Shown: positions 1-64,000 of the stretch, piece by piece
Layout: each line of letters opens with the position of its first letter
Position numbering within the stretch: the first letter of the stretch is position 1
Origin: a bacterium
GTDB taxonomy: Bacteria; Hinthialibacterota; Hinthialibacteria; Hinthialibacterales; Hinthialibacteraceae
DNA length: 64,000 bases
Direction: 5' to 3'
Assembly (NCBI GenBank): GCA_963662285.2
Contig: CAXXMV010000006.1
Location: 352,001 to 416,000, forward strand
Position numbers and translations under genes: made by a program
Notes under the pieces: generated by a model
What the model saw: the letters and a program-made list of their open reading frames with translations, nothing else
Told to the model about the DNA's origin: nothing
The model's database searches: none

Positions 1-49
1 CGAGGCTGCCCATTCCGCCAGCGATGGCGATTAATAACAATTTCTGCAT
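1..49 (-). CDS. crcB: Probable fluoride efflux channel CrcB/Fluc, 5' fragment (runs off the window)
   Basis: ATG at 49-47 with GAGGAT SD upstream. Translates MQKLLLIAIAGGMGSL, matching the CrcB N-terminal 'hhhhGGxxGxxxR' helix. Only 16 codons are visible. Confidence 0.55.
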   Translation of the reverse strand, partial: MQKLLLIAIAGGMGSL

Positions 50-452
50 TATTAATAACTATCCTCTCTGCGCTGATGTAACAATTTACCTATTGATAAT
101 ATTTCATGGATAAATAATAGCCTTTGATCGGGTGCGGCGAAGTGCTGAACCGTCTGCTGGAATGAGAATATCTATTAATTTTTGTAACCGTTGAATATTG
201 TGTATGTTATGCGGTGCGTACTTTATTTAGAGAATATGTAAAGGCAAATTATAAAGAAAACGATTTTTTTTGAATCAGTGGAAAAATTAAAATAAAAAAA
301 ACTATTTTTACGAATCTATTGACTGGTTTTTTCGTATAACTGTTAGGTTTATGTTTGTTTGTGATGCTATGCGTGTTATATAATCATTAAATATATCGGT
401 TTTTCGCATTAATTACGCGTGGTTATATGTAAGAAATGAAGGGGATAATTTT

Positions 453-3400
453 ATGTATTCATTTTATGATCGAATGTGGAAAAAAAATGTTTCGGGAACG
501 GGAGTTGGACTCTTGTTAGTGGCTCTATTATTAGGTGGTTCTCAAGGTGCAATAGCGCAAGATGTTTTAATTACTGAGTTTATGTCGATTGATAACCGAA
601 TTCTTGCGGATGAAGATGGTCAGTTTCCCGATTGGATAGAAATATATAACGCTGGATTGGAAGGCGTTAATTTGCAGGGCTGGCATCTTACTGATGATAT
701 TAATGATCTTGCTAAATGGACATTTCCTGCGGTTGAGTTGTCTCCCAATGAATACCTGGTGGTTTTTGCTTCAGGGAATAACCGCGTCGATGCTGATAAA
801 AATCTGCATACCAATTTTAAGTTAAGCGTGGATGGTGAATATCTGGCGTTGGTTAAGCCTGACGGGCAAGAAGTTGTTCATGAATATGGGCCGCTCTATC
901 CAAATCAGAACGCTCCGCAAGAGGGATTTTCCTATGGAGTGGGGATGAGCAGCGCCAAACTGATTTCGGCTGATAGTGATGTGAGAATATGGACGCCTAC
1001 AGACGATACTCTTGGCGCAACATGGACCGGGCTTGATTTTGATGAAACTGATTGGGTAAGCGCTGCCAATGGCGTAGGTTATGGATCGCAGGAGGGCGTA
1101 TTCTCGGTTACGGTTCATCGAACCCGCGATCAGTTGGTTTCTTTCGGATTTGCTGAGCGGGCATATATTGATGGAAGCAATCTGTTTTCTAAAGCATATT
1201 ATGGTGAATATAGCACGATTAACTTTCATAATATTGTGTGTGATGGTCATTATGGTGATGATGAAACTTTCACTGGCCTGCGTAAACAAATGGATGTAAA
1301 TAATTTTATCGCCTTGGTTACTGGAGTTATACAAATTCCATACGACGGCGTTTGGACTTTCGGCGTCAATTCAGATAACGGCGCTCGTCTGCGTATTGAC
1401 GGGAAAGATGTAATAGAAGATAACAGCGCTCATGAAGCAGAAGATCATTTTGGCGTTGTCGAATTGACAGCCGGGCTTCATGAAATTGATATCTTTTATT
1501 ATGAATATATGGGAGACGCCGGGCTTGAGCTATTCGCCGCTCGTGGAGAGTGGTCTTCTTTTGATCCGGGAAGGTTTCATCTGGTGGGAGATATTGCGAA
1601 TGGCGGTATTCCGTTATCGGGATTTGGTTCTTTGATTCATCATGACGTCGAAGAGTCTCTTAGAGGGCTTAGCGCTTCACTATATCTTCGTATTCCATTT
1701 CAAATCGATAATCCTGCTGACATAAGTCGCTTGGCGCTGAAAATGTTTTATAACGATGGTTTTGTCGCTTATATCAATGGAGAAGAGGTTGCGCGTCGCA
1801 ATGCTCCTGAGGTTGTATCGTGGGATTCATCGGCGGTGCAGAAGCGTTCTGAGGTGGAAACCCTTGATATGGAGACTATTGGTATAGAAATTCCAGCGGG
1901 ATTGCTGGTTTCGGCGACCAATATTCTGGCAATACATAGTATGAATGCCAGTGTGGATGATGATGATTTTCTGGCAGCCCCAAAGTTGGAATTATACTCT
2001 GTTAATTCTAAAAACCAGTTATTTTTCGGTGAGCCAAGTCCGGGAGGGATCAATACTGCAGGAGTAGTGGGATTTGTGCAGGATACGAAATTCAGCCATA
2101 ACCGGGGATTCTATGATGAACCGTTTCTGGTTGACATAACCACTGATACTGCGGATGCGGTTATTCGATATACCACTGATGGTTCAACGCCGTCAGAAGA
2201 TAGCGGTAATGTTTATAGTGCTCCGATATCTATTACGACCACCACTCCATTACGCGCAGCGGCGTTCAAAGCGGGCTATCAGCCGACCGATGTTGATACG
2301 CATTCTTATATCTTTCTAAATGATGTGATTCATCAGACGCGCCCCAATGATAGTTATCCGACTAGGTGGGGCGGCGGAGTGAGTTCTGATTATGATATGG
2401 ATCCAGAGGTTGTTGAAGATGAAGATTACAAGGATACCATTGTTGATGATTTAAAAACCATACCTTCGATATCAATCGTAATGGATGTTGATGATCTTTT
2501 CGGGTCTCAAGGCATTTACACTCATCCAGAGAGCAAAGGAATCCAATGGGAAAGAGCGGCTTCCACAGAATTGATTAATCCCGATGGAAAAGAGGGATTT
2601 CAACTCAATAACGGTATAAGGATGCAGGGTGGATACAGCCGGGTTCCGTCAAACCATAAGCATTCGTTCCGACTGTTATTTAAGCGAGAATACGGTCCTG
2701 CATCATTGCGTTATCCTCTCTTTGATAATTCACCAGTAGAGCGTTTTGATACGCTGACCATTCGTGGTGGATATAACTATACATGGCATTGTGGTTCCGG
2801 TTCAGGCCCTGGATTTGGCAGCAGCATCGGCAGACCTGATTTTATCCGTGATGAATTCGCCCGCCGCACCCAGTTGGATATGGGGCGGCCTGCTTCGCAT
2901 GGAACTTATGTTCATCTTTATCTGAATGGTATGTATTGGGGATTATATGATATCTGCGAACGTCCCGACGACGCATTTTCAGCAGATCATTTTGGCGGTG
3001 AAAAAGAGGATTGGGATAGCATTGCCAGTGGTACTAAAGACATCTATGAAACCCAGGTCAAAGGCGGTGACAAAAACGCCTGGAATGAAATGATGGCCAT
3101 AGTGTATGAGGGCGGCTTTGATAATCAGGATAACTATGAGGCGATTAAGCGATATGTTGATATTCCTAATTTGATTGACTATATGCTCTCCATTTATTTT
3201 ACTGGCAACCGTGATGCACCGACTCAAATAGGTGGTTCCGGAACTCCCTGGAATTTCTATTCCAGTCGATATCGCAAACCGGGCGCCGGTTTCATGTTTT
3301 ACGCCTGGGATTCTGAGTGGATTCTTGAAGAAAATGAAATCGATGTAGTTCGTTTCCACAATGGCATCGATAATCCAGCCAGAATTTTCAGGGAACTATT

Positions 3401-6356
3401 GGCTAATCCAGATTTTCTCATACAGTGCGCTGATCAAATTCAGCGCCATTTCTTCAACGGAGGAGCGTTGACTCCTGAATCTTCCATAAAGCGCTATAGC
3501 AATCTGGCGTCGATCATTGATCGAGCTATAGTCGGCGAATCCGCCCGGTGGGGTGATGCGGCCAGTGGCAGAGCGAAGACGCGCGATGATAACTGGGTAA
3601 AAGAAAGGGATCGCTTGCTCAATGATTATTTCCCGGTGCGTACCGATATTGTGATTCAGCAATTAAAAGATTTCGGTATATATCCTGCTCTGCCTGCTCC
3701 TCAGTTCAATCATACTGGTGGAGATGTTGCTTCTGGTTTTGAATTGACGATGGAGACGATTAGTCCTGATCATGATTCAAATATCCAGTTATTTGAGTTT
3801 ACCGATGAGTGGAAATATATTTCTGCGGGAGAAGCATCTGGCTTGCAGTGGCAATCGGTGGAGTATGATGATTCGGCCTGGCCATCGGGTGGGGCTGGAT
3901 TCTATGCAGGGGAATCATTGGTTACGGCGCCTATGAATACGGAGTTGAGTAATGGCGCGGTTACTTATTATTTCCGTAAGACATTTGAAATTAATGAAGC
4001 AATTGATCTGAATGAAGTCTACTTATGGTTGGTTGGCGTGATTGATGATGGCGCCGTGGTTTATCTCAACGGTCAGGAAGCAGCGCGAATCGGTATGCCC
4101 AATGGGGCGATTAATCAAATTACCTTTGCTAACCGTAAAGTTGATGATGCTCATGAGGAAGCAATCCTAGTTCCTGCCGAATTGCTTAAGGCGGGCGAAA
4201 ATGTATTGGCTGTTGAGGTGCATCAGCATTTGATTAGCGGTAATGACGTCACTTTCGGGATGGTTCCGGTTTTTTCGGTGAAGGAGCAGGGCGGTATTGG
4301 AGAACCTTTTGAGATATGGCAGGGTCCGCTTCAGGTTCCCGGCGGCGCTTCGTATGAAATGCGTATAAAGTTTTATAAGGATGATAATGGTAAACTTACG
4401 GGAACCTTGGATAGCATAGATGAGGATGTGTTTGACATTCCTCTTGATAAGGTAACCCGTACAGATGATAACTGGAGCGTCAGTTTTACAGCCGCTCAAC
4501 TGACTATTGGAGGCCCTTATTTGGATGAAAATACAGTTGATGCGGTTTGGAAGCAACAGACTACAGAGTTTCCTATCGTATTGAAGAAGATTAAATATGA
4601 GCCGCCTAAACCGTCGGTGCTTGATGCGCCGATTTATTACACAGTTGATGGCTCGGATCCACGTTTATCCGGGGGGGATATCAACATGGATCAAGCGCGG
4701 ATTTATGATGCGCCCATTACACTTGATCAAAATACAATAATTCGCAGCCGCTCTTACCGAGACGGAGAGTGGAGCGCCATCACTGAAGCGTCGTTCTTTA
4801 TCGGTGAAGCGACTGCTGATCTGGTGGTTATTCAGGAAAACTTAGTGATTTCTGAAATGATGTATAACCCGGTTGCGGGCAGCGAATATGAGTATATCGA
4901 ACTCAAGAATGTTCACCCGTCAATAGCGCTTGATCTTAGCGGCTTGGCTTTTACGGCGGGTATTGATTACCGTTTTGCAAATGATACGTTCCTGGCGCCG
5001 GGGAGCATTATTCTTATTACCCCTTCAGCAAATGCAGAGGAAAAAGAGGCGTTCTGCGCGTATTACAAACTGGGCGAAGACGTTCTGGTGGTGGGGCCGT
5101 ATAATGGGAAACTGTCAAATAGCGGAGAACTGATTATGCTTACGGCGGCTGATGGTGAGACCGTCGTGCTTGATTTTGAATTTCAGGATGGCCGGGGCTG
5201 GCCGCTGGCCGCTGATGGCGCCGGGCATTCGCTTGTTCCATTAGCATCTGTGAATGAATGGCAGAGAAGCGGTGCGTTATATTATGGCGGCAACTGGCGC
5301 GCCAGTGCATTTATGTCCGGTTCTCCGGGATTGGATAATCCTGACGCTGATCCCAATGTTGTGTTGAATGAAATATACGTCCATTCAGAAAATTCATCAT
5401 CGCTGCAGGATTGGGTTGAAATATCCAATGCTTCAGAGGAATCGGTTGATCTCCAAGGTTGGTATTTAAGTGATGATGCGGATATGTTGAGTAAATGGGC
5501 TATTGCAGAACTCGAAATCCCCAGTCATGGTTTAATTCGGCTTGATAAAGTAAACGGGCTGGAGTCTGTTGACGGGGCTGGTTTTGATCTGGATCGTCTG
5601 GGTGGGGAATTGTATCTTTCCCAACTGCCGGATGTAGAAGGCGCTGGGCGCGTGGTCGATGCCGTTCGTTTCAAAGGACAGCAAGCGGATGTCTCATTGG
5701 GGCGTTATGGAGATGGCGAGCCGTTTTTCTATAGTATGACGCCTAGCGGCGACCTGCCCAATTCTGCGGGAATAGCTCATGTAGTGATTCAGGAGATCAT
5801 GTATCATCCATTAGAAAATGCGAATCAGGAAGAAGGCGCCGGGCAGGTTGAATATATCGAATTGTTGAATCCAACCGATGCGCCTGTTGCATTGTCGACC
5901 AATGGCGTCTCATGGCGTATGGATGGCGGAATTGATTTGGTCTTACCAGAGGGACTATCAATAGCTCCTCAGGAACGCCTGTTGATTGTTGGATTTGATC
6001 CGAATGAGGCAGCGGAGATGGATAATTTCATCAGCGCATATAACATCCCGGTTAATAATACCCAGATTATCGGGCCATATAACGGCAAACTCTCCAATCG
6101 TGGAGAGCGCATCGCTTTAGAAAAACCGTTGTTGCTCAGCAACTCTGGAGAACCAGCGGCCTGGATTATTGTGGATGAGGTGATCTTCGCTGATCAGTCT
6201 CCCTGGCCGATGGAAGCAGATGGAACAGGAGCGTCTTTGCAAAGGATTTCACCTGATGCATCGGGTAATGATCCATCTAACTGGAAATATGCGGAAGCAT
6301 CACCCTGCATGGAGGCAGGGACGTCAACGGCGGTCCAGAGCTGGATGATTTATTAA
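453..6356 (+). CDS. Large secreted CotH-family kinase with lamin-tail domains, PA14 domain, chitobiase/beta-hexosaminidase C-terminal (Fn3-associated) and jelly-roll domains
   Basis: Signal peptide (GVGLLLVALLLGGSQGAIAQ). LTD motifs (VLITEFM..DWIEIYN, VISEMMYNP..EYIELKN, VVLNEI, VVIQEIMYHP). PA14 (WTFGVNSDNGARLRIDG..YYEYMG). IRYTTDGSTP. CotH motifs (KHSFRLLFK, VHLYLNGMYWGLY..ER, WDSE). AAGGGG SD. Confidence 0.88.
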   Translation: MYSFYDRMWKKNVSGTGVGLLLVALLLGGSQGAIAQDVLITEFMSIDNRILADEDGQFPDWIEIYNAGLEGVNLQGWHLTDDINDLAKWTFPAVELSPNEYLVVFASGNNRVDADKNLHTNFKLSVDGEYLALVKPDGQEVVHEYGPLYPNQNAPQEGFSYGVGMSSAKLISADSDVRIWTPTDDTLGATWTGLDFDETDWVSAANGVGYGSQEGVFSVTVHRTRDQLVSFGFAERAYIDGSNLFSKAYYGEYSTINFHNIVCDGHYGDDETFTGLRKQMDVNNFIALVTGVIQIPYDGVWTFGVNSDNGARLRIDGKDVIEDNSAHEAEDHFGVVELTAGLHEIDIFYYEYMGDAGLELFAARGEWSSFDPGRFHLVGDIANGGIPLSGFGSLIHHDVEESLRGLSASLYLRIPFQIDNPADISRLALKMFYNDGFVAYINGEEVARRNAPEVVSWDSSAVQKRSEVETLDMETIGIEIPAGLLVSATNILAIHSMNASVDDDDFLAAPKLELYSVNSKNQLFFGEPSPGGINTAGVVGFVQDTKFSHNRGFYDEPFLVDITTDTADAVIRYTTDGSTPSEDSGNVYSAPISITTTTPLRAAAFKAGYQPTDVDTHSYIFLNDVIHQTRPNDSYPTRWGGGVSSDYDMDPEVVEDEDYKDTIVDDLKTIPSISIVMDVDDLFGSQGIYTHPESKGIQWERAASTELINPDGKEGFQLNNGIRMQGGYSRVPSNHKHSFRLLFKREYGPASLRYPLFDNSPVERFDTLTIRGGYNYTWHCGSGSGPGFGSSIGRPDFIRDEFARRTQLDMGRPASHGTYVHLYLNGMYWGLYDICERPDDAFSADHFGGEKEDWDSIASGTKDIYETQVKGGDKNAWNEMMAIVYEGGFDNQDNYEAIKRYVDIPNLIDYMLSIYFTGNRDAPTQIGGSGTPWNFYSSRYRKPGAGFMFYAWDSEWILEENEIDVVRFHNGIDNPARIFRELLANPDFLIQCADQIQRHFFNGGALTPESSIKRYSNLASIIDRAIVGESARWGDAASGRAKTRDDNWVKERDRLLNDYFPVRTDIVIQQLKDFGIYPALPAPQFNHTGGDVASGFELTMETISPDHDSNIQLFEFTDEWKYISAGEASGLQWQSVEYDDSAWPSGGAGFYAGESLVTAPMNTELSNGAVTYYFRKTFEINEAIDLNEVYLWLVGVIDDGAVVYLNGQEAARIGMPNGAINQITFANRKVDDAHEEAILVPAELLKAGENVLAVEVHQHLISGNDVTFGMVPVFSVKEQGGIGEPFEIWQGPLQVPGGASYEMRIKFYKDDNGKLTGTLDSIDEDVFDIPLDKVTRTDDNWSVSFTAAQLTIGGPYLDENTVDAVWKQQTTEFPIVLKKIKYEPPKPSVLDAPIYYTVDGSDPRLSGGDINMDQARIYDAPITLDQNTIIRSRSYRDGEWSAITEASFFIGEATADLVVIQENLVISEMMYNPVAGSEYEYIELKNVHPSIALDLSGLAFTAGIDYRFANDTFLAPGSIILITPSANAEEKEAFCAYYKLGEDVLVVGPYNGKLSNSGELIMLTAADGETVVLDFEFQDGRGWPLAADGAGHSLVPLASVNEWQRSGALYYGGNWRASAFMSGSPGLDNPDADPNVVLNEIYVHSENSSSLQDWVEISNASEESVDLQGWYLSDDADMLSKWAIAELEIPSHGLIRLDKVNGLESVDGAGFDLDRLGGELYLSQLPDVEGAGRVVDAVRFKGQQADVSLGRYGDGEPFFYSMTPSGDLPNSAGIAHVVIQEIMYHPLENANQEEGAGQVEYIELLNPTDAPVALSTNGVSWRMDGGIDLVLPEGLSIAPQERLLIVGFDPNEAAEMDNFISAYNIPVNNTQIIGPYNGKLSNRGERIALEKPLLLSNSGEPAAWIIVDEVIFADQSPWPMEADGTGASLQRISPDASGNDPSNWKYAEASPCMEAGTSTAVQSWMIY

Positions 6357-6383
6357 GGTTTCGTATGCGTAAATGAATTTTTT

Positions 6384-6422
6384 GTGGGATGTGGTGCGAT
6401 TTTGTGCATTGCATCCCACTTT
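6384..6422 (+). terminator. Putative intrinsic terminator hairpin
   Basis: GTGGGATGTGGTGC...GCATTGCATCCCAC is a 14-bp stem including G-U pairs, 27 nt after the stop, followed by a short TTT. Confidence 0.5.
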
Positions 6423-6542
6423 AACACCTATAGGTTAGAGAAGAGTTCATTAACAACGAGTTTTTCAGGATTTAATAAATTAACAAAAGCGCCAGTTATA
6501 TCATGAAGAACTGAAATTATTAACAAAGATGGCTCAAATCGC

Positions 6543-6570
6543 TTGACAGAGAAGATAAGCGAGTAATAAT
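6543..6570 (+). promoter_or_regulatory. Putative sigma70 promoter of tRNA-Gly
   Basis: TTGACA (6543-6548), 16-nt spacer, AATAAT (6565-6570), ~70 nt upstream of the tRNA. Confidence 0.45.
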
Positions 6571-6637
6571 TTCAAAGCGTATTTTGATTGATTTTCTAAA
6601 GAGATAAACAATCAATCCTACCGGATTAACAAAAAAC

Positions 6638-6711
6638 GCGGGAGTAGCTCAATTGGCTAGAGCATCAGCCTTCCAAGCTGAGGGTTACGAGTTCGATTCT
6701 CGCCTCCCGCT
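6638..6711 (+). tRNA. trnG: tRNA-Gly (anticodon TCC)
   Basis: Acceptor GCGGGAG/CTCCCGC, D-arm GCTC/GAGC, anticodon arm TCAGC-CTTCCAA-GCTGA, T-loop TTCGATT, discriminator T. CCA is not encoded. Confidence 0.96.
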
Positions 6712-6942
6712 TTTACTTTCCCCTCTGATGTTGCTTGACTTACAACCTCTTCTGACTGATTGCATTTCTTTGTTCTTCTCCAAAAAACTGTGATTGATAA
6801 AGCATCACGGTGTTCAGCAGTATGAATCAAAATACGAATCACCTTAATATACAACTGCGGTGAGAAATTTCATTAGCCCCTGATCTGCCGGTGAAGCAGA
6901 TAGATGGATTCGAGTTCTTTTCGGATATCAACACAACATTGA

Positions 6943-7140
6943 TATCGTTGGAAAGCAGAGTTTGTGCATTCAGGAGCGGGAATGGGTTTATGTGTATGCA
7001 AAAAAATTGTTGAACAACGTGGGGGTTGGATCTGGATAGAATCAGAAATCGGTAAAGGAACAAAATTCTTTTTCACAGTTCCAAATATTATAGATACAAT
7101 ACTAAGGAAGGAAATCAATAAAATTAAGCAAGCAAATTGA
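6943..7140 (+). pseudogene. Histidine kinase HATPase_c C-terminal remnant
   Basis: Frame reads [38 protein letters not shown] (G2 box and terminal strands). An in-frame TGA at 6940-6942 precedes it and no N-terminal domains are present. Confidence 0.8.
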
Positions 7141-7310
7141 TCCTGGTTGTTATTTTAATCACATCTGATGCAGTTGAAGATATTTTAAAAACGTACGGAT
7201 TGGGCGCGAATTACTATGTCGCCAAGCCAATCGGTCTTGAAGAATTTAACAAGATTATTCATTTGATCAAGGATTTTTGGTTTTGTGATGTAAAACTGCC
7301 AAGCAGGTGA
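7137..7310 (+). pseudogene. Rcp1-like response regulator, C-terminal half only
   Basis: [57 protein letters not shown]. Has the KP motif and an Rcp1-type 'FW..V.LP' tail. The phospho-Asp half is missing. Confidence 0.78.
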
Positions 7311-7311
7311 A

Positions 7312-7487
7312 ATGATTATGGGTGGCAAGCCCACCAAAGTCTTAATCGTCGAAGACGATCTCGGAGACGCTTTTTTATTCAAGAACTATTTTTGGATACG
7401 AATAGACCAGACAATAAGATAGTGTTCATGCACGTCGATTGCCTAGCCTCCACATTGAATCGATTGGCTGCGGAGTCATTCAATTAG
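7312..7487 (+). pseudogene. Frameshifted, truncated receiver-domain N-terminus
   Basis: MIMGGKPTKVLIVEDDLGDAF, then a frameshift in a T-run, continuing IQELFLDTNRPDNKIVFMHVDCLASTLNRLAAESFN*. Confidence 0.7.
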
Positions 7488-7500
7488 AAAGAATCAGGCT

Positions 7501-8592
7501 ATGGAACAAGAATCTAACAATATTATATCAGATAATTCCGAGCAATCCGCTTCCTCGAAAATCCGGGAAAATTTTTCGATGGAAGATATTCAGAAATTGC
7601 TCGTGGATATAGGTTCAACGGTTTCGTCATATAAGGCGGAACAAATCGGCATTGATCCGGAAAATATGGTGAAGACGATACGCGGGGGTCGCGTCGTTTG
7701 GATTACGGTCGATGAGATGAATGCCGTACTTGCCAAACAGAGAAGGTTAACTTCATCCAAGCAAGCCCAGCGATGCATTCGCGGTGAAAACAGTCTCTCC
7801 AATGAAATTTCTCGCAGGATCGATGAGTGCCAGTCCATAATCAATACTATTCGAAAAATCTCGCCAGAAGACAGCCCTGAATTTACCCGGTCAATGCGGA
7901 CGCTTGAATCATTACAAAACCTATCCATAAGTCACGCTCGTGAAGTGCGTGTGCTGGAAGCGGCGATTCAGCGGAAAAAACACGAAGATCCTCTTCTTAA
8001 GGAAATGGATAAAGCCACTGAAGAAATGATGTCCGCCTTAAAAGAAAACGAACATGCGGAGGTAGATGTCTGTCAGTCTTTTTGTGATCGTCACATGGAT
8101 GAATATCTCGCTCGGCAAAAGCGGCTCGATCCGTACATTAAAAAAGCCAAAGAGTACCGCTTGTCATTTTTGCTCAGCAAACAGCAGCTTTTCCAATTAC
8201 AATTTGACTTGATTGAAAATGGAGAACGGGCGCTTACCAAGCATATCGAAGAAATTGTGTATTACGACAAAGAGGCTTTGTATACTGATCAACTGGTTAA
8301 AAATTCCAATGAAATAAGGTCTATACTTGAAGAAAGCCATCCTTTTTTTGATCAATTGTCTGCTTTTTCTCCGGAAGAACTGGAAGATCTAAAGGATCGT
8401 TTTATTAAAGCTGACAAAAATCATTTAAATCCCCTTTTTAACAAGATGCTCTGTTATATCGATTTATTCAGTGTTGCATGGAAGGTGATTATTCAAAAGA
8501 AAATGGAACCTTCTTCTAAAATTACACCAGATGATAAGAAGCCAAAAGATACCAAACGGATGATATATGGGGAAAGACACGAGAAAAGTTGA
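7501..8592 (+). CDS. Hypothetical alpha-helical/coiled-coil protein
   Basis: 363-aa ORF rich in charged helical residues, first gene of a tightly spaced operon. No family recognised. Confidence 0.7.
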   Translation: MEQESNNIISDNSEQSASSKIRENFSMEDIQKLLVDIGSTVSSYKAEQIGIDPENMVKTIRGGRVVWITVDEMNAVLAKQRRLTSSKQAQRCIRGENSLSNEISRRIDECQSIINTIRKISPEDSPEFTRSMRTLESLQNLSISHAREVRVLEAAIQRKKHEDPLLKEMDKATEEMMSALKENEHAEVDVCQSFCDRHMDEYLARQKRLDPYIKKAKEYRLSFLLSKQQLFQLQFDLIENGERALTKHIEEIVYYDKEALYTDQLVKNSNEIRSILEESHPFFDQLSAFSPEELEDLKDRFIKADKNHLNPLFNKMLCYIDLFSVAWKVIIQKKMEPSSKITPDDKKPKDTKRMIYGERHEKS

Positions 8593-8605
8593 AGGTGTTA
8601 AATCC

Positions 8606-10348
8606 ATGAAAACTCCAATCAAGGATATACAGGCTTCCATACCCTATGCAGAAATCATTCAGGGATTGAGCCATGGCGCTGAAACTTTATTGAAAGACTT
8701 GAAAGCCGTGCCAAAATCTAATATACAATCGTATTATATCGAAATAGAAAATATTCTTCAATTTTTGGAAACTTTGAGCTTTATTCAAGAGACCATGTCG
8801 AGTGAGCGGCTTCAGGATACGCTTCACAATACTGTTCATTCAATTCATAAAGATGTACATAATATTCCCAAAAATATTCTAACGCAGCTACCACGAGTTT
8901 CCTTGGATAATCAATCAGGCATCCCCAACTTCCTTGTGCAATCCATTCACATGCTCGGACCTTATATTCGCATCGGCAAGAACGAAATGTCGGCATGGGT
9001 TCGGTTGGACTCAGAAGAAGTAGTTTATTATACGCCAGACATACTGGTTGAATGTTTAAGAAATTTTGGTGTGATCAAAGGTTTACTAGAGGATAAGGTC
9101 AGGGATATTTTTGAAAGCAAAAAATATGACGAAGAAGTATGTATTGCAAAAGGCATTGCACCAGAAATGGGCGAAGATGGTCGCATCGAATATACTGTGG
9201 ATATTGATGACCTCGGACAAACGCCTAAAAGATTAAGTTCTCATAAAGTATCATTTAAGGATATCAAACTTTACGAATATGTTGCCGAAGGAAATGTGAT
9301 AGCCAATAAAATACCCCCAAAGCCCGGAAAACCGGGATTCACAGTTACTAACCGAACAATTGCTCCAATCGAAGCGCAAAAAGCCGAATTTCCCGAAATG
9401 GATTTTACAAAAAAATCTGATGATGACAACCATTTACTTGTTACGGAGGATTGTTGTATTAAGAAAATAAATGGGATTATATATTTGGAACCATCATTAC
9501 ACGTTCCAGAAAGCATCTCGTATAAAACCGGTAATGTATCATCAAAAGTGGCAGTGGTTGTTGAGAAAGATGTGCTAACAGGATTTGATTTACATTCGGA
9601 AAAAAGCATTCAAGTCGGTGGAATTGTGGAAGGCGCAAAAATCGAAGCGAAAGGAAATGTCATTATCCGTGGTGGAATCCAGGGAAAAGAGAAGGCGGTA
9701 ATCGATTCTAATGCGGATATCACGGCCAGGTTTATTTCTAATGCTACAACCAACTCATTAGGGAACACGGTTGTCGAATCGGAGATAGTCAACAGCAAGG
9801 TATGGGCTGGAGGACAAGTTTTTGTTACAGGACATCCAGGGAACATTGTAGGCGGTGAGATTAACGCAGATTCAGATGTTGTAGCAAACAGTATTGGCTC
9901 GGAATTATGGATAAAAACTATTATTCGAATCGGCGGCAGGGCGCAAGATTTGACCACCATGATTCGGGAAACACAGGATAAAATCACCAGTCAGGAAGAA
10001 GCTGTCGATAAATGCAACCAGATTATTGATGCTTTGCGAATGCGAGAATCCCAATCTCCGCTTCCCAACAAGGATGTGAAGAAATCCAAACTGCAAGCGG
10101 AAGAAATGCTTTCACAAGCCAAGCAAAATCTGGAAGAACTGTTTTTTGAAAACGATAGCCTTCAAAAACAATATGAGGATAGTCTGCAAAAATCTCGTAC
10201 AGTCCGCGCTAAAGTTACGATTTATCCGGGCACGGTCATTAAAATTCAGGATGTGGAATTAACGGTGAATAATTCTACGGGACCAGTCATGTTTCTGAAA
10301 CAGGGCGCTGAAATCATCCAATTGCCCTATCAAGCAATCCAAAAGTAA
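8606..10348 (+). CDS. FapA/DUF342 family protein
   Basis: IAKGIAPEMGEDGRIEY, PPKPGKPGFTV, YKTGNV, beta-helix (VGGIVEGAKIEAKGNVIIRGGIQG, IVGGEINA), coiled coil, TIYPGTVIKI. ATG 8606 is preferred over 8567 (SD GAAGGTG, no overlap). Confidence 0.85.
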   Translation: MKTPIKDIQASIPYAEIIQGLSHGAETLLKDLKAVPKSNIQSYYIEIENILQFLETLSFIQETMSSERLQDTLHNTVHSIHKDVHNIPKNILTQLPRVSLDNQSGIPNFLVQSIHMLGPYIRIGKNEMSAWVRLDSEEVVYYTPDILVECLRNFGVIKGLLEDKVRDIFESKKYDEEVCIAKGIAPEMGEDGRIEYTVDIDDLGQTPKRLSSHKVSFKDIKLYEYVAEGNVIANKIPPKPGKPGFTVTNRTIAPIEAQKAEFPEMDFTKKSDDDNHLLVTEDCCIKKINGIIYLEPSLHVPESISYKTGNVSSKVAVVVEKDVLTGFDLHSEKSIQVGGIVEGAKIEAKGNVIIRGGIQGKEKAVIDSNADITARFISNATTNSLGNTVVESEIVNSKVWAGGQVFVTGHPGNIVGGEINADSDVVANSIGSELWIKTIIRIGGRAQDLTTMIRETQDKITSQEEAVDKCNQIIDALRMRESQSPLPNKDVKKSKLQAEEMLSQAKQNLEELFFENDSLQKQYEDSLQKSRTVRAKVTIYPGTVIKIQDVELTVNNSTGPVMFLKQGAEIIQLPYQAIQK

Positions 10349-10365
10349 GAGAGCGTTAGAAGAAA

Positions 10366-12141
10366 ATGGTGAAAAAGATACCGGAAAATCATTCTATCGC
10401 AAAAACACTGCAGGAAGAAACTTATGTAGTTGATACGGCGATACAGGATTATCAGGAAGATGTGCGTCTCGCTGAAAAAGAACGCTTGCAAACCAACCAA
10501 AAAAGGGGGCAGTTACTCCAATCTTTACGGGATTCAATGAAACAAGCAGGCCGTGCAACTAATGTTCTCGAAGGAATGCAGCAGGAATTTACTCGCATTA
10601 TCCAGGAAGGATCACCTCAAGAGATAGAACAAACAATCAAACAATACCAGAAACAGATCAGCAGTTTGCAATCCAAGGCTTTGGTGTCAAGTAAAACCGG
10701 TACAGTCATCCGTCAATTTTTCGATCGCGCCAAAGTGTTTCTCGAAAAAAAGAGGATGTTGGCAAAAGTGGAAAATACAATCAATTCTTTTGTCGTTACA
10801 GACCTGGGAAAAACCAACGCTGATTCCACATTGACAAAACTAACTCAGATTACTTCCTCTATTCGCTCTGATCTCCTATCACTCACTGACACGATAATCG
10901 ATCAGATTGAAATGATGGAAGATCAAATTTTAATAGAGATGAATGAAGAAGAAAAGAAACGTTCGTTATTCTATGCTTGCTTATCGTCTTTCGATGATCA
11001 AAAAAAAGGAAAATTAATCTTACTCTGTCAGAAAAAAATTCAAGGTTCAAGTTTTGAAAACCGGTTGCATTTCTTTAAAACGCTTGTCGAACAGTTAGCG
11101 AAGACCGATACGCGTGCAGCGAGAAAAGTGCATTCGCATATTAGAAAAGCAGCACGTTCTCTTTTGAGGGAAGGACAATACAAAAAGGCTGTTTCTGAAC
11201 TATGCTATGCTTTGCACCTCTGGAAAGACGATGTGTATACCTATCGTCTTTTAGCCGATGTGTTTTTCCGTTTGCAGGAAGAGAAAAATGCGTACGTCGC
11301 CTTGGGAGAAGTTCTCCGGCTTTGTCCTGAAGATGACCGTCTGCGAAGGAGAATGGCCGAATATTGGGTGAAAAAAAAATCTTTGCCTAAAGCTATTCAC
11401 GAATATCAAATATTGTTGGAACATCTTCCGGGAAATCTGTCCTTCCGGCGTGAATTAGGGCGTATTTTGTATGATAATAAGTCCTTCAACCAGGTTCCCG
11501 AAGTATTACTGGCCTATGTGCAGACGATGCCGGAAGACCGGGAATGTCTTACATATATTGGAAATTCGTATATTCACCTGAAAGAATGGGAACATGCTAT
11601 TTTATATCTTCAAAGATCGATTGCACTTAATTCCTCCCAACCCGAAACCTTCCAGGTTCTTTCCATAGCATACCGTAAACTTGAACTCTACGAACAAGCA
11701 ATCCAGATTTTAAAAGCGGGTATCAAATTCAATCCCGATTCATTATTACTAAAAATACTGCTCGGGACGCTCTTCCTGGAGTGTGAAATGTGGGATCGGG
11801 TTCTTGCGGTTCTTCAACCTGTTTTTGATGTGCATCCAGATTCCCCGGTTTTGTTGAAAACTATGGGACAAGCTCATCTCTCTCTTGGACATATTGATGA
11901 AGCGCTTTCTTTGTTGACGCAAGCCAACAAATACAAACAAGACGATCCGGCAACATTTGTTGTTCTGGCCCAGGCCTATCGTAAAAAAGGAGATAGTACA
12001 AATACTGTACTTTTCTATGAAAAAGCAATCCAGTTCAATCAAAATGAGACAAGTTTGCTTCAGGAATTAGCGGGCTATTACGCAGAATGCGGGCAATGGC
12101 AACAAGCCACGGAAACACTTAAAAAAACAAAAAAAGAATAA
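10366..12141 (+). CDS. Tetratricopeptide repeat protein with N-terminal coiled coil
   Basis: Multiple TPR-like repeats in the C-terminal half (e.g. YIGNSYIHLKEWEHAILYLQRSIALN, LAQAYRKKGD..YEKAIQFN). Confidence 0.85.
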   Translation: MVKKIPENHSIAKTLQEETYVVDTAIQDYQEDVRLAEKERLQTNQKRGQLLQSLRDSMKQAGRATNVLEGMQQEFTRIIQEGSPQEIEQTIKQYQKQISSLQSKALVSSKTGTVIRQFFDRAKVFLEKKRMLAKVENTINSFVVTDLGKTNADSTLTKLTQITSSIRSDLLSLTDTIIDQIEMMEDQILIEMNEEEKKRSLFYACLSSFDDQKKGKLILLCQKKIQGSSFENRLHFFKTLVEQLAKTDTRAARKVHSHIRKAARSLLREGQYKKAVSELCYALHLWKDDVYTYRLLADVFFRLQEEKNAYVALGEVLRLCPEDDRLRRRMAEYWVKKKSLPKAIHEYQILLEHLPGNLSFRRELGRILYDNKSFNQVPEVLLAYVQTMPEDRECLTYIGNSYIHLKEWEHAILYLQRSIALNSSQPETFQVLSIAYRKLELYEQAIQILKAGIKFNPDSLLLKILLGTLFLECEMWDRVLAVLQPVFDVHPDSPVLLKTMGQAHLSLGHIDEALSLLTQANKYKQDDPATFVVLAQAYRKKGDSTNTVLFYEKAIQFNQNETSLLQELAGYYAECGQWQQATETLKKTKKE

Positions 12142-12179
12142 TATAGATCGGTGCTTTAGCACACTCTATGAGGTGAAAC

Positions 12180-13571
12180 ATGAATACGTATTCCATACTC
12201 ATCGTAGATGATGACCCACTTGTTCGCAAGTTGCTGAAGAGAATTTCTCAGGACCTACATTGGATGGTGGAAGAAGCGGCAAGTGGTCAGGAGGCAATAG
12301 AAAAATTGCATAATGCCGTTTTTCAAATATACGTCATTGATGTAAAGATGCCCGGCCCGTCTGGCTTGGAATTGGCAAAAATTATTTTACAGAAAGATCC
12401 AAAGGCCGCCATATTAATATTAACCGGGTATGCCGAAATCAATCAAGCCGTAGATGCCATCAAGAAAGGCGTTTTTGATTATATACAAAAAGATAATATA
12501 GAGAACGAAAAGTTAAAACGCATTCTACAGCGGGCTGCTGAATTTCATGATAATCGAATCACTCAAATTCAGGCGCAACATGAACGGGAGCAATCATTAA
12601 AAAATACGGAAAAATCCAATCAGGAATTTCAAGCCATCCTTGAATTGAGCACGGATTTGATTTTCATTGTGAATGCGAAATCGGGAGAATTTACGGATTG
12701 CAACAAAACCGCCTGCGACACTTTGGGATACAGCCGGACCGAACTTACCTCGCTTAGACTGAATGATATAATCTCTGATTTTCAGGGAGTCGATTGGAAA
12801 CCGGTTTTCCAATTGATACGAAATCAACCCAAAAATGTCATTGAAAAACAGATTATTTGTAAATCAAAACAACGATTTCTGGCTGATTTAACATATGCGT
12901 ATGTGTGTCTGGATACCGGAGAATATCTTGCGGTTATTGCGCGCGATATAACAGAGAGAAAACAAGCCGAAAAAGAAATTGATAATCAGCGCATCAAGGT
13001 AGAAAGTCAGTCGGCTATTCTTGAAACCATCATTGAGAGCATAGATGAGGGGATTTTGATGGCGGACTTAAATGGCGTCATTACTGAAGTTAACAGTTGG
13101 TTTTTGGATTTAGCTCAAACACCCAAAGAATTTGTCATGAATCAAAATATAGGGAAAATTATCCAACTGATCATAGGATGCGAAATCTCGAATCTACTCA
13201 ACGATTATAAAAGCGGCATACATAAAGAAAAAAAATGTCTATATACAGATGTATCGGATAGCCGCTTTATGCTAACGACCCAGCCTATTTATAAACAAGA
13301 AGAATATCAAGGCGTAATTATAAACATCGTTGATGTTTCTGATCTGATATCCAAACAAAAATACGAGGAAAAAGAAATACAATACCATCGTGATTTTCTT
13401 TCCAATGCGGCAAAAGATTTACGAACGCCACTTGAAGGGATCGTGGCCATTTCTGCCCAACTCGCAGAAACATCGCTAGATGCGTCTCAACAGTTACTGC
13501 TGGAAATGATAAAAGAATTCGCCCGTTCTCTCTCTAATTTATTAGAGAGTTGCAGCATCGAAACCAAATAA
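12180..13571 (+). CDS. Response regulator: REC-PAS-PAS-degenerate HisKA, no HATPase
   Basis: ILIVDDD, DVKMPGPSG, ILTGY, two PAS domains (ARDITERK). The C-terminal FLSNAAKDLRTPLEGI resembles an H-box without His. GAGGTG SD. Confidence 0.85.
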   Translation: MNTYSILIVDDDPLVRKLLKRISQDLHWMVEEAASGQEAIEKLHNAVFQIYVIDVKMPGPSGLELAKIILQKDPKAAILILTGYAEINQAVDAIKKGVFDYIQKDNIENEKLKRILQRAAEFHDNRITQIQAQHEREQSLKNTEKSNQEFQAILELSTDLIFIVNAKSGEFTDCNKTACDTLGYSRTELTSLRLNDIISDFQGVDWKPVFQLIRNQPKNVIEKQIICKSKQRFLADLTYAYVCLDTGEYLAVIARDITERKQAEKEIDNQRIKVESQSAILETIIESIDEGILMADLNGVITEVNSWFLDLAQTPKEFVMNQNIGKIIQLIIGCEISNLLNDYKSGIHKEKKCLYTDVSDSRFMLTTQPIYKQEEYQGVIINIVDVSDLISKQKYEEKEIQYHRDFLSNAAKDLRTPLEGIVAISAQLAETSLDASQQLLLEMIKEFARSLSNLLESCSIETK

Positions 13572-13594
13572 TCGAAGCATTGCGAGATGAATCC

Positions 13595-13697
13595 ATGAAT
13601 TTGAGCGACGATATGATTTTTGTACTTAACGCCAGAAATGGGGAAAATTATGGATTGTAAAGCAGCGGCTTGTGACCGATTGGGGTACTCCCGTCAA
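13595..13697 (+). pseudogene. Frameshifted PAS-domain remnant paralogous to PAS1 of 12180..13571
   Basis: MNLSDDMIFVLNARNG(fs)KIMDCKAAACDRLGYSRQ aligns with LELSTDLIFIVNAKSGEFTDCNKTACDTLGYSRT. Confidence 0.65.
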
Positions 13698-13733
13698 CCA
13701 TTTTTTCAAGTTCACAATAACTGCCTTAAATGG

Positions 13734-16700
13734 ATGTTACTTATTTTAAGCATTCTATTTGAATTTACTACATTATCATTCTCACAGTCGCCGCCGCACT
13801 GGCGCTATTGGAGAACCGAAGACGGTCTTTGGGAAGCAGTTACGGAGCAAGCCAAAATGGGAAAAGGGGGGAAATTATGGATTACTCATGGAGCTGTTGA
13901 AAATATGAGTATCTTTGATGGATATGCGTTTGAATATATTCCAAGTCCCGCTCACACTGTCCCCGTGTATGAATGCGAATCAGGACAAATTTGGTCGTAT
14001 TTTTATGATGCGGATTCATCAACGGGAGGTCTTCAACAGTTTATCGAGGGCGAATGGATTCGCTACCCGATTGATAAAATTCATTCTCAAGCAAATTCCT
14101 TTTACCCACTCGGTGAGAATCGAGTTTTGTGTTTAGTATCGAGCGGGGTTGTTCTGTTTGACGCGATAAAAAACCAAACTACTGTCGTTAAAAACGAGAA
14201 AAATTCGAGTCTCGGACAGTTTGAAAATTTGGCGCCTGCCCTGGATGGAAGCGTTTGGATTTCTTGTCAGAGAGGATTGGCAAGATTTAAGGGACTTGAT
14301 TCCAGAGATAGCGCTTCTTTCACTTGGGATGAATACTACTATGGCGGCGATCTTGACATTGATTTTCTACGTAATCTTGTAGTGGGTGAGAATGGCGAAG
14401 TCTTCGGTCGCGCCCACTCAAAACTGAGCCAGAAATGGGTTTTAGTGTCCTTCGACGGTCAAACGTGGAAAACCCGATACACATCAGATGAATATTTAAA
14501 TTGTGGGTGGCCGGGAACGGAGGATTCGTTTTGGATCCTCAATGACTCGAAAAAACTACAGCGGATTGAAAATAATCGTTCAACAATGATCGAGAACAAA
14601 CAATCTTTGCAAGGGCAAATAAGGACGGTTTCTTTGGAGAAAAATGGGTGCTTTTGGTTAACGACAACTCTTGGTTTAGTGCGATATGCGCCTTCTGCTT
14701 GGAGATGCCCAGGGGATTCTCCTTCAATCGGCAATATTTTGATTCATAGAATACTTGAAGATAATAAAGGACGCCTCTGGTTAATAGGTCAAAATTCTCT
14801 ACTGCTATATCATAATAATCAATACATAGTATTCTCTCTACCGGCAAACTCCATAGCATTCAATACGGTGGGTCTCTGTTCATTGCCTGATGGGCGAGTC
14901 GTCTACGAAAATTCAAAGGATAAAGTGCTTTGTACGTTTAATCCCGAAACGGAATCATTTGATGAAATTCGTCATCCCGAAGGACGTAGCATAGAATTCG
15001 TCACGCAGAGCCGTGATGGAATGATTTGGGTGGAAACTTCAACAGGCGATCGTAAAAATTGTATTCTTGAAACCTATGATGGCGCCGTTTTCGAATTCAA
15101 GCACATTTTGGGATCGGGTTGGGATGGTGTTAGTTTACGCGATCTTCATGAAGATAAGAATGGCGACCTTTGGATTATGGGATGGGGTGGGGATGGCGTT
15201 GGTGTGTTCAAAAACGGGAAATACTGCTCCTTTGGCCGTAAGGATGGATTGCCTGATTCCGTATGGCTTTCAATTATTGAATTGGATAACGGAAATATCT
15301 GGATCGGAGGCCGGAAATCGATTTTTGAATACGATGGACGTTCTTGGACCGAAATTCGTTCGGGATTCGAGAATGTACGATCTATGATTAAGAGCCGGGA
15401 TGGAAGCGTATGGGCGGCCACACAGAATGGATTGTATCGATACCACCTGGAAAACTGGATCGCAATCACTATGGATGAGGGATTGCCGAGCGACATTGTC
15501 TATGAAGTTTATGAGGATAGTAAAGGAGATATTTGGGTGGGCACAACATCTAGTTTCTGCCGTTATTATCCAAAGGCGGATCCAGATCCCCCTGAAACCT
15601 ATATTTCCTCATCTAGAAACTCAAAAACGATTTCGCCGGGGGGAGATGTAACTTTCAATTACGAGGGGATTGATAAATGGAAATACACGCCTAAAAGCAG
15701 ATTGTTATATTCCCATAGGTTTGATGGTAGAGAATGGTCGAAATATGGAAGAGACACTGTGGTTTCTGCAACAGGATTTAATTCGGGAACCCATAGTTTT
15801 GAAGTCCGTGCGATGGATCGTAATTGGAATGTGGACCCGACACCAGCCTCCTTCGAGTTTACTGTTCTATCGCCTTGGTACAAAGAGCCTCTATTTATCG
15901 TTTTTTTTATCGGCTCGATAATGCTTATATTAGCATCAATGGCCTATGCTATCCATCGCCACTTATGGCTTCATAAACTCGTCGAGCAGAGGACGCGTGA
16001 TCTAAAAGAAGAAATTAATACGCGGGAAAAACTGGAGAAACAATTTATCCAATCCCAAAAAATGGAAGCCATCGGCCAATTGGCTGGAGGAGTGGCGCAC
16101 GATTTCAACAATATTTTAATGGCGATTAACGGGAACAGCGACTTTATCTTAAACCATAAAAATCTTGACCCTTCGATTCGCGAAGATGTTGAAGAAATCA
16201 AAAAATCCGGCCAACGCGCCGCCGCATTGACCCGGCAACTCCTGGCGTTCAGCCGAAAACAAATTCTCAAACCGCAAAATGTGAATATGAATGAATTGAT
16301 TGAGAACATGATCAAAATGTTGTACCGCTTGATCGGAGAAGATGTGAGTTTGAGTTTTATTCCCTGCGAGACATTGGATCAAATCCATATCGATCCGGGC
16401 CAGATGGAACAAGTTATTATGAATTTGGCCGTTAATGCACGCGATGCAATGCTTAATGGAGGATCGCTCACAATAGAAACGAAAAATGTTGATCTGAATG
16501 TAGATTACGCTGCGGCCCATGACAGCGTTAACCCAGGTCCCCACGTTATGCTGGCGGTTAGCGACACAGGCCACGGGATGGATAATAAGACCCAACAGAG
16601 GATTTTCGATCCATTTTATACGACCAAAGAGCAAGGAAAAGGAACGGGATTGGGATTATCGACTGTGTACGGGATTGTCAAACAGTGTAACGGAAACATC

Positions 16701-17180
16701 TGGGTATACAGCGAAATAGGGAAAGGAACCACGTTCAAAATCTATTTTCCCAGCATCGGTCATACTACATCATCTGAATCCATCGAATCTACCGAGGAAC
16801 GCACTCTCCACGGGAAAGAAACGGTATTGATTGTTGAAGATGACGAAATGGTACGCAAGTTATCTTCCCGTGCGTTGAAGGAATTCGGCTACACGATTCT
16901 GGAAGCGAGAAATGGATTAAAAGCACTTGATCTATGTGATGAATATGAAGGCCGAATCGATCTCGTGTTGACCGATGTCATTATGCCGGAGATGGGCGGT
17001 CCCGAACTGGTTAAAAAACTATCAGAACAATATCCCCATATCAAGGTGGTTTATATGTCCGGTTACACAGACAATACCATCTCTCATCATGGCGTCCTTG
17101 AAGAAGGAATCGCATTTCTCAGCAAACCGGCCTCACCGGATGAACTAGGACAAAAAGTCCGGGATGTATTGGATGCTTAA
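13734..17180 (+). CDS. Hybrid sensor histidine kinase with extracytoplasmic beta-propeller/Y_Y_Y sensor, HisKA, HATPase and REC
   Basis: Signal peptide from ATG 13734. Propeller repeats (EDNKGRLW, EDKNGDLW, DEGLPSDIVYEVYEDSKGDIWVGT), GTHSFEVRAMD, one TM helix, GGVAHDFNN, NLAVNARDAM, GKGTGLGL, LTDVIMPEMGG. Confidence 0.92.
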   Translation: MLLILSILFEFTTLSFSQSPPHWRYWRTEDGLWEAVTEQAKMGKGGKLWITHGAVENMSIFDGYAFEYIPSPAHTVPVYECESGQIWSYFYDADSSTGGLQQFIEGEWIRYPIDKIHSQANSFYPLGENRVLCLVSSGVVLFDAIKNQTTVVKNEKNSSLGQFENLAPALDGSVWISCQRGLARFKGLDSRDSASFTWDEYYYGGDLDIDFLRNLVVGENGEVFGRAHSKLSQKWVLVSFDGQTWKTRYTSDEYLNCGWPGTEDSFWILNDSKKLQRIENNRSTMIENKQSLQGQIRTVSLEKNGCFWLTTTLGLVRYAPSAWRCPGDSPSIGNILIHRILEDNKGRLWLIGQNSLLLYHNNQYIVFSLPANSIAFNTVGLCSLPDGRVVYENSKDKVLCTFNPETESFDEIRHPEGRSIEFVTQSRDGMIWVETSTGDRKNCILETYDGAVFEFKHILGSGWDGVSLRDLHEDKNGDLWIMGWGGDGVGVFKNGKYCSFGRKDGLPDSVWLSIIELDNGNIWIGGRKSIFEYDGRSWTEIRSGFENVRSMIKSRDGSVWAATQNGLYRYHLENWIAITMDEGLPSDIVYEVYEDSKGDIWVGTTSSFCRYYPKADPDPPETYISSSRNSKTISPGGDVTFNYEGIDKWKYTPKSRLLYSHRFDGREWSKYGRDTVVSATGFNSGTHSFEVRAMDRNWNVDPTPASFEFTVLSPWYKEPLFIVFFIGSIMLILASMAYAIHRHLWLHKLVEQRTRDLKEEINTREKLEKQFIQSQKMEAIGQLAGGVAHDFNNILMAINGNSDFILNHKNLDPSIREDVEEIKKSGQRAAALTRQLLAFSRKQILKPQNVNMNELIENMIKMLYRLIGEDVSLSFIPCETLDQIHIDPGQMEQVIMNLAVNARDAMLNGGSLTIETKNVDLNVDYAAAHDSVNPGPHVMLAVSDTGHGMDNKTQQRIFDPFYTTKEQGKGTGLGLSTVYGIVKQCNGNIWVYSEIGKGTTFKIYFPSIGHTTSSESIESTEERTLHGKETVLIVEDDEMVRKLSSRALKEFGYTILEARNGLKALDLCDEYEGRIDLVLTDVIMPEMGGPELVKKLSEQYPHIKVVYMSGYTDNTISHHGVLEEGIAFLSKPASPDELGQKVRDVLDA

Positions 17181-17279
17181 GCATATCAATGTTTATATAT
17201 AGGGTCTTTTTTGAAAAGAATTGAACAAGGTACAACGGACTGTTGCGTTTTCTGTTTCATATGACAATAGCTGTCCACG

Positions 17280-20200
17280 ATGAAAATGGAGATAAAAGTT
17301 ATGTTACGAAAGAATGGATTCATTAAACAAGACAATCCACTGATTCTCCTGCTGGTTATCTTAGTCCTGAATTGGATTGTTTTAATGTGGCTGGGCTGGC
17401 ATGTGTATATGTCCTATCGTATAAATGAAACAACACTTGGCCAAAACTCAAAAATTGAAAGATTGCGTGGAACAATCATTCATCTTGATGAAATACTGAC
17501 TATGTCAGCGCGAATGACTGCCGTGACAGGTGATCTTAAATGGGAACAGCGTTACCGCCTATATGAACCACAATTGGATGCCGCAATCAAGGAAGCACTC
17601 GGTATAGCGCCTGAATTACAAAAAGGCGAAGCGGCTGCCAAAACGGATGCAGCTAATACAAAACTTATAGAGATGGAAAACCGCGCTTTTGATTTGATTC
17701 GTCAGGGCCGCATAAAAGAAGCCCAGACGGTTATGTTCGGCGATGAATATGAAACTGAGAAGAAAGTATATGCAGAAGGTATATCCACATTTGCATCTGG
17801 ACTTTCCGGTATCGTCGACGGCAGGTTGGAAGAAATGCAGCGTCGTGACGCTCTTGAAATTATTGCCGTACTGTTTCTGATTCCGCTTTTACTTATTGGC
17901 TGGTTTATTATGTTCCGAGCAATGCGCAGCTGGGCTGCTGACATGAAGGAGAAAAACCTCCTACTTTCCTCAAAAGCTGATGAAACTTTCAAGGAACTTA
18001 GAACCAGTGAAGAAAAATATCAAACAATCTGCAATTCGGCCCAGGATGCGATTCTAATGATGGATCCTTGCGGGAACGTTTCTTTCTGGAATCAATCCGC
18101 TGAACAAATATTCGGGTGGACGGAAGAAGAAATCATTGGTAAGAATCTTCACGACTTACTTTCACCTTTGCAATATCGTGAAATTCAACTGGAGGCATTC
18201 AAACGATTTCAGCAGACCGGTGAAGGAGCCGCCATCGGAAAGATGCTGGAATTATCGGCGATTCGAAAAGATACAACCGAGTTTCCCATCGAGATTTCGC
18301 TCTCTTCGGTACTATTAAAAGATCAATGGCATGCAATTGGAATAATCCGTGATATTTCCGCCCGAAAGGAAATTGAGAATCGACTGATAGAACGGGAAAA
18401 GTTCACAAATGAAATTATAAATTCTGTATTGACAGGCATCGTGATTGTGGAAGAAAGTACACACACAATCATAGAGATCAATAAAATCGGACAGGAAATA
18501 GTCGGACTTTCCCGTGAAGATATTATCGGCAGAGAATGCCATAATTTCATATGTCCTGCGGAGCGGGGACGATGTCCCATCTCGGATTTACATGAAGAAG
18601 TTTATTGTTCAGAGAAAAAACTGTTACGGCATGATGGACAACAGATTGATATTCTTAAAACGGCAACAACAATAAAACAAGGGAATAAAAAGTATATTCT
18701 AGGAAGTTTTCTCGATATCTCCGAACAGAAAAAAGCGGAAACTTTGATAAAGGATTCAGAACAAAAGTTTAAAACTTTGTATAATTCAACAAGTGATGCT
18801 GTCATGTTATTTGATGAAAATGGTTTCTTTGATTGCAATAAAGCAACCTTGAAAATATTTCAATGTCCAAGCCTTGAAGAATTCTGCAAAAAGCATCCTG
18901 CGGATTTATCTCCTCCTCTTCAGCCGTGCGGCGCGGATTCGTTGTTATTAGCCAATGAGAAAATATCGGCAGCAATTGAAACAGGAAGCAATCGATTTGA
19001 ATGGTTACATAAGAGTTTGAATGGTAAAGAATTTTATGCTGAAGTATTGCTTTCTGCAATGGAGTTGAATGGGAAACAAATACTACAGGCTGTTGTACGT
19101 GATATAACCGAGCGAAAGTTTGTTGAACAAGAACTAATTGAAACTAAGGAAGCCGCCGAAAAAGCCAACCTGGCGAAAAGTGAATTCCTGGCCAATATGA
19201 GTCATGAAATCCGTACGCCGATGAACGGGATTATTGGAATGGCCGATATACTTCTCGATACGGAGTTAACATCAAAACAAGCAGGTTATGTGGAAACGAT
19301 CACAAATTCTGCGAACTCATTATTGACTATTCTGAACGACATTCTCGATTATTCAAAAATTGAAGCCGGGAAACTTGAATTAGAACATATCATATTCGAT
19401 CTTCGTAAAATCGTTGAACAAATTGGGCAGTTGTTTTCATCTAAGACGCAGGAAAAAAATCTTGATCTGATCGTCCGGTATTCTCCCGATGCTCCTAATT
19501 CTTTCATTGGCGATCCAGGTCGAATTCAGCAAATTATATCAAATTTATTAGGCAACGCAGTAAAATTCACCGAGCGGGGATATGTGTTGATTGAAGTTGT
19601 CTTCGATTCGATCCGGGAAGATTCGGTCGATATTTGCATAAACATAAAAGACACCGGAATCGGCATAACAGAAGAACAACAAAAAGCTGTCTTTGAAAAG
19701 TTCATGCAAGCGGATAGTACGACAACGCGTAAATATGGTGGAACCGGTTTGGGACTGGCTATATGCAAACAATTAACTGAATTAATGCAAGGGACTATGA
19801 CGATTGAAAGTACGGAGGGGACCGGTTCAATCTTTTCATTACATTTGACTTTACCTAGGCATCAACAAACTGATGAAGTGATTTATTTAGAGAAGAATAT
19901 TGATGGAATCCGCGCTTTAATTGTGGATGACAATGATGTTAACCGTCAAATCCTTATGGAATATCTGAGCAAATGGAACATTCCGGCCATTGAAGCCCGT
20001 TCGGGATTCGAAGCGCTGGAACTACTATACATAAATCATCAAAACAATAATCCATGTGAAATCGCTCTCCTTGATTATCACATGCCAGGCATGGATGGTC
20101 AGGAACTCGCTCAGAGAATCAAGAAAGATCCCCGCATATCGGATACTATCCTCATACTGCTTTCGTCCAGTACTGTCAGAGGTGATTCCAGCCATCTAAA

Positions 20201-21167
20201 AATGGCGGGATTTTCCGCATGCCTCCGTAAACCTATCCGGTCTGCAGAACTGCTCGAAACTCTCAAGCGTTGTTGGTCCGTTCAACAAGACAGAGAATCC
20301 CGGGAAAGCACGCCCGTTCTGGAATTCGAAGAGAAACGGCAAGCAAGAGAAACCTCTAAAAAATATGATTTGAACGTTTTATTGGTGGAAGATAATCGCA
20401 CTAATCAGATGGTTGCAACTAATTTTTTAGAGTCGTTAGGGTGTAAAACCGATCTGGCGGAGAATGGCCGGGAAGCTGTCGAGCGGTATTCTCAAAATCA
20501 ATACGACTTGATTCTTATGGACTGTTCGATGCCGGTTATGGATGGATACGATGCAACCAGAGAAATTCGCTCACGGGAAGATGAAAACCGACATATTCCT
20601 ATTATTGCCATGACAGCTCATGCCATGGAAGGTGATAAAGAGAGATGCCTCGAGGCAGGAATGGATGATTATTTATCCAAACCTGTGCGTAAACAAAATC
20701 TAGAAACAATTCTATCGAAGTACGCCAGTAAAAAATCAGAACAACAAAACCAAGCCAGCGTTGAAAACGATTCTCTTGATCAATCTTATAATGAAGAGGA
20801 AACATCACCCGAAGGAGATCAATATCCTGATTTCGAGAGTGATCGTTTATTCAATGATATAGATCGTGACACAGATGTCATGAATGAAATTGTAGATGCT
20901 TTTTTAGAAGATACCCCTGTAATTATTAACAGATTGCAAAAGGCTCTTGAAAACGGGGAAATCGAGCAAGTTCAAAAAGCCGCCCACCAGTTAAAAGGCT
21001 CAGCCGCAAATTTAGGCGGAATGAAATTAAGTTATCTGGGAAGCCGGATCGAACAAGAAGCAAAACAAAACCAACTTAAACATTGTATGAATTTGTATCC
21101 ATTCTTATCCAATTCATTTGAACAATTGAAGAATAAACTCGATGAGCGAGAATGGGAAAATCAATAA
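17280..21167 (+). CDS. Membrane-bound unorthodox hybrid kinase: 2TM sensor, 3 PAS, HisKA, HATPase, 2 REC, HPt
   Basis: Two TM segments around a helical periplasmic domain. [53 protein letters not shown], HPt [14 protein letters not shown]. Confidence 0.95.
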
Positions 21168-22480
21168 TCAAGCCGCTTGGATCATAAGAAGCGTGATTTT
21201 AGGAAAAGCATTATGAAACTTTTAATCGCTGATGACGACAGACCAACTCGCATTAAAATGCTTCGCATGATTGAAAAGTGGGGATATGAAGTCATTGAAG
21301 CGGATAATGGTAAGGCGGCCCTGGATATACTGACATCACCCGATCCTCCCCGTATTGCTTTACTTGATTGGATCATGCCGGAAATGGAAGGAGTGCAGGT
21401 TTGTAATGCTATCACCAAAAATAAACAAATTCCACTCATTTATCGGATTCTTATAACATCGAAGCAAGAGAAAGAAGATATTGTCACCGCGTTGGATAGC
21501 GGCGCTCATGATTTCCTGTCAAAACCGGTGGACAACCGGGAACTTAGAAGCCGGATTGCTGTGGGCGAGAGACTCATTCAAGCGGAAGATAATCTGAAAG
21601 AAAGTCAACGGCAACTTTCAACATTAATGAGTAATTTACCCGGGATGGCTTATCGATGCATTTATGATCGAAGCAGACCGATCGAATTTATCAGTAATGG
21701 GTGTTTGCCTCTAACCGGGACTCCTTCAGAAGAATGGGAGCAAAAGGAAAATCAAAGATATTCCGATATAATATATCCCGATGATCGTGAATCGGTTTGG
21801 AATGAAATTCAAGAAGCAGTATCAATGCGTATGCCTTTTCAATGTACGTATCGAATTCAAACTCCAGATAATCAAATCAAATGGGTATGGGAACAAGGCC
21901 GGGGTATTTTTGGAGATGGGCAAGAACCATTGGCATTGGAGGGATTTGTAGCGGATATCACTGAACGGAAGCGGATGGAAGAATCCTTGATCGAATCGCA
22001 AAAAATGAAGGCGATTGCCCGGTTGGCTGGTGGAATAGCGCATGATTACAACAATTATTTTATGATTATCCACTTTTATACAGAATCCCTATTGAAATCC
22101 ATTCCTGCTGAATTAGATATCAGGGAGGATGTTGAAACCATCCGGGAAATTGGGCAACGCGCTTCTTCTTTATCAAAAAACCTTCTTGCCTTCAGTCGAA
22201 ACCAATCTGTCAAAATCGAAGAAATGAATATACATTCTTTTATTCTCGAATTAGAGAAAACACTCTCCCCTCTATTGCCAGAAACCATACGGCTTGAAAT
22301 TATTTCCTCTGATGAAGCAGGAGTGATCCGAGCCAATCCCGGACAAATAGAACAAATTATCATGAATCTTGTGTTAAACGCCCGTGATGCAATTGAGAAT
22401 GAAGGATTAATCACAATTCGGTCGCAAAACATTGATAGACCCGATGGAAGCCTTGATTCATCAAAACTTTCAGGCCCTTA

Positions 22481-23772
22481 GGAATTGTCCATAATTAAGT
22501 TGAACATTTAGGGGTTATATAATAGTTCCATTCCCCATGAAAATCATTTGTGAATAAATTTATATTTTGTAGTTCTTCATCCGTAATTTTAATACCTTTT
22601 TCGTATTTATTAGTATCAAGTTCGACCATAATATTTAAACCGTTTTTTGTAGTCGTGCTACCAATGAGATTTACAATTACCTCATGGCTAATCAAAGGTT
22701 TTCCTCTCCAATTCATACTTATGTGAGAAAACATGCGGTGTTCAATCTTATTCCATTTGCTGGTTCCTGGAGGGAAATGACACACGGATATTTTTAAGCC
22801 CGTTTCAGTCGATAAATTCTGCAAGGCGATTTTCCACAAACGAACACGGTAGCCATTGCTCCCTCCACAATCGGCTGTTATCAAAAGTTCTTTTGCTTTT
22901 GGATAAGCATTCCTGCCCATTTTATTCCACCAACGGCGAATCGTTTCGACTGCAAATTCAGCTGTATCGTGATCCGTGCCGACGCTCACCCAACCTTTAT
23001 CTGCCGTTTGGTCATAGACGCCATAGGGATTTACTTTGCCTTTTTCTTTATCTACAAAATCATACACGCGAACCGATTCAGGCTTACCCTTTGGACACCA
23101 TTCACGCCCTTTGTTTATGAAGTCTCCGACGAGTTCTTTTTTCTTGGTATCCACAGAAATAACAGGTTGCTTTCGACGCTGCAACTGAGCAACTCGCGCA
23201 CAAATAAAATGGAATTGTGCGTCTCGATCAGGATGTTGTTTTCCCTCTTTCGTCTTGTTGTTCGCTTGTAAACTGTAGCCTAATTCAGCCAGAAGATGTG
23301 CAACTTTTTGGCGTTCAATTGCATGACCTTGCTCTTGCAGGGCCGCCGCAAGTTGGCGAACACTTTTACATGTCCAACGTAGCGGGGACTCGGGGTCGCC
23401 ACGTGTTGATGGCTCTACTAATTGTTCAAGGTCATTCAATACCGTTGAGTCGGTTTCAGTAATTGGTTTTCGACCCCCTCCAGAAGAACGTATTCGACCA
23501 ACTTTTTCGGGAGAAAGATAGTCCGATTCAAAAAGATTTTTAATCCCCTGGTGAATGGTTGTACGTGATAGTCCTGTAACTCTGGACACAACGGAAATCC
23601 CGCCATGACCTAGCGATTTTGCTTCCGTCGCCGCCCAAAGTCGTCGCGATTGTTCATCCAATATTGGCTTGAGCAACATGTATTTTTCTTGTATAGTAAT
23701 TTCCGCATCTTTATACATGTAGTAATTATAGCATGGGTAATATATATGTTCAAGTTATTTATGGACAAATCC
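22481..23772 (-). mobile_element. ISAzo13-family insertion sequence (1292 bp)
   Basis: 27-bp imperfect terminal IRs: GGAATTGTCCATAATTAAGTTGAACAT vs revcomp GGATTTGTCCATAAATAACTTGAACAT (24/27). TTA direct repeats at 22478-22480 and 23773-23775. Single transposase gene. Confidence 0.95.
22495..23718 (-). CDS. ISAzo13-family (Rhodopirellula-type) DDE transposase
   Basis: RGDPESPLRWT, HPDRDAQF, ISVDTKKKELVG, ITADCGGSNG, HFPPGTSKWNKIEHRMFS, FHGEWNY. Intact 407 aa, with the stop codon inside the IR. Confidence 0.95.
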   Translation of the reverse strand: MYKDAEITIQEKYMLLKPILDEQSRRLWAATEAKSLGHGGISVVSRVTGLSRTTIHQGIKNLFESDYLSPEKVGRIRSSGGGRKPITETDSTVLNDLEQLVEPSTRGDPESPLRWTCKSVRQLAAALQEQGHAIERQKVAHLLAELGYSLQANNKTKEGKQHPDRDAQFHFICARVAQLQRRKQPVISVDTKKKELVGDFINKGREWCPKGKPESVRVYDFVDKEKGKVNPYGVYDQTADKGWVSVGTDHDTAEFAVETIRRWWNKMGRNAYPKAKELLITADCGGSNGYRVRLWKIALQNLSTETGLKISVCHFPPGTSKWNKIEHRMFSHISMNWRGKPLISHEVIVNLIGSTTTKNGLNIMVELDTNKYEKGIKITDEELQNINLFTNDFHGEWNYYITPKCST

Positions 23773-24063
23773 TTATGTGGAAATTTCTGTTGAAGATTCA
23801 GGAGTGGGTATCGAGGAGGATAAAAAAAATCAAATTTTTGAACCGTTTTTTACAACAAAAGAATCAGGGAATGAAACCGGATTAGGATTATCCATTGTAT
23901 TTGGAATCGTAACACAACTCGGCGGTATGATTGATGTTGAAAGTGAAAAAGGAAAAGGTACATTATTTAAACTCTTGTTCTCACGCATTATCCATGATGT
24001 ATAATCATAGAAGGGCTAAGAAATGCAGACATAAATAATGCATGTGATAAAGGATAAATAATT

Positions 24064-24453
24064 ATGACGAATAAATATCACTTAAAGGCTAAGACTGTTC
24101 TTATTGTTGATGACGACCGGGTTATACGATTGATTCTAAGAAAGCATTTATCGAAATTAGGCATGGTAATAGTCGGTGAAGCTGCGACTGGACTTGATGG
24201 AGCCTATATGTTCGACAAATATCACCCAGACGTTGTTTTACTGGACGTCCAATTACCCAAAGGGAGTGGACTAACAATTCTCAAACTCATACACGAAATT
24301 AATCCAAAAGCAGTCGTCATTATGCTTACTGGCGATACGTCTGAAGATGTTATTAAAACCGCCATCAATTTAGGCGCGTATGACTATATTTCTAAAAGAG
24401 CCAATGATCTTCCCGAACGTCTTGCTGAATCATTATTAAAAACAATCAAGTAA
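24064..24453 (+). CDS. Single-domain CheY-like response regulator
   Basis: VLIVDDD, VLLDVQLPKGSG, IMLTG, GAYDYISK. AAGGA SD. Confidence 0.9.
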   Translation: MTNKYHLKAKTVLIVDDDRVIRLILRKHLSKLGMVIVGEAATGLDGAYMFDKYHPDVVLLDVQLPKGSGLTILKLIHEINPKAVVIMLTGDTSEDVIKTAINLGAYDYISKRANDLPERLAESLLKTIK

Positions 24454-24979
24454 TTGTATTTTGCGCATGCAGATTGAATAGTTTATGTATATTCAGGGTG
24501 AAAAGTGAATTCTGCTAAATGATGAACCGAGAACGCGACTGGCTAACAAAGGGAAATAACTACGGGACTTGCAAGGGATTGCTTGAATATGTCCATATCA
24601 ATCGGAATTTGATCTGATCGAACCGTTTTTCAAGACTCGCGCAACCATTCATGATGAATTTCACATAGTCCTCCTGTTCAAGATTGGATGACTGGATTCT
24701 ACAATGAGGATGAGCTATATATTCAACTGTAGTGTACGAGAATTATATTGGATATTCAAAAACAGTTGAGCAGGATTAGTTTTAGCGCTGTGCAGCCTTA
24801 AAAACAGTTGAAAATTCTTGGTTATTATATAAAACTATGTGGGTTCTATGTTTATGGGTTGTGAAAATTGATTAGATTTTTAGAAAAAAAACTGGATTAT
24901 TTAAATTTTCTGGCTATATCTATATATAACCATGCATTAGGCTATGTCTTACGTTACTAGTTCAAAGGGGAGGGCTATC

Positions 24980-27900
24980 ATGACCTTGAGGATTGTAGGG
25001 TTGAATGGCGGATTAGGCGTGGCGCAAAGAATAATATCAGTCGTGAAGACGCTTTTTACAATCTTTCTACCACTCACTTTTTTATATGCTATATCCGCCA
25101 ATGCCCAGATTCCGCCGATAAAAACCCCGGTTCCAATCATCCACACTCCAACGCCAACTCCGATTGTTATACGCACTTCCGACCTGGAAATTTCTGACTT
25201 GGAAATCAAAGAATCACTATTGATAGCCTCTACTATGGAAGAAGCGGTTCTCCCCATATCATTAATTGTCACGAAAACAAACATTACGGATATCTCTACA
25301 TTAACGATCAAATTTTCACTTTTGGATTCCGGTGGTATAGAAGACGCATCATGGACTATCAGCATCCCGGAAATATCCGTCCTCGAAACCACCAACAAGT
25401 TGGAACTTGATCTGCCGCTGACTGATTTTACTCCTCTGGGAATAGATAGTTATACATTGATCGCAGTGGCTGAACTTAAAAGCCTGATTTCAGAAAAAAA
25501 TAAGGGAAACAACACGACTAGATCTATTGCTACGGATCTGCTGCAGACCAGCGGAACGCTCTGGTTCGGATCGATTCAGACCACTCTTGATCCGAGCACC
25601 GTTTTTACGATTTCGCCAACAATGTTAAACGGCGCGGCTCAATTCGGCGACCAAACCGTATCTTTCGGTTCGCTGACTGTTGATCGCGATTCATCCACTC
25701 TCGATCTTAATGTCATATCTGGAACAGCCACATTTCCTGATATCGATCCTCATACAAGCAATGATTGGGATTATCAACTGACGGATTGCTATTTGAGCAA
25801 AGACGGAGCGTTCGCCAACGCAGCGCTCTATTTTCCCGAAACTGTTTCGTATCGATTGGCTTCTACTTCAGGTCACGCGTTTCGAAAATATCCACTCGAT
25901 CTGGGTGAACAGGCTTTAGATCAAGACCTGGCTCTGATTGAAACCGAAATAGAAATCACTGAAAGCATTGTATTGTATTCCGAAACGCTGCCTCTTTATT
26001 TCAATGGCGACTCAGCTCTTTTCGAACCTGTGGGCAGTTTGTCATTAGTAAATCCAACCGCAAAATACGTACATGCATCCCGTATCGCTATCCCTTCAGG
26101 CGACCGCGCCACTAATGACGGTATGTTTAAGACAAGTTGGAGTACTGGCGCTATCAGTGTTACTGCCTCTGGACTACAAACTGATTTGACAGGCGCTTCA
26201 GGCCAATACCGCCCGGCGTTTCCCCATAAAACCGATGTCGTCCACGGAGATGTGAGCGTGGCGATTAGGGATGGTTCAATCGACCCATCCAGTTCGATCT
26301 CGTCATTGGAGTTAAAGCAAACATCGGGAACCAGCGCCTGTGAAGGTTCTGAAGCCGAACTGACATCGCAATTCGTATTCGATGATTCCGTCTCTCTTGC
26401 TCTCGATGGAGGTATTGCTCACCAAGCCGATATGTCGTCTTCATATACATTCGCGTTCAACACCTGCATAGGTGAAACACTGAGCCTGGCGGCCTGGTAT
26501 CAACCCGGTTTTATTCTGCGTACCACGGCGCCCTCCAGCGCGCTTGATGAGGTTGACCGTTATCTCCTGGCTGGTCGTTCCACGACGTCCATTGATTTGT
26601 ATTATTACGGTGAAGAGTCATTCGTGGCGGGAGAGGGCTATTACGCCGGGATCAATTTCATGCCCGACCACCTGACTGGTATGGCCGTTACTGTTGATAT
26701 CGGCGATGACTCACTCGGTATTACGCTTAACGAAGGAAGCAAGTTTTACATCCGGGGAGGCGGCTATACCGGAACGCTTGATGGAACCCTTGGAGCGGAT
26801 ACTAATTTAGAGCTCTATCCCGATCCACAATGTAGTAATCAGGGATATCAGATAGAACTCACTTCATTCGGGCAAGCTTATCTGGACAACGAATCCGAAG
26901 GGTTGGACTCGAAGATCGACGGGGAGGTCGATATTCCTTTCCCCTCTCAGATCAACATTCCCTTCGATGATATGACGCTAAGTCCATGCGGAAACTTCAC
27001 ATCCGGACAAATCCCCGAAGATGAACAGAACGTCACTCGTACGCTGGCTTATTGGCTCGCGGATCTGCGCCTTTCAACTATTGAGTTCGAACTACGTGAA
27101 GAAAGTTCACCCGACGATGACCGCACATTGTGGATATCCTCCGTCAATCATGTGGATGGTCTTGATACCGATCCATTGATGCAAATCAACCTTCGGCCTT
27201 GCGGAACGATTGCCAAGTCGATGGCAGCCGAGCCAGTTGATACTGCGTTAGATGGATATGGAACAACAATCGAAATATTATACTTGACTGAATATGATCC
27301 AAACGATGGAACGACGCCTAATGGTTTCTATTCGTTCATCAACTCATTGGACGTGCCGTTTTTCGATCCGCCCCGCGTACATAGCCAAATCCGTCCTGAT
27401 ACGCACCGTCTGGCGGATGGTTCGCCTTGGGACGACAGTACCAACGCCGACTCGGATGGCGATGGTTGGCCGGACAATTATTCTCCGAATGCAAGCGACA
27501 GTCTCAGCGATCAGTTTTATAATTACAGCGCTGACCGTTTGATTACAATGCATACGGAAATCGGCGGCGTGATTCCTTTGAATTACGAAGTCAAATACAA
27601 TCCTTCCGACATGTCGTTCAAATCGAGCGAAAGCATCGGGCAGGATTTGCTCGTTATTGATATTGATTCCGAAATCAGAAATCTTAATCAGACCCATGCG
27701 GAAATAACTTTCGGTCTGGAGGTATCGGGAATACCCGAAATCAATTTCTCCAGTCTGGCTGGTGATTTCAGCGATGATATCCAGGAACTAATCTTCGACG
27801 CCATTCGCGACAAACTGGACGAAGTTTCAGAATCGCTCACTGGCGATATGTCAGGAACATTGCGCCCGATTCTAAAGCAATTAATTCAACCTCATGTAGA

Positions 27901-29575
27901 AAACGCGGTTGATTCTATTCAAGGTTACGTCGACAAAGCGCCGGACATTCAATCAGTATATGAAATAGAGGTGGACTTGCAGACGGTCGTCGATCAGATG
28001 CTGAGCAACATCGATCTCGAACATGCCTTCGACGCCACTGGCGCAGACGATATGCTGACCGAAATTATCGCTGTGATCGACGAGGTCGTTGCGATTCTGG
28101 AAGATATCAGCGATGCCGTACAAGTAAGTATTGATGACCTGGACGGATTGGCTGAAGACCTGGTCGAACTTGCGCTCGATATTCTCAATATGGCGACGGA
28201 AATCGATATCTATGAAGTTCTAGACAACATAGAGGAAGTGCAACAGCAAATCGCCGAACCTCTCGCTGAAATCATCGACGTTTTAAATGAAGCAAAAAGT
28301 TATCTCAATGATCCGCTGTCACTCTCTTCGACCTATTTCGGCGATCTTCCCGCTTTGAGAGCGAGCATCGACGCCAGCGTGGCTGATTACCTGTTAGAAA
28401 TGACGGTTGATCAAGTGAATACGCTGGATGCTGAAGAGATCACCAACCTGATCCTCGACGGTATCTTCAATAGCGATATGTTCCAGGAATTTAATTCGTT
28501 CGCGTCGGGGCTGCTTATTCCAGTTAAGGAAATGCTCTACGAACAGGCTAACAATCTACTCGATAAATTAAACGATCTGGTTGATAAATTTCTGGAAGAA
28601 GCGCTGGACTTTACCGAAGGCGCGGAAGGCGCGTTTAAGAACCTGAGCAAATTCAAAGGCGCAGAGATGGAAGGCTACGCCGTAATATCCGGCGACGTTC
28701 TTGAAAAACTCCATATCGACGCCTCGCTGGAATTGGAAATCCCTGATGAGATGACCTTTGGCGGTTATCTGGATATCACTCGTTATGAAGTTGAGAGTGC
28801 AGGCAAGTCATGTTTTGACGATTTTGATTCAGGGGCTGTATTGGATATTAGAATCGGCGCCGAGGATATCAGCCTGAATTGGGGCGCATCGGATCTGTCT
28901 GCTACTATCGAATTCGCCTTAATGCTTTACAACGGTAAACCAGTCAACGTCGGCGGCAGCATTATTACCGAAGGCAGTTTGGATTTCGAGACAGTCACCT
29001 TCAGTGATCTGGGATTCGGCATCGCCATTGGTGAAATAGAAAATTACATCTGGGCTATGGGCAGCGGCTCGTTCAACGATTACACGGTGGATGGAGGCAT
29101 ATTCCTCGGTACTTGTTGTACGCTCGAACCGCTTGAGATTATTGATCCCCAGGTCGCATCGCTTTTGACCATCGACGAGATGAGCGGCGTGTTCGCTAAA
29201 GTTGGGGCGTCGATCCCGATCTATAACTACGGTTGTACGCTACGCGTCGCCGCTGAAGCGGAGATCGGGGCGTGGTATTTCGCTGAAGGCCCCACCTATG
29301 GCGGTAAATTAGTTGCTGGCGCCTATGGAGAAGGTCTCTGTCTTGTCTCCGTTAAAGGCGAGATTACATTGATCGGCGGCAAAGAAGGTTCGGACTATTT
29401 CTTCTATGGAGAGGCCTGGGTTGCGGGAGGTACGGGATTCTGTGAGCCGGAAGAATGGGACACGCTGAGCGATGCATTGAACGACAAATGGTGTCTGGCC
29501 TGCGGGGCTTCGCTCTCACTGACTTATAAGCAGGAAGAATGGGATGTCGATTATGATGCTAAATGCAATGAATAA
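24980..29575 (+). CDS. Giant uncharacterised secreted protein (PT linker, CARDB-like domain, beta-rich body, acidic helical segment, Cys-rich beta C-terminus)
   Basis: >1500 aa. Signal-like TLFTIFLPLTFLYAISANA-Q, HTPTPTP, CARDB-like YTLIAVAE..ISEKNKGNNT, DSDGDGWPD. The start is uncertain (24944, 24980 with GGAGG SD, or a later GTG). Confidence 0.75.
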   Translation: MTLRIVGLNGGLGVAQRIISVVKTLFTIFLPLTFLYAISANAQIPPIKTPVPIIHTPTPTPIVIRTSDLEISDLEIKESLLIASTMEEAVLPISLIVTKTNITDISTLTIKFSLLDSGGIEDASWTISIPEISVLETTNKLELDLPLTDFTPLGIDSYTLIAVAELKSLISEKNKGNNTTRSIATDLLQTSGTLWFGSIQTTLDPSTVFTISPTMLNGAAQFGDQTVSFGSLTVDRDSSTLDLNVISGTATFPDIDPHTSNDWDYQLTDCYLSKDGAFANAALYFPETVSYRLASTSGHAFRKYPLDLGEQALDQDLALIETEIEITESIVLYSETLPLYFNGDSALFEPVGSLSLVNPTAKYVHASRIAIPSGDRATNDGMFKTSWSTGAISVTASGLQTDLTGASGQYRPAFPHKTDVVHGDVSVAIRDGSIDPSSSISSLELKQTSGTSACEGSEAELTSQFVFDDSVSLALDGGIAHQADMSSSYTFAFNTCIGETLSLAAWYQPGFILRTTAPSSALDEVDRYLLAGRSTTSIDLYYYGEESFVAGEGYYAGINFMPDHLTGMAVTVDIGDDSLGITLNEGSKFYIRGGGYTGTLDGTLGADTNLELYPDPQCSNQGYQIELTSFGQAYLDNESEGLDSKIDGEVDIPFPSQINIPFDDMTLSPCGNFTSGQIPEDEQNVTRTLAYWLADLRLSTIEFELREESSPDDDRTLWISSVNHVDGLDTDPLMQINLRPCGTIAKSMAAEPVDTALDGYGTTIEILYLTEYDPNDGTTPNGFYSFINSLDVPFFDPPRVHSQIRPDTHRLADGSPWDDSTNADSDGDGWPDNYSPNASDSLSDQFYNYSADRLITMHTEIGGVIPLNYEVKYNPSDMSFKSSESIGQDLLVIDIDSEIRNLNQTHAEITFGLEVSGIPEINFSSLAGDFSDDIQELIFDAIRDKLDEVSESLTGDMSGTLRPILKQLIQPHVENAVDSIQGYVDKAPDIQSVYEIEVDLQTVVDQMLSNIDLEHAFDATGADDMLTEIIAVIDEVVAILEDISDAVQVSIDDLDGLAEDLVELALDILNMATEIDIYEVLDNIEEVQQQIAEPLAEIIDVLNEAKSYLNDPLSLSSTYFGDLPALRASIDASVADYLLEMTVDQVNTLDAEEITNLILDGIFNSDMFQEFNSFASGLLIPVKEMLYEQANNLLDKLNDLVDKFLEEALDFTEGAEGAFKNLSKFKGAEMEGYAVISGDVLEKLHIDASLELEIPDEMTFGGYLDITRYEVESAGKSCFDDFDSGAVLDIRIGAEDISLNWGASDLSATIEFALMLYNGKPVNVGGSIITEGSLDFETVTFSDLGFGIAIGEIENYIWAMGSGSFNDYTVDGGIFLGTCCTLEPLEIIDPQVASLLTIDEMSGVFAKVGASIPIYNYGCTLRVAAEAEIGAWYFAEGPTYGGKLVAGAYGEGLCLVSVKGEITLIGGKEGSDYFFYGEAWVAGGTGFCEPEEWDTLSDALNDKWCLACGASLSLTYKQEEWDVDYDAKCNE

Positions 29576-32567
29576 TTTCAAATTGGCGCTTGTGATTGGC
29601 GGATTGCTTTCGGTTCTGACCGTTGCGTCTTTCGCCCAAGATAATATGGATCGTCAAGGCCCGGTCATTTTCGTCGGGCTGGTGGGAGATGGCGCGTCCG
29701 GCAACAGCAAGGTGCTTCTGCGCTGGTATTCGACGCTTGGCGAAATCCCCTTCAGTAAATTCTCGGTCTATCGTAAACCGGGCGATCCCCACGATCCCGG
29801 AACGTTTACCAAAATCACGGCGACGGAGAAACTAAGAAATATTCCCTTGATCCGAAGCATCTTTGAACGACCGGGTGAAGAGGAGATACTGGCGGATATT
29901 ATTGATGTGCTCAGCGCCATGAGTAACACTGCTATCACTGTGGACAACTACGCTCAACAATTGATTGCACTGCTTGATGGTGAAGATTCCTGCGATTCCT
30001 GTATGGCGCAGGGAAGGCTTTTGGCTCAATTAAACTATGGGGTTTCGATTATTGAGGGCTTGGGCTATCTAGACCGCGTCTCACCAACAAAATACACCTA
30101 CGAACTTCGTACTTCCACCTCTCTGGGAACAGATGATCTAGTCATCGGTCGCATCACTATCGACGCCTCAACCAATACTGAACTGCCTGCGCCGGAGTCT
30201 CCCGATGAGGTGATAATCAATGGCATCCGGGGCGACCGGAAAATATTTCTCCGCTGGGGCGCTTCGGAAGATTTGTCGCTGAACGCGCCGCTTCACTTCG
30301 GTTACAACGTCTACCGGAGCGACGGGGCGATCTCTATGACCGACACGTTTGAAAGCCTGGAGAGCGCTGGACAACTTCAAAAAATAAACCGTCTGCCAAT
30401 TATGCTCAATAATTCAGCAGTGACGGAACGGGATGAAAGTGAACGCTATGATTTCATGGACGACAATCTCTCCTTTGATCCAGAGGGACGCTTGGGAGAT
30501 CGATTTGTTGTCGGCGATCAATATACTTATTGGATAGCGGCGCGCGATTTACTTGGACGCCATGGTGCGCCAAGCGATCCCATTATCGTGACTATCGAGG
30601 ATCGTCGTCCTCCGGCCATACCGCGCGGTTTGAAGGCTGTTGAAGAGCAGTTCGGTGCGGACCGGAGAATCAACCTCGTTTGGAACGCTAATACAGATGG
30701 TGATACAGTCGCCTATCATATTTACCGCTACCGTTGGTATCACCACACCGGACGAACCGGATCTTTTACCGATGAAGGCCTGGATTACGGCGGTTTATCG
30801 GAAGGCTATCTGACCACGGTTCTCCATACCGCCAGTGATACTGTGTCATACCGCGATACGGATGTCGGTTTGTCTGACCACGAAAGTAAAGCGTTTTGGT
30901 ACTGCGTGTCCGCTATCGATGCGTCTGACAACAGCAGTCCGCTATCGCCTCCCGTACGCGGCGTCCTCTACGACCGTGACGCTCCATCCCGTCCGAAAAC
31001 AATCCAAATCTGCACGACCCGCTTTGTCTGCGAGCCAAAATTCGAGTTGCTCAGTCAAACTGAGATTAAAACCGATACGACGATTGTTTTCCATTTAGAA
31101 CGAATGGATCAGCGAATCATTGAAACCAAAGTCGTAAAAATAGATAATTCGTTGAAATCACTTTTACACCAGGAAATTTTCAGCAAAAACAACGTTCAGA
31201 CCGCAACGGATACGATCCACAGCAGCGTAACTGGCGAAGGAATGGAAATAAATTACTATTTCTCCTTCAAAACGGTTCTGGGTGAATGGTGCGGCCCCTA
31301 TGAACTGCCCAGGAACTTGTTGGACTTGCTGAAGCATAACTCTAAAAAGCAGTTCGACATTCATGTCCCGATCTACCTGCATCCGGATGCAATCTGCTCG
31401 GATGCAACAATATCTGATCGTTTGCCGCATGTATCATCAGTCGATGGCGGCGCGTCTCCCTTAACCGTTACCGTCACCTTAACCGATGACGCCGAAGGGG
31501 CGATACTCTACCGTGCTGAAGACTGCACCGACTTCCACCGCGTCATTACCGAACGCGCTGCAGAAGGCGAAACTTCGGTTACGTTGGTGGATACCATCCG
31601 CCCCGGATCGACTTCGATAATATGCTATGGCGTACGTCTTTATGATGGCAGCGGCAACCTTAGCGGGATGACCTATCTCGAAAGTCGCGTCGTCTTTGCC
31701 GGCAATGAATCCGTTGTTCCAACTGTTGACGCTATTACATCAGCCGGAACTGATGCTTCACCCGAAGTGCAGATCCGCTGGTTTGGCCCATCCGAAGGGA
31801 TATCCGGTTACCGGATTCACTTTGCTACCGGATCATTCGCAAAATCCGGCGTCTTTGGCGACAGCGGAATAAACGTCATTAACAGCGCAACCAGTATCTC
31901 GTCAATCCATACAGTGGATGAAATCTACTACAGCGAAGAGACCGGGCTTTGGTCGATTCAGTTGGCCTCGCTTGATGACCTGGGCAATATTCCTTTGCAG
32001 ACCAATACGCGATACCGCGTCTGGGTAAACGGAATCGATCCGCTGGGAAACACTATCGACGGTAAGAATACCAAACTTTTTACCTGGACCGCAGAAGAAT
32101 CTATAGAAGAACGCCTGAACTGGCCGGTTCGCGATCTACCGGATCATACATCTGGTCTTCCTGTCTACAATACGGTAGGCGAATTATCCAGTCCAACCGC
32201 CATGTCAGTGAAGAGCATCTCTATTCTATTGAGCGATCCAAGTCTGCTTGGACAAAATGATGAATTTAATCCTCTTGAACATCTGGAAATCGATTTACCA
32301 TTCCTGGTCTATCGCAAGCGCGTTGATATCGCCGGGCAGCCCTATGTGCAGATCGGCCCGTTGATAGAAACTATTGAGACCGATCCGGCAAGCGGTTTGA
32401 TATCCGATCCGCTGATCTATGCGACTTACAACGCGGCGTATTATATGGACTACGTTGGTTTGGTTAAAAACGCATCGTACCGGTATATAGTTGTCGAATT
32501 GGACGAAAACGGCGAACTGTCTCTGGTTCGCGGACCGACTGGCGATGTCACCGTCACTTTTGATTGA
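29568..32567 (+). CDS. Secreted multi-fibronectin type III-like protein
   Basis: Signal MNNFKLALVIGGLLSVLTVASFA-Q. Fn3-like motifs (LLRW..FSVYRK, FLRW..GYNVYRS, YTYWIAARDLLG, PPAIPRGL..NLVW..YHIYR, YCVSAIDASDNSSPLS). ATG overlaps the upstream stop. Confidence 0.8.
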   Translation: MNNFKLALVIGGLLSVLTVASFAQDNMDRQGPVIFVGLVGDGASGNSKVLLRWYSTLGEIPFSKFSVYRKPGDPHDPGTFTKITATEKLRNIPLIRSIFERPGEEEILADIIDVLSAMSNTAITVDNYAQQLIALLDGEDSCDSCMAQGRLLAQLNYGVSIIEGLGYLDRVSPTKYTYELRTSTSLGTDDLVIGRITIDASTNTELPAPESPDEVIINGIRGDRKIFLRWGASEDLSLNAPLHFGYNVYRSDGAISMTDTFESLESAGQLQKINRLPIMLNNSAVTERDESERYDFMDDNLSFDPEGRLGDRFVVGDQYTYWIAARDLLGRHGAPSDPIIVTIEDRRPPAIPRGLKAVEEQFGADRRINLVWNANTDGDTVAYHIYRYRWYHHTGRTGSFTDEGLDYGGLSEGYLTTVLHTASDTVSYRDTDVGLSDHESKAFWYCVSAIDASDNSSPLSPPVRGVLYDRDAPSRPKTIQICTTRFVCEPKFELLSQTEIKTDTTIVFHLERMDQRIIETKVVKIDNSLKSLLHQEIFSKNNVQTATDTIHSSVTGEGMEINYYFSFKTVLGEWCGPYELPRNLLDLLKHNSKKQFDIHVPIYLHPDAICSDATISDRLPHVSSVDGGASPLTVTVTLTDDAEGAILYRAEDCTDFHRVITERAAEGETSVTLVDTIRPGSTSIICYGVRLYDGSGNLSGMTYLESRVVFAGNESVVPTVDAITSAGTDASPEVQIRWFGPSEGISGYRIHFATGSFAKSGVFGDSGINVINSATSISSIHTVDEIYYSEETGLWSIQLASLDDLGNIPLQTNTRYRVWVNGIDPLGNTIDGKNTKLFTWTAEESIEERLNWPVRDLPDHTSGLPVYNTVGELSSPTAMSVKSISILLSDPSLLGQNDEFNPLEHLEIDLPFLVYRKRVDIAGQPYVQIGPLIETIETDPASGLISDPLIYATYNAAYYMDYVGLVKNASYRYIVVELDENGELSLVRGPTGDVTVTFD

Positions 32568-32580
32568 GGCGAATACAATC

Positions 32581-35500
32581 ATGAAAACACTCTATGGATT
32601 AATGTTCCTCGTTCTCGTACTCACGGCAACGTCTCTTAATGTTGAGGCGAACGCTTCCCGCGTGGCCGTCGGTGATATCAACGGCGACGGCATTGACGAC
32701 CTTCTTATAGCAACAACAGATTTTCTGGTTGTGGCCGAAGCCGTAGGCGACGGGACATTCATGCCTGGAGAACGTATAACGCTTGATCCCGGACAACCCA
32801 TAGAAGCTTCGTTTATTGAACTGCTAGGAAATGGGCAACTCTTTACCATGGCGGCCTATTCAGACCTGGGCGGCGTGCAGGTCAATAGGGGAAACAACCA
32901 GTTTCCCATTCGCAGTTATGGAATGGGAGTGGAACTGAGCCGAATTATTAGAATCCCTCAAACCAGCTCCTCCGATTTGATATTCACTAGTTTTGATACT
33001 TCAGAAAAAGGTATCCTGATTGGCTACAAATCTTCGGAACAACGCTTTGTCGTTATTCATGACCTCGAATATAGTGCGCCGGTTCAGGATGTTGCATTCA
33101 GTACGTTGACTGATAGCGATCTGTATACCCTGGCGGTTTTACACGATCAATATCTTAATATCTACGCTTATGATGCTTCATCCGGCTTCGCAACGCCTGT
33201 AGAGATTCAACTGACGGATAATGAAGCCTCAAAGATTGAGTCTGGATCAATCAATGGCAACGCATTGCCAGACCTTTTGCTTTGGAATCCTGAATCGTCA
33301 ACTGTCTCTACCGTGAGTTGGATTAGCGGATCGAGTTGGAAGACAACACCGTATACGCTGCATACTCCAGTTAGCATACTGGCAGTCGGCGACGTGGATG
33401 GAGACGGTTTCGCCGATCTTCCTTCAATCGCTTCGGCGCAGAATGAAATTATTTTCTATCACAACCAAAACGGCTCTACGTTCGCATCATCCAGTTTGAC
33501 GTTGCCCTTCTCAATGGATGAAAACGAAGAAGCCGCCATTCAGTGCGGAAATTTTTCCACAACCCAAAATGGATTTGTTGTTGTTGCGCCAGACTCAGAC
33601 AGCGGGCCGGAAATCTACTTTGTACCAGTAGATAATGGAAGCATCTCAACCACTGTATCCTCTACCATCTCCACCCCGCCCGAAAAACCCTGCAACTACG
33701 CCAACGTCGTGATCCGCGACGCCTCCAATCCCGAACTGATCTACCGCAGCGAACGCATCCCGGATTGGACTACCGGCGCAACGATTATTACAAACAAACT
33801 ATCCGTGCAGCATGAACAAGATACTGGCTCGGGACTGGCGCTAGCAACTGATATTATAATTTCCGGCATTCATAGTAATATCTGGCCGAGTGAAATTGAG
33901 GTCGTTCCGAATCAGCAAGACGACGACCAATCATTATTCTTCCTCACGCCTTCAATGCCTATTACGTTGCTCAAGACGTTAATTACGCCAACCGGTGGCA
34001 CGCACGGTCGAACCGTTACTCCAGTGCTTGAATCACGGGAAAGCGCTTCGATTTACTATCGTAAAAACGGTGGATCGTGGAAACTTTATGATCCAGATGA
34101 AACTCAAATTTATTTCTACCGAAGCGGCTCGCTCGATGCTTATGCAACTTATGGACCTTTTATCAGTTCGATGGCCTCAGCATCCTATATCGTCGATCAA
34201 CCTTACGACGCCGATTCGGATTACGACGGCCTCCCCGATTTCGTTGAAGAAGCATACGGCCTTAATCCACTTGATGGCGACGTCGACTCGGATGATGATG
34301 GCTGGCGCGACCTGGATGAACTGATTCGGGAGACCGATCCTTTGGATGCCGATTCATTTCCCGCAGATTCTGATATTCCCGATGGAGACGGCTGGTCGGA
34401 TTTCGACGAGACGCTGCGCCAAACCGATCCCGGCGATCCAGAATCTAATCCTACGGTCAGCGGTTTGGAAGTTCCCGAAGCAGTGGTTCCGATAGAAATC
34501 AACGAGTCGGCGCTGAACACTCCCACCGGAGTCGATGGTTCTTCTCTTAAGGCCAAACTGCTTACAGGATATGAAATTGATTCAGCTACATTAGACAATG
34601 CGTCATCCCTGCGCATGAGAGTGGATCATCCCTCGATATCGGGTTATACGGATGGTGATGACGCCGAAATCGTCTTATTGACTTATGTTCCCCGGAAAAC
34701 TTATGATCCTCAAATCGACGGTGATGAATCGACTACTGCGGAAGAATGGATCAAAGCCTACGCAGATGAAATGCATACTTCATTGTTCGAGAAGCGGACG
34801 GCGCTTATGCATGACGCCGAGACGACAGCCGTAGTACTCGCTCTAGCGCGATTTATGGAACAGGCGCTATCGCTTACTGCGCCGAACATAATTTGGACCG
34901 CATCGGGAACCGTTTCGCAAAGTGACATCAACCGCCTTGAACAAACCGTGAACCTGGATGAGGCCGCTTCCTATTTGACCGAACACATCTCCGAAACCTC
35001 ATTGCCCGGCATGGTGCGCGCATATATCGAGTGGGGCAAAACCGAAGATATTCGCGGGACTATCATCGAACGTTTGGCCTGGATTCTGCATGGCTGGACG
35101 CCGGACGAAAGCGATGCGCCAGACGCTCTTCCCGCCAAAACGCTTTCATCCAATCACGCTCAACAACCAGCGGGAATCGATTTCACATCGATTCTTGACG
35201 AGTTGGATACGCTATTTTTGTCGATCCCAACCCTTGAGATAGAATTGGAAGGCGTATTGGCATGGGACGAGAGAGATTTTGTTACCCTCGTTCATGACGG
35301 GATTGCCTATGGATTCAATGATGAAGGAGCGACGCTCTCGACCGGTTCAGAAGTACGTATTAAAGGACGCGTAGTTGTACCGTCTCCCTACAGTGATATC
35401 GTCTGGGTTAAAATGACGGCGCTGGAACAAATCGATAATCCTTTGTTGAGCGTTAACACTATCGACTCTGATAACAATGGCCTTGCAGACCAGTGGGAAG

Positions 35501-35658
35501 CCTTCTATTTCCCTTCCGGCGCATTGCCCACTGACGACCCTGACGAAGACGGTTATACCAATAAGCAGGAATATGATGGTTATTCTGATCCTACCGATGT
35601 GAATTCCATCCCCTCAGCATCCGGTACTCGAATACGCAATTGGTTCTTGTATGAATAG
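32581..35658 (+). CDS. Secreted FG-GAP/VCBS repeat protein with Ca-binding DxDxDG (TSP3-like) repeats
   Basis: Signal MKTLYGLMFLVLVLTATSLNVEA. VGDINGDGIDDL, GSINGNALPDL, VGDVDGDGFADL. DSDYDGLPD, DSDDDGWRD, DGDGWSD, DSDNNGLADQWE, DPDEDGYTN. GAGG SD. Confidence 0.82.
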   Translation: MKTLYGLMFLVLVLTATSLNVEANASRVAVGDINGDGIDDLLIATTDFLVVAEAVGDGTFMPGERITLDPGQPIEASFIELLGNGQLFTMAAYSDLGGVQVNRGNNQFPIRSYGMGVELSRIIRIPQTSSSDLIFTSFDTSEKGILIGYKSSEQRFVVIHDLEYSAPVQDVAFSTLTDSDLYTLAVLHDQYLNIYAYDASSGFATPVEIQLTDNEASKIESGSINGNALPDLLLWNPESSTVSTVSWISGSSWKTTPYTLHTPVSILAVGDVDGDGFADLPSIASAQNEIIFYHNQNGSTFASSSLTLPFSMDENEEAAIQCGNFSTTQNGFVVVAPDSDSGPEIYFVPVDNGSISTTVSSTISTPPEKPCNYANVVIRDASNPELIYRSERIPDWTTGATIITNKLSVQHEQDTGSGLALATDIIISGIHSNIWPSEIEVVPNQQDDDQSLFFLTPSMPITLLKTLITPTGGTHGRTVTPVLESRESASIYYRKNGGSWKLYDPDETQIYFYRSGSLDAYATYGPFISSMASASYIVDQPYDADSDYDGLPDFVEEAYGLNPLDGDVDSDDDGWRDLDELIRETDPLDADSFPADSDIPDGDGWSDFDETLRQTDPGDPESNPTVSGLEVPEAVVPIEINESALNTPTGVDGSSLKAKLLTGYEIDSATLDNASSLRMRVDHPSISGYTDGDDAEIVLLTYVPRKTYDPQIDGDESTTAEEWIKAYADEMHTSLFEKRTALMHDAETTAVVLALARFMEQALSLTAPNIIWTASGTVSQSDINRLEQTVNLDEAASYLTEHISETSLPGMVRAYIEWGKTEDIRGTIIERLAWILHGWTPDESDAPDALPAKTLSSNHAQQPAGIDFTSILDELDTLFLSIPTLEIELEGVLAWDERDFVTLVHDGIAYGFNDEGATLSTGSEVRIKGRVVVPSPYSDIVWVKMTALEQIDNPLLSVNTIDSDNNGLADQWEAFYFPSGALPTDDPDEDGYTNKQEYDGYSDPTDVNSIPSASGTRIRNWFLYE

Positions 35659-35732
35659 ATAAATAGCCGTTTGTTATCATATTTGTCTTAGAAAAAGCCA
35701 ATCACTGAACTTTCCCCCTGGAGATTTGTATT

Positions 35733-37577
35733 ATGAAGATGGCGGCGCTCTCACGTATCTTGATTATCCTCATTGTCTCATTTGGTTTTTGCATAACCTC
35801 ATACGCTTCAGACTGGCGTGATATCGAGAACGGTTGGGAAATCCCAACCGAGTTTTACGCCGATCAGCCTTATATAGTTAAGACCAATGACGGCGCGTGG
35901 CTCTGCATCATGACTACCGGCGCCGGGCATGAAGGTCAGAGCGGCCAGCATGTCATCACCATGCGCAGCACCGACCGGGGCAAGACCTGGGCGCCGCCAG
36001 TGGATGTTGAACCAGCTCAAGGACCTGAAGCATCCTACGCGGTTTTGCTCAAAGTTCCCTATGGTAGAATCTACGCTTTCTATAATCACAACACCGATAA
36101 CCTGCGCCAGGTTAAAGCCGACAATCCCCCATATAAAGATGGCTATTGTCAACGGGTTGATAGCCTGGGATATTTCGTCTTCAAGTACAGCGATGATAAT
36201 GGAAACTCATGGTCAAAACAGCGCTATGCAATACCTGTGCGAGAGATGGAGATCGACCGCCAAAATCCATATCAAGGCGCAGTGCGTTTTTTCTGGAACG
36301 TGGGTAAGGCGTTTTCACATGTTGGTTCAGGATTCGTTCCACTACACAAGGTGGGAGGTTTCGGTAGGAATTTCTTCACCCGCAACGAAGGCGTATTGTT
36401 ACGCAGTCCTAATATTCTGATAGAACGTGATCCTCAAAAAATTGAATGGGAAACATTACCTGAAGGCGACATCGGTCTGCGCACCCCGCCGGGCGGCGGC
36501 CCCATATCGGCTGAACAAAGTTTTTCGATTCTAAGCGACGGTTCGTTCTACTGCGTATACCGCTCGGTTGACGGACATTCAGTATTCACTTATAGCCGCG
36601 ACCAGGGTCGCAGTTGGGATACTCCACAATACAAGCGATATGCTGACGGAAGTTTGATGAAACATCCCCGCGCCGCCAATTTCGCCTGGAAATGCTCCAA
36701 TGGAAAGTACCTCTACTGGTTTCATAACCACGGCGGTCGATCATACGATGACCGCAACCCGGTCTGGTTATGCGGCGGGGTAGAGAACGATTCACCTCAA
36801 GGCCGCATCATCCAATGGTCGCAGCCTGAGATCATTCTCTATGATGACGATCCAGCTGTGCGCATGAGTTATCCCGATCTGGTTGAGGAAGACGGCCAAT
36901 ATTTCCTGACCGAAACTCAGAAGACCATTGCGCGGGTGCACCAGATCGATCCGGAATTACTGAATGCCCTATGGCGCCAATTCGATGAGCGTCGCATTAT
37001 TACTGATGGGCTGATACTCGATCTGCCAAACCAAACGGCCATAATACCCGGCGAAACCCAGGCGCCGGAACTGCCTAATCTGATTTCACAAAACACCAAG
37101 AGACCCGAACCGGATACATTTCCTATAAACAACGGTTTTTCAATCGTTTTTTGGGTGCGGTTTAATTCGTTGAAGCCAGGCATGATCATCGCCAGCAACC
37201 AGACCGATGCAGGTCAAGGATTCTGCCTGCAAACCACAAACCGCCAAACCATAGAACTGGTATTGAACGATGGCCGAACTGAAAATAGCTGGGACTGCGA
37301 TCCTGGATTACTCAAGCAAAACAAACTACATCATATAGCCGTCATTATCGACGGCGGCCCCAAAATAATCACTTTCATCATTGATGGTAAACTATGCGAC
37401 GGTGCGTCATCACGCCAGTTCGGCTGGGGGCGCTTCAATCCCAACCTGCGTTCAGCACACGGCGGCGATATGCTGCGCTTGTCTAGCAACTTTGATGGGA
37501 ACATAAAAAAATTCCGTATCTACAACCGGCGCCTGCTTACCTCAGAAGCCATCAGCAATTACCGGGCGGGGCTATAA
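35733..37577 (+). CDS. BNR/Asp-box (sialidase-like) beta-propeller protein with C-terminal LamG/ConA-like domain
   Basis: Signal peptide. Asp-boxes RSTDRGKTW, YSDDNGNSW, YSRDQGRSW. MSYPDL. LamG motifs (FSIVFWV, HHIAVIIDG, FDGNIKKFRIYNRRL). Confidence 0.82.
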   Translation: MKMAALSRILIILIVSFGFCITSYASDWRDIENGWEIPTEFYADQPYIVKTNDGAWLCIMTTGAGHEGQSGQHVITMRSTDRGKTWAPPVDVEPAQGPEASYAVLLKVPYGRIYAFYNHNTDNLRQVKADNPPYKDGYCQRVDSLGYFVFKYSDDNGNSWSKQRYAIPVREMEIDRQNPYQGAVRFFWNVGKAFSHVGSGFVPLHKVGGFGRNFFTRNEGVLLRSPNILIERDPQKIEWETLPEGDIGLRTPPGGGPISAEQSFSILSDGSFYCVYRSVDGHSVFTYSRDQGRSWDTPQYKRYADGSLMKHPRAANFAWKCSNGKYLYWFHNHGGRSYDDRNPVWLCGGVENDSPQGRIIQWSQPEIILYDDDPAVRMSYPDLVEEDGQYFLTETQKTIARVHQIDPELLNALWRQFDERRIITDGLILDLPNQTAIIPGETQAPELPNLISQNTKRPEPDTFPINNGFSIVFWVRFNSLKPGMIIASNQTDAGQGFCLQTTNRQTIELVLNDGRTENSWDCDPGLLKQNKLHHIAVIIDGGPKIITFIIDGKLCDGASSRQFGWGRFNPNLRSAHGGDMLRLSSNFDGNIKKFRIYNRRLLTSEAISNYRAGL

Positions 37578-37611
37578 AACTAAACTCTTCGTCATAACAA
37601 CAGCAGCCATA

Positions 37612-40600
37612 TCACGCCTGAGGTTTTGATATCCGGTACATTATCACATATAACAAAGGCACAATGATTAAGGTAAGCACAGTTGCAAAAGTCAAACCAA
37701 ACATAATAGCGACTGCCATAGAATCGAAAAAGCCATCAGATACTAACGGGATCATAGCCAATACCGTCGTCATCGATGCCATCATAACCGGTCGCATACG
37801 ACTGATACAAGAGTGAATCACCGCTTCATAGGGTTCCTTGCCCTCACGGATTTCCACACCGATTTGATCTAAAAGAACAATGGCGTTTTTGATAAGCATA
37901 CCTATTAAACTTAATGCGCCTAACAACGCCAGAAATCCAAATGTTTTGCCGGTTATCAACAAGCCCAATGATACGCCAATGAATGATAAAGGTAAAATCA
38001 ATAATATAATAAACGGCGGCCTAAAAGCATTGAATAATCCAACAATAACCAACGCAATTAATATCATCGATATCGGCAGTTGTTGAAACAAAATTGACTG
38101 AGCCTCATTGGAATCTTCCGACTCTCCAGCCCATTCCATCGTATAACCTGAAGGTACAGGGATTGCTTCAATTTGCGATTTGACGGATGATTCCAAATTT
38201 ACGGCATTACCATCAACTGGCTCCGCTTGAGCCTTTATAGTCAAACGGCGGTTAAGGCGTCGAATAATCGGGTCTTCCCATTGCACTTTGATATCATCGA
38301 CGACTTGCAGCAATGGCGTACTAACCGAACCATATCCGTATACCGGAATATCACCGATATTCTCCACGGCAAGTTTTTCATCTTCCGGCGCCTTTAACAG
38401 AATTGGCATCAGTTCATCGTTCTCGCGATAATTTCCAATAGGAATTCCATCAGTAATACGACGCAATGACATGGCGATATCCTGACGCGTGACATAAGCT
38501 CGTCTGGCGCGGGCTTGAGAATATAGCGGCGCAACGATTTTCACCCGTTGACGCCAGTCGTCGCGTACTTCCTTGGCATTAGGATCAGATTTCATGATCA
38601 CTTTGGCCTGGTCGCAAAGTTCTCTCAACACATCTGCATCGGGGCCGCTGAAACGCGCTTCAACCTTAAACGAAACCGACGGACCAAGCGGAAACAATCG
38701 CACCCGAGGCTCAGCTTGGGGAAAACTGACTGATATATAATCCTCTACCTTATCAACTAAATCAAAAACCTCTTCAGGCGTCTCAACATTTACCAGAATC
38801 TGACCATAACTGTTGTTGGGTAGTTCCGGCTCATAGGGCAAGTAAAAACGGGGAGGTCCAGAACCGATGCAAGTGGCAGTGCTGACAATATCAGGAATCC
38901 CGGACAAATGCTTTTCAATCTCTCTTAAGTCTTCTGATACAGCATGAATACTCGATCCTTCCGGCAGCCAATAATCTATAATAAACTGAGTACGGGTCGA
39001 TTTAGGGAAAAACATCTGATCAACATACTGAAACGAATACATCGCGCTGAAAAATATCACCAGAATCAATGCAATAGTTGTTATGCGCCAGCGTAGCGCC
39101 ATTTCCAGAATAGCCTGATACCAACGAAATATCCTGCCCGCATAGGGATCAACGCCTTTTTTTGATTCTTTAACTTTAAGAAACATCTCGCAAAAAACCG
39201 GAGTTTGCACCATGGCCAAAACCCAACTTATAGCCAATGAGATAGCAACTACCTTAAATAAATCTGAACAATAATCTCCAACATTATTGGGCGAAATATA
39301 AATCGGGAGAAACGCGAAAATTGCAATCAAAGTAGCGCCCAGCAGAGGCATTCCGGTATCTTTAGCCGGTTGAGTAACAGCTTTTTTGGGAGATTCGCCA
39401 TTCTGCAAGCGGATCAAGGCGCCTTCAGTTATAACAATGGCGTTATCCACCAGCATTCCCATGGCGATAATAAGCGAACCCAATGAGGTGCGATGAAGAT
39501 CAATTTTCAAAAGCAGCATAACTATGAAGGTGGCGAGGATGGTGAAAATCAATCCTCCCCCGATCAATAATCCACTACGAACTCCCATAGTCAACAACAA
39601 GACAACCACGCAGATAATGACTGATTCTATAAGGTTAACTATAAAATCATCAATCGCTCTTTGAACATCGTCGGATTGAAACGAGACTACGCCTATGTCC
39701 AATCCATGCGGAAAACTTTCCATCAGTTCTTCCAAATGATGATGAACCGCTTCCCCCATGTGAATGACATTACCGCCGGATACGGTTGATACGGCAAAGC
39801 CGATTGCGTTTTTACCGTTGAATCGCATCATAGAAAAGGGGGGATCAACGTATCCCTTGGTTATCTTGGCCACATCGCGCATCAGAATCAGATTATCAGG
39901 CGCGCTGCCCCGGATAACCAGGTCGCCAATCTCATCAATCGACTGAAATAAGCCGGTCGGCGTCAAACGGATTCTTTCCGAACCGACTGTCAAAGAACCG
40001 GCATCCACTATCTGATTCTGTCCCTGTAATGTTTCAACTATCTGTCCTGGATTAACTCCCAGATCGGCCAACCGTTCGTTGGAAATTTCTAAATTTACGC
40101 ACTCTTGCTGATCGCCCCACATCTCCACCCGCGCCACATCATCAACTAATAATAATTCTCTTTGGATGATATTGACGTAATCTTTCATCTCGGCAGTAGA
40201 AAATCCATCTCCCGTCAATGCCAGGAAGACACCGTAGACATCGCCAAAATCATCATATACGATTGGCGGATATGATCCGTCGGGTAGAGTAGACTGTGCT
40301 TCTAATACTTTACGGCGCAATTCATCCCAGATTTGAGGCAGTTTACGGCTGGGGATCGATTCCTTGATGTCGGCGTACACATAGGATAATCCCGCTTTAG
40401 AAATCGAGCGGACTTCATCCAGCGCCCCGAGTTTTTGCACCGCTTTTTCGATTTCATCGGTTACCTGCTCTTCCACTTCTTTAGGCGAGGCGCCGGGATA
40501 TGCAGTGACAATCAACGCTGTCTTTATTGTAAATTCAGGGTCTTCTAATTTTCCCAATTTTGAATAAGACATCAAACCTGCAACCACTAACAAGCAGGAT

Positions 40601-40650
40601 ATGAAGATAATAAATACTCGGTTGTTTATAGAATATTCGGCCAAAAACAT
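37612..40650 (-). CDS. RND efflux transporter permease (AcrB/AcrD/AcrF family)
   Basis: YPGASPKEVE, GMLVDNAIVI, GMLIKNAIVLLD, SRMRPVMM, about 12 TM segments. ATG 40650 with GGGAG SD. Confidence 0.95.
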   Translation of the reverse strand: MFLAEYSINNRVFIIFISCLLVVAGLMSYSKLGKLEDPEFTIKTALIVTAYPGASPKEVEEQVTDEIEKAVQKLGALDEVRSISKAGLSYVYADIKESIPSRKLPQIWDELRRKVLEAQSTLPDGSYPPIVYDDFGDVYGVFLALTGDGFSTAEMKDYVNIIQRELLLVDDVARVEMWGDQQECVNLEISNERLADLGVNPGQIVETLQGQNQIVDAGSLTVGSERIRLTPTGLFQSIDEIGDLVIRGSAPDNLILMRDVAKITKGYVDPPFSMMRFNGKNAIGFAVSTVSGGNVIHMGEAVHHHLEELMESFPHGLDIGVVSFQSDDVQRAIDDFIVNLIESVIICVVVLLLTMGVRSGLLIGGGLIFTILATFIVMLLLKIDLHRTSLGSLIIAMGMLVDNAIVITEGALIRLQNGESPKKAVTQPAKDTGMPLLGATLIAIFAFLPIYISPNNVGDYCSDLFKVVAISLAISWVLAMVQTPVFCEMFLKVKESKKGVDPYAGRIFRWYQAILEMALRWRITTIALILVIFFSAMYSFQYVDQMFFPKSTRTQFIIDYWLPEGSSIHAVSEDLREIEKHLSGIPDIVSTATCIGSGPPRFYLPYEPELPNNSYGQILVNVETPEEVFDLVDKVEDYISVSFPQAEPRVRLFPLGPSVSFKVEARFSGPDADVLRELCDQAKVIMKSDPNAKEVRDDWRQRVKIVAPLYSQARARRAYVTRQDIAMSLRRITDGIPIGNYRENDELMPILLKAPEDEKLAVENIGDIPVYGYGSVSTPLLQVVDDIKVQWEDPIIRRLNRRLTIKAQAEPVDGNAVNLESSVKSQIEAIPVPSGYTMEWAGESEDSNEAQSILFQQLPISMILIALVIVGLFNAFRPPFIILLILPLSFIGVSLGLLITGKTFGFLALLGALSLIGMLIKNAIVLLDQIGVEIREGKEPYEAVIHSCISRMRPVMMASMTTVLAMIPLVSDGFFDSMAVAIMFGLTFATVLTLIIVPLLYVIMYRISKPQA

Positions 40651-40728
40651 GAAAAATTCTCCCACGCATTGCAGAAAGAATATGCTCTCTGCATGTCGAA
40701 ACTGATTAACTTGAAACGCTCCAGGATT

Positions 40729-42015
40729 TTATTGCGTTATGATTTGAGCGACTTTCTGGTTCTCATCTAAAAAATTCGCGCCGGCGGTGACTACCCATTC
40801 ACCAACCTTTAGCCCTTTGATAATTTCGATGCTGCCTTTCATCAGTTGCTTAATGGTGACCGGCCTTTTTGTGACGCGCTGTGAAGCGGTATCAAGCACC
40901 CAGGCATAACGGTTATCACCCTTGTCGCTGACCACTGCTTCCACTGGAAGGATAAATGAAGATTCAGCATCACTGCCTTCAATAGAAATCACGACCGAAG
41001 CCGCCATACCGGGCCGCACCGCCATATTGTCTTCCGGCTTGAATTGCACAGTGAGAGGATAACTCTGGGTTAACTGATCCGGTTTTCGCCCAAGTTCCTT
41101 CAATGAACTTTCAGTCTGGACGCCGGGGAATACATCAAACTCACAATGATATTTGCTGAATTTATGCTGTTGAGTTAATAATTCTTCTGGAATGCCTACC
41201 GTAACTTCAAGTGAAGAACAATCCAGAATTGATACTATGGGTTGCCCATGTTCAATTGATTCAAAATTCTCTACAAATTTCTGCGCGATATATCCATCGA
41301 ATGGAGCGCATAAAGCGGTGTCCAGCAAAGCGTTCTTAGCATCCGCCAGATTGGTATTCAACATTTCAATCTGCTTTTCCATGGCTTCAATATCCTCGCT
41401 ACGGGCGCCATTATGAGCCTTCTCTAACTCTTTATCGATCTGTCCCATCGAAGCGGTCAGCATGTCATAACTGCTTTTCACCCGGTCATAATCAGCTGTT
41501 GGAACCATTTTTTGTTTCAACAGAGCCTCGTGCCTCTCATACTGGGCTTTGGCGTTTATCAAACTGGCATTGATCGAAGCGCGTTGAGCTTTGAGAACAT
41601 CAATATCTTCTTGACGCGCTCCCCGGCGCATGGCCTTCAAATTGGCTTGCGTGCTGGCCAGAGTGGCTTCAATTCGGGATACGCTGATCTCGAAATCTCG
41701 CGGATCCACTTTGGCAATCACATCGCCTTTTCGGAAAAATTGGCCTATCTTTACGTCATATTCAACAATCGGACCGTCAATCCTAAATGCGAGTTTACTC
41801 TCCCGGTTAGCTTTTACGCATCCGGGAAATTTGCGCACCGTTGACGCATGAGGTTGTTTTAATTGCATGGTTTTTACCGGGCGAAGAGTTTCCACATAGG
41901 TAATTTCTTCTGCACCGGAATTCTTACTGGAACCCACCAGATGCATACCTGCTAAACAGACAACAACTATCACTACCGCAGCCGTAAGGATTTTGAATAC
42001 TCTATAGCGCTTCAT
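40729..42015 (-). CDS. RND periplasmic adaptor (membrane fusion protein)
   Basis: N-terminal anchor, LAFRIDG..GDVIAKVD, long hairpin coiled coil, LCAPFDG, RPGM, GLKVGEWVVTAG. Confidence 0.93.
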   Translation of the reverse strand: MKRYRVFKILTAAVVIVVVCLAGMHLVGSSKNSGAEEITYVETLRPVKTMQLKQPHASTVRKFPGCVKANRESKLAFRIDGPIVEYDVKIGQFFRKGDVIAKVDPRDFEISVSRIEATLASTQANLKAMRRGARQEDIDVLKAQRASINASLINAKAQYERHEALLKQKMVPTADYDRVKSSYDMLTASMGQIDKELEKAHNGARSEDIEAMEKQIEMLNTNLADAKNALLDTALCAPFDGYIAQKFVENFESIEHGQPIVSILDCSSLEVTVGIPEELLTQQHKFSKYHCEFDVFPGVQTESSLKELGRKPDQLTQSYPLTVQFKPEDNMAVRPGMAASVVISIEGSDAESSFILPVEAVVSDKGDNRYAWVLDTASQRVTKRPVTIKQLMKGSIEIIKGLKVGEWVVTAGANFLDENQKVAQIITQ

Positions 42016-42054
42016 TTTTTCCTCTTTTATTATCTATTGAAATTATTCTTTGTG

Positions 42055-42717
42055 TTATTTAATTAGTGAAGCAAAATCAGGTTCGGGCAATCCCAAAGGA
42101 ATTATCAAATTTCTGGTAATTTGATGTATCACTCCTTCAATATAGTCGTGCGAATAACTTTCCATATTCCGTGATTTCAAAATGAGTTGCTTGGCTAATG
42201 CCATGAATTGTATTTGACCAAACATCGTTGTGGTAAAAATCTCAGGCTTAAACTCTATTTCTTTCGACACCTTTTCAAGCAATCTGTCTTCAAATTTTTC
42301 CATGGCTAAATGGCCTTCGAGAAGGACGTCTATTGAGCCATGAGTGGATTCGAGCATAGCCCGTGCGAATAATTCGCCATACCAGTTAGGACTTTCCGTA
42401 TCCAGAAAAGCTAGCGCCATTTTTCTAATCATCAGAGCAAGTTGGTCAGAGGTTTGTTGATCTGTGCTTAATTCCGCCTCAGCAAATTCCATGAAGATTT
42501 CTGCAATTTTAATTTTCTCATTCATCGCATAACGAATGGTTTCCAGATACAAGTTCTCTTTACCGCCAAAGTAGTAAGTAACCGAAGACAAAGTTGCATT
42601 AGCATCTTTAATGATGTCCCGTATGCTTGTTCCATCAAAACCGTTATGCGCGAATAGTTTGATAGATGCATCGAGCAGGTTTTCACGAACATTTTTATCT
42701 TTAATAACAGGCGACAT
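42055..42717 (-). CDS. TetR/AcrR family transcriptional regulator
   Basis: RENLLDASIKLFAHNGFDGTSIRDI..SVTYYFGGKENLY HTH. The real start is likely ATG 42717 (AAGGAG SD), because 42780 lies inside the promoter. Confidence 0.92.
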   Translation of the reverse strand: MSPVIKDKNVRENLLDASIKLFAHNGFDGTSIRDIIKDANATLSSVTYYFGGKENLYLETIRYAMNEKIKIAEIFMEFAEAELSTDQQTSDQLALMIRKMALAFLDTESPNWYGELFARAMLESTHGSIDVLLEGHLAMEKFEDRLLEKVSKEIEFKPEIFTTTMFGQIQFMALAKQLILKSRNMESYSHDYIEGVIHQITRNLIIPLGLPEPDFASLIK

Positions 42718-42752
42718 CGGTTTTCTCCTTAAATCTCGCAATATTCCACTCT

Positions 42753-42799
42753 CAAACGAACGTTTGTTATAATTATACATACAAACGTTCGTTTGTCAA
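42753..42799 (-). promoter_or_regulatory. Consensus sigma70 promoter with two TetR-type operator palindromes
   Basis: Minus strand: TTGACA (42799-42794), N16, TATAAT (42777-42772). Palindromes CAAACG-AA-CGTTTG (42753-42766) and CAAACG-TT-CGTTTG (42782-42795). Confidence 0.85.
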
Positions 42800-42868
42800 C
42801 TTGAATTTACTACAATTTTTGCGGTTCCAAACAGTTTTTTTGGAGGCGCTAATATTGAAATAATACTA

Positions 42869-43262
42869 ATGATTATCTATTCGTTGGGCATTCGATTTTC
42901 ACTTTCGCTTGGAAACATTGAAGAAGCGCTGAGTGTTGTAGAATGCGTGATTCCTTTGCATAAGATGGAATCAGAAATGTATGGCCGCCTCATGTTGAAT
43001 GATACGTTTGGGGCGCTCTGATGAAGCCGTAATGATGTACAGAGGACATTTAGAAGAGAATAAACATGATGAACTGATGTCTTTGGTGTGGTTTTGCCTC
43101 GCCGAATTATTGTTTGACACGGGTGATATCTCAAACGCGCTGGCGTTGGTTGAAGAATAGTTGGAGCAGGAGTTTGCGCCCGCAGACGAAACCGGTTCAA
43201 GGTTTTGTAATGTTTCTCTTGAATTGAAAGAGAAGATTGAGAAGAGAATTAATGACCAGTAG
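42869..43262 (+). pseudogene. Degraded TPR-like gene fragment
   Basis: SLGNIEEALSVVE (frameshift) GRSDEAVMMY..WFCLAELLFDTGDISNALALVEE*LEQ. TPR-type helices with a frameshift and an internal TAG at 43158-43160. Confidence 0.5.
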
Positions 43263-43580
43263 TAAGGTATTTCTTCTGAAAGGTAAGAGTATGAACAATT
43301 AGACAAAAGACAAATGGTTAATCATATTACATTTATGATAAGTGTTCTTACTTTTTGAATATTATTACATTTAGTTGTCTTCATGGATTAGTTTTTTTGA
43401 TATAAATGAACGTTTCTCTAATAAAAAAGCGGCGGCATCGCCATGACGATGCGGTCGAGGAGTACGTCAATGGTTCCGGCTGCGGCCTCTTCACCAATGT
43501 TATGAATTAATTTCAGATAACATCTCTTCGCTGCAAATATAATATCACCCAATCGACAACCGTATCCACATTAAAAAAAC

Positions 43581-43686
43581 GCTTGTATGTCTGAGTATAA
43601 ATCTCACTCCTATATTTTGTTGCTTGACGTGCAATTACCCAAAGGTAATGGACTAATGATTCTCAGGCTTATATGCAAAATCAATC
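43581..43686 (+). pseudogene. Remnant copy of the response regulator at 24064..24453
   Basis: ACMSEYKSHSYILLLDVQLPKGNGLMILRLICKIN vs AYMFDKYHPDVVLLDVQLPKGSGLTILKLIHEIN. DNA is also similar (CAATTACCCAAAGG shared). Confidence 0.75.
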
Positions 43687-43805
43687 GTTTAGATTGAGGG
43701 GGCTGGATCGCTTGACGTAAAGCAGTATTTAATGAGAAAATCGATCAAAGTCTTTGCGAAAGGCTTCTTTGTCCGTTCACTCAATTGCTCTGGAGAACAT
43801 TAACC

Positions 43806-45149
43806 ATGAACTTAAAAAACGATCAGGATATGAATCGCAGAACATTTGTTAAGAATACCGCCGTGGGGTGTTTAGGCGCCGGTATTATTGCGCAAAATAC
43901 TCCAGCAGCGGATAAACCCGAAGAGGATATACCAAAAATTAAAGATTATAGAACCTTGGGACGCACCGGATTCAAGGCATCGGATGTTGGATTGGGAACG
44001 GTGTTTATTGAGGAAGGAGTGTTGCAGTTCGCATTGGATGCCGGGATAAATTACCTGGATACATCACCCATATATCGAAGTGAAGACCTGATCGGTAAAT
44101 GCATCAAGAATATAGACCGGAAATCTGTGTTCATCACTACTAAATATTTCCCCCGCCGGGGACAAACCATCACGAAGGAAGCCGTAATCAACAGTTTCCG
44201 AAAATCGCTGGATAATTTGAATTGCGGGTATGTGGATTGTTTCATGCTGCAAAGCGTATGGTCTTCAGAGGTAATCAAGAATGAGGCCTTTCACGAAGCG
44301 ATACGCCAGCTGAAGAATGAGGGGAAATTACGCTTTTGCGGAGCAGCCTGCCATGGCTCGGAAGTGTGGATTGATACCTATCAGGAGTCTATGGAGCAGA
44401 TTTTAGGGACGGCGATTGAGGATGGGCGGTACGATGTTCTGCTGATGGTGTATAACTTTTTACAGCAGAAGCAGGGGGAGCGAATTCTGCAATCCTGCAA
44501 GGACAATAATATCGGAACAACCATTATGAAATCGAATCCGGTAGCGAAATTTGATTTTTTCAAACAGGTATTAAATGTATCCCAAGAGAAAATCAATGAA
44601 ATGCCGGAAGGAACCGATAAGGAGAAAGAAGACAAAAAAAGAGTGCAGGATATGTTTGACAAATTACATTCTTTCAGGGGGAAATCTGAATCGTTCCGCA
44701 AGCAATATAATCTATCCAGCGAAGACGAATTTAACCAGGCGGCGATGAAATTTGTGTTATCCAATAAAAATGTCAGTTCTCTATTGGCCTCTTCCGGGAG
44801 TTACGAAATGCTGGAAACCAGTCTGCGGCAATCCGGCAAGACGCTGGCAACGCCGGATAAACATTCTCTGCTGCATTACGAAAAGAACCTGGGCCGGTTC
44901 TATTGCCGTCATGCCTGTGGAGAATGCGAATCACAATGCCCTCACAAAGTGCCGGTTAACACCATCATGCGCTACAATCATTACATGGTCGCTCAGGGAT
45001 TGGATGCTCATGCGAGAAATGAATACGCCTGCTTATCCGCCCAAAACGCTGAAATATGCAAGGATTGCGAAGGCTACTGCGAAGCGGCCTGCCCGTATCA
45101 AGTATCAATTCGTCAGTTGCTAAGCGCTGCGCACAGGAATTTAGCATAA
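43806..45149 (+). CDS. Tat-signal aldo/keto reductase with C-terminal 4Fe-4S dicluster domain
   Basis: MNRRTFVKN Tat motif, YRTLGRTG, GINYLDTSPIY, ITTK, CRHACGECESQCP and CKDCEGYCEAACPY. GGAG SD before ATG 43806. Confidence 0.9.
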   Translation: MNLKNDQDMNRRTFVKNTAVGCLGAGIIAQNTPAADKPEEDIPKIKDYRTLGRTGFKASDVGLGTVFIEEGVLQFALDAGINYLDTSPIYRSEDLIGKCIKNIDRKSVFITTKYFPRRGQTITKEAVINSFRKSLDNLNCGYVDCFMLQSVWSSEVIKNEAFHEAIRQLKNEGKLRFCGAACHGSEVWIDTYQESMEQILGTAIEDGRYDVLLMVYNFLQQKQGERILQSCKDNNIGTTIMKSNPVAKFDFFKQVLNVSQEKINEMPEGTDKEKEDKKRVQDMFDKLHSFRGKSESFRKQYNLSSEDEFNQAAMKFVLSNKNVSSLLASSGSYEMLETSLRQSGKTLATPDKHSLLHYEKNLGRFYCRHACGECESQCPHKVPVNTIMRYNHYMVAQGLDAHARNEYACLSAQNAEICKDCEGYCEAACPYQVSIRQLLSAAHRNLA

Positions 45150-45238
45150 CCTTGAGTGTTTTTCCTAATGACTTTTTTTCAAAGAGCATGAGAGATAATA
45201 AACCAACATATTTATAAGAATCGCTCCAGAAAGAAGGA

Positions 45239-47044
45239 TTGATGAAATACTATCTATTTGCAATTGCATCCATACTAATAATACCTTTTCAAGCCAATGC
45301 CCAATCCTGGTGGGAACGCGAGACCGCGATGGGGAAAAGCGGCCAGTTGACTCTGGTGGGAAAAACCTGGTGGAGCCAAGCCGCTAATCTGAAACCGGGG
45401 GAGAGCATCACCATTCAATCAGAATTTCCCGATGGCGGTTTGATGCTCATCAAATGTGAGACGCGTCAACGGGGCGCAACTGGACAAAAGATGATTGTCT
45501 GGATACTGGATGATGACGGCGACATGGATAAAGAAAATCCCTCCGGAGATTTTGATAACGACTGTTATGTGGCCGATTACGGCTGCGACGGTATAGTTGA
45601 CCGTATAGTGGATTATATCGATGACGGCAAAGCGCCGGGTGAAATGGATATCCGTTATTTTGTGGATGGAGAATTAAGACGCGCCTGGTTTGGCGTTGAT
45701 TTTGATGATGATGCTGGTATGTGGAGTTTGATTGATTATGAATATGACGGCGACTTTTTCAAAAGCGATCCCTATGGCGACAACATGATCTTTATGAATA
45801 AATACGATCCGGTTCATGAAGTATGGCTTCCCATCTCGGAATGTCCGTTCGCGTTTTACGATACTGATGACGACGGTGAATCCGAGGTTGTGGTTCGATT
45901 CAGCGCCGCGCCTTTAACCTTCGATCCCGACGCAGATCCGGATTACGCCAATAGCCAGCAGCGCTACCAGGGGCCATTCGATAGCGCCATGCGTTCGATT
46001 GGCGTGGTTAATGTGCGTTACAGTTTTGATATTGATGATCTGTCGGATGCCAAAACTCCATTGCATTATGAAATGGGTTTTAACATGACGGGCGACTTGG
46101 TTTATGATTTCCCGGATATGGTGCGATTCAACGCTCTGCGCCGTTCTCCGAAGAAAGTGGTTTGCATTCCGTTTGACCAAATCAGAAAAGTTTCTGATAA
46201 CTATCATTCCGATCAAACAGGATTCTCGTGGGCGGAGTTTCCTGATGCGTCGATTCGTATAGGGCATCCGTCGAATCCTGCAGACGACCGGCGCTGGGAA
46301 GGAGTGTTCTGGACCTGGGAAAGACGCATCATGCACAATACCGGGGGGCCGGTGCAGCATTGGAATATCCGGCGCGAGTATATGGGACAACCGACTGCAC
46401 AGCGGGAAATGTACTACAGCCCGGTTGATCAGCGCATTCATTTGAAAGGCGCTACGGAAGGCTGGCTCAAAATCGGTTGCATTTCTAAAGATGAAATCCT
46501 GGGTGAGGTTCGATATTTCGATATAAATATGGATGGATATTTTGACCGCTGGGAATATATCGACCAGGATGAATCAAAGCCCTATCGCGTTGTTCAGACG
46601 ACGCAGGTCAAGAATGTGGATTTGGGGGATGATATACAAGAGGTTGCTTCGTTCTACAATCAAGAGGCTTTGCCTGAAGCCATACGGCTCAATGAGTTGT
46701 TGATCAAAGAACTGGAGAAATATGTTGATGAGCCGCTGCCCGGCTATTTGCAAAACGCGCAGGCTCAGTCGGCCTCTCCAACCGAACGCCGTTATATACT
46801 TGATTTGATCCGGGAATATAGATTTCTTCAGTTTCAATCACACGCCAGAGAACTGGCTGTACAGTCATATAAACAAAGTCAAACCCGCGATCCAAGAACC
46901 ACTGTTGAAAAACGAAGGCAATCAGAATGTGTATGGCAATTCTCGGTTCAACTATCGCAGATCGATGCGGCCTATGAATCGGGTGAATATCAAAAAACCA
47001 TTTCTTTGGTTCAGCAATTAAATACAGCGCAATTAAATCAATAA
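45239..47044 (+). CDS. Secreted hypothetical protein with multiple Dx[DN]xDG motifs
   Basis: Signal peptide (IIPFQANA-Q). LDDDGD, YDTDDDGESE, DINMDGYFD. Paralog of the N-terminal part of 48455..51010. Confidence 0.75.
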   Translation: MMKYYLFAIASILIIPFQANAQSWWERETAMGKSGQLTLVGKTWWSQAANLKPGESITIQSEFPDGGLMLIKCETRQRGATGQKMIVWILDDDGDMDKENPSGDFDNDCYVADYGCDGIVDRIVDYIDDGKAPGEMDIRYFVDGELRRAWFGVDFDDDAGMWSLIDYEYDGDFFKSDPYGDNMIFMNKYDPVHEVWLPISECPFAFYDTDDDGESEVVVRFSAAPLTFDPDADPDYANSQQRYQGPFDSAMRSIGVVNVRYSFDIDDLSDAKTPLHYEMGFNMTGDLVYDFPDMVRFNALRRSPKKVVCIPFDQIRKVSDNYHSDQTGFSWAEFPDASIRIGHPSNPADDRRWEGVFWTWERRIMHNTGGPVQHWNIRREYMGQPTAQREMYYSPVDQRIHLKGATEGWLKIGCISKDEILGEVRYFDINMDGYFDRWEYIDQDESKPYRVVQTTQVKNVDLGDDIQEVASFYNQEALPEAIRLNELLIKELEKYVDEPLPGYLQNAQAQSASPTERRYILDLIREYRFLQFQSHARELAVQSYKQSQTRDPRTTVEKRRQSECVWQFSVQLSQIDAAYESGEYQKTISLVQQLNTAQLNQ

Positions 47045-47058
47045 ACTGGAGGCATCAA

Positions 47059-48249
47059 ATGTTTCGATTGCAAAAGTCTTTATGCTATATAACATTTTCA
47101 ATATTGCTTGGCGTCTATGCGTATGCGCAAACCGATCAGGAAGCAGATCAAAAATACATAGACTCATTTCATGAAAAGTTTAATAAAATTGAGAAGCCGG
47201 TTTCATTATCGATGTACGCTACGGTAGAGCGATATGATGAACTCTATATGGATATCAATTTTGACTCCATCAGTAATAATCAAGGGGGCATCGCATGGGG
47301 TTGGTCTTACCGCATGATGTCGCTTAACGAGATGTATCAGGCGACCAAGAATCCCATTTACTTGAAAACCAATCTAAAAGTTGCCAATGAACTTCTAGCC
47401 AACCGCGACGATAAAATCGGTAAAAAACTCTGGACGGGCGAAACGGCGCCTGCCTGGGGATCGGATAAATACGCCCAACGCGGTCGCGCTATCTTCGCCG
47501 TGCATACCGGAATGATCCTTTATCCCATGCTTGATAGTTTGCGTCTCGCCCAACAACATGCAGAGTTGAAGGATATAGTGAAGCGCGACTATCCAAATAT
47601 GCAAAAAGAACTCATGCAAAGCCTGGCCTATCACGACAGGCAATTCCGTTGGGGACCGGGTAAGAACGAGGGGCATTACATTGGTTTGGATCAAGAGGAT
47701 GCTATGGAAAATAAGCCTCTGCCGGGCAATCGGCTCAGCGCTATGGGACGGGCGTTATTGTATGCCTGGAAGCTGACTGGAGAACAGGAATATCACAAAA
47801 AAGCCCTGGCTATTGGTCACTATGTTAAAAACCGTTTCATCAATTCGGATGACGGCGCTTATTACTGGCCCTACTGGTTGTCGATTGATCCGGTTGAAAA
47901 ATTTATCCCCAAAAAAGAGATCAATGGCGAGGATATTTCACACGCCTCTCTTACCATGATGTTGCTGGTCGAACTGGCGGGTGAAAAAGACCTGATGAAT
48001 GCAGATGACATAACCAAATTGGAAAAGACGGTAACGCAGGGATTCGCGCGTCTGAACAACGGCGTCTTGTTTGGCAATATCACAGGCGATCCGAAATCAA
48101 ATCCAGCGCTGGCTCAAATCGCAGCCCGTTGGTTGATCCTTACGCCTTTAGCGCCCAAGGTGTATCAGCGCATCTCGGAATTCTATTTGACCTACGTAGA
48201 GAAACCGGGGCCATTGGATCTGGCCATGTTAATTCGTTATAAAAAATAG
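47059..48249 (+). CDS. Secreted hypothetical protein, probable (alpha/alpha) toroid carbohydrate-active-like fold
   Basis: Signal peptide. Repeated helix-turn motifs EMYQATKNPIYL and YAWKLTGEQEY, typical of alpha/alpha barrels. EDISH motif. The fold is inferred. Confidence 0.6.
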   Translation: MFRLQKSLCYITFSILLGVYAYAQTDQEADQKYIDSFHEKFNKIEKPVSLSMYATVERYDELYMDINFDSISNNQGGIAWGWSYRMMSLNEMYQATKNPIYLKTNLKVANELLANRDDKIGKKLWTGETAPAWGSDKYAQRGRAIFAVHTGMILYPMLDSLRLAQQHAELKDIVKRDYPNMQKELMQSLAYHDRQFRWGPGKNEGHYIGLDQEDAMENKPLPGNRLSAMGRALLYAWKLTGEQEYHKKALAIGHYVKNRFINSDDGAYYWPYWLSIDPVEKFIPKKEINGEDISHASLTMMLLVELAGEKDLMNADDITKLEKTVTQGFARLNNGVLFGNITGDPKSNPALAQIAARWLILTPLAPKVYQRISEFYLTYVEKPGPLDLAMLIRYKK

Positions 48250-48315
48250 GAAACAGTTCTGTCACATAAAAAAACATAATAATTATGTTTTAAACAAACT
48301 GTTTATATTAAAATT

Positions 48316-48400
48316 CTCCCCCCAAGTTTGGGGGGAGTTAGAGGGGGGTTGCGTTTCGACGGATCAACCCCCACCTAACCTCCCCCAGGCTTGGGGGAGG
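48316..48400. repeat. REP/REPIN-like element: two inverted 36-bp GC-rich units, each with an internal hairpin
   Basis: CTCCCCCCAAGTTTGGGGGGAGTTAGAGGGGGGTTG (48316-48351) and its inverted partner at 48365-48400 (28/36 identical), separated by a 13-nt spacer. Confidence 0.8.
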
Positions 48401-48454
48401 GATAACGCACTTCAATTGGCTGACTTATTAAAAAATAAATTACAGGATAATTAA

Positions 48455-51010
48455 ATGTGGATTAAAAAATTAGTTGCCTTTATGTTTATTCTTCTGTTAA
48501 CCGTAATATCCGTATTTTCTGCGGATGATTCAACTCAATTGTTTGAATCTGTTTTCGGAAATCACGCCATTTTGGATATGACGTTTCACCAGCGCGTTTT
48601 ATCTGCGACGCCGGGAGAGCGTCATTACCGCGACTTAAATAACGATGGACATCCCGAAGAAGTGTGGTTTATCGACCTGGACTCGCGCCATCCGGAAAAA
48701 TACCGTCCCCTGCTGGTCAAGGTTATCGACGAAGACGGCGATTTGGAGTTCGGTGACGAACCCGACCTCGACAGCGATCTCTATATCGCCGACTGGAAAG
48801 CGGATGGATCGGTCAATGCGGTGTTGGATTACACTGATATTGACGGCGATAACGATGTTGATGAAATGGGGATGTATTTTATCGGCGGTGGTTCCAATTA
48901 TTTTCCTGGCAAGACGTTAAGGGTTTGGTGGGGCAGGGATGACTGCGACGATAACCTGCTATGGTACAACGTGGGTTACACCTATGATCAAAGGTTATGC
49001 CAATACCGCACCCATTTTGGAGGCGAAGAAACCTTCGTGGCCTTTGCTCTGGCGGAAACTGGAAAAGAGTGGATTCCATTTTTTGAAAATCCATTTTTGT
49101 TTTATGACCACGACGGGGATGGCGTGGCCGAAGAAGTATTGCGTCTCTCAGGATACGATAATGAAGTCGAATCGATGCGCTATAGTTTTGATGTAGACAA
49201 CGATGCAACCATAGAACAGCCCAGAGATTTTGATGTATCTCTTACCGCCTGGGCGCCCGGTTCAAACGCCAAGTCCGAAGATAATCAAAGAGGCCGTTCA
49301 TCGCTCGAAATACCCAATCGGTTTATGGAAACAATGACTTTACGCGATATCCCCTGCCGTGGATATCTGGCGCATGAATATGCGCCACACTTCGTAAAAC
49401 CTATCGTGTGGGATCGTATGATGCTCACCTGGGATGAAATTGATCTCAATGGCGATGCGCAGAATGAATACAGTGATTTCCATGAACGCTGGGAAGGCGT
49501 TATCGCTCACGGAACATCCGATTTCCCGCAAGTCGGCGGTCCCAGCTGCGGCCCCTTCAATAAGCGTTATGAATTAATTTCAGATAACACCGCTCCACTG
49601 CAAATATACTATCACCCATTCGACAATCGCATTCACCTGAAAAACGCGCAGCGCGTCTGGATGGAGGTTGATTGGGATTTCGACCGCGTAATTGATATGC
49701 GCTATACCCTGGTGGATAGCGATGCCGATGGCTTCATCGACCGCTATGAATATGACGCCAATGCAGATTCGATAGTCGATGATGTATGGGATATTAATGA
49801 TGAATTGATTCAAAATATTGAATGGAGCTGGGCCGATCTTTCGACAATTCGTAAACCTTATACTGCTGAATCGTTGAGCGAATTGATGGCTTTGAATCAA
49901 GCGATCGAGGCTAAAATAAAGTCAATTGATTCTAATGCGTTGATTAACATCCGCAAAGCATTGCCTGATTGGAATAATCTTGTAAATGTTCCAGAATTCG
50001 CAATAGAACGGTTAGATGCATCGCTGGAAAGCCAGCATTTCTTGAATGAATTAAGGAGAGATTTGTTAATCTATATCTTAAAGAATCTCCCGATTACAAA
50101 CCAATTAAAAGAAAAACTGGATGTTCTACATCAACATAATTTGAAGATTGATATTTACAAACTACTCGATATCAATCGACCTGTTGCAAATGCGCCTTCT
50201 GAATATAAACCAACGCAAGATAACCCAAAAGTCGCCTGGGCGCAAAATTGGATTCCACCCAATATCGGTTGGGAATCTGAACAGATCGCCTACCGCGCCT
50301 ATTGGGGTAAATTCGATTTCTTCGGCAAAAACAGACCGATTCTGATCTACCCCACTATTGGATCACAGGCTTACCATGAAGAAACCGAATGGGGCATGGA
50401 CGCCTTGAATGTATTAGACACGCCGGGATGCGGGGGCGCGACGCTATACATCAATCAAAAACCATATCCCCTGTGGAGCGATGGCAAAGACGGCGTCCTG
50501 GAATTTACAGCGCGGGTAATACAAGAAAGCAAACAACAAGTCACCATTGAAATATTGGTCGATAATGTTGGTTTGAAAGACCATCCGTATCGAGTGCGTA
50601 TGCATTGTTCATTGATGTCCGGCCGGAGCGATACTGTAATCAAGACGAGGATCGAGAGTGGGAATCCTAACGATGAACTGGCTCTTGGAATAGGCTTAAC
50701 CAAATTACCTCAGGAATCCGTCATGCTGGATACAGAAGCAGGCGTACTTGGAGTAAGGGGTTTTCAGATTCCTAAAATAGGCTGGATAAGTATGGGCGTT
50801 GTCTTTCCGAAAGACCGCTATTTGAAATATGTAAGTTCAGAAAACGAAAACCAGGTTGTATTGTCAGCCAAAGCAAATGAATGGATTGCATATCATATAC
50901 AGTGCGATTGGCTGCGCGGGCGGCGATTCAACTATTCACCCTCCGCCGCTGATTGGATGCAGCAACTTAAAACGCTTGCATCCAATCAATCACATTTGGA
51001 TTTTCGCTAG
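48455..51010 (+). CDS. Secreted protein: DxDxDG-rich N-terminal domain fused to a DUF4861-like C-terminal domain
   Basis: Signal peptide. DLNNDG, DIDGDND, DHDGDG, DSDADG. C-terminal GWESEQIAYRAY..DFFGK..YHEETEWGMDALNV..GCGG is DUF4861-like. Confidence 0.75.
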   Translation: MWIKKLVAFMFILLLTVISVFSADDSTQLFESVFGNHAILDMTFHQRVLSATPGERHYRDLNNDGHPEEVWFIDLDSRHPEKYRPLLVKVIDEDGDLEFGDEPDLDSDLYIADWKADGSVNAVLDYTDIDGDNDVDEMGMYFIGGGSNYFPGKTLRVWWGRDDCDDNLLWYNVGYTYDQRLCQYRTHFGGEETFVAFALAETGKEWIPFFENPFLFYDHDGDGVAEEVLRLSGYDNEVESMRYSFDVDNDATIEQPRDFDVSLTAWAPGSNAKSEDNQRGRSSLEIPNRFMETMTLRDIPCRGYLAHEYAPHFVKPIVWDRMMLTWDEIDLNGDAQNEYSDFHERWEGVIAHGTSDFPQVGGPSCGPFNKRYELISDNTAPLQIYYHPFDNRIHLKNAQRVWMEVDWDFDRVIDMRYTLVDSDADGFIDRYEYDANADSIVDDVWDINDELIQNIEWSWADLSTIRKPYTAESLSELMALNQAIEAKIKSIDSNALINIRKALPDWNNLVNVPEFAIERLDASLESQHFLNELRRDLLIYILKNLPITNQLKEKLDVLHQHNLKIDIYKLLDINRPVANAPSEYKPTQDNPKVAWAQNWIPPNIGWESEQIAYRAYWGKFDFFGKNRPILIYPTIGSQAYHEETEWGMDALNVLDTPGCGGATLYINQKPYPLWSDGKDGVLEFTARVIQESKQQVTIEILVDNVGLKDHPYRVRMHCSLMSGRSDTVIKTRIESGNPNDELALGIGLTKLPQESVMLDTEAGVLGVRGFQIPKIGWISMGVVFPKDRYLKYVSSENENQVVLSAKANEWIAYHIQCDWLRGRRFNYSPSAADWMQQLKTLASNQSHLDFR

Positions 51011-51045
51011 AGTAGTTGTCAAAATAATGTTCTGACGAGACTTGT

Positions 51046-53760
51046 CTACTTTTCAGGCAATAATTCTTTGAAAGTTCTTTTGGCATCCAACTTAATGCTC
51101 TGTTCACCATACTTGAGATATGATCCGTTGCAGAGGGCGGCGTATTCCATTATGCCGTCCCGCAACGATGCAAAACCAATTTCTGCGTTGCATTCCATAG
51201 GAATGTTTCCTATTTGACACTTCGTGAGGTTATTATCTAAAGCGCGGTTTACCAGCAGTATTTGTTTCCGGCCATCATGAAGTTCGATGATAATGATGCA
51301 CTTTTTATTATCATCAGAATCATTGACTAACCTTGCGGTTTTGATGAATGGATGATTTTCATAGGGTTCCAGAATTCCGATGAATTGCGACGACAGAGGA
51401 TTGTTTTCAGAACTATTAGAAATCAATAATCGTGGAATCCATTGTTCTTGCCCTCCAAAGGTATTGGATGTATCAATCCAACATTCACCTAAAGCCGCTT
51501 GCGTGCTTTTTGTTAAAGCCGTGTATCTTAAATGAATGTCCCTATCTTTTTCTTCAATTGCGCTTATTTTCCAATCTGCGTACCAACCGGGAGATGGATG
51601 GGCGGCGCTTATGAAATTTCTGGTTTCATAGCGGGATTCCAATTCGATAGGTTTATCTAATACAATGCCTTTGGTAGTAACGTCTCCAAGATTTGATGCT
51701 ATAAATAATTCGTGGCGCCGACCTCCTGAAACTTGAAAAAGATCGATAACATAAAAATCATTTTCGGATATATCAACTTTGACTAAAGTACGTTCATAGC
51801 GGTCGCCATCAATCAATTCCGGCGCCGATACGCTAACCATATCTAATTGTTTACCGCTTCCCCATAGTGTTGTTTTTCCATCTGCGGACTTATGGTCTTT
51901 CCCATCGACTACGACAGTGTTATGAGCAGCGGTCTGTTTATACCAAACCGCTTTGGGCGCATTCCATCCACCATATCCGACAGGTGGATATCCAAAATCG
52001 GGCAACAAATCCACGCCTTTGGCGAATAATCCTATATTAAGCCCATCATGATGGCTATGCCGCCCGCCGGAATCGTGATCCAGCCATACGGCGCGACGGT
52101 TAGCTCCTTCACCGGAGCGAAGAATGGAAAGCCCCCATTGCTCCAGATTTATGTCGCCAAGTTTGAAATCACAGCCATGCTTCTGGATGACTTTTTGTAC
52201 CCGTTGTTCAAATTGAAGAGGATCAGTGACGCAAATATCGTAGGGTAAACCCTTGGTGGAAAAATTGTTTTCTCTAAATAGAACCTTAACGAAATCTGGA
52301 TCGTGAGTTATCTCGAATATTCTCCATAAGAATTGGAACATGGATGGTTCAGTATTTTGAAGGATAGTGGAACAGATTGCTCCAAGATAGTTAGGGCATT
52401 GACCACCAAAACAACTGCAATCACCTTCGCGGGGATAATATTTTTCCATACACCAGGTATCGATATGAAACCGGTATGTTTTGTGAAGATCGGGAAACTG
52501 TTTGAATAATTCTGGAAGCAACGAAGAATCCAGACGGTCAAAGCGGGATATCAGCTTAGCAAATGATCGGGGAAATATCGTGGTATATCCGGAAAGACCT
52601 TTTTCTCCGGTCATCCCATCTTCTTTGACCGACTCGGTCAGGATATCTGAAAGCAGGCTGATTATTCTCTCTCGATTGTTGGGCCACCCTAAGACGGTTT
52701 CCATGGTCAACAAGGCTATAGGCGTGTTTGGGAAATTAGAATCGATGCGCTTTTTATGATCCAGCGTGTGTTGGAAGATGCGTACTTCTATGTTTTTTTG
52801 AATATCTGCGAAATTTGTTTTGGTCGACTCTAATTGATATTGTTTTGCTTTTTGAGAGAGAAATGCAACCAGTTGGTTGTCATTTCGAATCCCGTCATAT
52901 ATCCGGTCATAGGCTTGAGCCAATTCCCGAACCTCTTCACAGGCGTCATGCCAGACAGTAACGTATCCACGATGGCCTGATTTCTCATAGACTAATCCCT
53001 GCGACTGGAAATCAAACAGCGGGTATAAATCGGCGATGCGGTCGAGCAGGATTGCTGCTTTGCGCGCGTAAACCGGGTTGCCCGTCACGAAATAGGCCTC
53101 GCTTAAATTGGTGATTCCTCCCACAATTTTTTGCCGCCATTGCCCGGCGATCAGGTAATATCCAATGAAGCGCCAGCGCTTGTTTCCTTCAACATACCCC
53201 TCTCCATCGTCCACGCCGAACATGCGTAAAAGATCATCGGTTCCCGGATGATCTTGGTTGTAAAGCAACTGACGGTCGGCCTTGCCTGGAACAAAGACGC
53301 CATTTTCATCCAAGCCGGAATGATAATAAGCCTGGAAATCGTTGGTAGGAAACAGTTGTTGACAGTGGGGACATTGCACTTTGAACGGGTGATTCCATAT
53401 ATCAATTTTCCAGGTGTACATCTTGACGTCTTTTCGGCAAGAGGGACAAATTCCATCTGACCATACCATCCATGTCCGGGTGATATCGGGGCCGAACATT
53501 GATTCCCATAATTCCTCATCTGTGCAATCCAGCCAGGGCCGGGCTTTTTGGATGAGGTTGTTCTGGATGGTTTTGGCCCATCCATACTGGCTTGCGTTTA
53601 ATATAGCCGTATCCCGTAAATGTTCGGGATACAGTACGCTCGCAGTTTTCATGTATGCATTTTCATTCTCAGAAAATGCGACCGGCGCAATGAGTACAGT
53701 ACAATAAAAACACGAAATTAGTATAAAAATCATTGATTTGAAAGAGTGATTCACATTCAT
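51046..53760 (-). CDS. Heparinase II/III-like polysaccharide lyase family protein
   Basis: Signal peptide. AYFVTGNPVYARKAAILL (alpha/alpha domain), HSHHDGLNIGLFAKG..LPDFGY, AAHNTVVVDG, YERTL. Confidence 0.85.
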   Translation of the reverse strand: MNVNHSFKSMIFILISCFYCTVLIAPVAFSENENAYMKTASVLYPEHLRDTAILNASQYGWAKTIQNNLIQKARPWLDCTDEELWESMFGPDITRTWMVWSDGICPSCRKDVKMYTWKIDIWNHPFKVQCPHCQQLFPTNDFQAYYHSGLDENGVFVPGKADRQLLYNQDHPGTDDLLRMFGVDDGEGYVEGNKRWRFIGYYLIAGQWRQKIVGGITNLSEAYFVTGNPVYARKAAILLDRIADLYPLFDFQSQGLVYEKSGHRGYVTVWHDACEEVRELAQAYDRIYDGIRNDNQLVAFLSQKAKQYQLESTKTNFADIQKNIEVRIFQHTLDHKKRIDSNFPNTPIALLTMETVLGWPNNRERIISLLSDILTESVKEDGMTGEKGLSGYTTIFPRSFAKLISRFDRLDSSLLPELFKQFPDLHKTYRFHIDTWCMEKYYPREGDCSCFGGQCPNYLGAICSTILQNTEPSMFQFLWRIFEITHDPDFVKVLFRENNFSTKGLPYDICVTDPLQFEQRVQKVIQKHGCDFKLGDINLEQWGLSILRSGEGANRRAVWLDHDSGGRHSHHDGLNIGLFAKGVDLLPDFGYPPVGYGGWNAPKAVWYKQTAAHNTVVVDGKDHKSADGKTTLWGSGKQLDMVSVSAPELIDGDRYERTLVKVDISENDFYVIDLFQVSGGRRHELFIASNLGDVTTKGIVLDKPIELESRYETRNFISAAHPSPGWYADWKISAIEEKDRDIHLRYTALTKSTQAALGECWIDTSNTFGGQEQWIPRLLISNSSENNPLSSQFIGILEPYENHPFIKTARLVNDSDDNKKCIIIIELHDGRKQILLVNRALDNNLTKCQIGNIPMECNAEIGFASLRDGIMEYAALCNGSYLKYGEQSIKLDAKRTFKELLPEK

Positions 53761-53927
53761 ATCCTCTAAGAGTTGTATTTGTCAATTTTAGAAAACCTTC
53801 TATTCTATATTCCCATGTTAAATAGAAAAAATACAGTGTAGCGCAATAGTATTTACAATTCATTTTTGATAGATTCAAGTGAAGCAAATATTGTTTATTA
53901 TTTCTTGTTTAACTTAAAAAAAACATC

Positions 53928-56075
53928 ATGTTCCAAATTAGAAGGTTATTTCTACTTGTATTCTGCTTGATTATTCTCTTTCCACTTGTCGTATTTTCCT
54001 GGGAGGGATTTGATTGGGAGCAATGGCGCGTCATAACGAACGCTGTAAAACCTACTATTATTACTCCCCAATCTCATAGTTCTGAATTGTTTCCTCTTCT
54101 GCAAAAAGAGGGGGACGTCTGTGCAAGAATCCAGAGTATTCAGGAATGGGAGCAAAAAAGGGATCGTATTTTAGGAGTGCTTGAATCAATAATCGGAACC
54201 TCATCGAAGGCGAAAATTATTCCTCCATATGCAGATATTCTTGGGGAAGCAAGTTTTAGTAATTACAAACGATTCCATTTGCGAATCAGCAGCGAGCCTG
54301 ATGACTGGATAACCGCTTATTTGTTGATTCCCGATCCAATGCCCGTCAAGCCGGTTCCTGCAATGATCGTGCTTCACCAAACCGTCTCCCAGGGCAAAGA
54401 TGAACCGTGCGGCATTGAAGGCAATGCTGAGATGGCGTTTGCGTTGGAGTTGGCGCAAAAAGGATTTGTTTGCATCGTTCCGGATATGATAGGTTTCGGC
54501 GAACGCACGCCACCCGGCGCCCCGCCCTATCACAACGCCCTGCAATTCTTCAGGAAGCATCCGGATTGGTCATTTTTTGGCAAAATGGTATGGGATATCA
54601 GGCAGGTCGTCAATTATTTGGAAACGCTTCCATTCGTCGATATGTACCGGCTGGGATGCATGGGACACTCGCATGGTGGTTATGGAACTATCATAGGCGC
54701 AATTTTTGAACCGAGAATAACCGCTGTTGTGGTGAGTTGTGGATTTACTACATTGCGGAAAGATCCGATCCCGGAGCGTTGGAGTCATTTAACCGCGTTG
54801 ATGCCTAAACTTGGTTTTTATAAAGACCACATCGAAGAGGCGCCTTTCGATTGGCATGAGATAATTGCATGCATGGCGCCCCGGCCTTTCTATCTATGGG
54901 GAACATTAAACGATGCGATTTTCCCATCAATTGATAATTTTCCTGAAATCTTTGAGCAAGTCGAAAGCGTATATTCTCTTTATGGCGCCAAAGATTATTT
55001 TCATCCACGCCTTGGAGAGGGACCTCATTCATTTCCAACAGAACAACGAAACGAAGCCTATAACTGGCTTAAAAGAAATATACCAGTTCGTCCTGCTAAA
55101 GAAACTCTTGGGAATGATCCCGGCGACATAGCTCAATGGGAGAAAAAACAGCCAACCATTAAAAACCTTCTGCAGCGGGATATTGGTTCAGTTGAACCGC
55201 CCTCTATGGAATCCTCTTTCGCAGTGTTATCCACCATCCAACACGAGGGATATACAGAAAAAATGATTCAATATTTCACGGCGCCCGGTGAACGCATTTC
55301 CGCCTATCTCCTCTACCCGGATACATTGAAGAAAAAAAATCCAGCAATCATCGTCTTCCATCAAACAACTGAGAATGGTAAAGAAGAACCAGTCGGACGC
55401 AAAGGCAGAGCAAGCATGCATCTGGCGCCTGAACTGGCCATTCGAGGATACTATGTATTAGCGCCAGATTCCATAACGGCTGGAGAACGAATCGATTCAG
55501 CCGGTCCGTATAATACGCGTAATGTTTATCGCGATTATCCAAATTCATCCGCCCTGGGGAAAATGATTCAAGATGGGCGGCGGGCGATTGATATTCTTCA
55601 ATCAATACCAGAAGTGGATCGAAACCGTATTGGCGCAATCGGGCATTCGCTGGGCGCGGAAGAGGCGCTGTTCGTCGCTGCATTTGATGAACGGATCAAG
55701 GCGGCGGCGGCCAGTTGTGGATTCGCTCCATTGCGTGTAGAAAGCAATCCCGCAAGATGGGCCAGGGATCATTGGTTTTCCTACATGCCCCGTTTGCGGA
55801 TTGATTTGCGAGCGAAACGAATGCCCGCCTGGGATTTTGATGATGTGATTCGTCTGGTGGCGCCACGCGGGTATTTTAATTATCAAACAGAGGATGACGA
55901 CATTTTCCCGGAAGGATACGCCGCGCATGCCATGACTCTTGCTCTTAAACCACTCTGGTGTATGTACGAGAAAGAAAACCATCTGCAAAGCATTCTGGAA
56001 CCAGGGCCGCACGATTTTTCATCCGATGCAAAACAAATCATTTACGATTGGATGGATGCAATTCTTTTTGATTAA
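53928..56075 (+). CDS. Secreted tandem two-domain alpha/beta hydrolase (dienelactone hydrolase/acetylesterase-like)
   Basis: Two homologous halves, each with AYLLxP, HQT, a nucleophile elbow (GHSHG; GHSLG), APR, D..F and GPHxF. Confidence 0.88.
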   Translation: MFQIRRLFLLVFCLIILFPLVVFSWEGFDWEQWRVITNAVKPTIITPQSHSSELFPLLQKEGDVCARIQSIQEWEQKRDRILGVLESIIGTSSKAKIIPPYADILGEASFSNYKRFHLRISSEPDDWITAYLLIPDPMPVKPVPAMIVLHQTVSQGKDEPCGIEGNAEMAFALELAQKGFVCIVPDMIGFGERTPPGAPPYHNALQFFRKHPDWSFFGKMVWDIRQVVNYLETLPFVDMYRLGCMGHSHGGYGTIIGAIFEPRITAVVVSCGFTTLRKDPIPERWSHLTALMPKLGFYKDHIEEAPFDWHEIIACMAPRPFYLWGTLNDAIFPSIDNFPEIFEQVESVYSLYGAKDYFHPRLGEGPHSFPTEQRNEAYNWLKRNIPVRPAKETLGNDPGDIAQWEKKQPTIKNLLQRDIGSVEPPSMESSFAVLSTIQHEGYTEKMIQYFTAPGERISAYLLYPDTLKKKNPAIIVFHQTTENGKEEPVGRKGRASMHLAPELAIRGYYVLAPDSITAGERIDSAGPYNTRNVYRDYPNSSALGKMIQDGRRAIDILQSIPEVDRNRIGAIGHSLGAEEALFVAAFDERIKAAAASCGFAPLRVESNPARWARDHWFSYMPRLRIDLRAKRMPAWDFDDVIRLVAPRGYFNYQTEDDDIFPEGYAAHAMTLALKPLWCMYEKENHLQSILEPGPHDFSSDAKQIIYDWMDAILFD

Positions 56076-56127
56076 GAGAAAACGGCAAACAGTCTATAGT
56101 AAAAATTTCTGAAGGAGTTATAAGAAC

Positions 56128-58326
56128 ATGCGCTTAATACCCAAACGGCTGTCTATACTCATCTTATTGTTCGCTTTACTTCCAATAAGCCTTTTTGCCC
56201 AGGAAGAGCAATATATTCTCAACGCGGCGCATGGAGTGTTGGAACGGATTGTTCCCGAACAAGTGGAAGAATTTGAACTAGCTCTTATTCCACAAGACAA
56301 TGGGCGAGATGTTTTTGAAATTGAAAGCCGGGATGGAAAGATTATCCTGCGCGGCAACAATGGCGTCTCCATTTGTTCGGCGTTGAATTGGTATTTGAAA
56401 TATTATTGCAATGCGTGCGTCTCGCTCCAGGGAGTGCAGCTTAATCTGCCCACGCCTCTGCCAGGCGTTAATCCCAAAATCCGGCAGGTAAGTCCCCATA
56501 AATACCGCTATTTTTTTAATTATTGCTGCTTTGGATATTCTCTGGCCTGGTGGGATTGGCAACAATGGGAATTTATTATTGATTGGATGGCTCTGAATGG
56601 CATCAACCTTCCTCTGGCCGTTACCGGTCAGGAATCGACTTGGCAGAAAGTTTTAACCGATTATGGTTTCGACAAGGACTCGGTATTCGATTTTCTGGCC
56701 GGGCCGCCATACCTGCCCTTTGGCTGGATGGGATGCCTGGATGGCTGGGGCGGCCCCCTTACCCAGGATTGGATTGACCGCCGTGCCGCGCTGCAACAAA
56801 AGATTCTCAAACGCGAACGCTCTCTGGGCATGACGCCCGTCCTGCAAGGTTTTACCGGACATATTCCCAAAGCGCTTGGTGATAAGATTCCCGGCATAAA
56901 ACTGCATAAGATCCGTTGGATCGAATGGGAAACCTATTTTGTTGATCCCAATGATTCGATGTTTATGGAAATAGGTAAAAGGTTTCAGCAAAAACAAATC
57001 GAAGAATTTGGAACTGACCATTTCTATGCGTCGGATACTTTTATCGAAATGACGCCGCCCAGTGATGATCCGGCGTTTCTCAAAAAGATGGGTCAATTGG
57101 TGTTTAGCAATCTCCGTTCCGCTGATCCAAAAGCGATTTGGGTAATGCAGGCATGGATATTCTTCAATAATTCCAAATTCTGGAAACCTCCCCAAACCGA
57201 AGCGTTGTTTAGCGGAGTGCCTGATAATGGAATGCTGGTGTTGGACCTATATTGCGACAACACGCCTGTCTGGAAGATCACCAATTCTTTCCATGGGAAA
57301 CCCTGGCTCTGGTGTGCGCTGCATAATTTTGGCAACACCGTATTTTTACATGGATCGCTGCCCAACCTTAATAATGAACTATTTTCAACAATGTCGAATC
57401 CAGAAAAAGGCAACCTATCCGGCATCGGCATGACTCAGGAAGGTCTTGATTATAATCCGGTCATCTTCGATTTCGTATTGGAGATGACGTGGCGGGATGC
57501 TGCGGTTGACATCGATAAATGGATCGACCAATACGCCATACGCCGCTACGGCCAATCGAATCCCCACGCTCAAAAGGCCTGGCGTATCCTGCGCAATACT
57601 GTGTATGATAAAACAGGCCGGGAGCGTTCGATCATCAATAGGCGCCCGGCAATCAGTCTGGGCGCCAATACGGACAAACAAGAGTTGCTGGAGTTGCTCA
57701 AGGCATGGGATCACCTGATCCAATGTTCCGACCGCTTTATAAATGTTGATTCATTCCACTTTGATCTGGTAAATCTGGGACGGCAGATTCTATCGAATTT
57801 CTGCACCTTGCAATATCAGGAACTGATCAAAGCCTACAAAGCAAAGGATCAGCAAAAACTGCTATCCCTATCAAATGATATGCTGCAAACCATGCAGGAC
57901 ATGGATCGCCTGCTTTCATCACGCCAGGAATTTCTGTTAGGCGATTGGATTGAAAGTGCGAAACAATGGGGCAATTCTGATAAAGAAAAACAAACCTATG
58001 AATGGAATGCCAGAAATATCATCACTCTCTGGGGAGACGGTAAATCCACTCTGCATGATTACGCCCGTAAAGAATGGTCTGGTTTGATTGCAGATTTCTA
58101 TTTGAAGCGCTGGAATTATTTCCTGGATGAACTAATTCAATCGCTTGAAAGCAATCAGCCGCTTGATGAGAAAAAAATCATTGGGCATTTGCAGAATTGG
58201 GAGGAAGAGTGGACCAGGAATACCAAGCCTTTTCCTTCAAAACCAACAGGGGAACCAGTAAGAATATCAAAAACAATGTATCAAAAATATCATGAAAAAA
58301 TTAAAAATCACTCTCGTTTAAGGTAA
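56128..58326 (+). CDS. Alpha-N-acetylglucosaminidase (GH89)
   Basis: RYFFNYCCFGYS..WWDW..IDWMALNGINLPLA, GWGGPL, PVLQGFTGH, both catalytic Glu motifs (DTFIEM; GMTQEG), EWNARNIITLWG, LHDYA.KEWSGL. Confidence 0.95.
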   Translation: MRLIPKRLSILILLFALLPISLFAQEEQYILNAAHGVLERIVPEQVEEFELALIPQDNGRDVFEIESRDGKIILRGNNGVSICSALNWYLKYYCNACVSLQGVQLNLPTPLPGVNPKIRQVSPHKYRYFFNYCCFGYSLAWWDWQQWEFIIDWMALNGINLPLAVTGQESTWQKVLTDYGFDKDSVFDFLAGPPYLPFGWMGCLDGWGGPLTQDWIDRRAALQQKILKRERSLGMTPVLQGFTGHIPKALGDKIPGIKLHKIRWIEWETYFVDPNDSMFMEIGKRFQQKQIEEFGTDHFYASDTFIEMTPPSDDPAFLKKMGQLVFSNLRSADPKAIWVMQAWIFFNNSKFWKPPQTEALFSGVPDNGMLVLDLYCDNTPVWKITNSFHGKPWLWCALHNFGNTVFLHGSLPNLNNELFSTMSNPEKGNLSGIGMTQEGLDYNPVIFDFVLEMTWRDAAVDIDKWIDQYAIRRYGQSNPHAQKAWRILRNTVYDKTGRERSIINRRPAISLGANTDKQELLELLKAWDHLIQCSDRFINVDSFHFDLVNLGRQILSNFCTLQYQELIKAYKAKDQQKLLSLSNDMLQTMQDMDRLLSSRQEFLLGDWIESAKQWGNSDKEKQTYEWNARNIITLWGDGKSTLHDYARKEWSGLIADFYLKRWNYFLDELIQSLESNQPLDEKKIIGHLQNWEEEWTRNTKPFPSKPTGEPVRISKTMYQKYHEKIKNHSRLR

Positions 58327-58619
58327 GACGTGATTATTAATCAACCTGATTTTGAAAGCCGCCTGAACTGTGGTTTTTAGGATAATGTAACGATTTCGAC
58401 CACTGCTTCTTGACCATAATTAAGTAACGATACATGATTCAGGTTATGATTCGATGCACAATTTGAGTGGTTTTCATAGTAACGTTCTGAGTCGCGATTC
58501 GTATAAGTAAGGACAGATTAGCTTTTACGAATATCAAACGTGATAATTGATGAATATAATGTTGATAATCGCTCTAGTGTAATATTGTAAAAAAGTTATA
58601 AGTTGAAGGAGCATTAAAG

Positions 58620-59555
58620 TTGAATATCTTAATCACCGGCTCGAGCGGACAAATCGGGACTAATTTAGGCCTCCGTCTATTAAAAGAAGGCCATTTCGTA
58701 CTTGGCGTAGATAAACGTGATAATACCTGGACCGATGATATCCCCATGAGAACGGTTGATTTAACCGGAGATTGCGTTGGACGTTTACTGGAACTGATCA
58801 AAGGTTACAACATCGAATTAATCGTCCACTTGGCCGCTCACGCCAAAGTTTTCGAACTAGTTTGCGAACCATCCCGCGCTTTAGAGAATGTGGAGATAAC
58901 CTTCAAAGTATGTGAAAGCGCCCGCATCGCCGGATTGCCCATCATCTTTGGCAGTTCGCGCGAAGTTTACGGCGATATCCAGCGTCATATCACAGATGAA
59001 TCCTGCGCCGACTTCGTTGTTGCAGAAAGCCCATATTCAGCCAGTAAAATTGCTGGAGAAGCATTCATATATTCTTTTTCACAATGCTACAAGTTGCCAT
59101 ACATCGTTTTCCGCTTCAGCAACGTATATGGCCGTTTCGACAATGACCTTGAACGGATGGAACGCGTAACGCCTCTATTCATCAAAAAGATATCTCAGGG
59201 GAAACCCATTGTAATTCATGGAAAAGATAAAATCCTAGATTTCACTTATATAGATGATTGCATTGAAGGGATTTCACTTGCCATCGAGAAATTATTGAGT
59301 CGTGAAGTGGTTAATCAGACTATCAACCTGGCTTGTGGTCAGGGAAGCAGTTTAGGCGAATTGGCTGAGCTGATCGGTAAAAGCACCGGAATGGAGCCAA
59401 ACATCACCTATACGCCATCCAATCCAGGTGAAGTGACGCGCTATATCGCCGATATTTCCAAAGCGCGTAAACTGTTAGGCTATTCACCTAAAACGCCGCT
59501 CTGCGAAGGTATTCCCAAGACAATTTCGTGGTCTAGAGAATACGATCAGCAATGA
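58620..59555 (+). CDS. NAD-dependent epimerase/dehydratase (extended SDR)
   Basis: ILITGSSGQIG, HLAA, YSASK, FRFSNVYG, DFTYIDD. TTG start with AAGGAG SD. Confidence 0.92.
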   Translation: MNILITGSSGQIGTNLGLRLLKEGHFVLGVDKRDNTWTDDIPMRTVDLTGDCVGRLLELIKGYNIELIVHLAAHAKVFELVCEPSRALENVEITFKVCESARIAGLPIIFGSSREVYGDIQRHITDESCADFVVAESPYSASKIAGEAFIYSFSQCYKLPYIVFRFSNVYGRFDNDLERMERVTPLFIKKISQGKPIVIHGKDKILDFTYIDDCIEGISLAIEKLLSREVVNQTINLACGQGSSLGELAELIGKSTGMEPNITYTPSNPGEVTRYIADISKARKLLGYSPKTPLCEGIPKTISWSREYDQQ

Positions 59556-60523
59556 TTAATTCCAATCCTCATGTTTCTATTCAATCCTGCGCGACGTACC
59601 AGGCTGAGTCTGTGCACAAAGCTTTGGCCGAAGCTCTGGACCCGCTGGATGGATTAGATAAATTCATTCAGCGCGGCGACCGCGTCTTAATCAAACCTAA
59701 CCTGCTTTTCGGGCGTCCAGCAGAACAAGCAATAACCACTCATCCTATAGTAATTGAAGCGATATGCCGCATGGCTTTGGATTGTGGCGCCAAAGTTCTT
59801 TTGGGCGATAGCCCCCCATTATCCAGCGCAGCGCGAACGGCCCAACGTTGCGGTATTGCAGATATTGTCAACCAGTTGGGAGTAGAAATCGTCGAGTTCA
59901 AATATCCAACTCATGATGGATGGAATGAGCAGGTTTATACCAGTGGAATCGCAACGCCTCCACTTAGTTCCGTTTTGCAGGAATTCGACCTGGTTATCAA
60001 TGTTCCCAAACTGAAAGCTCATCAACAATTGCTTATTACTGGCGCCGTTAAGAACTTATTTGGGTGCGTTGTCGGTAGAACCAAAGCCTATTGGCATTTC
60101 AAAAAGCGTAAAAGCGTAGAATCCTTCGCCGACATGCTGTTGGCCATTTATGAAAAAATCTCTCCAGGATTAACCATTGTTGACGCAATCATCGGTATGG
60201 AGGGTATGGGACCCGGTAATGGTTCTCCCAAACCAGTGGGATTAATCATAGCCAGCGAGAATGGCGTCGCCGTGGATGCGGTTATCACAGAAATACTTGC
60301 TATAAATTCCATCGATCATTTTGTTTTACGTATGGCTCAAAATATGGAAATTCCCGGCTCTAATATTGACTATATCAAAATATCAGGTTTACCTATCAAA
60401 GAAGCCAGACTGGATTCATTCGAATTACCTGAACTTGCTCCCATTGGTTTTTCAATTACTCATTTGATCAAAGGAATGGTCAAATATGCCAGAGAAAAGA
60501 TCATGCGGAGAAATAATAAATGA
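59552..60523 (+). CDS. DUF362 domain-containing protein
   Basis: GDRVLIKPNLL, TTHP, GDSP, INVPKLKAH..TGAVKNLFG, DAIIGMEGMGP..G. ATGA overlap with the epimerase. Confidence 0.88.
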   Translation: MINSNPHVSIQSCATYQAESVHKALAEALDPLDGLDKFIQRGDRVLIKPNLLFGRPAEQAITTHPIVIEAICRMALDCGAKVLLGDSPPLSSAARTAQRCGIADIVNQLGVEIVEFKYPTHDGWNEQVYTSGIATPPLSSVLQEFDLVINVPKLKAHQQLLITGAVKNLFGCVVGRTKAYWHFKKRKSVESFADMLLAIYEKISPGLTIVDAIIGMEGMGPGNGSPKPVGLIIASENGVAVDAVITEILAINSIDHFVLRMAQNMEIPGSNIDYIKISGLPIKEARLDSFELPELAPIGFSITHLIKGMVKYAREKIMRRNNK

Positions 60524-60644
60524 TTTTGTAAGATTATTATTTAGAGAGCTTTGCGTCCAAATGCTCTAGCAGCGTTCTACTTTTCTATAAAATCTGTAAT
60601 ATATAAATTCATATAACGAGATCGTTATTATTTCCCTATATTGA

Positions 60645-61604
60645 TTGGTAAGTGGAATGGAAGAAGGAACAATTCTTATAGTCGATGATGAGAAAATCAT
60701 CAGAGATCTTCTTTGCGCCATGCTCAAAGAAGCTGGTAATTATAAACTTCTAACTGCCATAAACGGTAAAGAAGCTCTAAAGATATGCATGGCTGATGAA
60801 AACATCGACCTGGTGTTCTCCGATTTACGCATGCCGGTTATGAGCGGCATGGAGTTGCTGGTCGAACTCCGCAAAAATCGCCCGGAAATCCCTGTAGTAA
60901 TCCTAACCGGGTATGGCAGGCGTGAAGACGTTATAGAAGCGTTACGCCTGGGCGCTTCAAACTTTCTGCTCAAACCGCAGGAAGTCGACATGGTATACAC
61001 AGTGGCCAGCAAAATTTTGCGTATGCGCCATCAGGAGAAAATGGAAAAAATGATTCTCGATTTTTTCGTTGAGGATCATCAAATGTTCTCTATACCTAAC
61101 GATTTGCATTACACTCTTCCCCTTATTGATCTTTTGACTGATAAAATTGCTATATTAGGAATCTGCAATAAAGCGGAATTGACCAATCTACGCTTTGCTT
61201 TAGATGAAGCGTTGGTCAATGCTGTAGTTCACGGCAATCTTGAAATTGAATCCAGCGCCAAAGGCGCCACTTTGGATGAGATGATGCGATTCAACCAACT
61301 GGTCAAAGAACGTAGTATAGAAGCCATTTATTCAGATAGAAGAGTTACTATTACCCGGCATCTAACCAATGATTTCGTGATTTTCAGTATCGAAGACCAA
61401 GGCAAAGGATTCGACTGGCGCACTTTGCCCAAGACGTTGGACGAGATGGAAATTTTATCTAATTACGGACGCGGGCTGTTTTTGATCCGGGCTTTTATGA
61501 CGAGAGTGGAATTCAATGATCAAGGAAACCGTATAACCCTGGTCAAAGAGAAAGCCGGTTCCGACGCCAATTCCAGTTTTATGGATATGCAAGCGCTTTC
61601 TTAA
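60645..61604 (+). CDS. Response regulator fused to an RsbW-like (HATPase_c_2) anti-sigma/Ser kinase domain
   Basis: ILIVDDE, SDLRMPVMSG, ILTGY, FLLKP. C-terminal EALVNAVVHGN, IEDQGKGFD, GRGLFLI, FNDQGN. The start may be the ATG a few codons later. Confidence 0.88.
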   Translation: MVSGMEEGTILIVDDEKIIRDLLCAMLKEAGNYKLLTAINGKEALKICMADENIDLVFSDLRMPVMSGMELLVELRKNRPEIPVVILTGYGRREDVIEALRLGASNFLLKPQEVDMVYTVASKILRMRHQEKMEKMILDFFVEDHQMFSIPNDLHYTLPLIDLLTDKIAILGICNKAELTNLRFALDEALVNAVVHGNLEIESSAKGATLDEMMRFNQLVKERSIEAIYSDRRVTITRHLTNDFVIFSIEDQGKGFDWRTLPKTLDEMEILSNYGRGLFLIRAFMTRVEFNDQGNRITLVKEKAGSDANSSFMDMQALS

Positions 61605-61851
61605 ATATTCGTTCACCTTGCATATTATGTCGATTAGACGCAATATAACCGCCAGTAATCCTCTTTTTGAACTTATCTCAATTATTATTGATAGAAATGA
61701 TATGCTTGGATAGGATAATATTCTCGTATATAATTTTTGTGCATTATGAGAGTTACTTATGAAAATATAAAACGTTTTTACCTATTAGCCCGGATTTATC
61801 AGGGTCTCGCTTGAATCAAGTTCGAGGATTCCAAACAATTTCGAGGGAATT

Positions 61852-62796
61852 ATGATTGTTGCGGAAAACATTAAAAAAACGTATGGCCGCGTAACTGCGA
61901 TCGAAGATGTTTCGTTCGAAGTCGCGGAAGGTGAAATTCTCGGTTTTCTGGGACCAAACGGCGCTGGTAAAACAACCACTATGCGCATTTTGACGGGATA
62001 TTCTCCCCCGTCAGCCGGTACAGCAACCGTGGCAGGATTCGATATTCGAGAGAATTCGCTCGAAGTGCGTCGGAATATCGGATATCTACCGGAAAACACG
62101 CCGCTCTATAATGATATGGATGTAGTGGGTTTTCTGGGATTCGTTGCGCACGTCAAGGGAATATCTTCCGGAGATCGTGCGGCGCAGATCCGTGAAGCCA
62201 TGTCTGAATCAGGCATTACCGATGTGGCCAGTCGCACCATCGGCAAATTGTCCAAAGGATACCGGCAGCGCGTTGGTCTTGCTCAAGCCCTAATTGGCAA
62301 CCCCAAGGTTCTGATCCTGGATGAACCGACAGTTGGTCTCGATCCCAACCAGATTCGTGATATTCGCGAATTGATCAAAAACATGGCTGGCAAGCGAACC
62401 GTAATTCTATCGACTCACATTCTGCCTGAAGTGAGCATGATTTGCGATAGAGTGCTCATTATCAACGAAGGCCGGATCGTGGCCGCCGATGCGGTGGGAG
62501 AACTTTCCCAACGGCTTTCCACGCAACTAAAGATTCGTTTAATGGTCAAAGCGCCCGCCAGTGACATCGCCCCTGCTTTGCAGGAACTCAGCGGCATCCA
62601 GAAGATCAATTGCACGGATATGCAGAGCGGAGTATGCCAGGTTATTCTGGATACTGAGCGCAGCAAAGACCTGCGTCCCGATCTGTCTAATAGAATCGTC
62701 GGCAAGGGCTGGGACTTATTGGAAATTCGATCAATGGACCCCACGCTGGAAGATATATTCATCGAAATTATCGCTGGTGAAAAGGAGGTGCACTAA
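61852..62796 (+). CDS. ABC transporter ATP-binding protein (GldA-like)
   Basis: GPNGAGKTT, LSKGYRQRVGLAQAL, ILDEPTVGLDPNQI, STHIL, TLEDIF. Confidence 0.93.
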   Translation: MIVAENIKKTYGRVTAIEDVSFEVAEGEILGFLGPNGAGKTTTMRILTGYSPPSAGTATVAGFDIRENSLEVRRNIGYLPENTPLYNDMDVVGFLGFVAHVKGISSGDRAAQIREAMSESGITDVASRTIGKLSKGYRQRVGLAQALIGNPKVLILDEPTVGLDPNQIRDIRELIKNMAGKRTVILSTHILPEVSMICDRVLIINEGRIVAADAVGELSQRLSTQLKIRLMVKAPASDIAPALQELSGIQKINCTDMQSGVCQVILDTERSKDLRPDLSNRIVGKGWDLLEIRSMDPTLEDIFIEIIAGEKEVH

Positions 62797-63590
62797 TGAG
62801 TAATATATGGGCCATTTACAAACGTGAGATGCGGTCCTACTTCTTCTCACCATTGGCATACGTTTTATATGTATTCTTTCTGTTCTTAACAGCGGTATTC
62901 TTTTATATGTATTTCTCCTCCTATGTGAAATGGAGTCAGGAATATATGCAGATGATGCAATTTCAACAAGGTTTCGGCTCTCAACCACTGCCCAACTATA
63001 CTCAGTTAGTGCTGCAAGGCATCACTAACGTCATGACCTTTATTCTGCTCTTTATCGCTCCCATGCTCTCTATGCGCATCATCGCGGAAGAGAAAAAACT
63101 GGGTACTATCGAATTGTTGTTCACCTATCCAATTAAAGATATTGAAATTCTATTGGGCAAGTATTTCTCAGCCATGACCGTTTATGTAGGAATGTTGGTA
63201 TTAACATTCGTTTATGTCCTGCTTTCCTTGAAAGTGGTTCCCGACCAAACCTACATACCAGCAGTTATGACTTCGTATCTGGGAGTCTTCCTGGTTGGAA
63301 GCGCTTTTATCTCATTCGGCATTTTTGCTTCTTCGCTGACTGATAACCAGGTTGTTGCGGGGCTTATAACCTTCGCTTCACTGCTGGTTCTGTGGATGAT
63401 TGGTTTTGTGGACGAAATCAATCCGGGCATACTGGGTGATATATGCAATAACATCTCGGTCTATGCGCATTTCGATGAATTCGGTAAAGGCGTTATCGAT
63501 ACAGGACACGCGGCGTTTTACGTCCTCTTCACTATATTCTTCCTGTTTTTCAGTTTACGCGTGTTGGAATCCAATCGATGGAGAGGGTAA
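62796..63590 (+). CDS. ABC-2 type permease (GldF-like)
   Basis: KREMRSYFFSPLAY, PMLSMRIIAEEKKLGTIELLFTYP, GIFASSLTDNQVVA, HFDEFGKGVID. Confidence 0.92.
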   Translation: MSNIWAIYKREMRSYFFSPLAYVLYVFFLFLTAVFFYMYFSSYVKWSQEYMQMMQFQQGFGSQPLPNYTQLVLQGITNVMTFILLFIAPMLSMRIIAEEKKLGTIELLFTYPIKDIEILLGKYFSAMTVYVGMLVLTFVYVLLSLKVVPDQTYIPAVMTSYLGVFLVGSAFISFGIFASSLTDNQVVAGLITFASLLVLWMIGFVDEINPGILGDICNNISVYAHFDEFGKGVIDTGHAAFYVLFTIFFLFFSLRVLESNRWRG

Positions 63591-63592
63591 TC

Positions 63593-64000
63593 ATGCACTC
63601 AAAATTCACACCACTTGGTTTTTTAGGTTTAATTTTAATAGCAATCGGTCTTTTGGTTTGGGCTATTGTAACTGAACTGGCGCCCTATTCGGTCACTCCA
63701 CTGGTATTGGGCGGCTGCCTGGTTCTGGCCTACGTCCTGATGAATATCGGATACCTGACCCAAAAGCTCACCAAACGAACTGCCGTTGCAGGCGCGAATA
63801 TGGCGGTTAGCATTATCATTGTGTTGGCTATCATCGTCTTTCTGCAGATGATTCTCGCCAAACACAGCATGCGCTTCGACATGACTGAATCCAAAAAATT
63901 CAGTTTAGCGACCCAGACGATACAGTTATTGAAAGGTTTAGAGGATGAGTTTACTTTTCAGTACCTCAGCAATCCATCATCTCCCACAGCTGCCGGTGAA
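63593..64000 (+). CDS. GldG-like ABC auxiliary protein, 5' fragment (runs off the window)
   Basis: ATG 2 nt after the permease stop. Three hydrophobic helices, then RFDMTESKKFSLATQTIQLLKGL, the GldG-type 'RxDxT..xxxSL..T..L' motif. Confidence 0.85.
   Translation, partial: MHSKFTPLGFLGLILIAIGLLVWAIVTELAPYSVTPLVLGGCLVLAYVLMNIGYLTQKLTKRTAVAGANMAVSIIIVLAIIVFLQMILAKHSMRFDMTESKKFSLATQTIQLLKGLEDEFTFQYLSNPSSPTAAGE

Follow-up and report, generated by a model that had tools for sequence, protein, structure and literature searches.

Sequence comparisons support the conclusion that three large genes, here called A, B and C (ORF1, ORF2 and ORF3), form one conserved, co-inherited and self-contained unit of an uncharacterised family. 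We tentatively propose, with less than even confidence, that their products are three subunits of a single envelope-attached structure, with A as its base at the outer membrane. The genes lie in a window of 64,000 nucleotides, the whole stretch of bacterial DNA that was analysed, and their features are collected in Table 1.

Table 1. Features of the A-B-C module and its upstream region, in window positions and protein residues.
Feature	Residues	Positions	Strand	Remarks
AT-rich intergenic region, presumed promoter region		24454..24979	.	526 bp, GC 0.354
Gene A (ORF1)		24980-29575	+	1531 aa exported protein; full-length homologues reach E = 0
A, Sec-type signal peptide (...AISANA/Q)	1-43	24980..25108	+	read by eye
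A, variable N-terminal head	44-439	25109..26296	+	Pro/Thr linker, then beta-rich, weakly CARDB-like; CARDB E 0.16
A, conserved beta-rich domain	440-849	26297..27526	+	invariant columns; conserved DxDxDG loop near residues 824-829
A, strands 1-6 of predicted amphipathic beta-meander	855-916	27542..27727	+	AlphaFold model
A, acidic amphipathic helical insert	927-1220	27758..28639	+	23% Asp+Glu, 4% Lys+Arg; between strands 6 and 7
A, strands 7-22 of predicted amphipathic beta-meander	1225-1531	28652..29572	+	Gly- and aromatic-rich, 9 Cys; AlphaFold model
Gene B (ORF2)		29568-32567	+	999 aa exported protein
B, signal peptide	1-23		+	read by eye
Gene C (ORF3)		32581-35658	+	1025 aa exported protein
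C, signal peptide	1-23		+	read by eye
C, FG-GAP/VCBS beta-propeller head	24-371	32650..33693	+	present only in some lineages
C, conserved core	372-1010	33694..35610	+	beta domains, TSP3 calcium repeats, helical domain, second TSP3-like stretch (residues 958-1012)
C, TSP3 calcium repeats	536-625	34186-34455	+	TSP3 stretch
C, C-terminal tryptophan tail RIRNWFLYE		35629..35655	+	

The first-pass annotation of this DNA had described three co-oriented giant reading frames, the first two overlapping by 8 nt and the last two separated by 13 nt, and the coordinates agree. The ATG of ORF2 at 29568 falls within the final codons of ORF1, whose TAA occupies 29573-29575, while the TGA of ORF2 ends at 32567 and the ATG of ORF3, with a GAGG upstream of it, begins at 32581; the stretch GGGGAGGG lies upstream of the ORF1 ATG at 24980. 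In the ORF listing the three frames run over 24944..29575, 29544..32567 and 32491..35658, all on the + strand, and the proteins were counted from the start codons chosen in the first-pass annotation. As it had also stated, each product begins with an apparent signal peptide, read by eye as a hydrophobic core with ANA/Q, SFA/Q or VEA/N after it, and these putative Sec signals carry no lipobox Cys. Its statement that no catalytic motif is recognisable is borne out for ORF1 and ORF2, in which no Pfam family reached its cut-off (matches to E 0.1) and no NCBIfam family was matched (E to 0.1). The AT-rich region of about 500 bp in front of the block was likewise found, as was the higher GC content of the block relative to the signalling cluster upstream (0.487 against 0.413, the genome standing at 0.440); only 1.7% of genome windows of the block's size are equally GC-rich. 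The Asp, Gly and Ala content of the proteins could be an alternative source of this composition. An IS transposase lies 1.3 kb upstream of the module. Horizontal transfer of the module is suggested, and no more than suggested, by the high GC (top 1.7%), the nearby IS transposase and the patchy presence described below. An Rfam scan of positions 22000-38000 returned no match, and scans for promoters (21 sites against 22.0 +/- 4.3 in shuffled sequence) and terminators (14 sites against 12.5 +/- 3.2) gave counts close to those of shuffled sequence.

The three genes travel together. A-B-C is intact and in order at 13 of 16 loci from near relatives, two others having a broken member and one lacking C. 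Among the 52 loci of Verrucomicrobiota, Kiritimatiellae and Lentisphaerae with at least 7.5 kb of downstream DNA, 47 carry A-B-C, two A-B only, one A and C, and two A alone. In a third subfamily, known from metagenomes, B follows A at all 19 loci and C comes next at 15, the remaining four contigs ending before C. Across loci the genes overlap or lie tens of bases apart, and this order and tight spacing are kept in at least four phyla while the flanking genes all differ. Full-length homologues of B and C adjoin A wherever contigs are long enough, and a solitary A or a solitary B is found in rare genomes. No other neighbour gene recurs, the largest further cluster being present at 8 of 79 loci. 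ORF4 (BNR/LamG, 35733-37577) was considered as a fourth member and rejected, as were the upstream response regulator and transposase, none of which is conserved beside the module. The distribution of A is patchy within the phylum (20 of 35 genomes) and wide beyond it: among 1.84 billion proteins its core of ~1100 aa finds 883 cluster representatives at E <= 1e-3 and 549 at E <= 1e-30, and all organism names seen among the homologues belong to double-membraned phyla. A Sinimarinibacterium protein used as query found no relative among the genome contigs searched. Because the three-gene order is conserved across phyla, and because no described system was found to match the three proteins over their full length, the first-pass view of the three genes as one unit of an uncharacterised family stands on the two grounds on which it had offered to be judged. 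In the ESM Atlas the best scores (0.78-0.85) fall on unnamed clusters or on one auto-named 'Laminin G' cluster, which is a lead only. A literature search found no paper on the module; in the part of PMC9324843 that was available the words 'FG-GAP', 'adhesin' and 'fibronectin' have 0 occurrences.

B is probably a chain of weakly Fn3-like beta-sandwich domains. The Fn3 chain originally read in ORF2 finds no Pfam match in the window's own protein, but 2 of 25 family members match fn3 (best E 7.6e-4) and the family profile matches Fn3 domains in the PDB at E 0.004-0.06 over two regions, so that a role of ORF2 as an Fn3 scaffold is plausible with weak support. Single-sequence comparison of B and C with the PDB gave chance-level rows only. 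In C, the FG-GAP repeats seen on first reading are recovered by Pfam (FG-GAP_3 at 31.6 bits, cut-off 26.9; FG-GAP at 30.5 bits, cut-off 22.1), and the C profile matches the PVL lectin propeller at E 8e-6. FG-GAP is found in 12 of 19 members of the C family; the head is missing from 7 of the 19 rows of the alignment (P0038-P0040, L021-L024). The DxDxDG repeats also hold up: the Asp columns are invariant, TSP3 is matched at E 7.1e-5 and four of the 19 family members match TSP3_bac, which supports real and conserved calcium-binding repeats. The W-x-x-Y tail is present as the C-terminal RNWFLYE, a tag borne by 123 of the 4119 ORFs of the genome against 2.2 expected, most of which have a signal-peptide-like N-terminus by a crude test. 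C shares TSP3 and FG-GAP repeats with MtsD, a Myxococcus cell-cohesion protein (NF047639), and with the pilus-like Amuc_1099 family (NF042425), but it scores 21.1 bits against a cut-off of 800 for the former and 36.7 against 50 for the latter, and the matches are confined to repeat motifs at residues 535-591 and 982-1012, respectively.

The core of A (~1100 aa) matches no Pfam or NCBIfam model; the sequence of A finds nothing in the PDB up to E 1, and its profile only helical-bundle noise. ORF1 had been read as CARDB-like, beta-rich and helical. The helical part appears in both AlphaFold models, and a predicted beta-rich domain covers model residues 120-370 with pLDDT, averaged in blocks of 10 residues, mostly at 75-93. 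CARDB is weak in ORF1 itself (N-terminus, E 0.16) but real in a 57%-identical homologue (P0005, E 1.6e-8). Elsewhere in the family this end bears FG-GAP (4 of 20 members) or Calx-beta (4 of 20), and the FG-GAP head is borne by A in some lineages and by C in others. All matches of the helical insert, to phasin, apolipoprotein and ATG17 models, are sub-threshold.

The first-pass annotation had placed the anchor of the assembly in ORF3. This assignment is not supported, as the FG-GAP head is missing from many homologues and the tryptophan tail is a phylum-specific tag that most C homologues lack. The likely membrane anchor is instead ORF1, through its predicted C-terminal 22-strand amphipathic beta domain, since this is the only part of the module that looks membrane-associated and since ORF1 is a lipoprotein in part of the family. 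Indeed, the lipobox, found in 14 of 38 members of one subfamily, further points to envelope attachment of A. A transmembrane barrel, however, would leave these members with no need of a lipid anchor, and this was counted against the proposed structure. In the AlphaFold model the domain has 22 long strands (pLDDT 75-96) in which a hydrophobic face alternates with a charged or Gly-rich one, the hydrophobic faces spanning the whole 13-17-residue length of the strands, and 13% of its residues are Gly and 12% aromatic. Its nine Cys, at least six of them conserved, and its turns, mostly very short on both sides, are unusual for porins. Two independent structure searches of the whole PDB were topped by beta-barrels: by title, every one of the best 50 rows is an outer-membrane or mitochondrial barrel entry (Z 9.7-14.7), although the superpositions are poor (rmsd 8-11 A over 180-305 residues). 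The lipid-facing open beta-belt of apoB100 matches the domain at Z 15.3 and Z 12.8, as well as or better than the barrels, and a closed barrel in A is therefore a candidate only; in Foldseek, too, it is apoB100 and MTP/lipovitellin that give the A models their best E-values. A W-D-V-D-Y/F/L terminus is common in the family, yet among 158 termini (H 43, Y 35, L 20, F 15) only part are aromatic, and in the clade of the window WDVDY is followed by six more residues. For A as an integral outer-membrane beta-barrel, the barrel top rows and amphipathic strands thus have to be set against the high rmsd, the apoB100 ties and the mixed termini.

Comparison with described systems yields partial likenesses. 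A, as modelled, shares an up-and-down meander of long amphipathic strands with LamB/ScrY (18 strands), FimD (24), MtrB (26) and the TonB-dependent transporters (22), and its best barrel neighbours are LamB/ScrY (Z 14.2-14.7), FimD (Z 11.8-12.6) and MtrB (Z 11.4-12.7), the lowest rmsd (6.7-8.5 A) being obtained with larger barrels. A has no sequence or Pfam relation to these large barrels and superposes on them with a poor rmsd. It further differs from them in its short turns at either side, its many conserved Cys, the acidic helical insert of 300 aa and the N-terminal part of 850 aa, and neither a plug or TonB box nor a chaperone gene is present. No Plug or TonB_dep_Rec Pfam match supports a TonB-dependent transporter (fold rows Z 9.8-13.6, rmsd 7.6-10.4 A), and a chaperone-usher system finds neither Usher nor PapD Pfam matches in A, B and C nor a further conserved neighbour gene. 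In MtrCAB-type porin-cytochrome modules, as in other outer-membrane complexes of three genes, the genes encode one large barrel and two exported partners held there, an arrangement analogous to A-B-C, which however has no haems or homology to them and whose partners are Fn3-like and TSP3/FG-GAP proteins of ~1000 aa. As in type V secretion, A combines an adhesin-like N-terminal passenger, a helical segment and a C-terminal beta domain in one Sec-exported chain. Type V barrels, however, have 12 or 16 strands against 22 in the model of A, A has no Autotransporter, POTRA or ShlB Pfam match and has two obligatory partner genes, and autotransporter barrels are found only in low rows among its neighbours (EspP Z 10.1, Hbp Z 9.7). 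For a classical autotransporter (type Va) in particular, no Autotransporter Pfam match was found in ORF1 (E to 0.1) or in 21 family members (E to 0.01).

In the model that we favour, all three proteins would be exported by Sec. The 22-strand amphipathic beta-meander of A would contact outer-membrane lipid as the base of the structure, most likely inserted as a closed beta-barrel, with the beta-rich domain and variable N-terminal head projecting from the membrane. B, as a rod of Fn3-like sandwiches, and C, as a calcium-binding TSP3 core that here bears an FG-GAP lectin-like head and the tryptophan tail of the phylum, would be made in step with A, their genes being closely coupled, and would attach to it. 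The outcome would be an acidic, calcium-stabilised assembly with interchangeable heads (CARDB, Calx-beta, FG-GAP, H-type lectin), which we infer to be exposed at the surface and to bind glycans, particles or other cells. The variable heads of the module are adhesin- or lectin-type domains, which was counted toward a surface and ligand role, as were the tail that C has in common with many ORFs of the genome and its invariant TSP3 Asp columns. A binding test on guessed fragments (residues 440-855 of A and 372-680 of C, with residues 203-472 of B as partner) scored 0.00 against a mark of 0.32 and is neutral either way. Counted against the model is the usual topology of barrels, in which both barrel ends are periplasmic; this would make the rest of A periplasmic and not surface-exposed.

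That topology is the starting point of a different arrangement, which we hold to be distinctly unlikely, in which the barrel of A sits in the outer membrane and the remainder of the protein joins B and C in the periplasm, in a calcium-binding lattice or a tether that links the outer membrane to the wall. Because both the 22 strands and the six that precede the insert are even in number, the N-terminal part, helical insert and C-terminus of A would all fall on one side of the sheet, and in known barrels the side with the N- and C-terminus is periplasmic; furthermore, B and C have Sec signals only, and TSP3 repeats also occur in the periplasmic linkers of OmpA-like proteins. The fast-changing lectin and adhesin heads are, however, typical of exposed proteins, as is the tail that C shares with many ORFs having signal-peptide-like N-termini, and the patchy presence of the module within the phylum speaks for an accessory trait more than for a core part of the envelope. 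The same barrel could also serve transport: A-B-C would then be an outer-membrane export-and-assembly machine, and A a new class of 22-strand translocon that moves B and C through the outer membrane and retains them at it. Its gate would be the acidic helical insert, which follows strand 6 and recalls the plug of ushers, a domain inserted in the barrel. We consider this unlikely; if true, the PVC group and other double-membraned phyla would widely share a new pathway of secretion or assembly.

The similarity to apoB100 raises a rather unlikely alternative, that A is a soluble or particle-forming lipid binder whose open amphipathic belt and acidic helices wrap lipid or hydrophobic cargo in the manner of apoB, vitellogenin and MTP, B and C being accessory exported partners of a periplasmic or released complex that is not integral to the membrane. 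MTP, lipovitellin and vitellogenin, which give the best Foldseek E-values for the 1092-residue A model (1.2e-4 to 8e-4), have the same beta, helical and amphipathic-beta order as A. With the second model Foldseek ranks apoB100 first (3.8e-3), as does the re-alignment, and the repeated sub-threshold matches of the helical part to apolipoprotein and phasin models, the whole-length hydrophobic strand faces and the many conserved Cys all fit. These fold matches nevertheless come with Foldseek probabilities of 0.06-0.30 (0.11-0.30 for the lipid-transfer rows of the 1092-residue model), TM-scores of ~0.05 and rmsd of 33-64 A. A has no sequence relation to these proteins and no Pfam match to Vitellogenin_N or another lipid-transfer family, the best 50 rows of the two all-PDB searches are membrane barrels throughout, and we know of no bacterial member of the large lipid-transfer protein superfamily. 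The toxin-like machine entertained in the first-pass annotation is unsupported, and a three-component toxin or pore-forming machine, of the Tc or the tripartite alpha-pore-forming type, is very improbable. Three large, presumably co-transcribed components, one with an FG-GAP-like propeller, and low-ranked Foldseek rows for Hbl, AhlB, SmhB and Vip3 would agree with it, but these rows have probabilities of 0.08-0.21, no toxin or enzymatic Pfam domain is present in A, B or C (VRP1, RHS and SpvB being absent from their homologues too), the carriers are free-living polysaccharide degraders, and Tc toxins, unlike A, B and C, lack Sec signals. Equally improbable is a mere juxtaposition of three independent adhesins: each protein does contain adhesin-type domains and A or B does occasionally stand alone, yet the conserved order and spacing amid changing flanks, with B and C beside A wherever contigs allow, argue for a unit.

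In all, ~3500-4000 residues of conserved, co-inherited exported protein, which have had no family model, name or proposed role, occur in hundreds of lineages among the Verrucomicrobiota, Kiritimatiellae, Lentisphaerae, Hinthialibacterota, Desulfobacterota and Pseudomonadota. By their record titles, cultured carriers include Thalassobacterium sedimentorum, T. maritimum, Pontiellaceae B1224 and B12219, Verrucomicrobiaceae E54 and Roseibacillus persicicus, so that bench testing is possible now. The groups that carry the module are major polysaccharide degraders with a poorly understood cell envelope, and should A prove to be an outer-membrane barrel of a new type that has two obligate partners, the module would constitute an undescribed envelope or surface system in these bacteria.

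Three adjoining genes on the + strand of the window encode giant exported proteins, here called A, B and C (ORF1, ORF2 and ORF3), and the sizes and tight spacing that the first-pass annotation gave for them were borne out by ORF calls and by the junction sequence. The start codons chosen there are likely correct, because GGGGAGGG stands before the ORF1 ATG, the ORF2 ATG lies inside the final ORF1 codons, giving an 8-nt overlap, and the 13 nt between the ORF2 stop and the ORF3 ATG contain GAGG. By inspection, the N-termini of A, B and C all look like Sec signal peptides that lack a lipobox, in keeping with the earlier assignment. The impression of a GC-rich block behind an AT-rich region of about 500 bp also held on measurement, with a GC of 0.487 for the block vs 0.440 for the genome (7.29 Mb) and 0.413 for the upstream signalling cluster, and of 0.354 for the 526 bp 5′ of ORF1; equally GC-rich windows of the same size make up 1.7% of genome windows. 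Neither ORF1 nor ORF2 has a significant Pfam or NCBIfam match, and ORF3 has only FG-GAP repeats above cut-off, with thrombospondin-3-type (TSP3) stretches below threshold. The BNR/LamG gene that follows adjoins ORF3, yet it is not conserved beside the module in other genomes.

Features of the window and predicted segments of A (protein lengths counted from the first-pass start codons; residue ranges refer to A)
Feature	Position	Strand	Length	Remarks
ORF1 (A)	24944..29575, start ATG 24980	+	1531 aa	
ORF2 (B)	29544..32567, start ATG 29568	+	999 aa	
ORF3 (C)	32491..35658, start ATG 32581	+	1025 aa	
ORF3 C-terminus	35629-35655			RIRNWFLYE
A, beta-rich domain	residues 440-850			pLDDT mostly 75-93 (10-residue block means) over much of domain
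A, six strands	residues 855-916			AlphaFold2
A, long, very acidic helices	residues 927-1220		~300 residues	23% Asp+Glu
A, sixteen long strands up to C-terminus	residues 1225-1529			pLDDT 75-96
LTD/CotH/PA14 protein	453-6356		1967 aa	tryptophan tail
Long signalling run	7501-22481			FapA-like protein, TPR protein, several hybrid His kinases and response regulators; PAS, Reg_prop, Hpt domains
ISAZ013-type DDE transposase	22495-23718	-		intact-looking, Pfam E 1.4e-148; between His-kinase/response-regulator cluster and lone response regulator, 1.3 kb upstream of module
Lone response regulator	24064-24453			
BNR/LamG protein	35733-37577	+		signal peptide, BNR/sialidase-like repeats, LamG domain; 74 nt 3′ of ORF3, equally GC-rich (0.502)
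Glycan-degradation cluster	48455-58326			DUF4861 protein, heparinase II/III-like, double esterase, alpha-N-acetylglucosaminidase (NAGLU)

Close homologues of A, B and C go under the labels Candidatus Hinthialibacter antarcticus or ‘Omnitrophota’ MAG, which places the genome in Hinthialibacterota (OLB16). A is present in 20 of 41 related genomes, and in relatives full-length matches to B and C sit directly 3′ of it on the same strand. Among 16 relatives' loci retrieved for gene-order comparison, A, B and C are intact and in order in 13, one has an unrelated gene next after A and B, and in the remaining pair, L021 (G028:C12) and L023 (G027:C52), one has A broken into four adjoining ORFs and the other has B interrupted by stop codons (TGA/TAA), which may be decaying copies or assembly errors; nothing besides A-B-C is common to the 16. 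Of 35 genomes of the phylum, 20 carry A (12 of the 18 of high quality), and the module is therefore accessory. The partial text of the paper naming the phylum contains ‘FG-GAP’, ‘adhesin’ and ‘fibronectin’ 0 times each and does not mention these genes (PMC9324843). Among 1.84 billion representative proteins, a profile covering A residues 440-1531 matched 883 at E <= 1e-3; tightening the limit to E <= 1e-10 left 727, and to E <= 1e-30 left 549. Most are 1750-2300 aa long, and their sources include Sinimarinibacterium sp. NLF-5-8 (named ‘Calx-beta domain-containing protein’), a Desulfobulbaceae MAG, a Pseudomonadota MAG and Omnitrophota-labelled MAGs.

A search of species-representative genomes with the largest A subfamily returned 142 relatives, and the 79 loci kept come from Verrucomicrobiota, Kiritimatiellae and Lentisphaeraceae, cultured strains among them. 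Using HMMs built only from Hinthialibacterota sequences to detect B and C, and limiting the count to the 52 loci where 7.5 kb or more lies downstream of A (24 were short of downstream DNA and 3 had no called A ORF, 27 in all), we found A-B-C in 47, A-B only in two, A and C in one, where B was hidden by the crude ORF caller, and A alone in two. Both solitary cases are Roseibacillus genomes, each with B elsewhere and no A match reported beside it. In one of them, G041, a Roseibacillus persicicus record, three contigs (C4, C5 and C6) carry a solitary A, a second A adjoining B, and a solitary B, which shows that duplication and splitting of the module can happen. In a third subfamily of 19 metagenome loci B follows A in all 19 and C comes next in 15, the other four contigs ending first. 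Apart from these three genes, the loci have no recurrent neighbouring family, the biggest other cluster being found in 8 of the 79 loci. That the three are unrelated adhesins lying side by side is thus a very improbable reading, for all the solitary copies in Roseibacillus. Neither outcome that the first-pass annotation named as refuting its reading was seen: homologues keep the A-B-C order rather than occurring independently, and a full-length match to a described system was not found.

B is conserved over its full length and carries repeated W...Y.VYR and ARD..G..S motifs reminiscent of Fn3 sandwiches. The family profile matches Fn3 domains of fibronectin, chitinase A1 and RPTP-delta in two regions (E 0.004-0.06), and the Fn3 chain of the earlier annotation is plausible, while Pfam finds fn3 in 2 of 25 B members and none in ORF2 itself. 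Proteins of ~810-860 aa, located apart from any A gene (genome:contig G011:C26:73758-74978, G005:C160, G019:C29, G006:C274, G007:C8 and G014:C7), match residues ~150-490 of B only (E 1e-6 to 1e-13) and form a separate family, a distant paralogue of its central sandwiches. In C, homologues from different phyla share a conserved core (residues ~372-1010) holding two TSP3-type calcium-binding stretches whose Asp columns are invariant, which upholds the calcium-binding repeats first noticed there. The FG-GAP repeats also noticed there belong to a head that 12 of 19 scanned C members possess, H-type lectin domains take its place in three others, and the C profile matches the PVL lectin propeller (E 8e-6). 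As first noted, C alone of the trio carries a tryptophan tail. Defined as [DEHNS]-W-x-[LIVMF]-[YFH] plus at most three residues at the C-terminus of ORFs of at least 200 aa, the tail ends 123 of 4119 ORFs of the genome vs 2.2 +/- 1.4 at random internal positions, with the consensus (T/P)xV..[DNE]W[SEMQ][LIM][YFH]; among the 123, 108 begin with what looks like a signal peptide by a crude test, one that 2004 of the 4119 ORFs pass overall. This short C-terminal tag is undescribed. Beyond the near clade most C homologues lack it, and it is therefore a lineage-specific address label and not the anchor of the module.

A is variable at one end and conserved at the other. Its N-terminal 400-900 residues differ between lineages, with FG-GAP repeats and Calx-beta each heading 4 of 20 other scanned members, and its conserved core has no Pfam model. 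The CARDB-like start once assigned to ORF1 is faint in the window protein (E 0.16), a 57%-identical homologue having a true CARDB domain; the beta-rich and helical parts were recovered in two AlphaFold2 models that agree on layout (residues 440-1531, 16 sequences, mean pLDDT 70.8; residues 850-1531, 84 sequences, mean pLDDT 78.9). The 22 predicted strands alternate a hydrophobic face with a charged or Gly-rich one, and Gly accounts for 13% and aromatic residues for 12% of the last domain, which also contains 9 Cys. In two structure searches against representatives, the best 50 rows were all outer-membrane or mitochondrial beta-barrel entries by title (Z 9.8-14.4 in one, 9.7-14.7 in the other), although these matches are not close, most having an rmsd of 8-11 Å and the lowest being to the larger barrels MtrB (6.7 Å) and FimD (7.6 Å). 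We can say that A ends in a large predicted amphipathic beta-meander of a lipid-facing type, a closed transmembrane barrel being a candidate only. Many Verrucomicrobial members end in W-D-V-D-Y, like an insertion signal, to which the window clade adds six residues including a Cys; across 158 members the final residue varies (H 43, Y 35, L 20, F 15). Neither these odd termini nor the family's absence from a barrel census is decisive, since the census took in proteins of 120-1040 aa only and reports that non-prototypical barrels have other C-terminal motifs (PMC10629564).

The same predicted domain might instead be an open belt that binds lipid, as part of a complex that is soluble or released. 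When Foldseek candidates were re-aligned, the lipid-facing beta-belt of apoB100 scored Z 12.8 with the first model and came first with the second (Z 15.3), barrels filling 48 and 46 of the 50 rows, and the lowest Foldseek E-values went to MTP, lipovitellin and vitellogenin (1.2e-4 to 8e-4, probability 0.11-0.30, TM ~0.05) and to apoB100 (3.8e-3); we regard such a belt as unlikely. A lipoprotein signal (L-x-G-C then a Gly run) occurs in 14 of 38 members of the A subfamily ending ...SAIH, P0070, P0072, P0108, P0111 and P0173 among them, vs 0 of 21 in the window clade. A periplasmic scaffold hanging from the barrel we hold to be slightly less likely still. FG-GAP heads are carried by A in some lineages and by C in others, which suggests that the head-bearing ends of both lie in the same compartment. 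The toxin-like machine raised in the first-pass annotation is highly doubtful beside these. The best-supported reading, which we hold tentatively, is an envelope-attached A-B-C assembly. C had been proposed as its anchor, a role that the barrel-like domain makes likely for A. What is shown is the gene unit, how widely it occurs, which domains it contains and the prediction of the beta-meander. In this assembly, for which we infer membrane insertion, contacts between the subunits, surface exposure and a ligand, A would be held at the outer membrane through its C-terminal amphipathic beta domain, B would form a rod and C a calcium-binding arm, and exchangeable lectin and adhesin heads would perform the binding.
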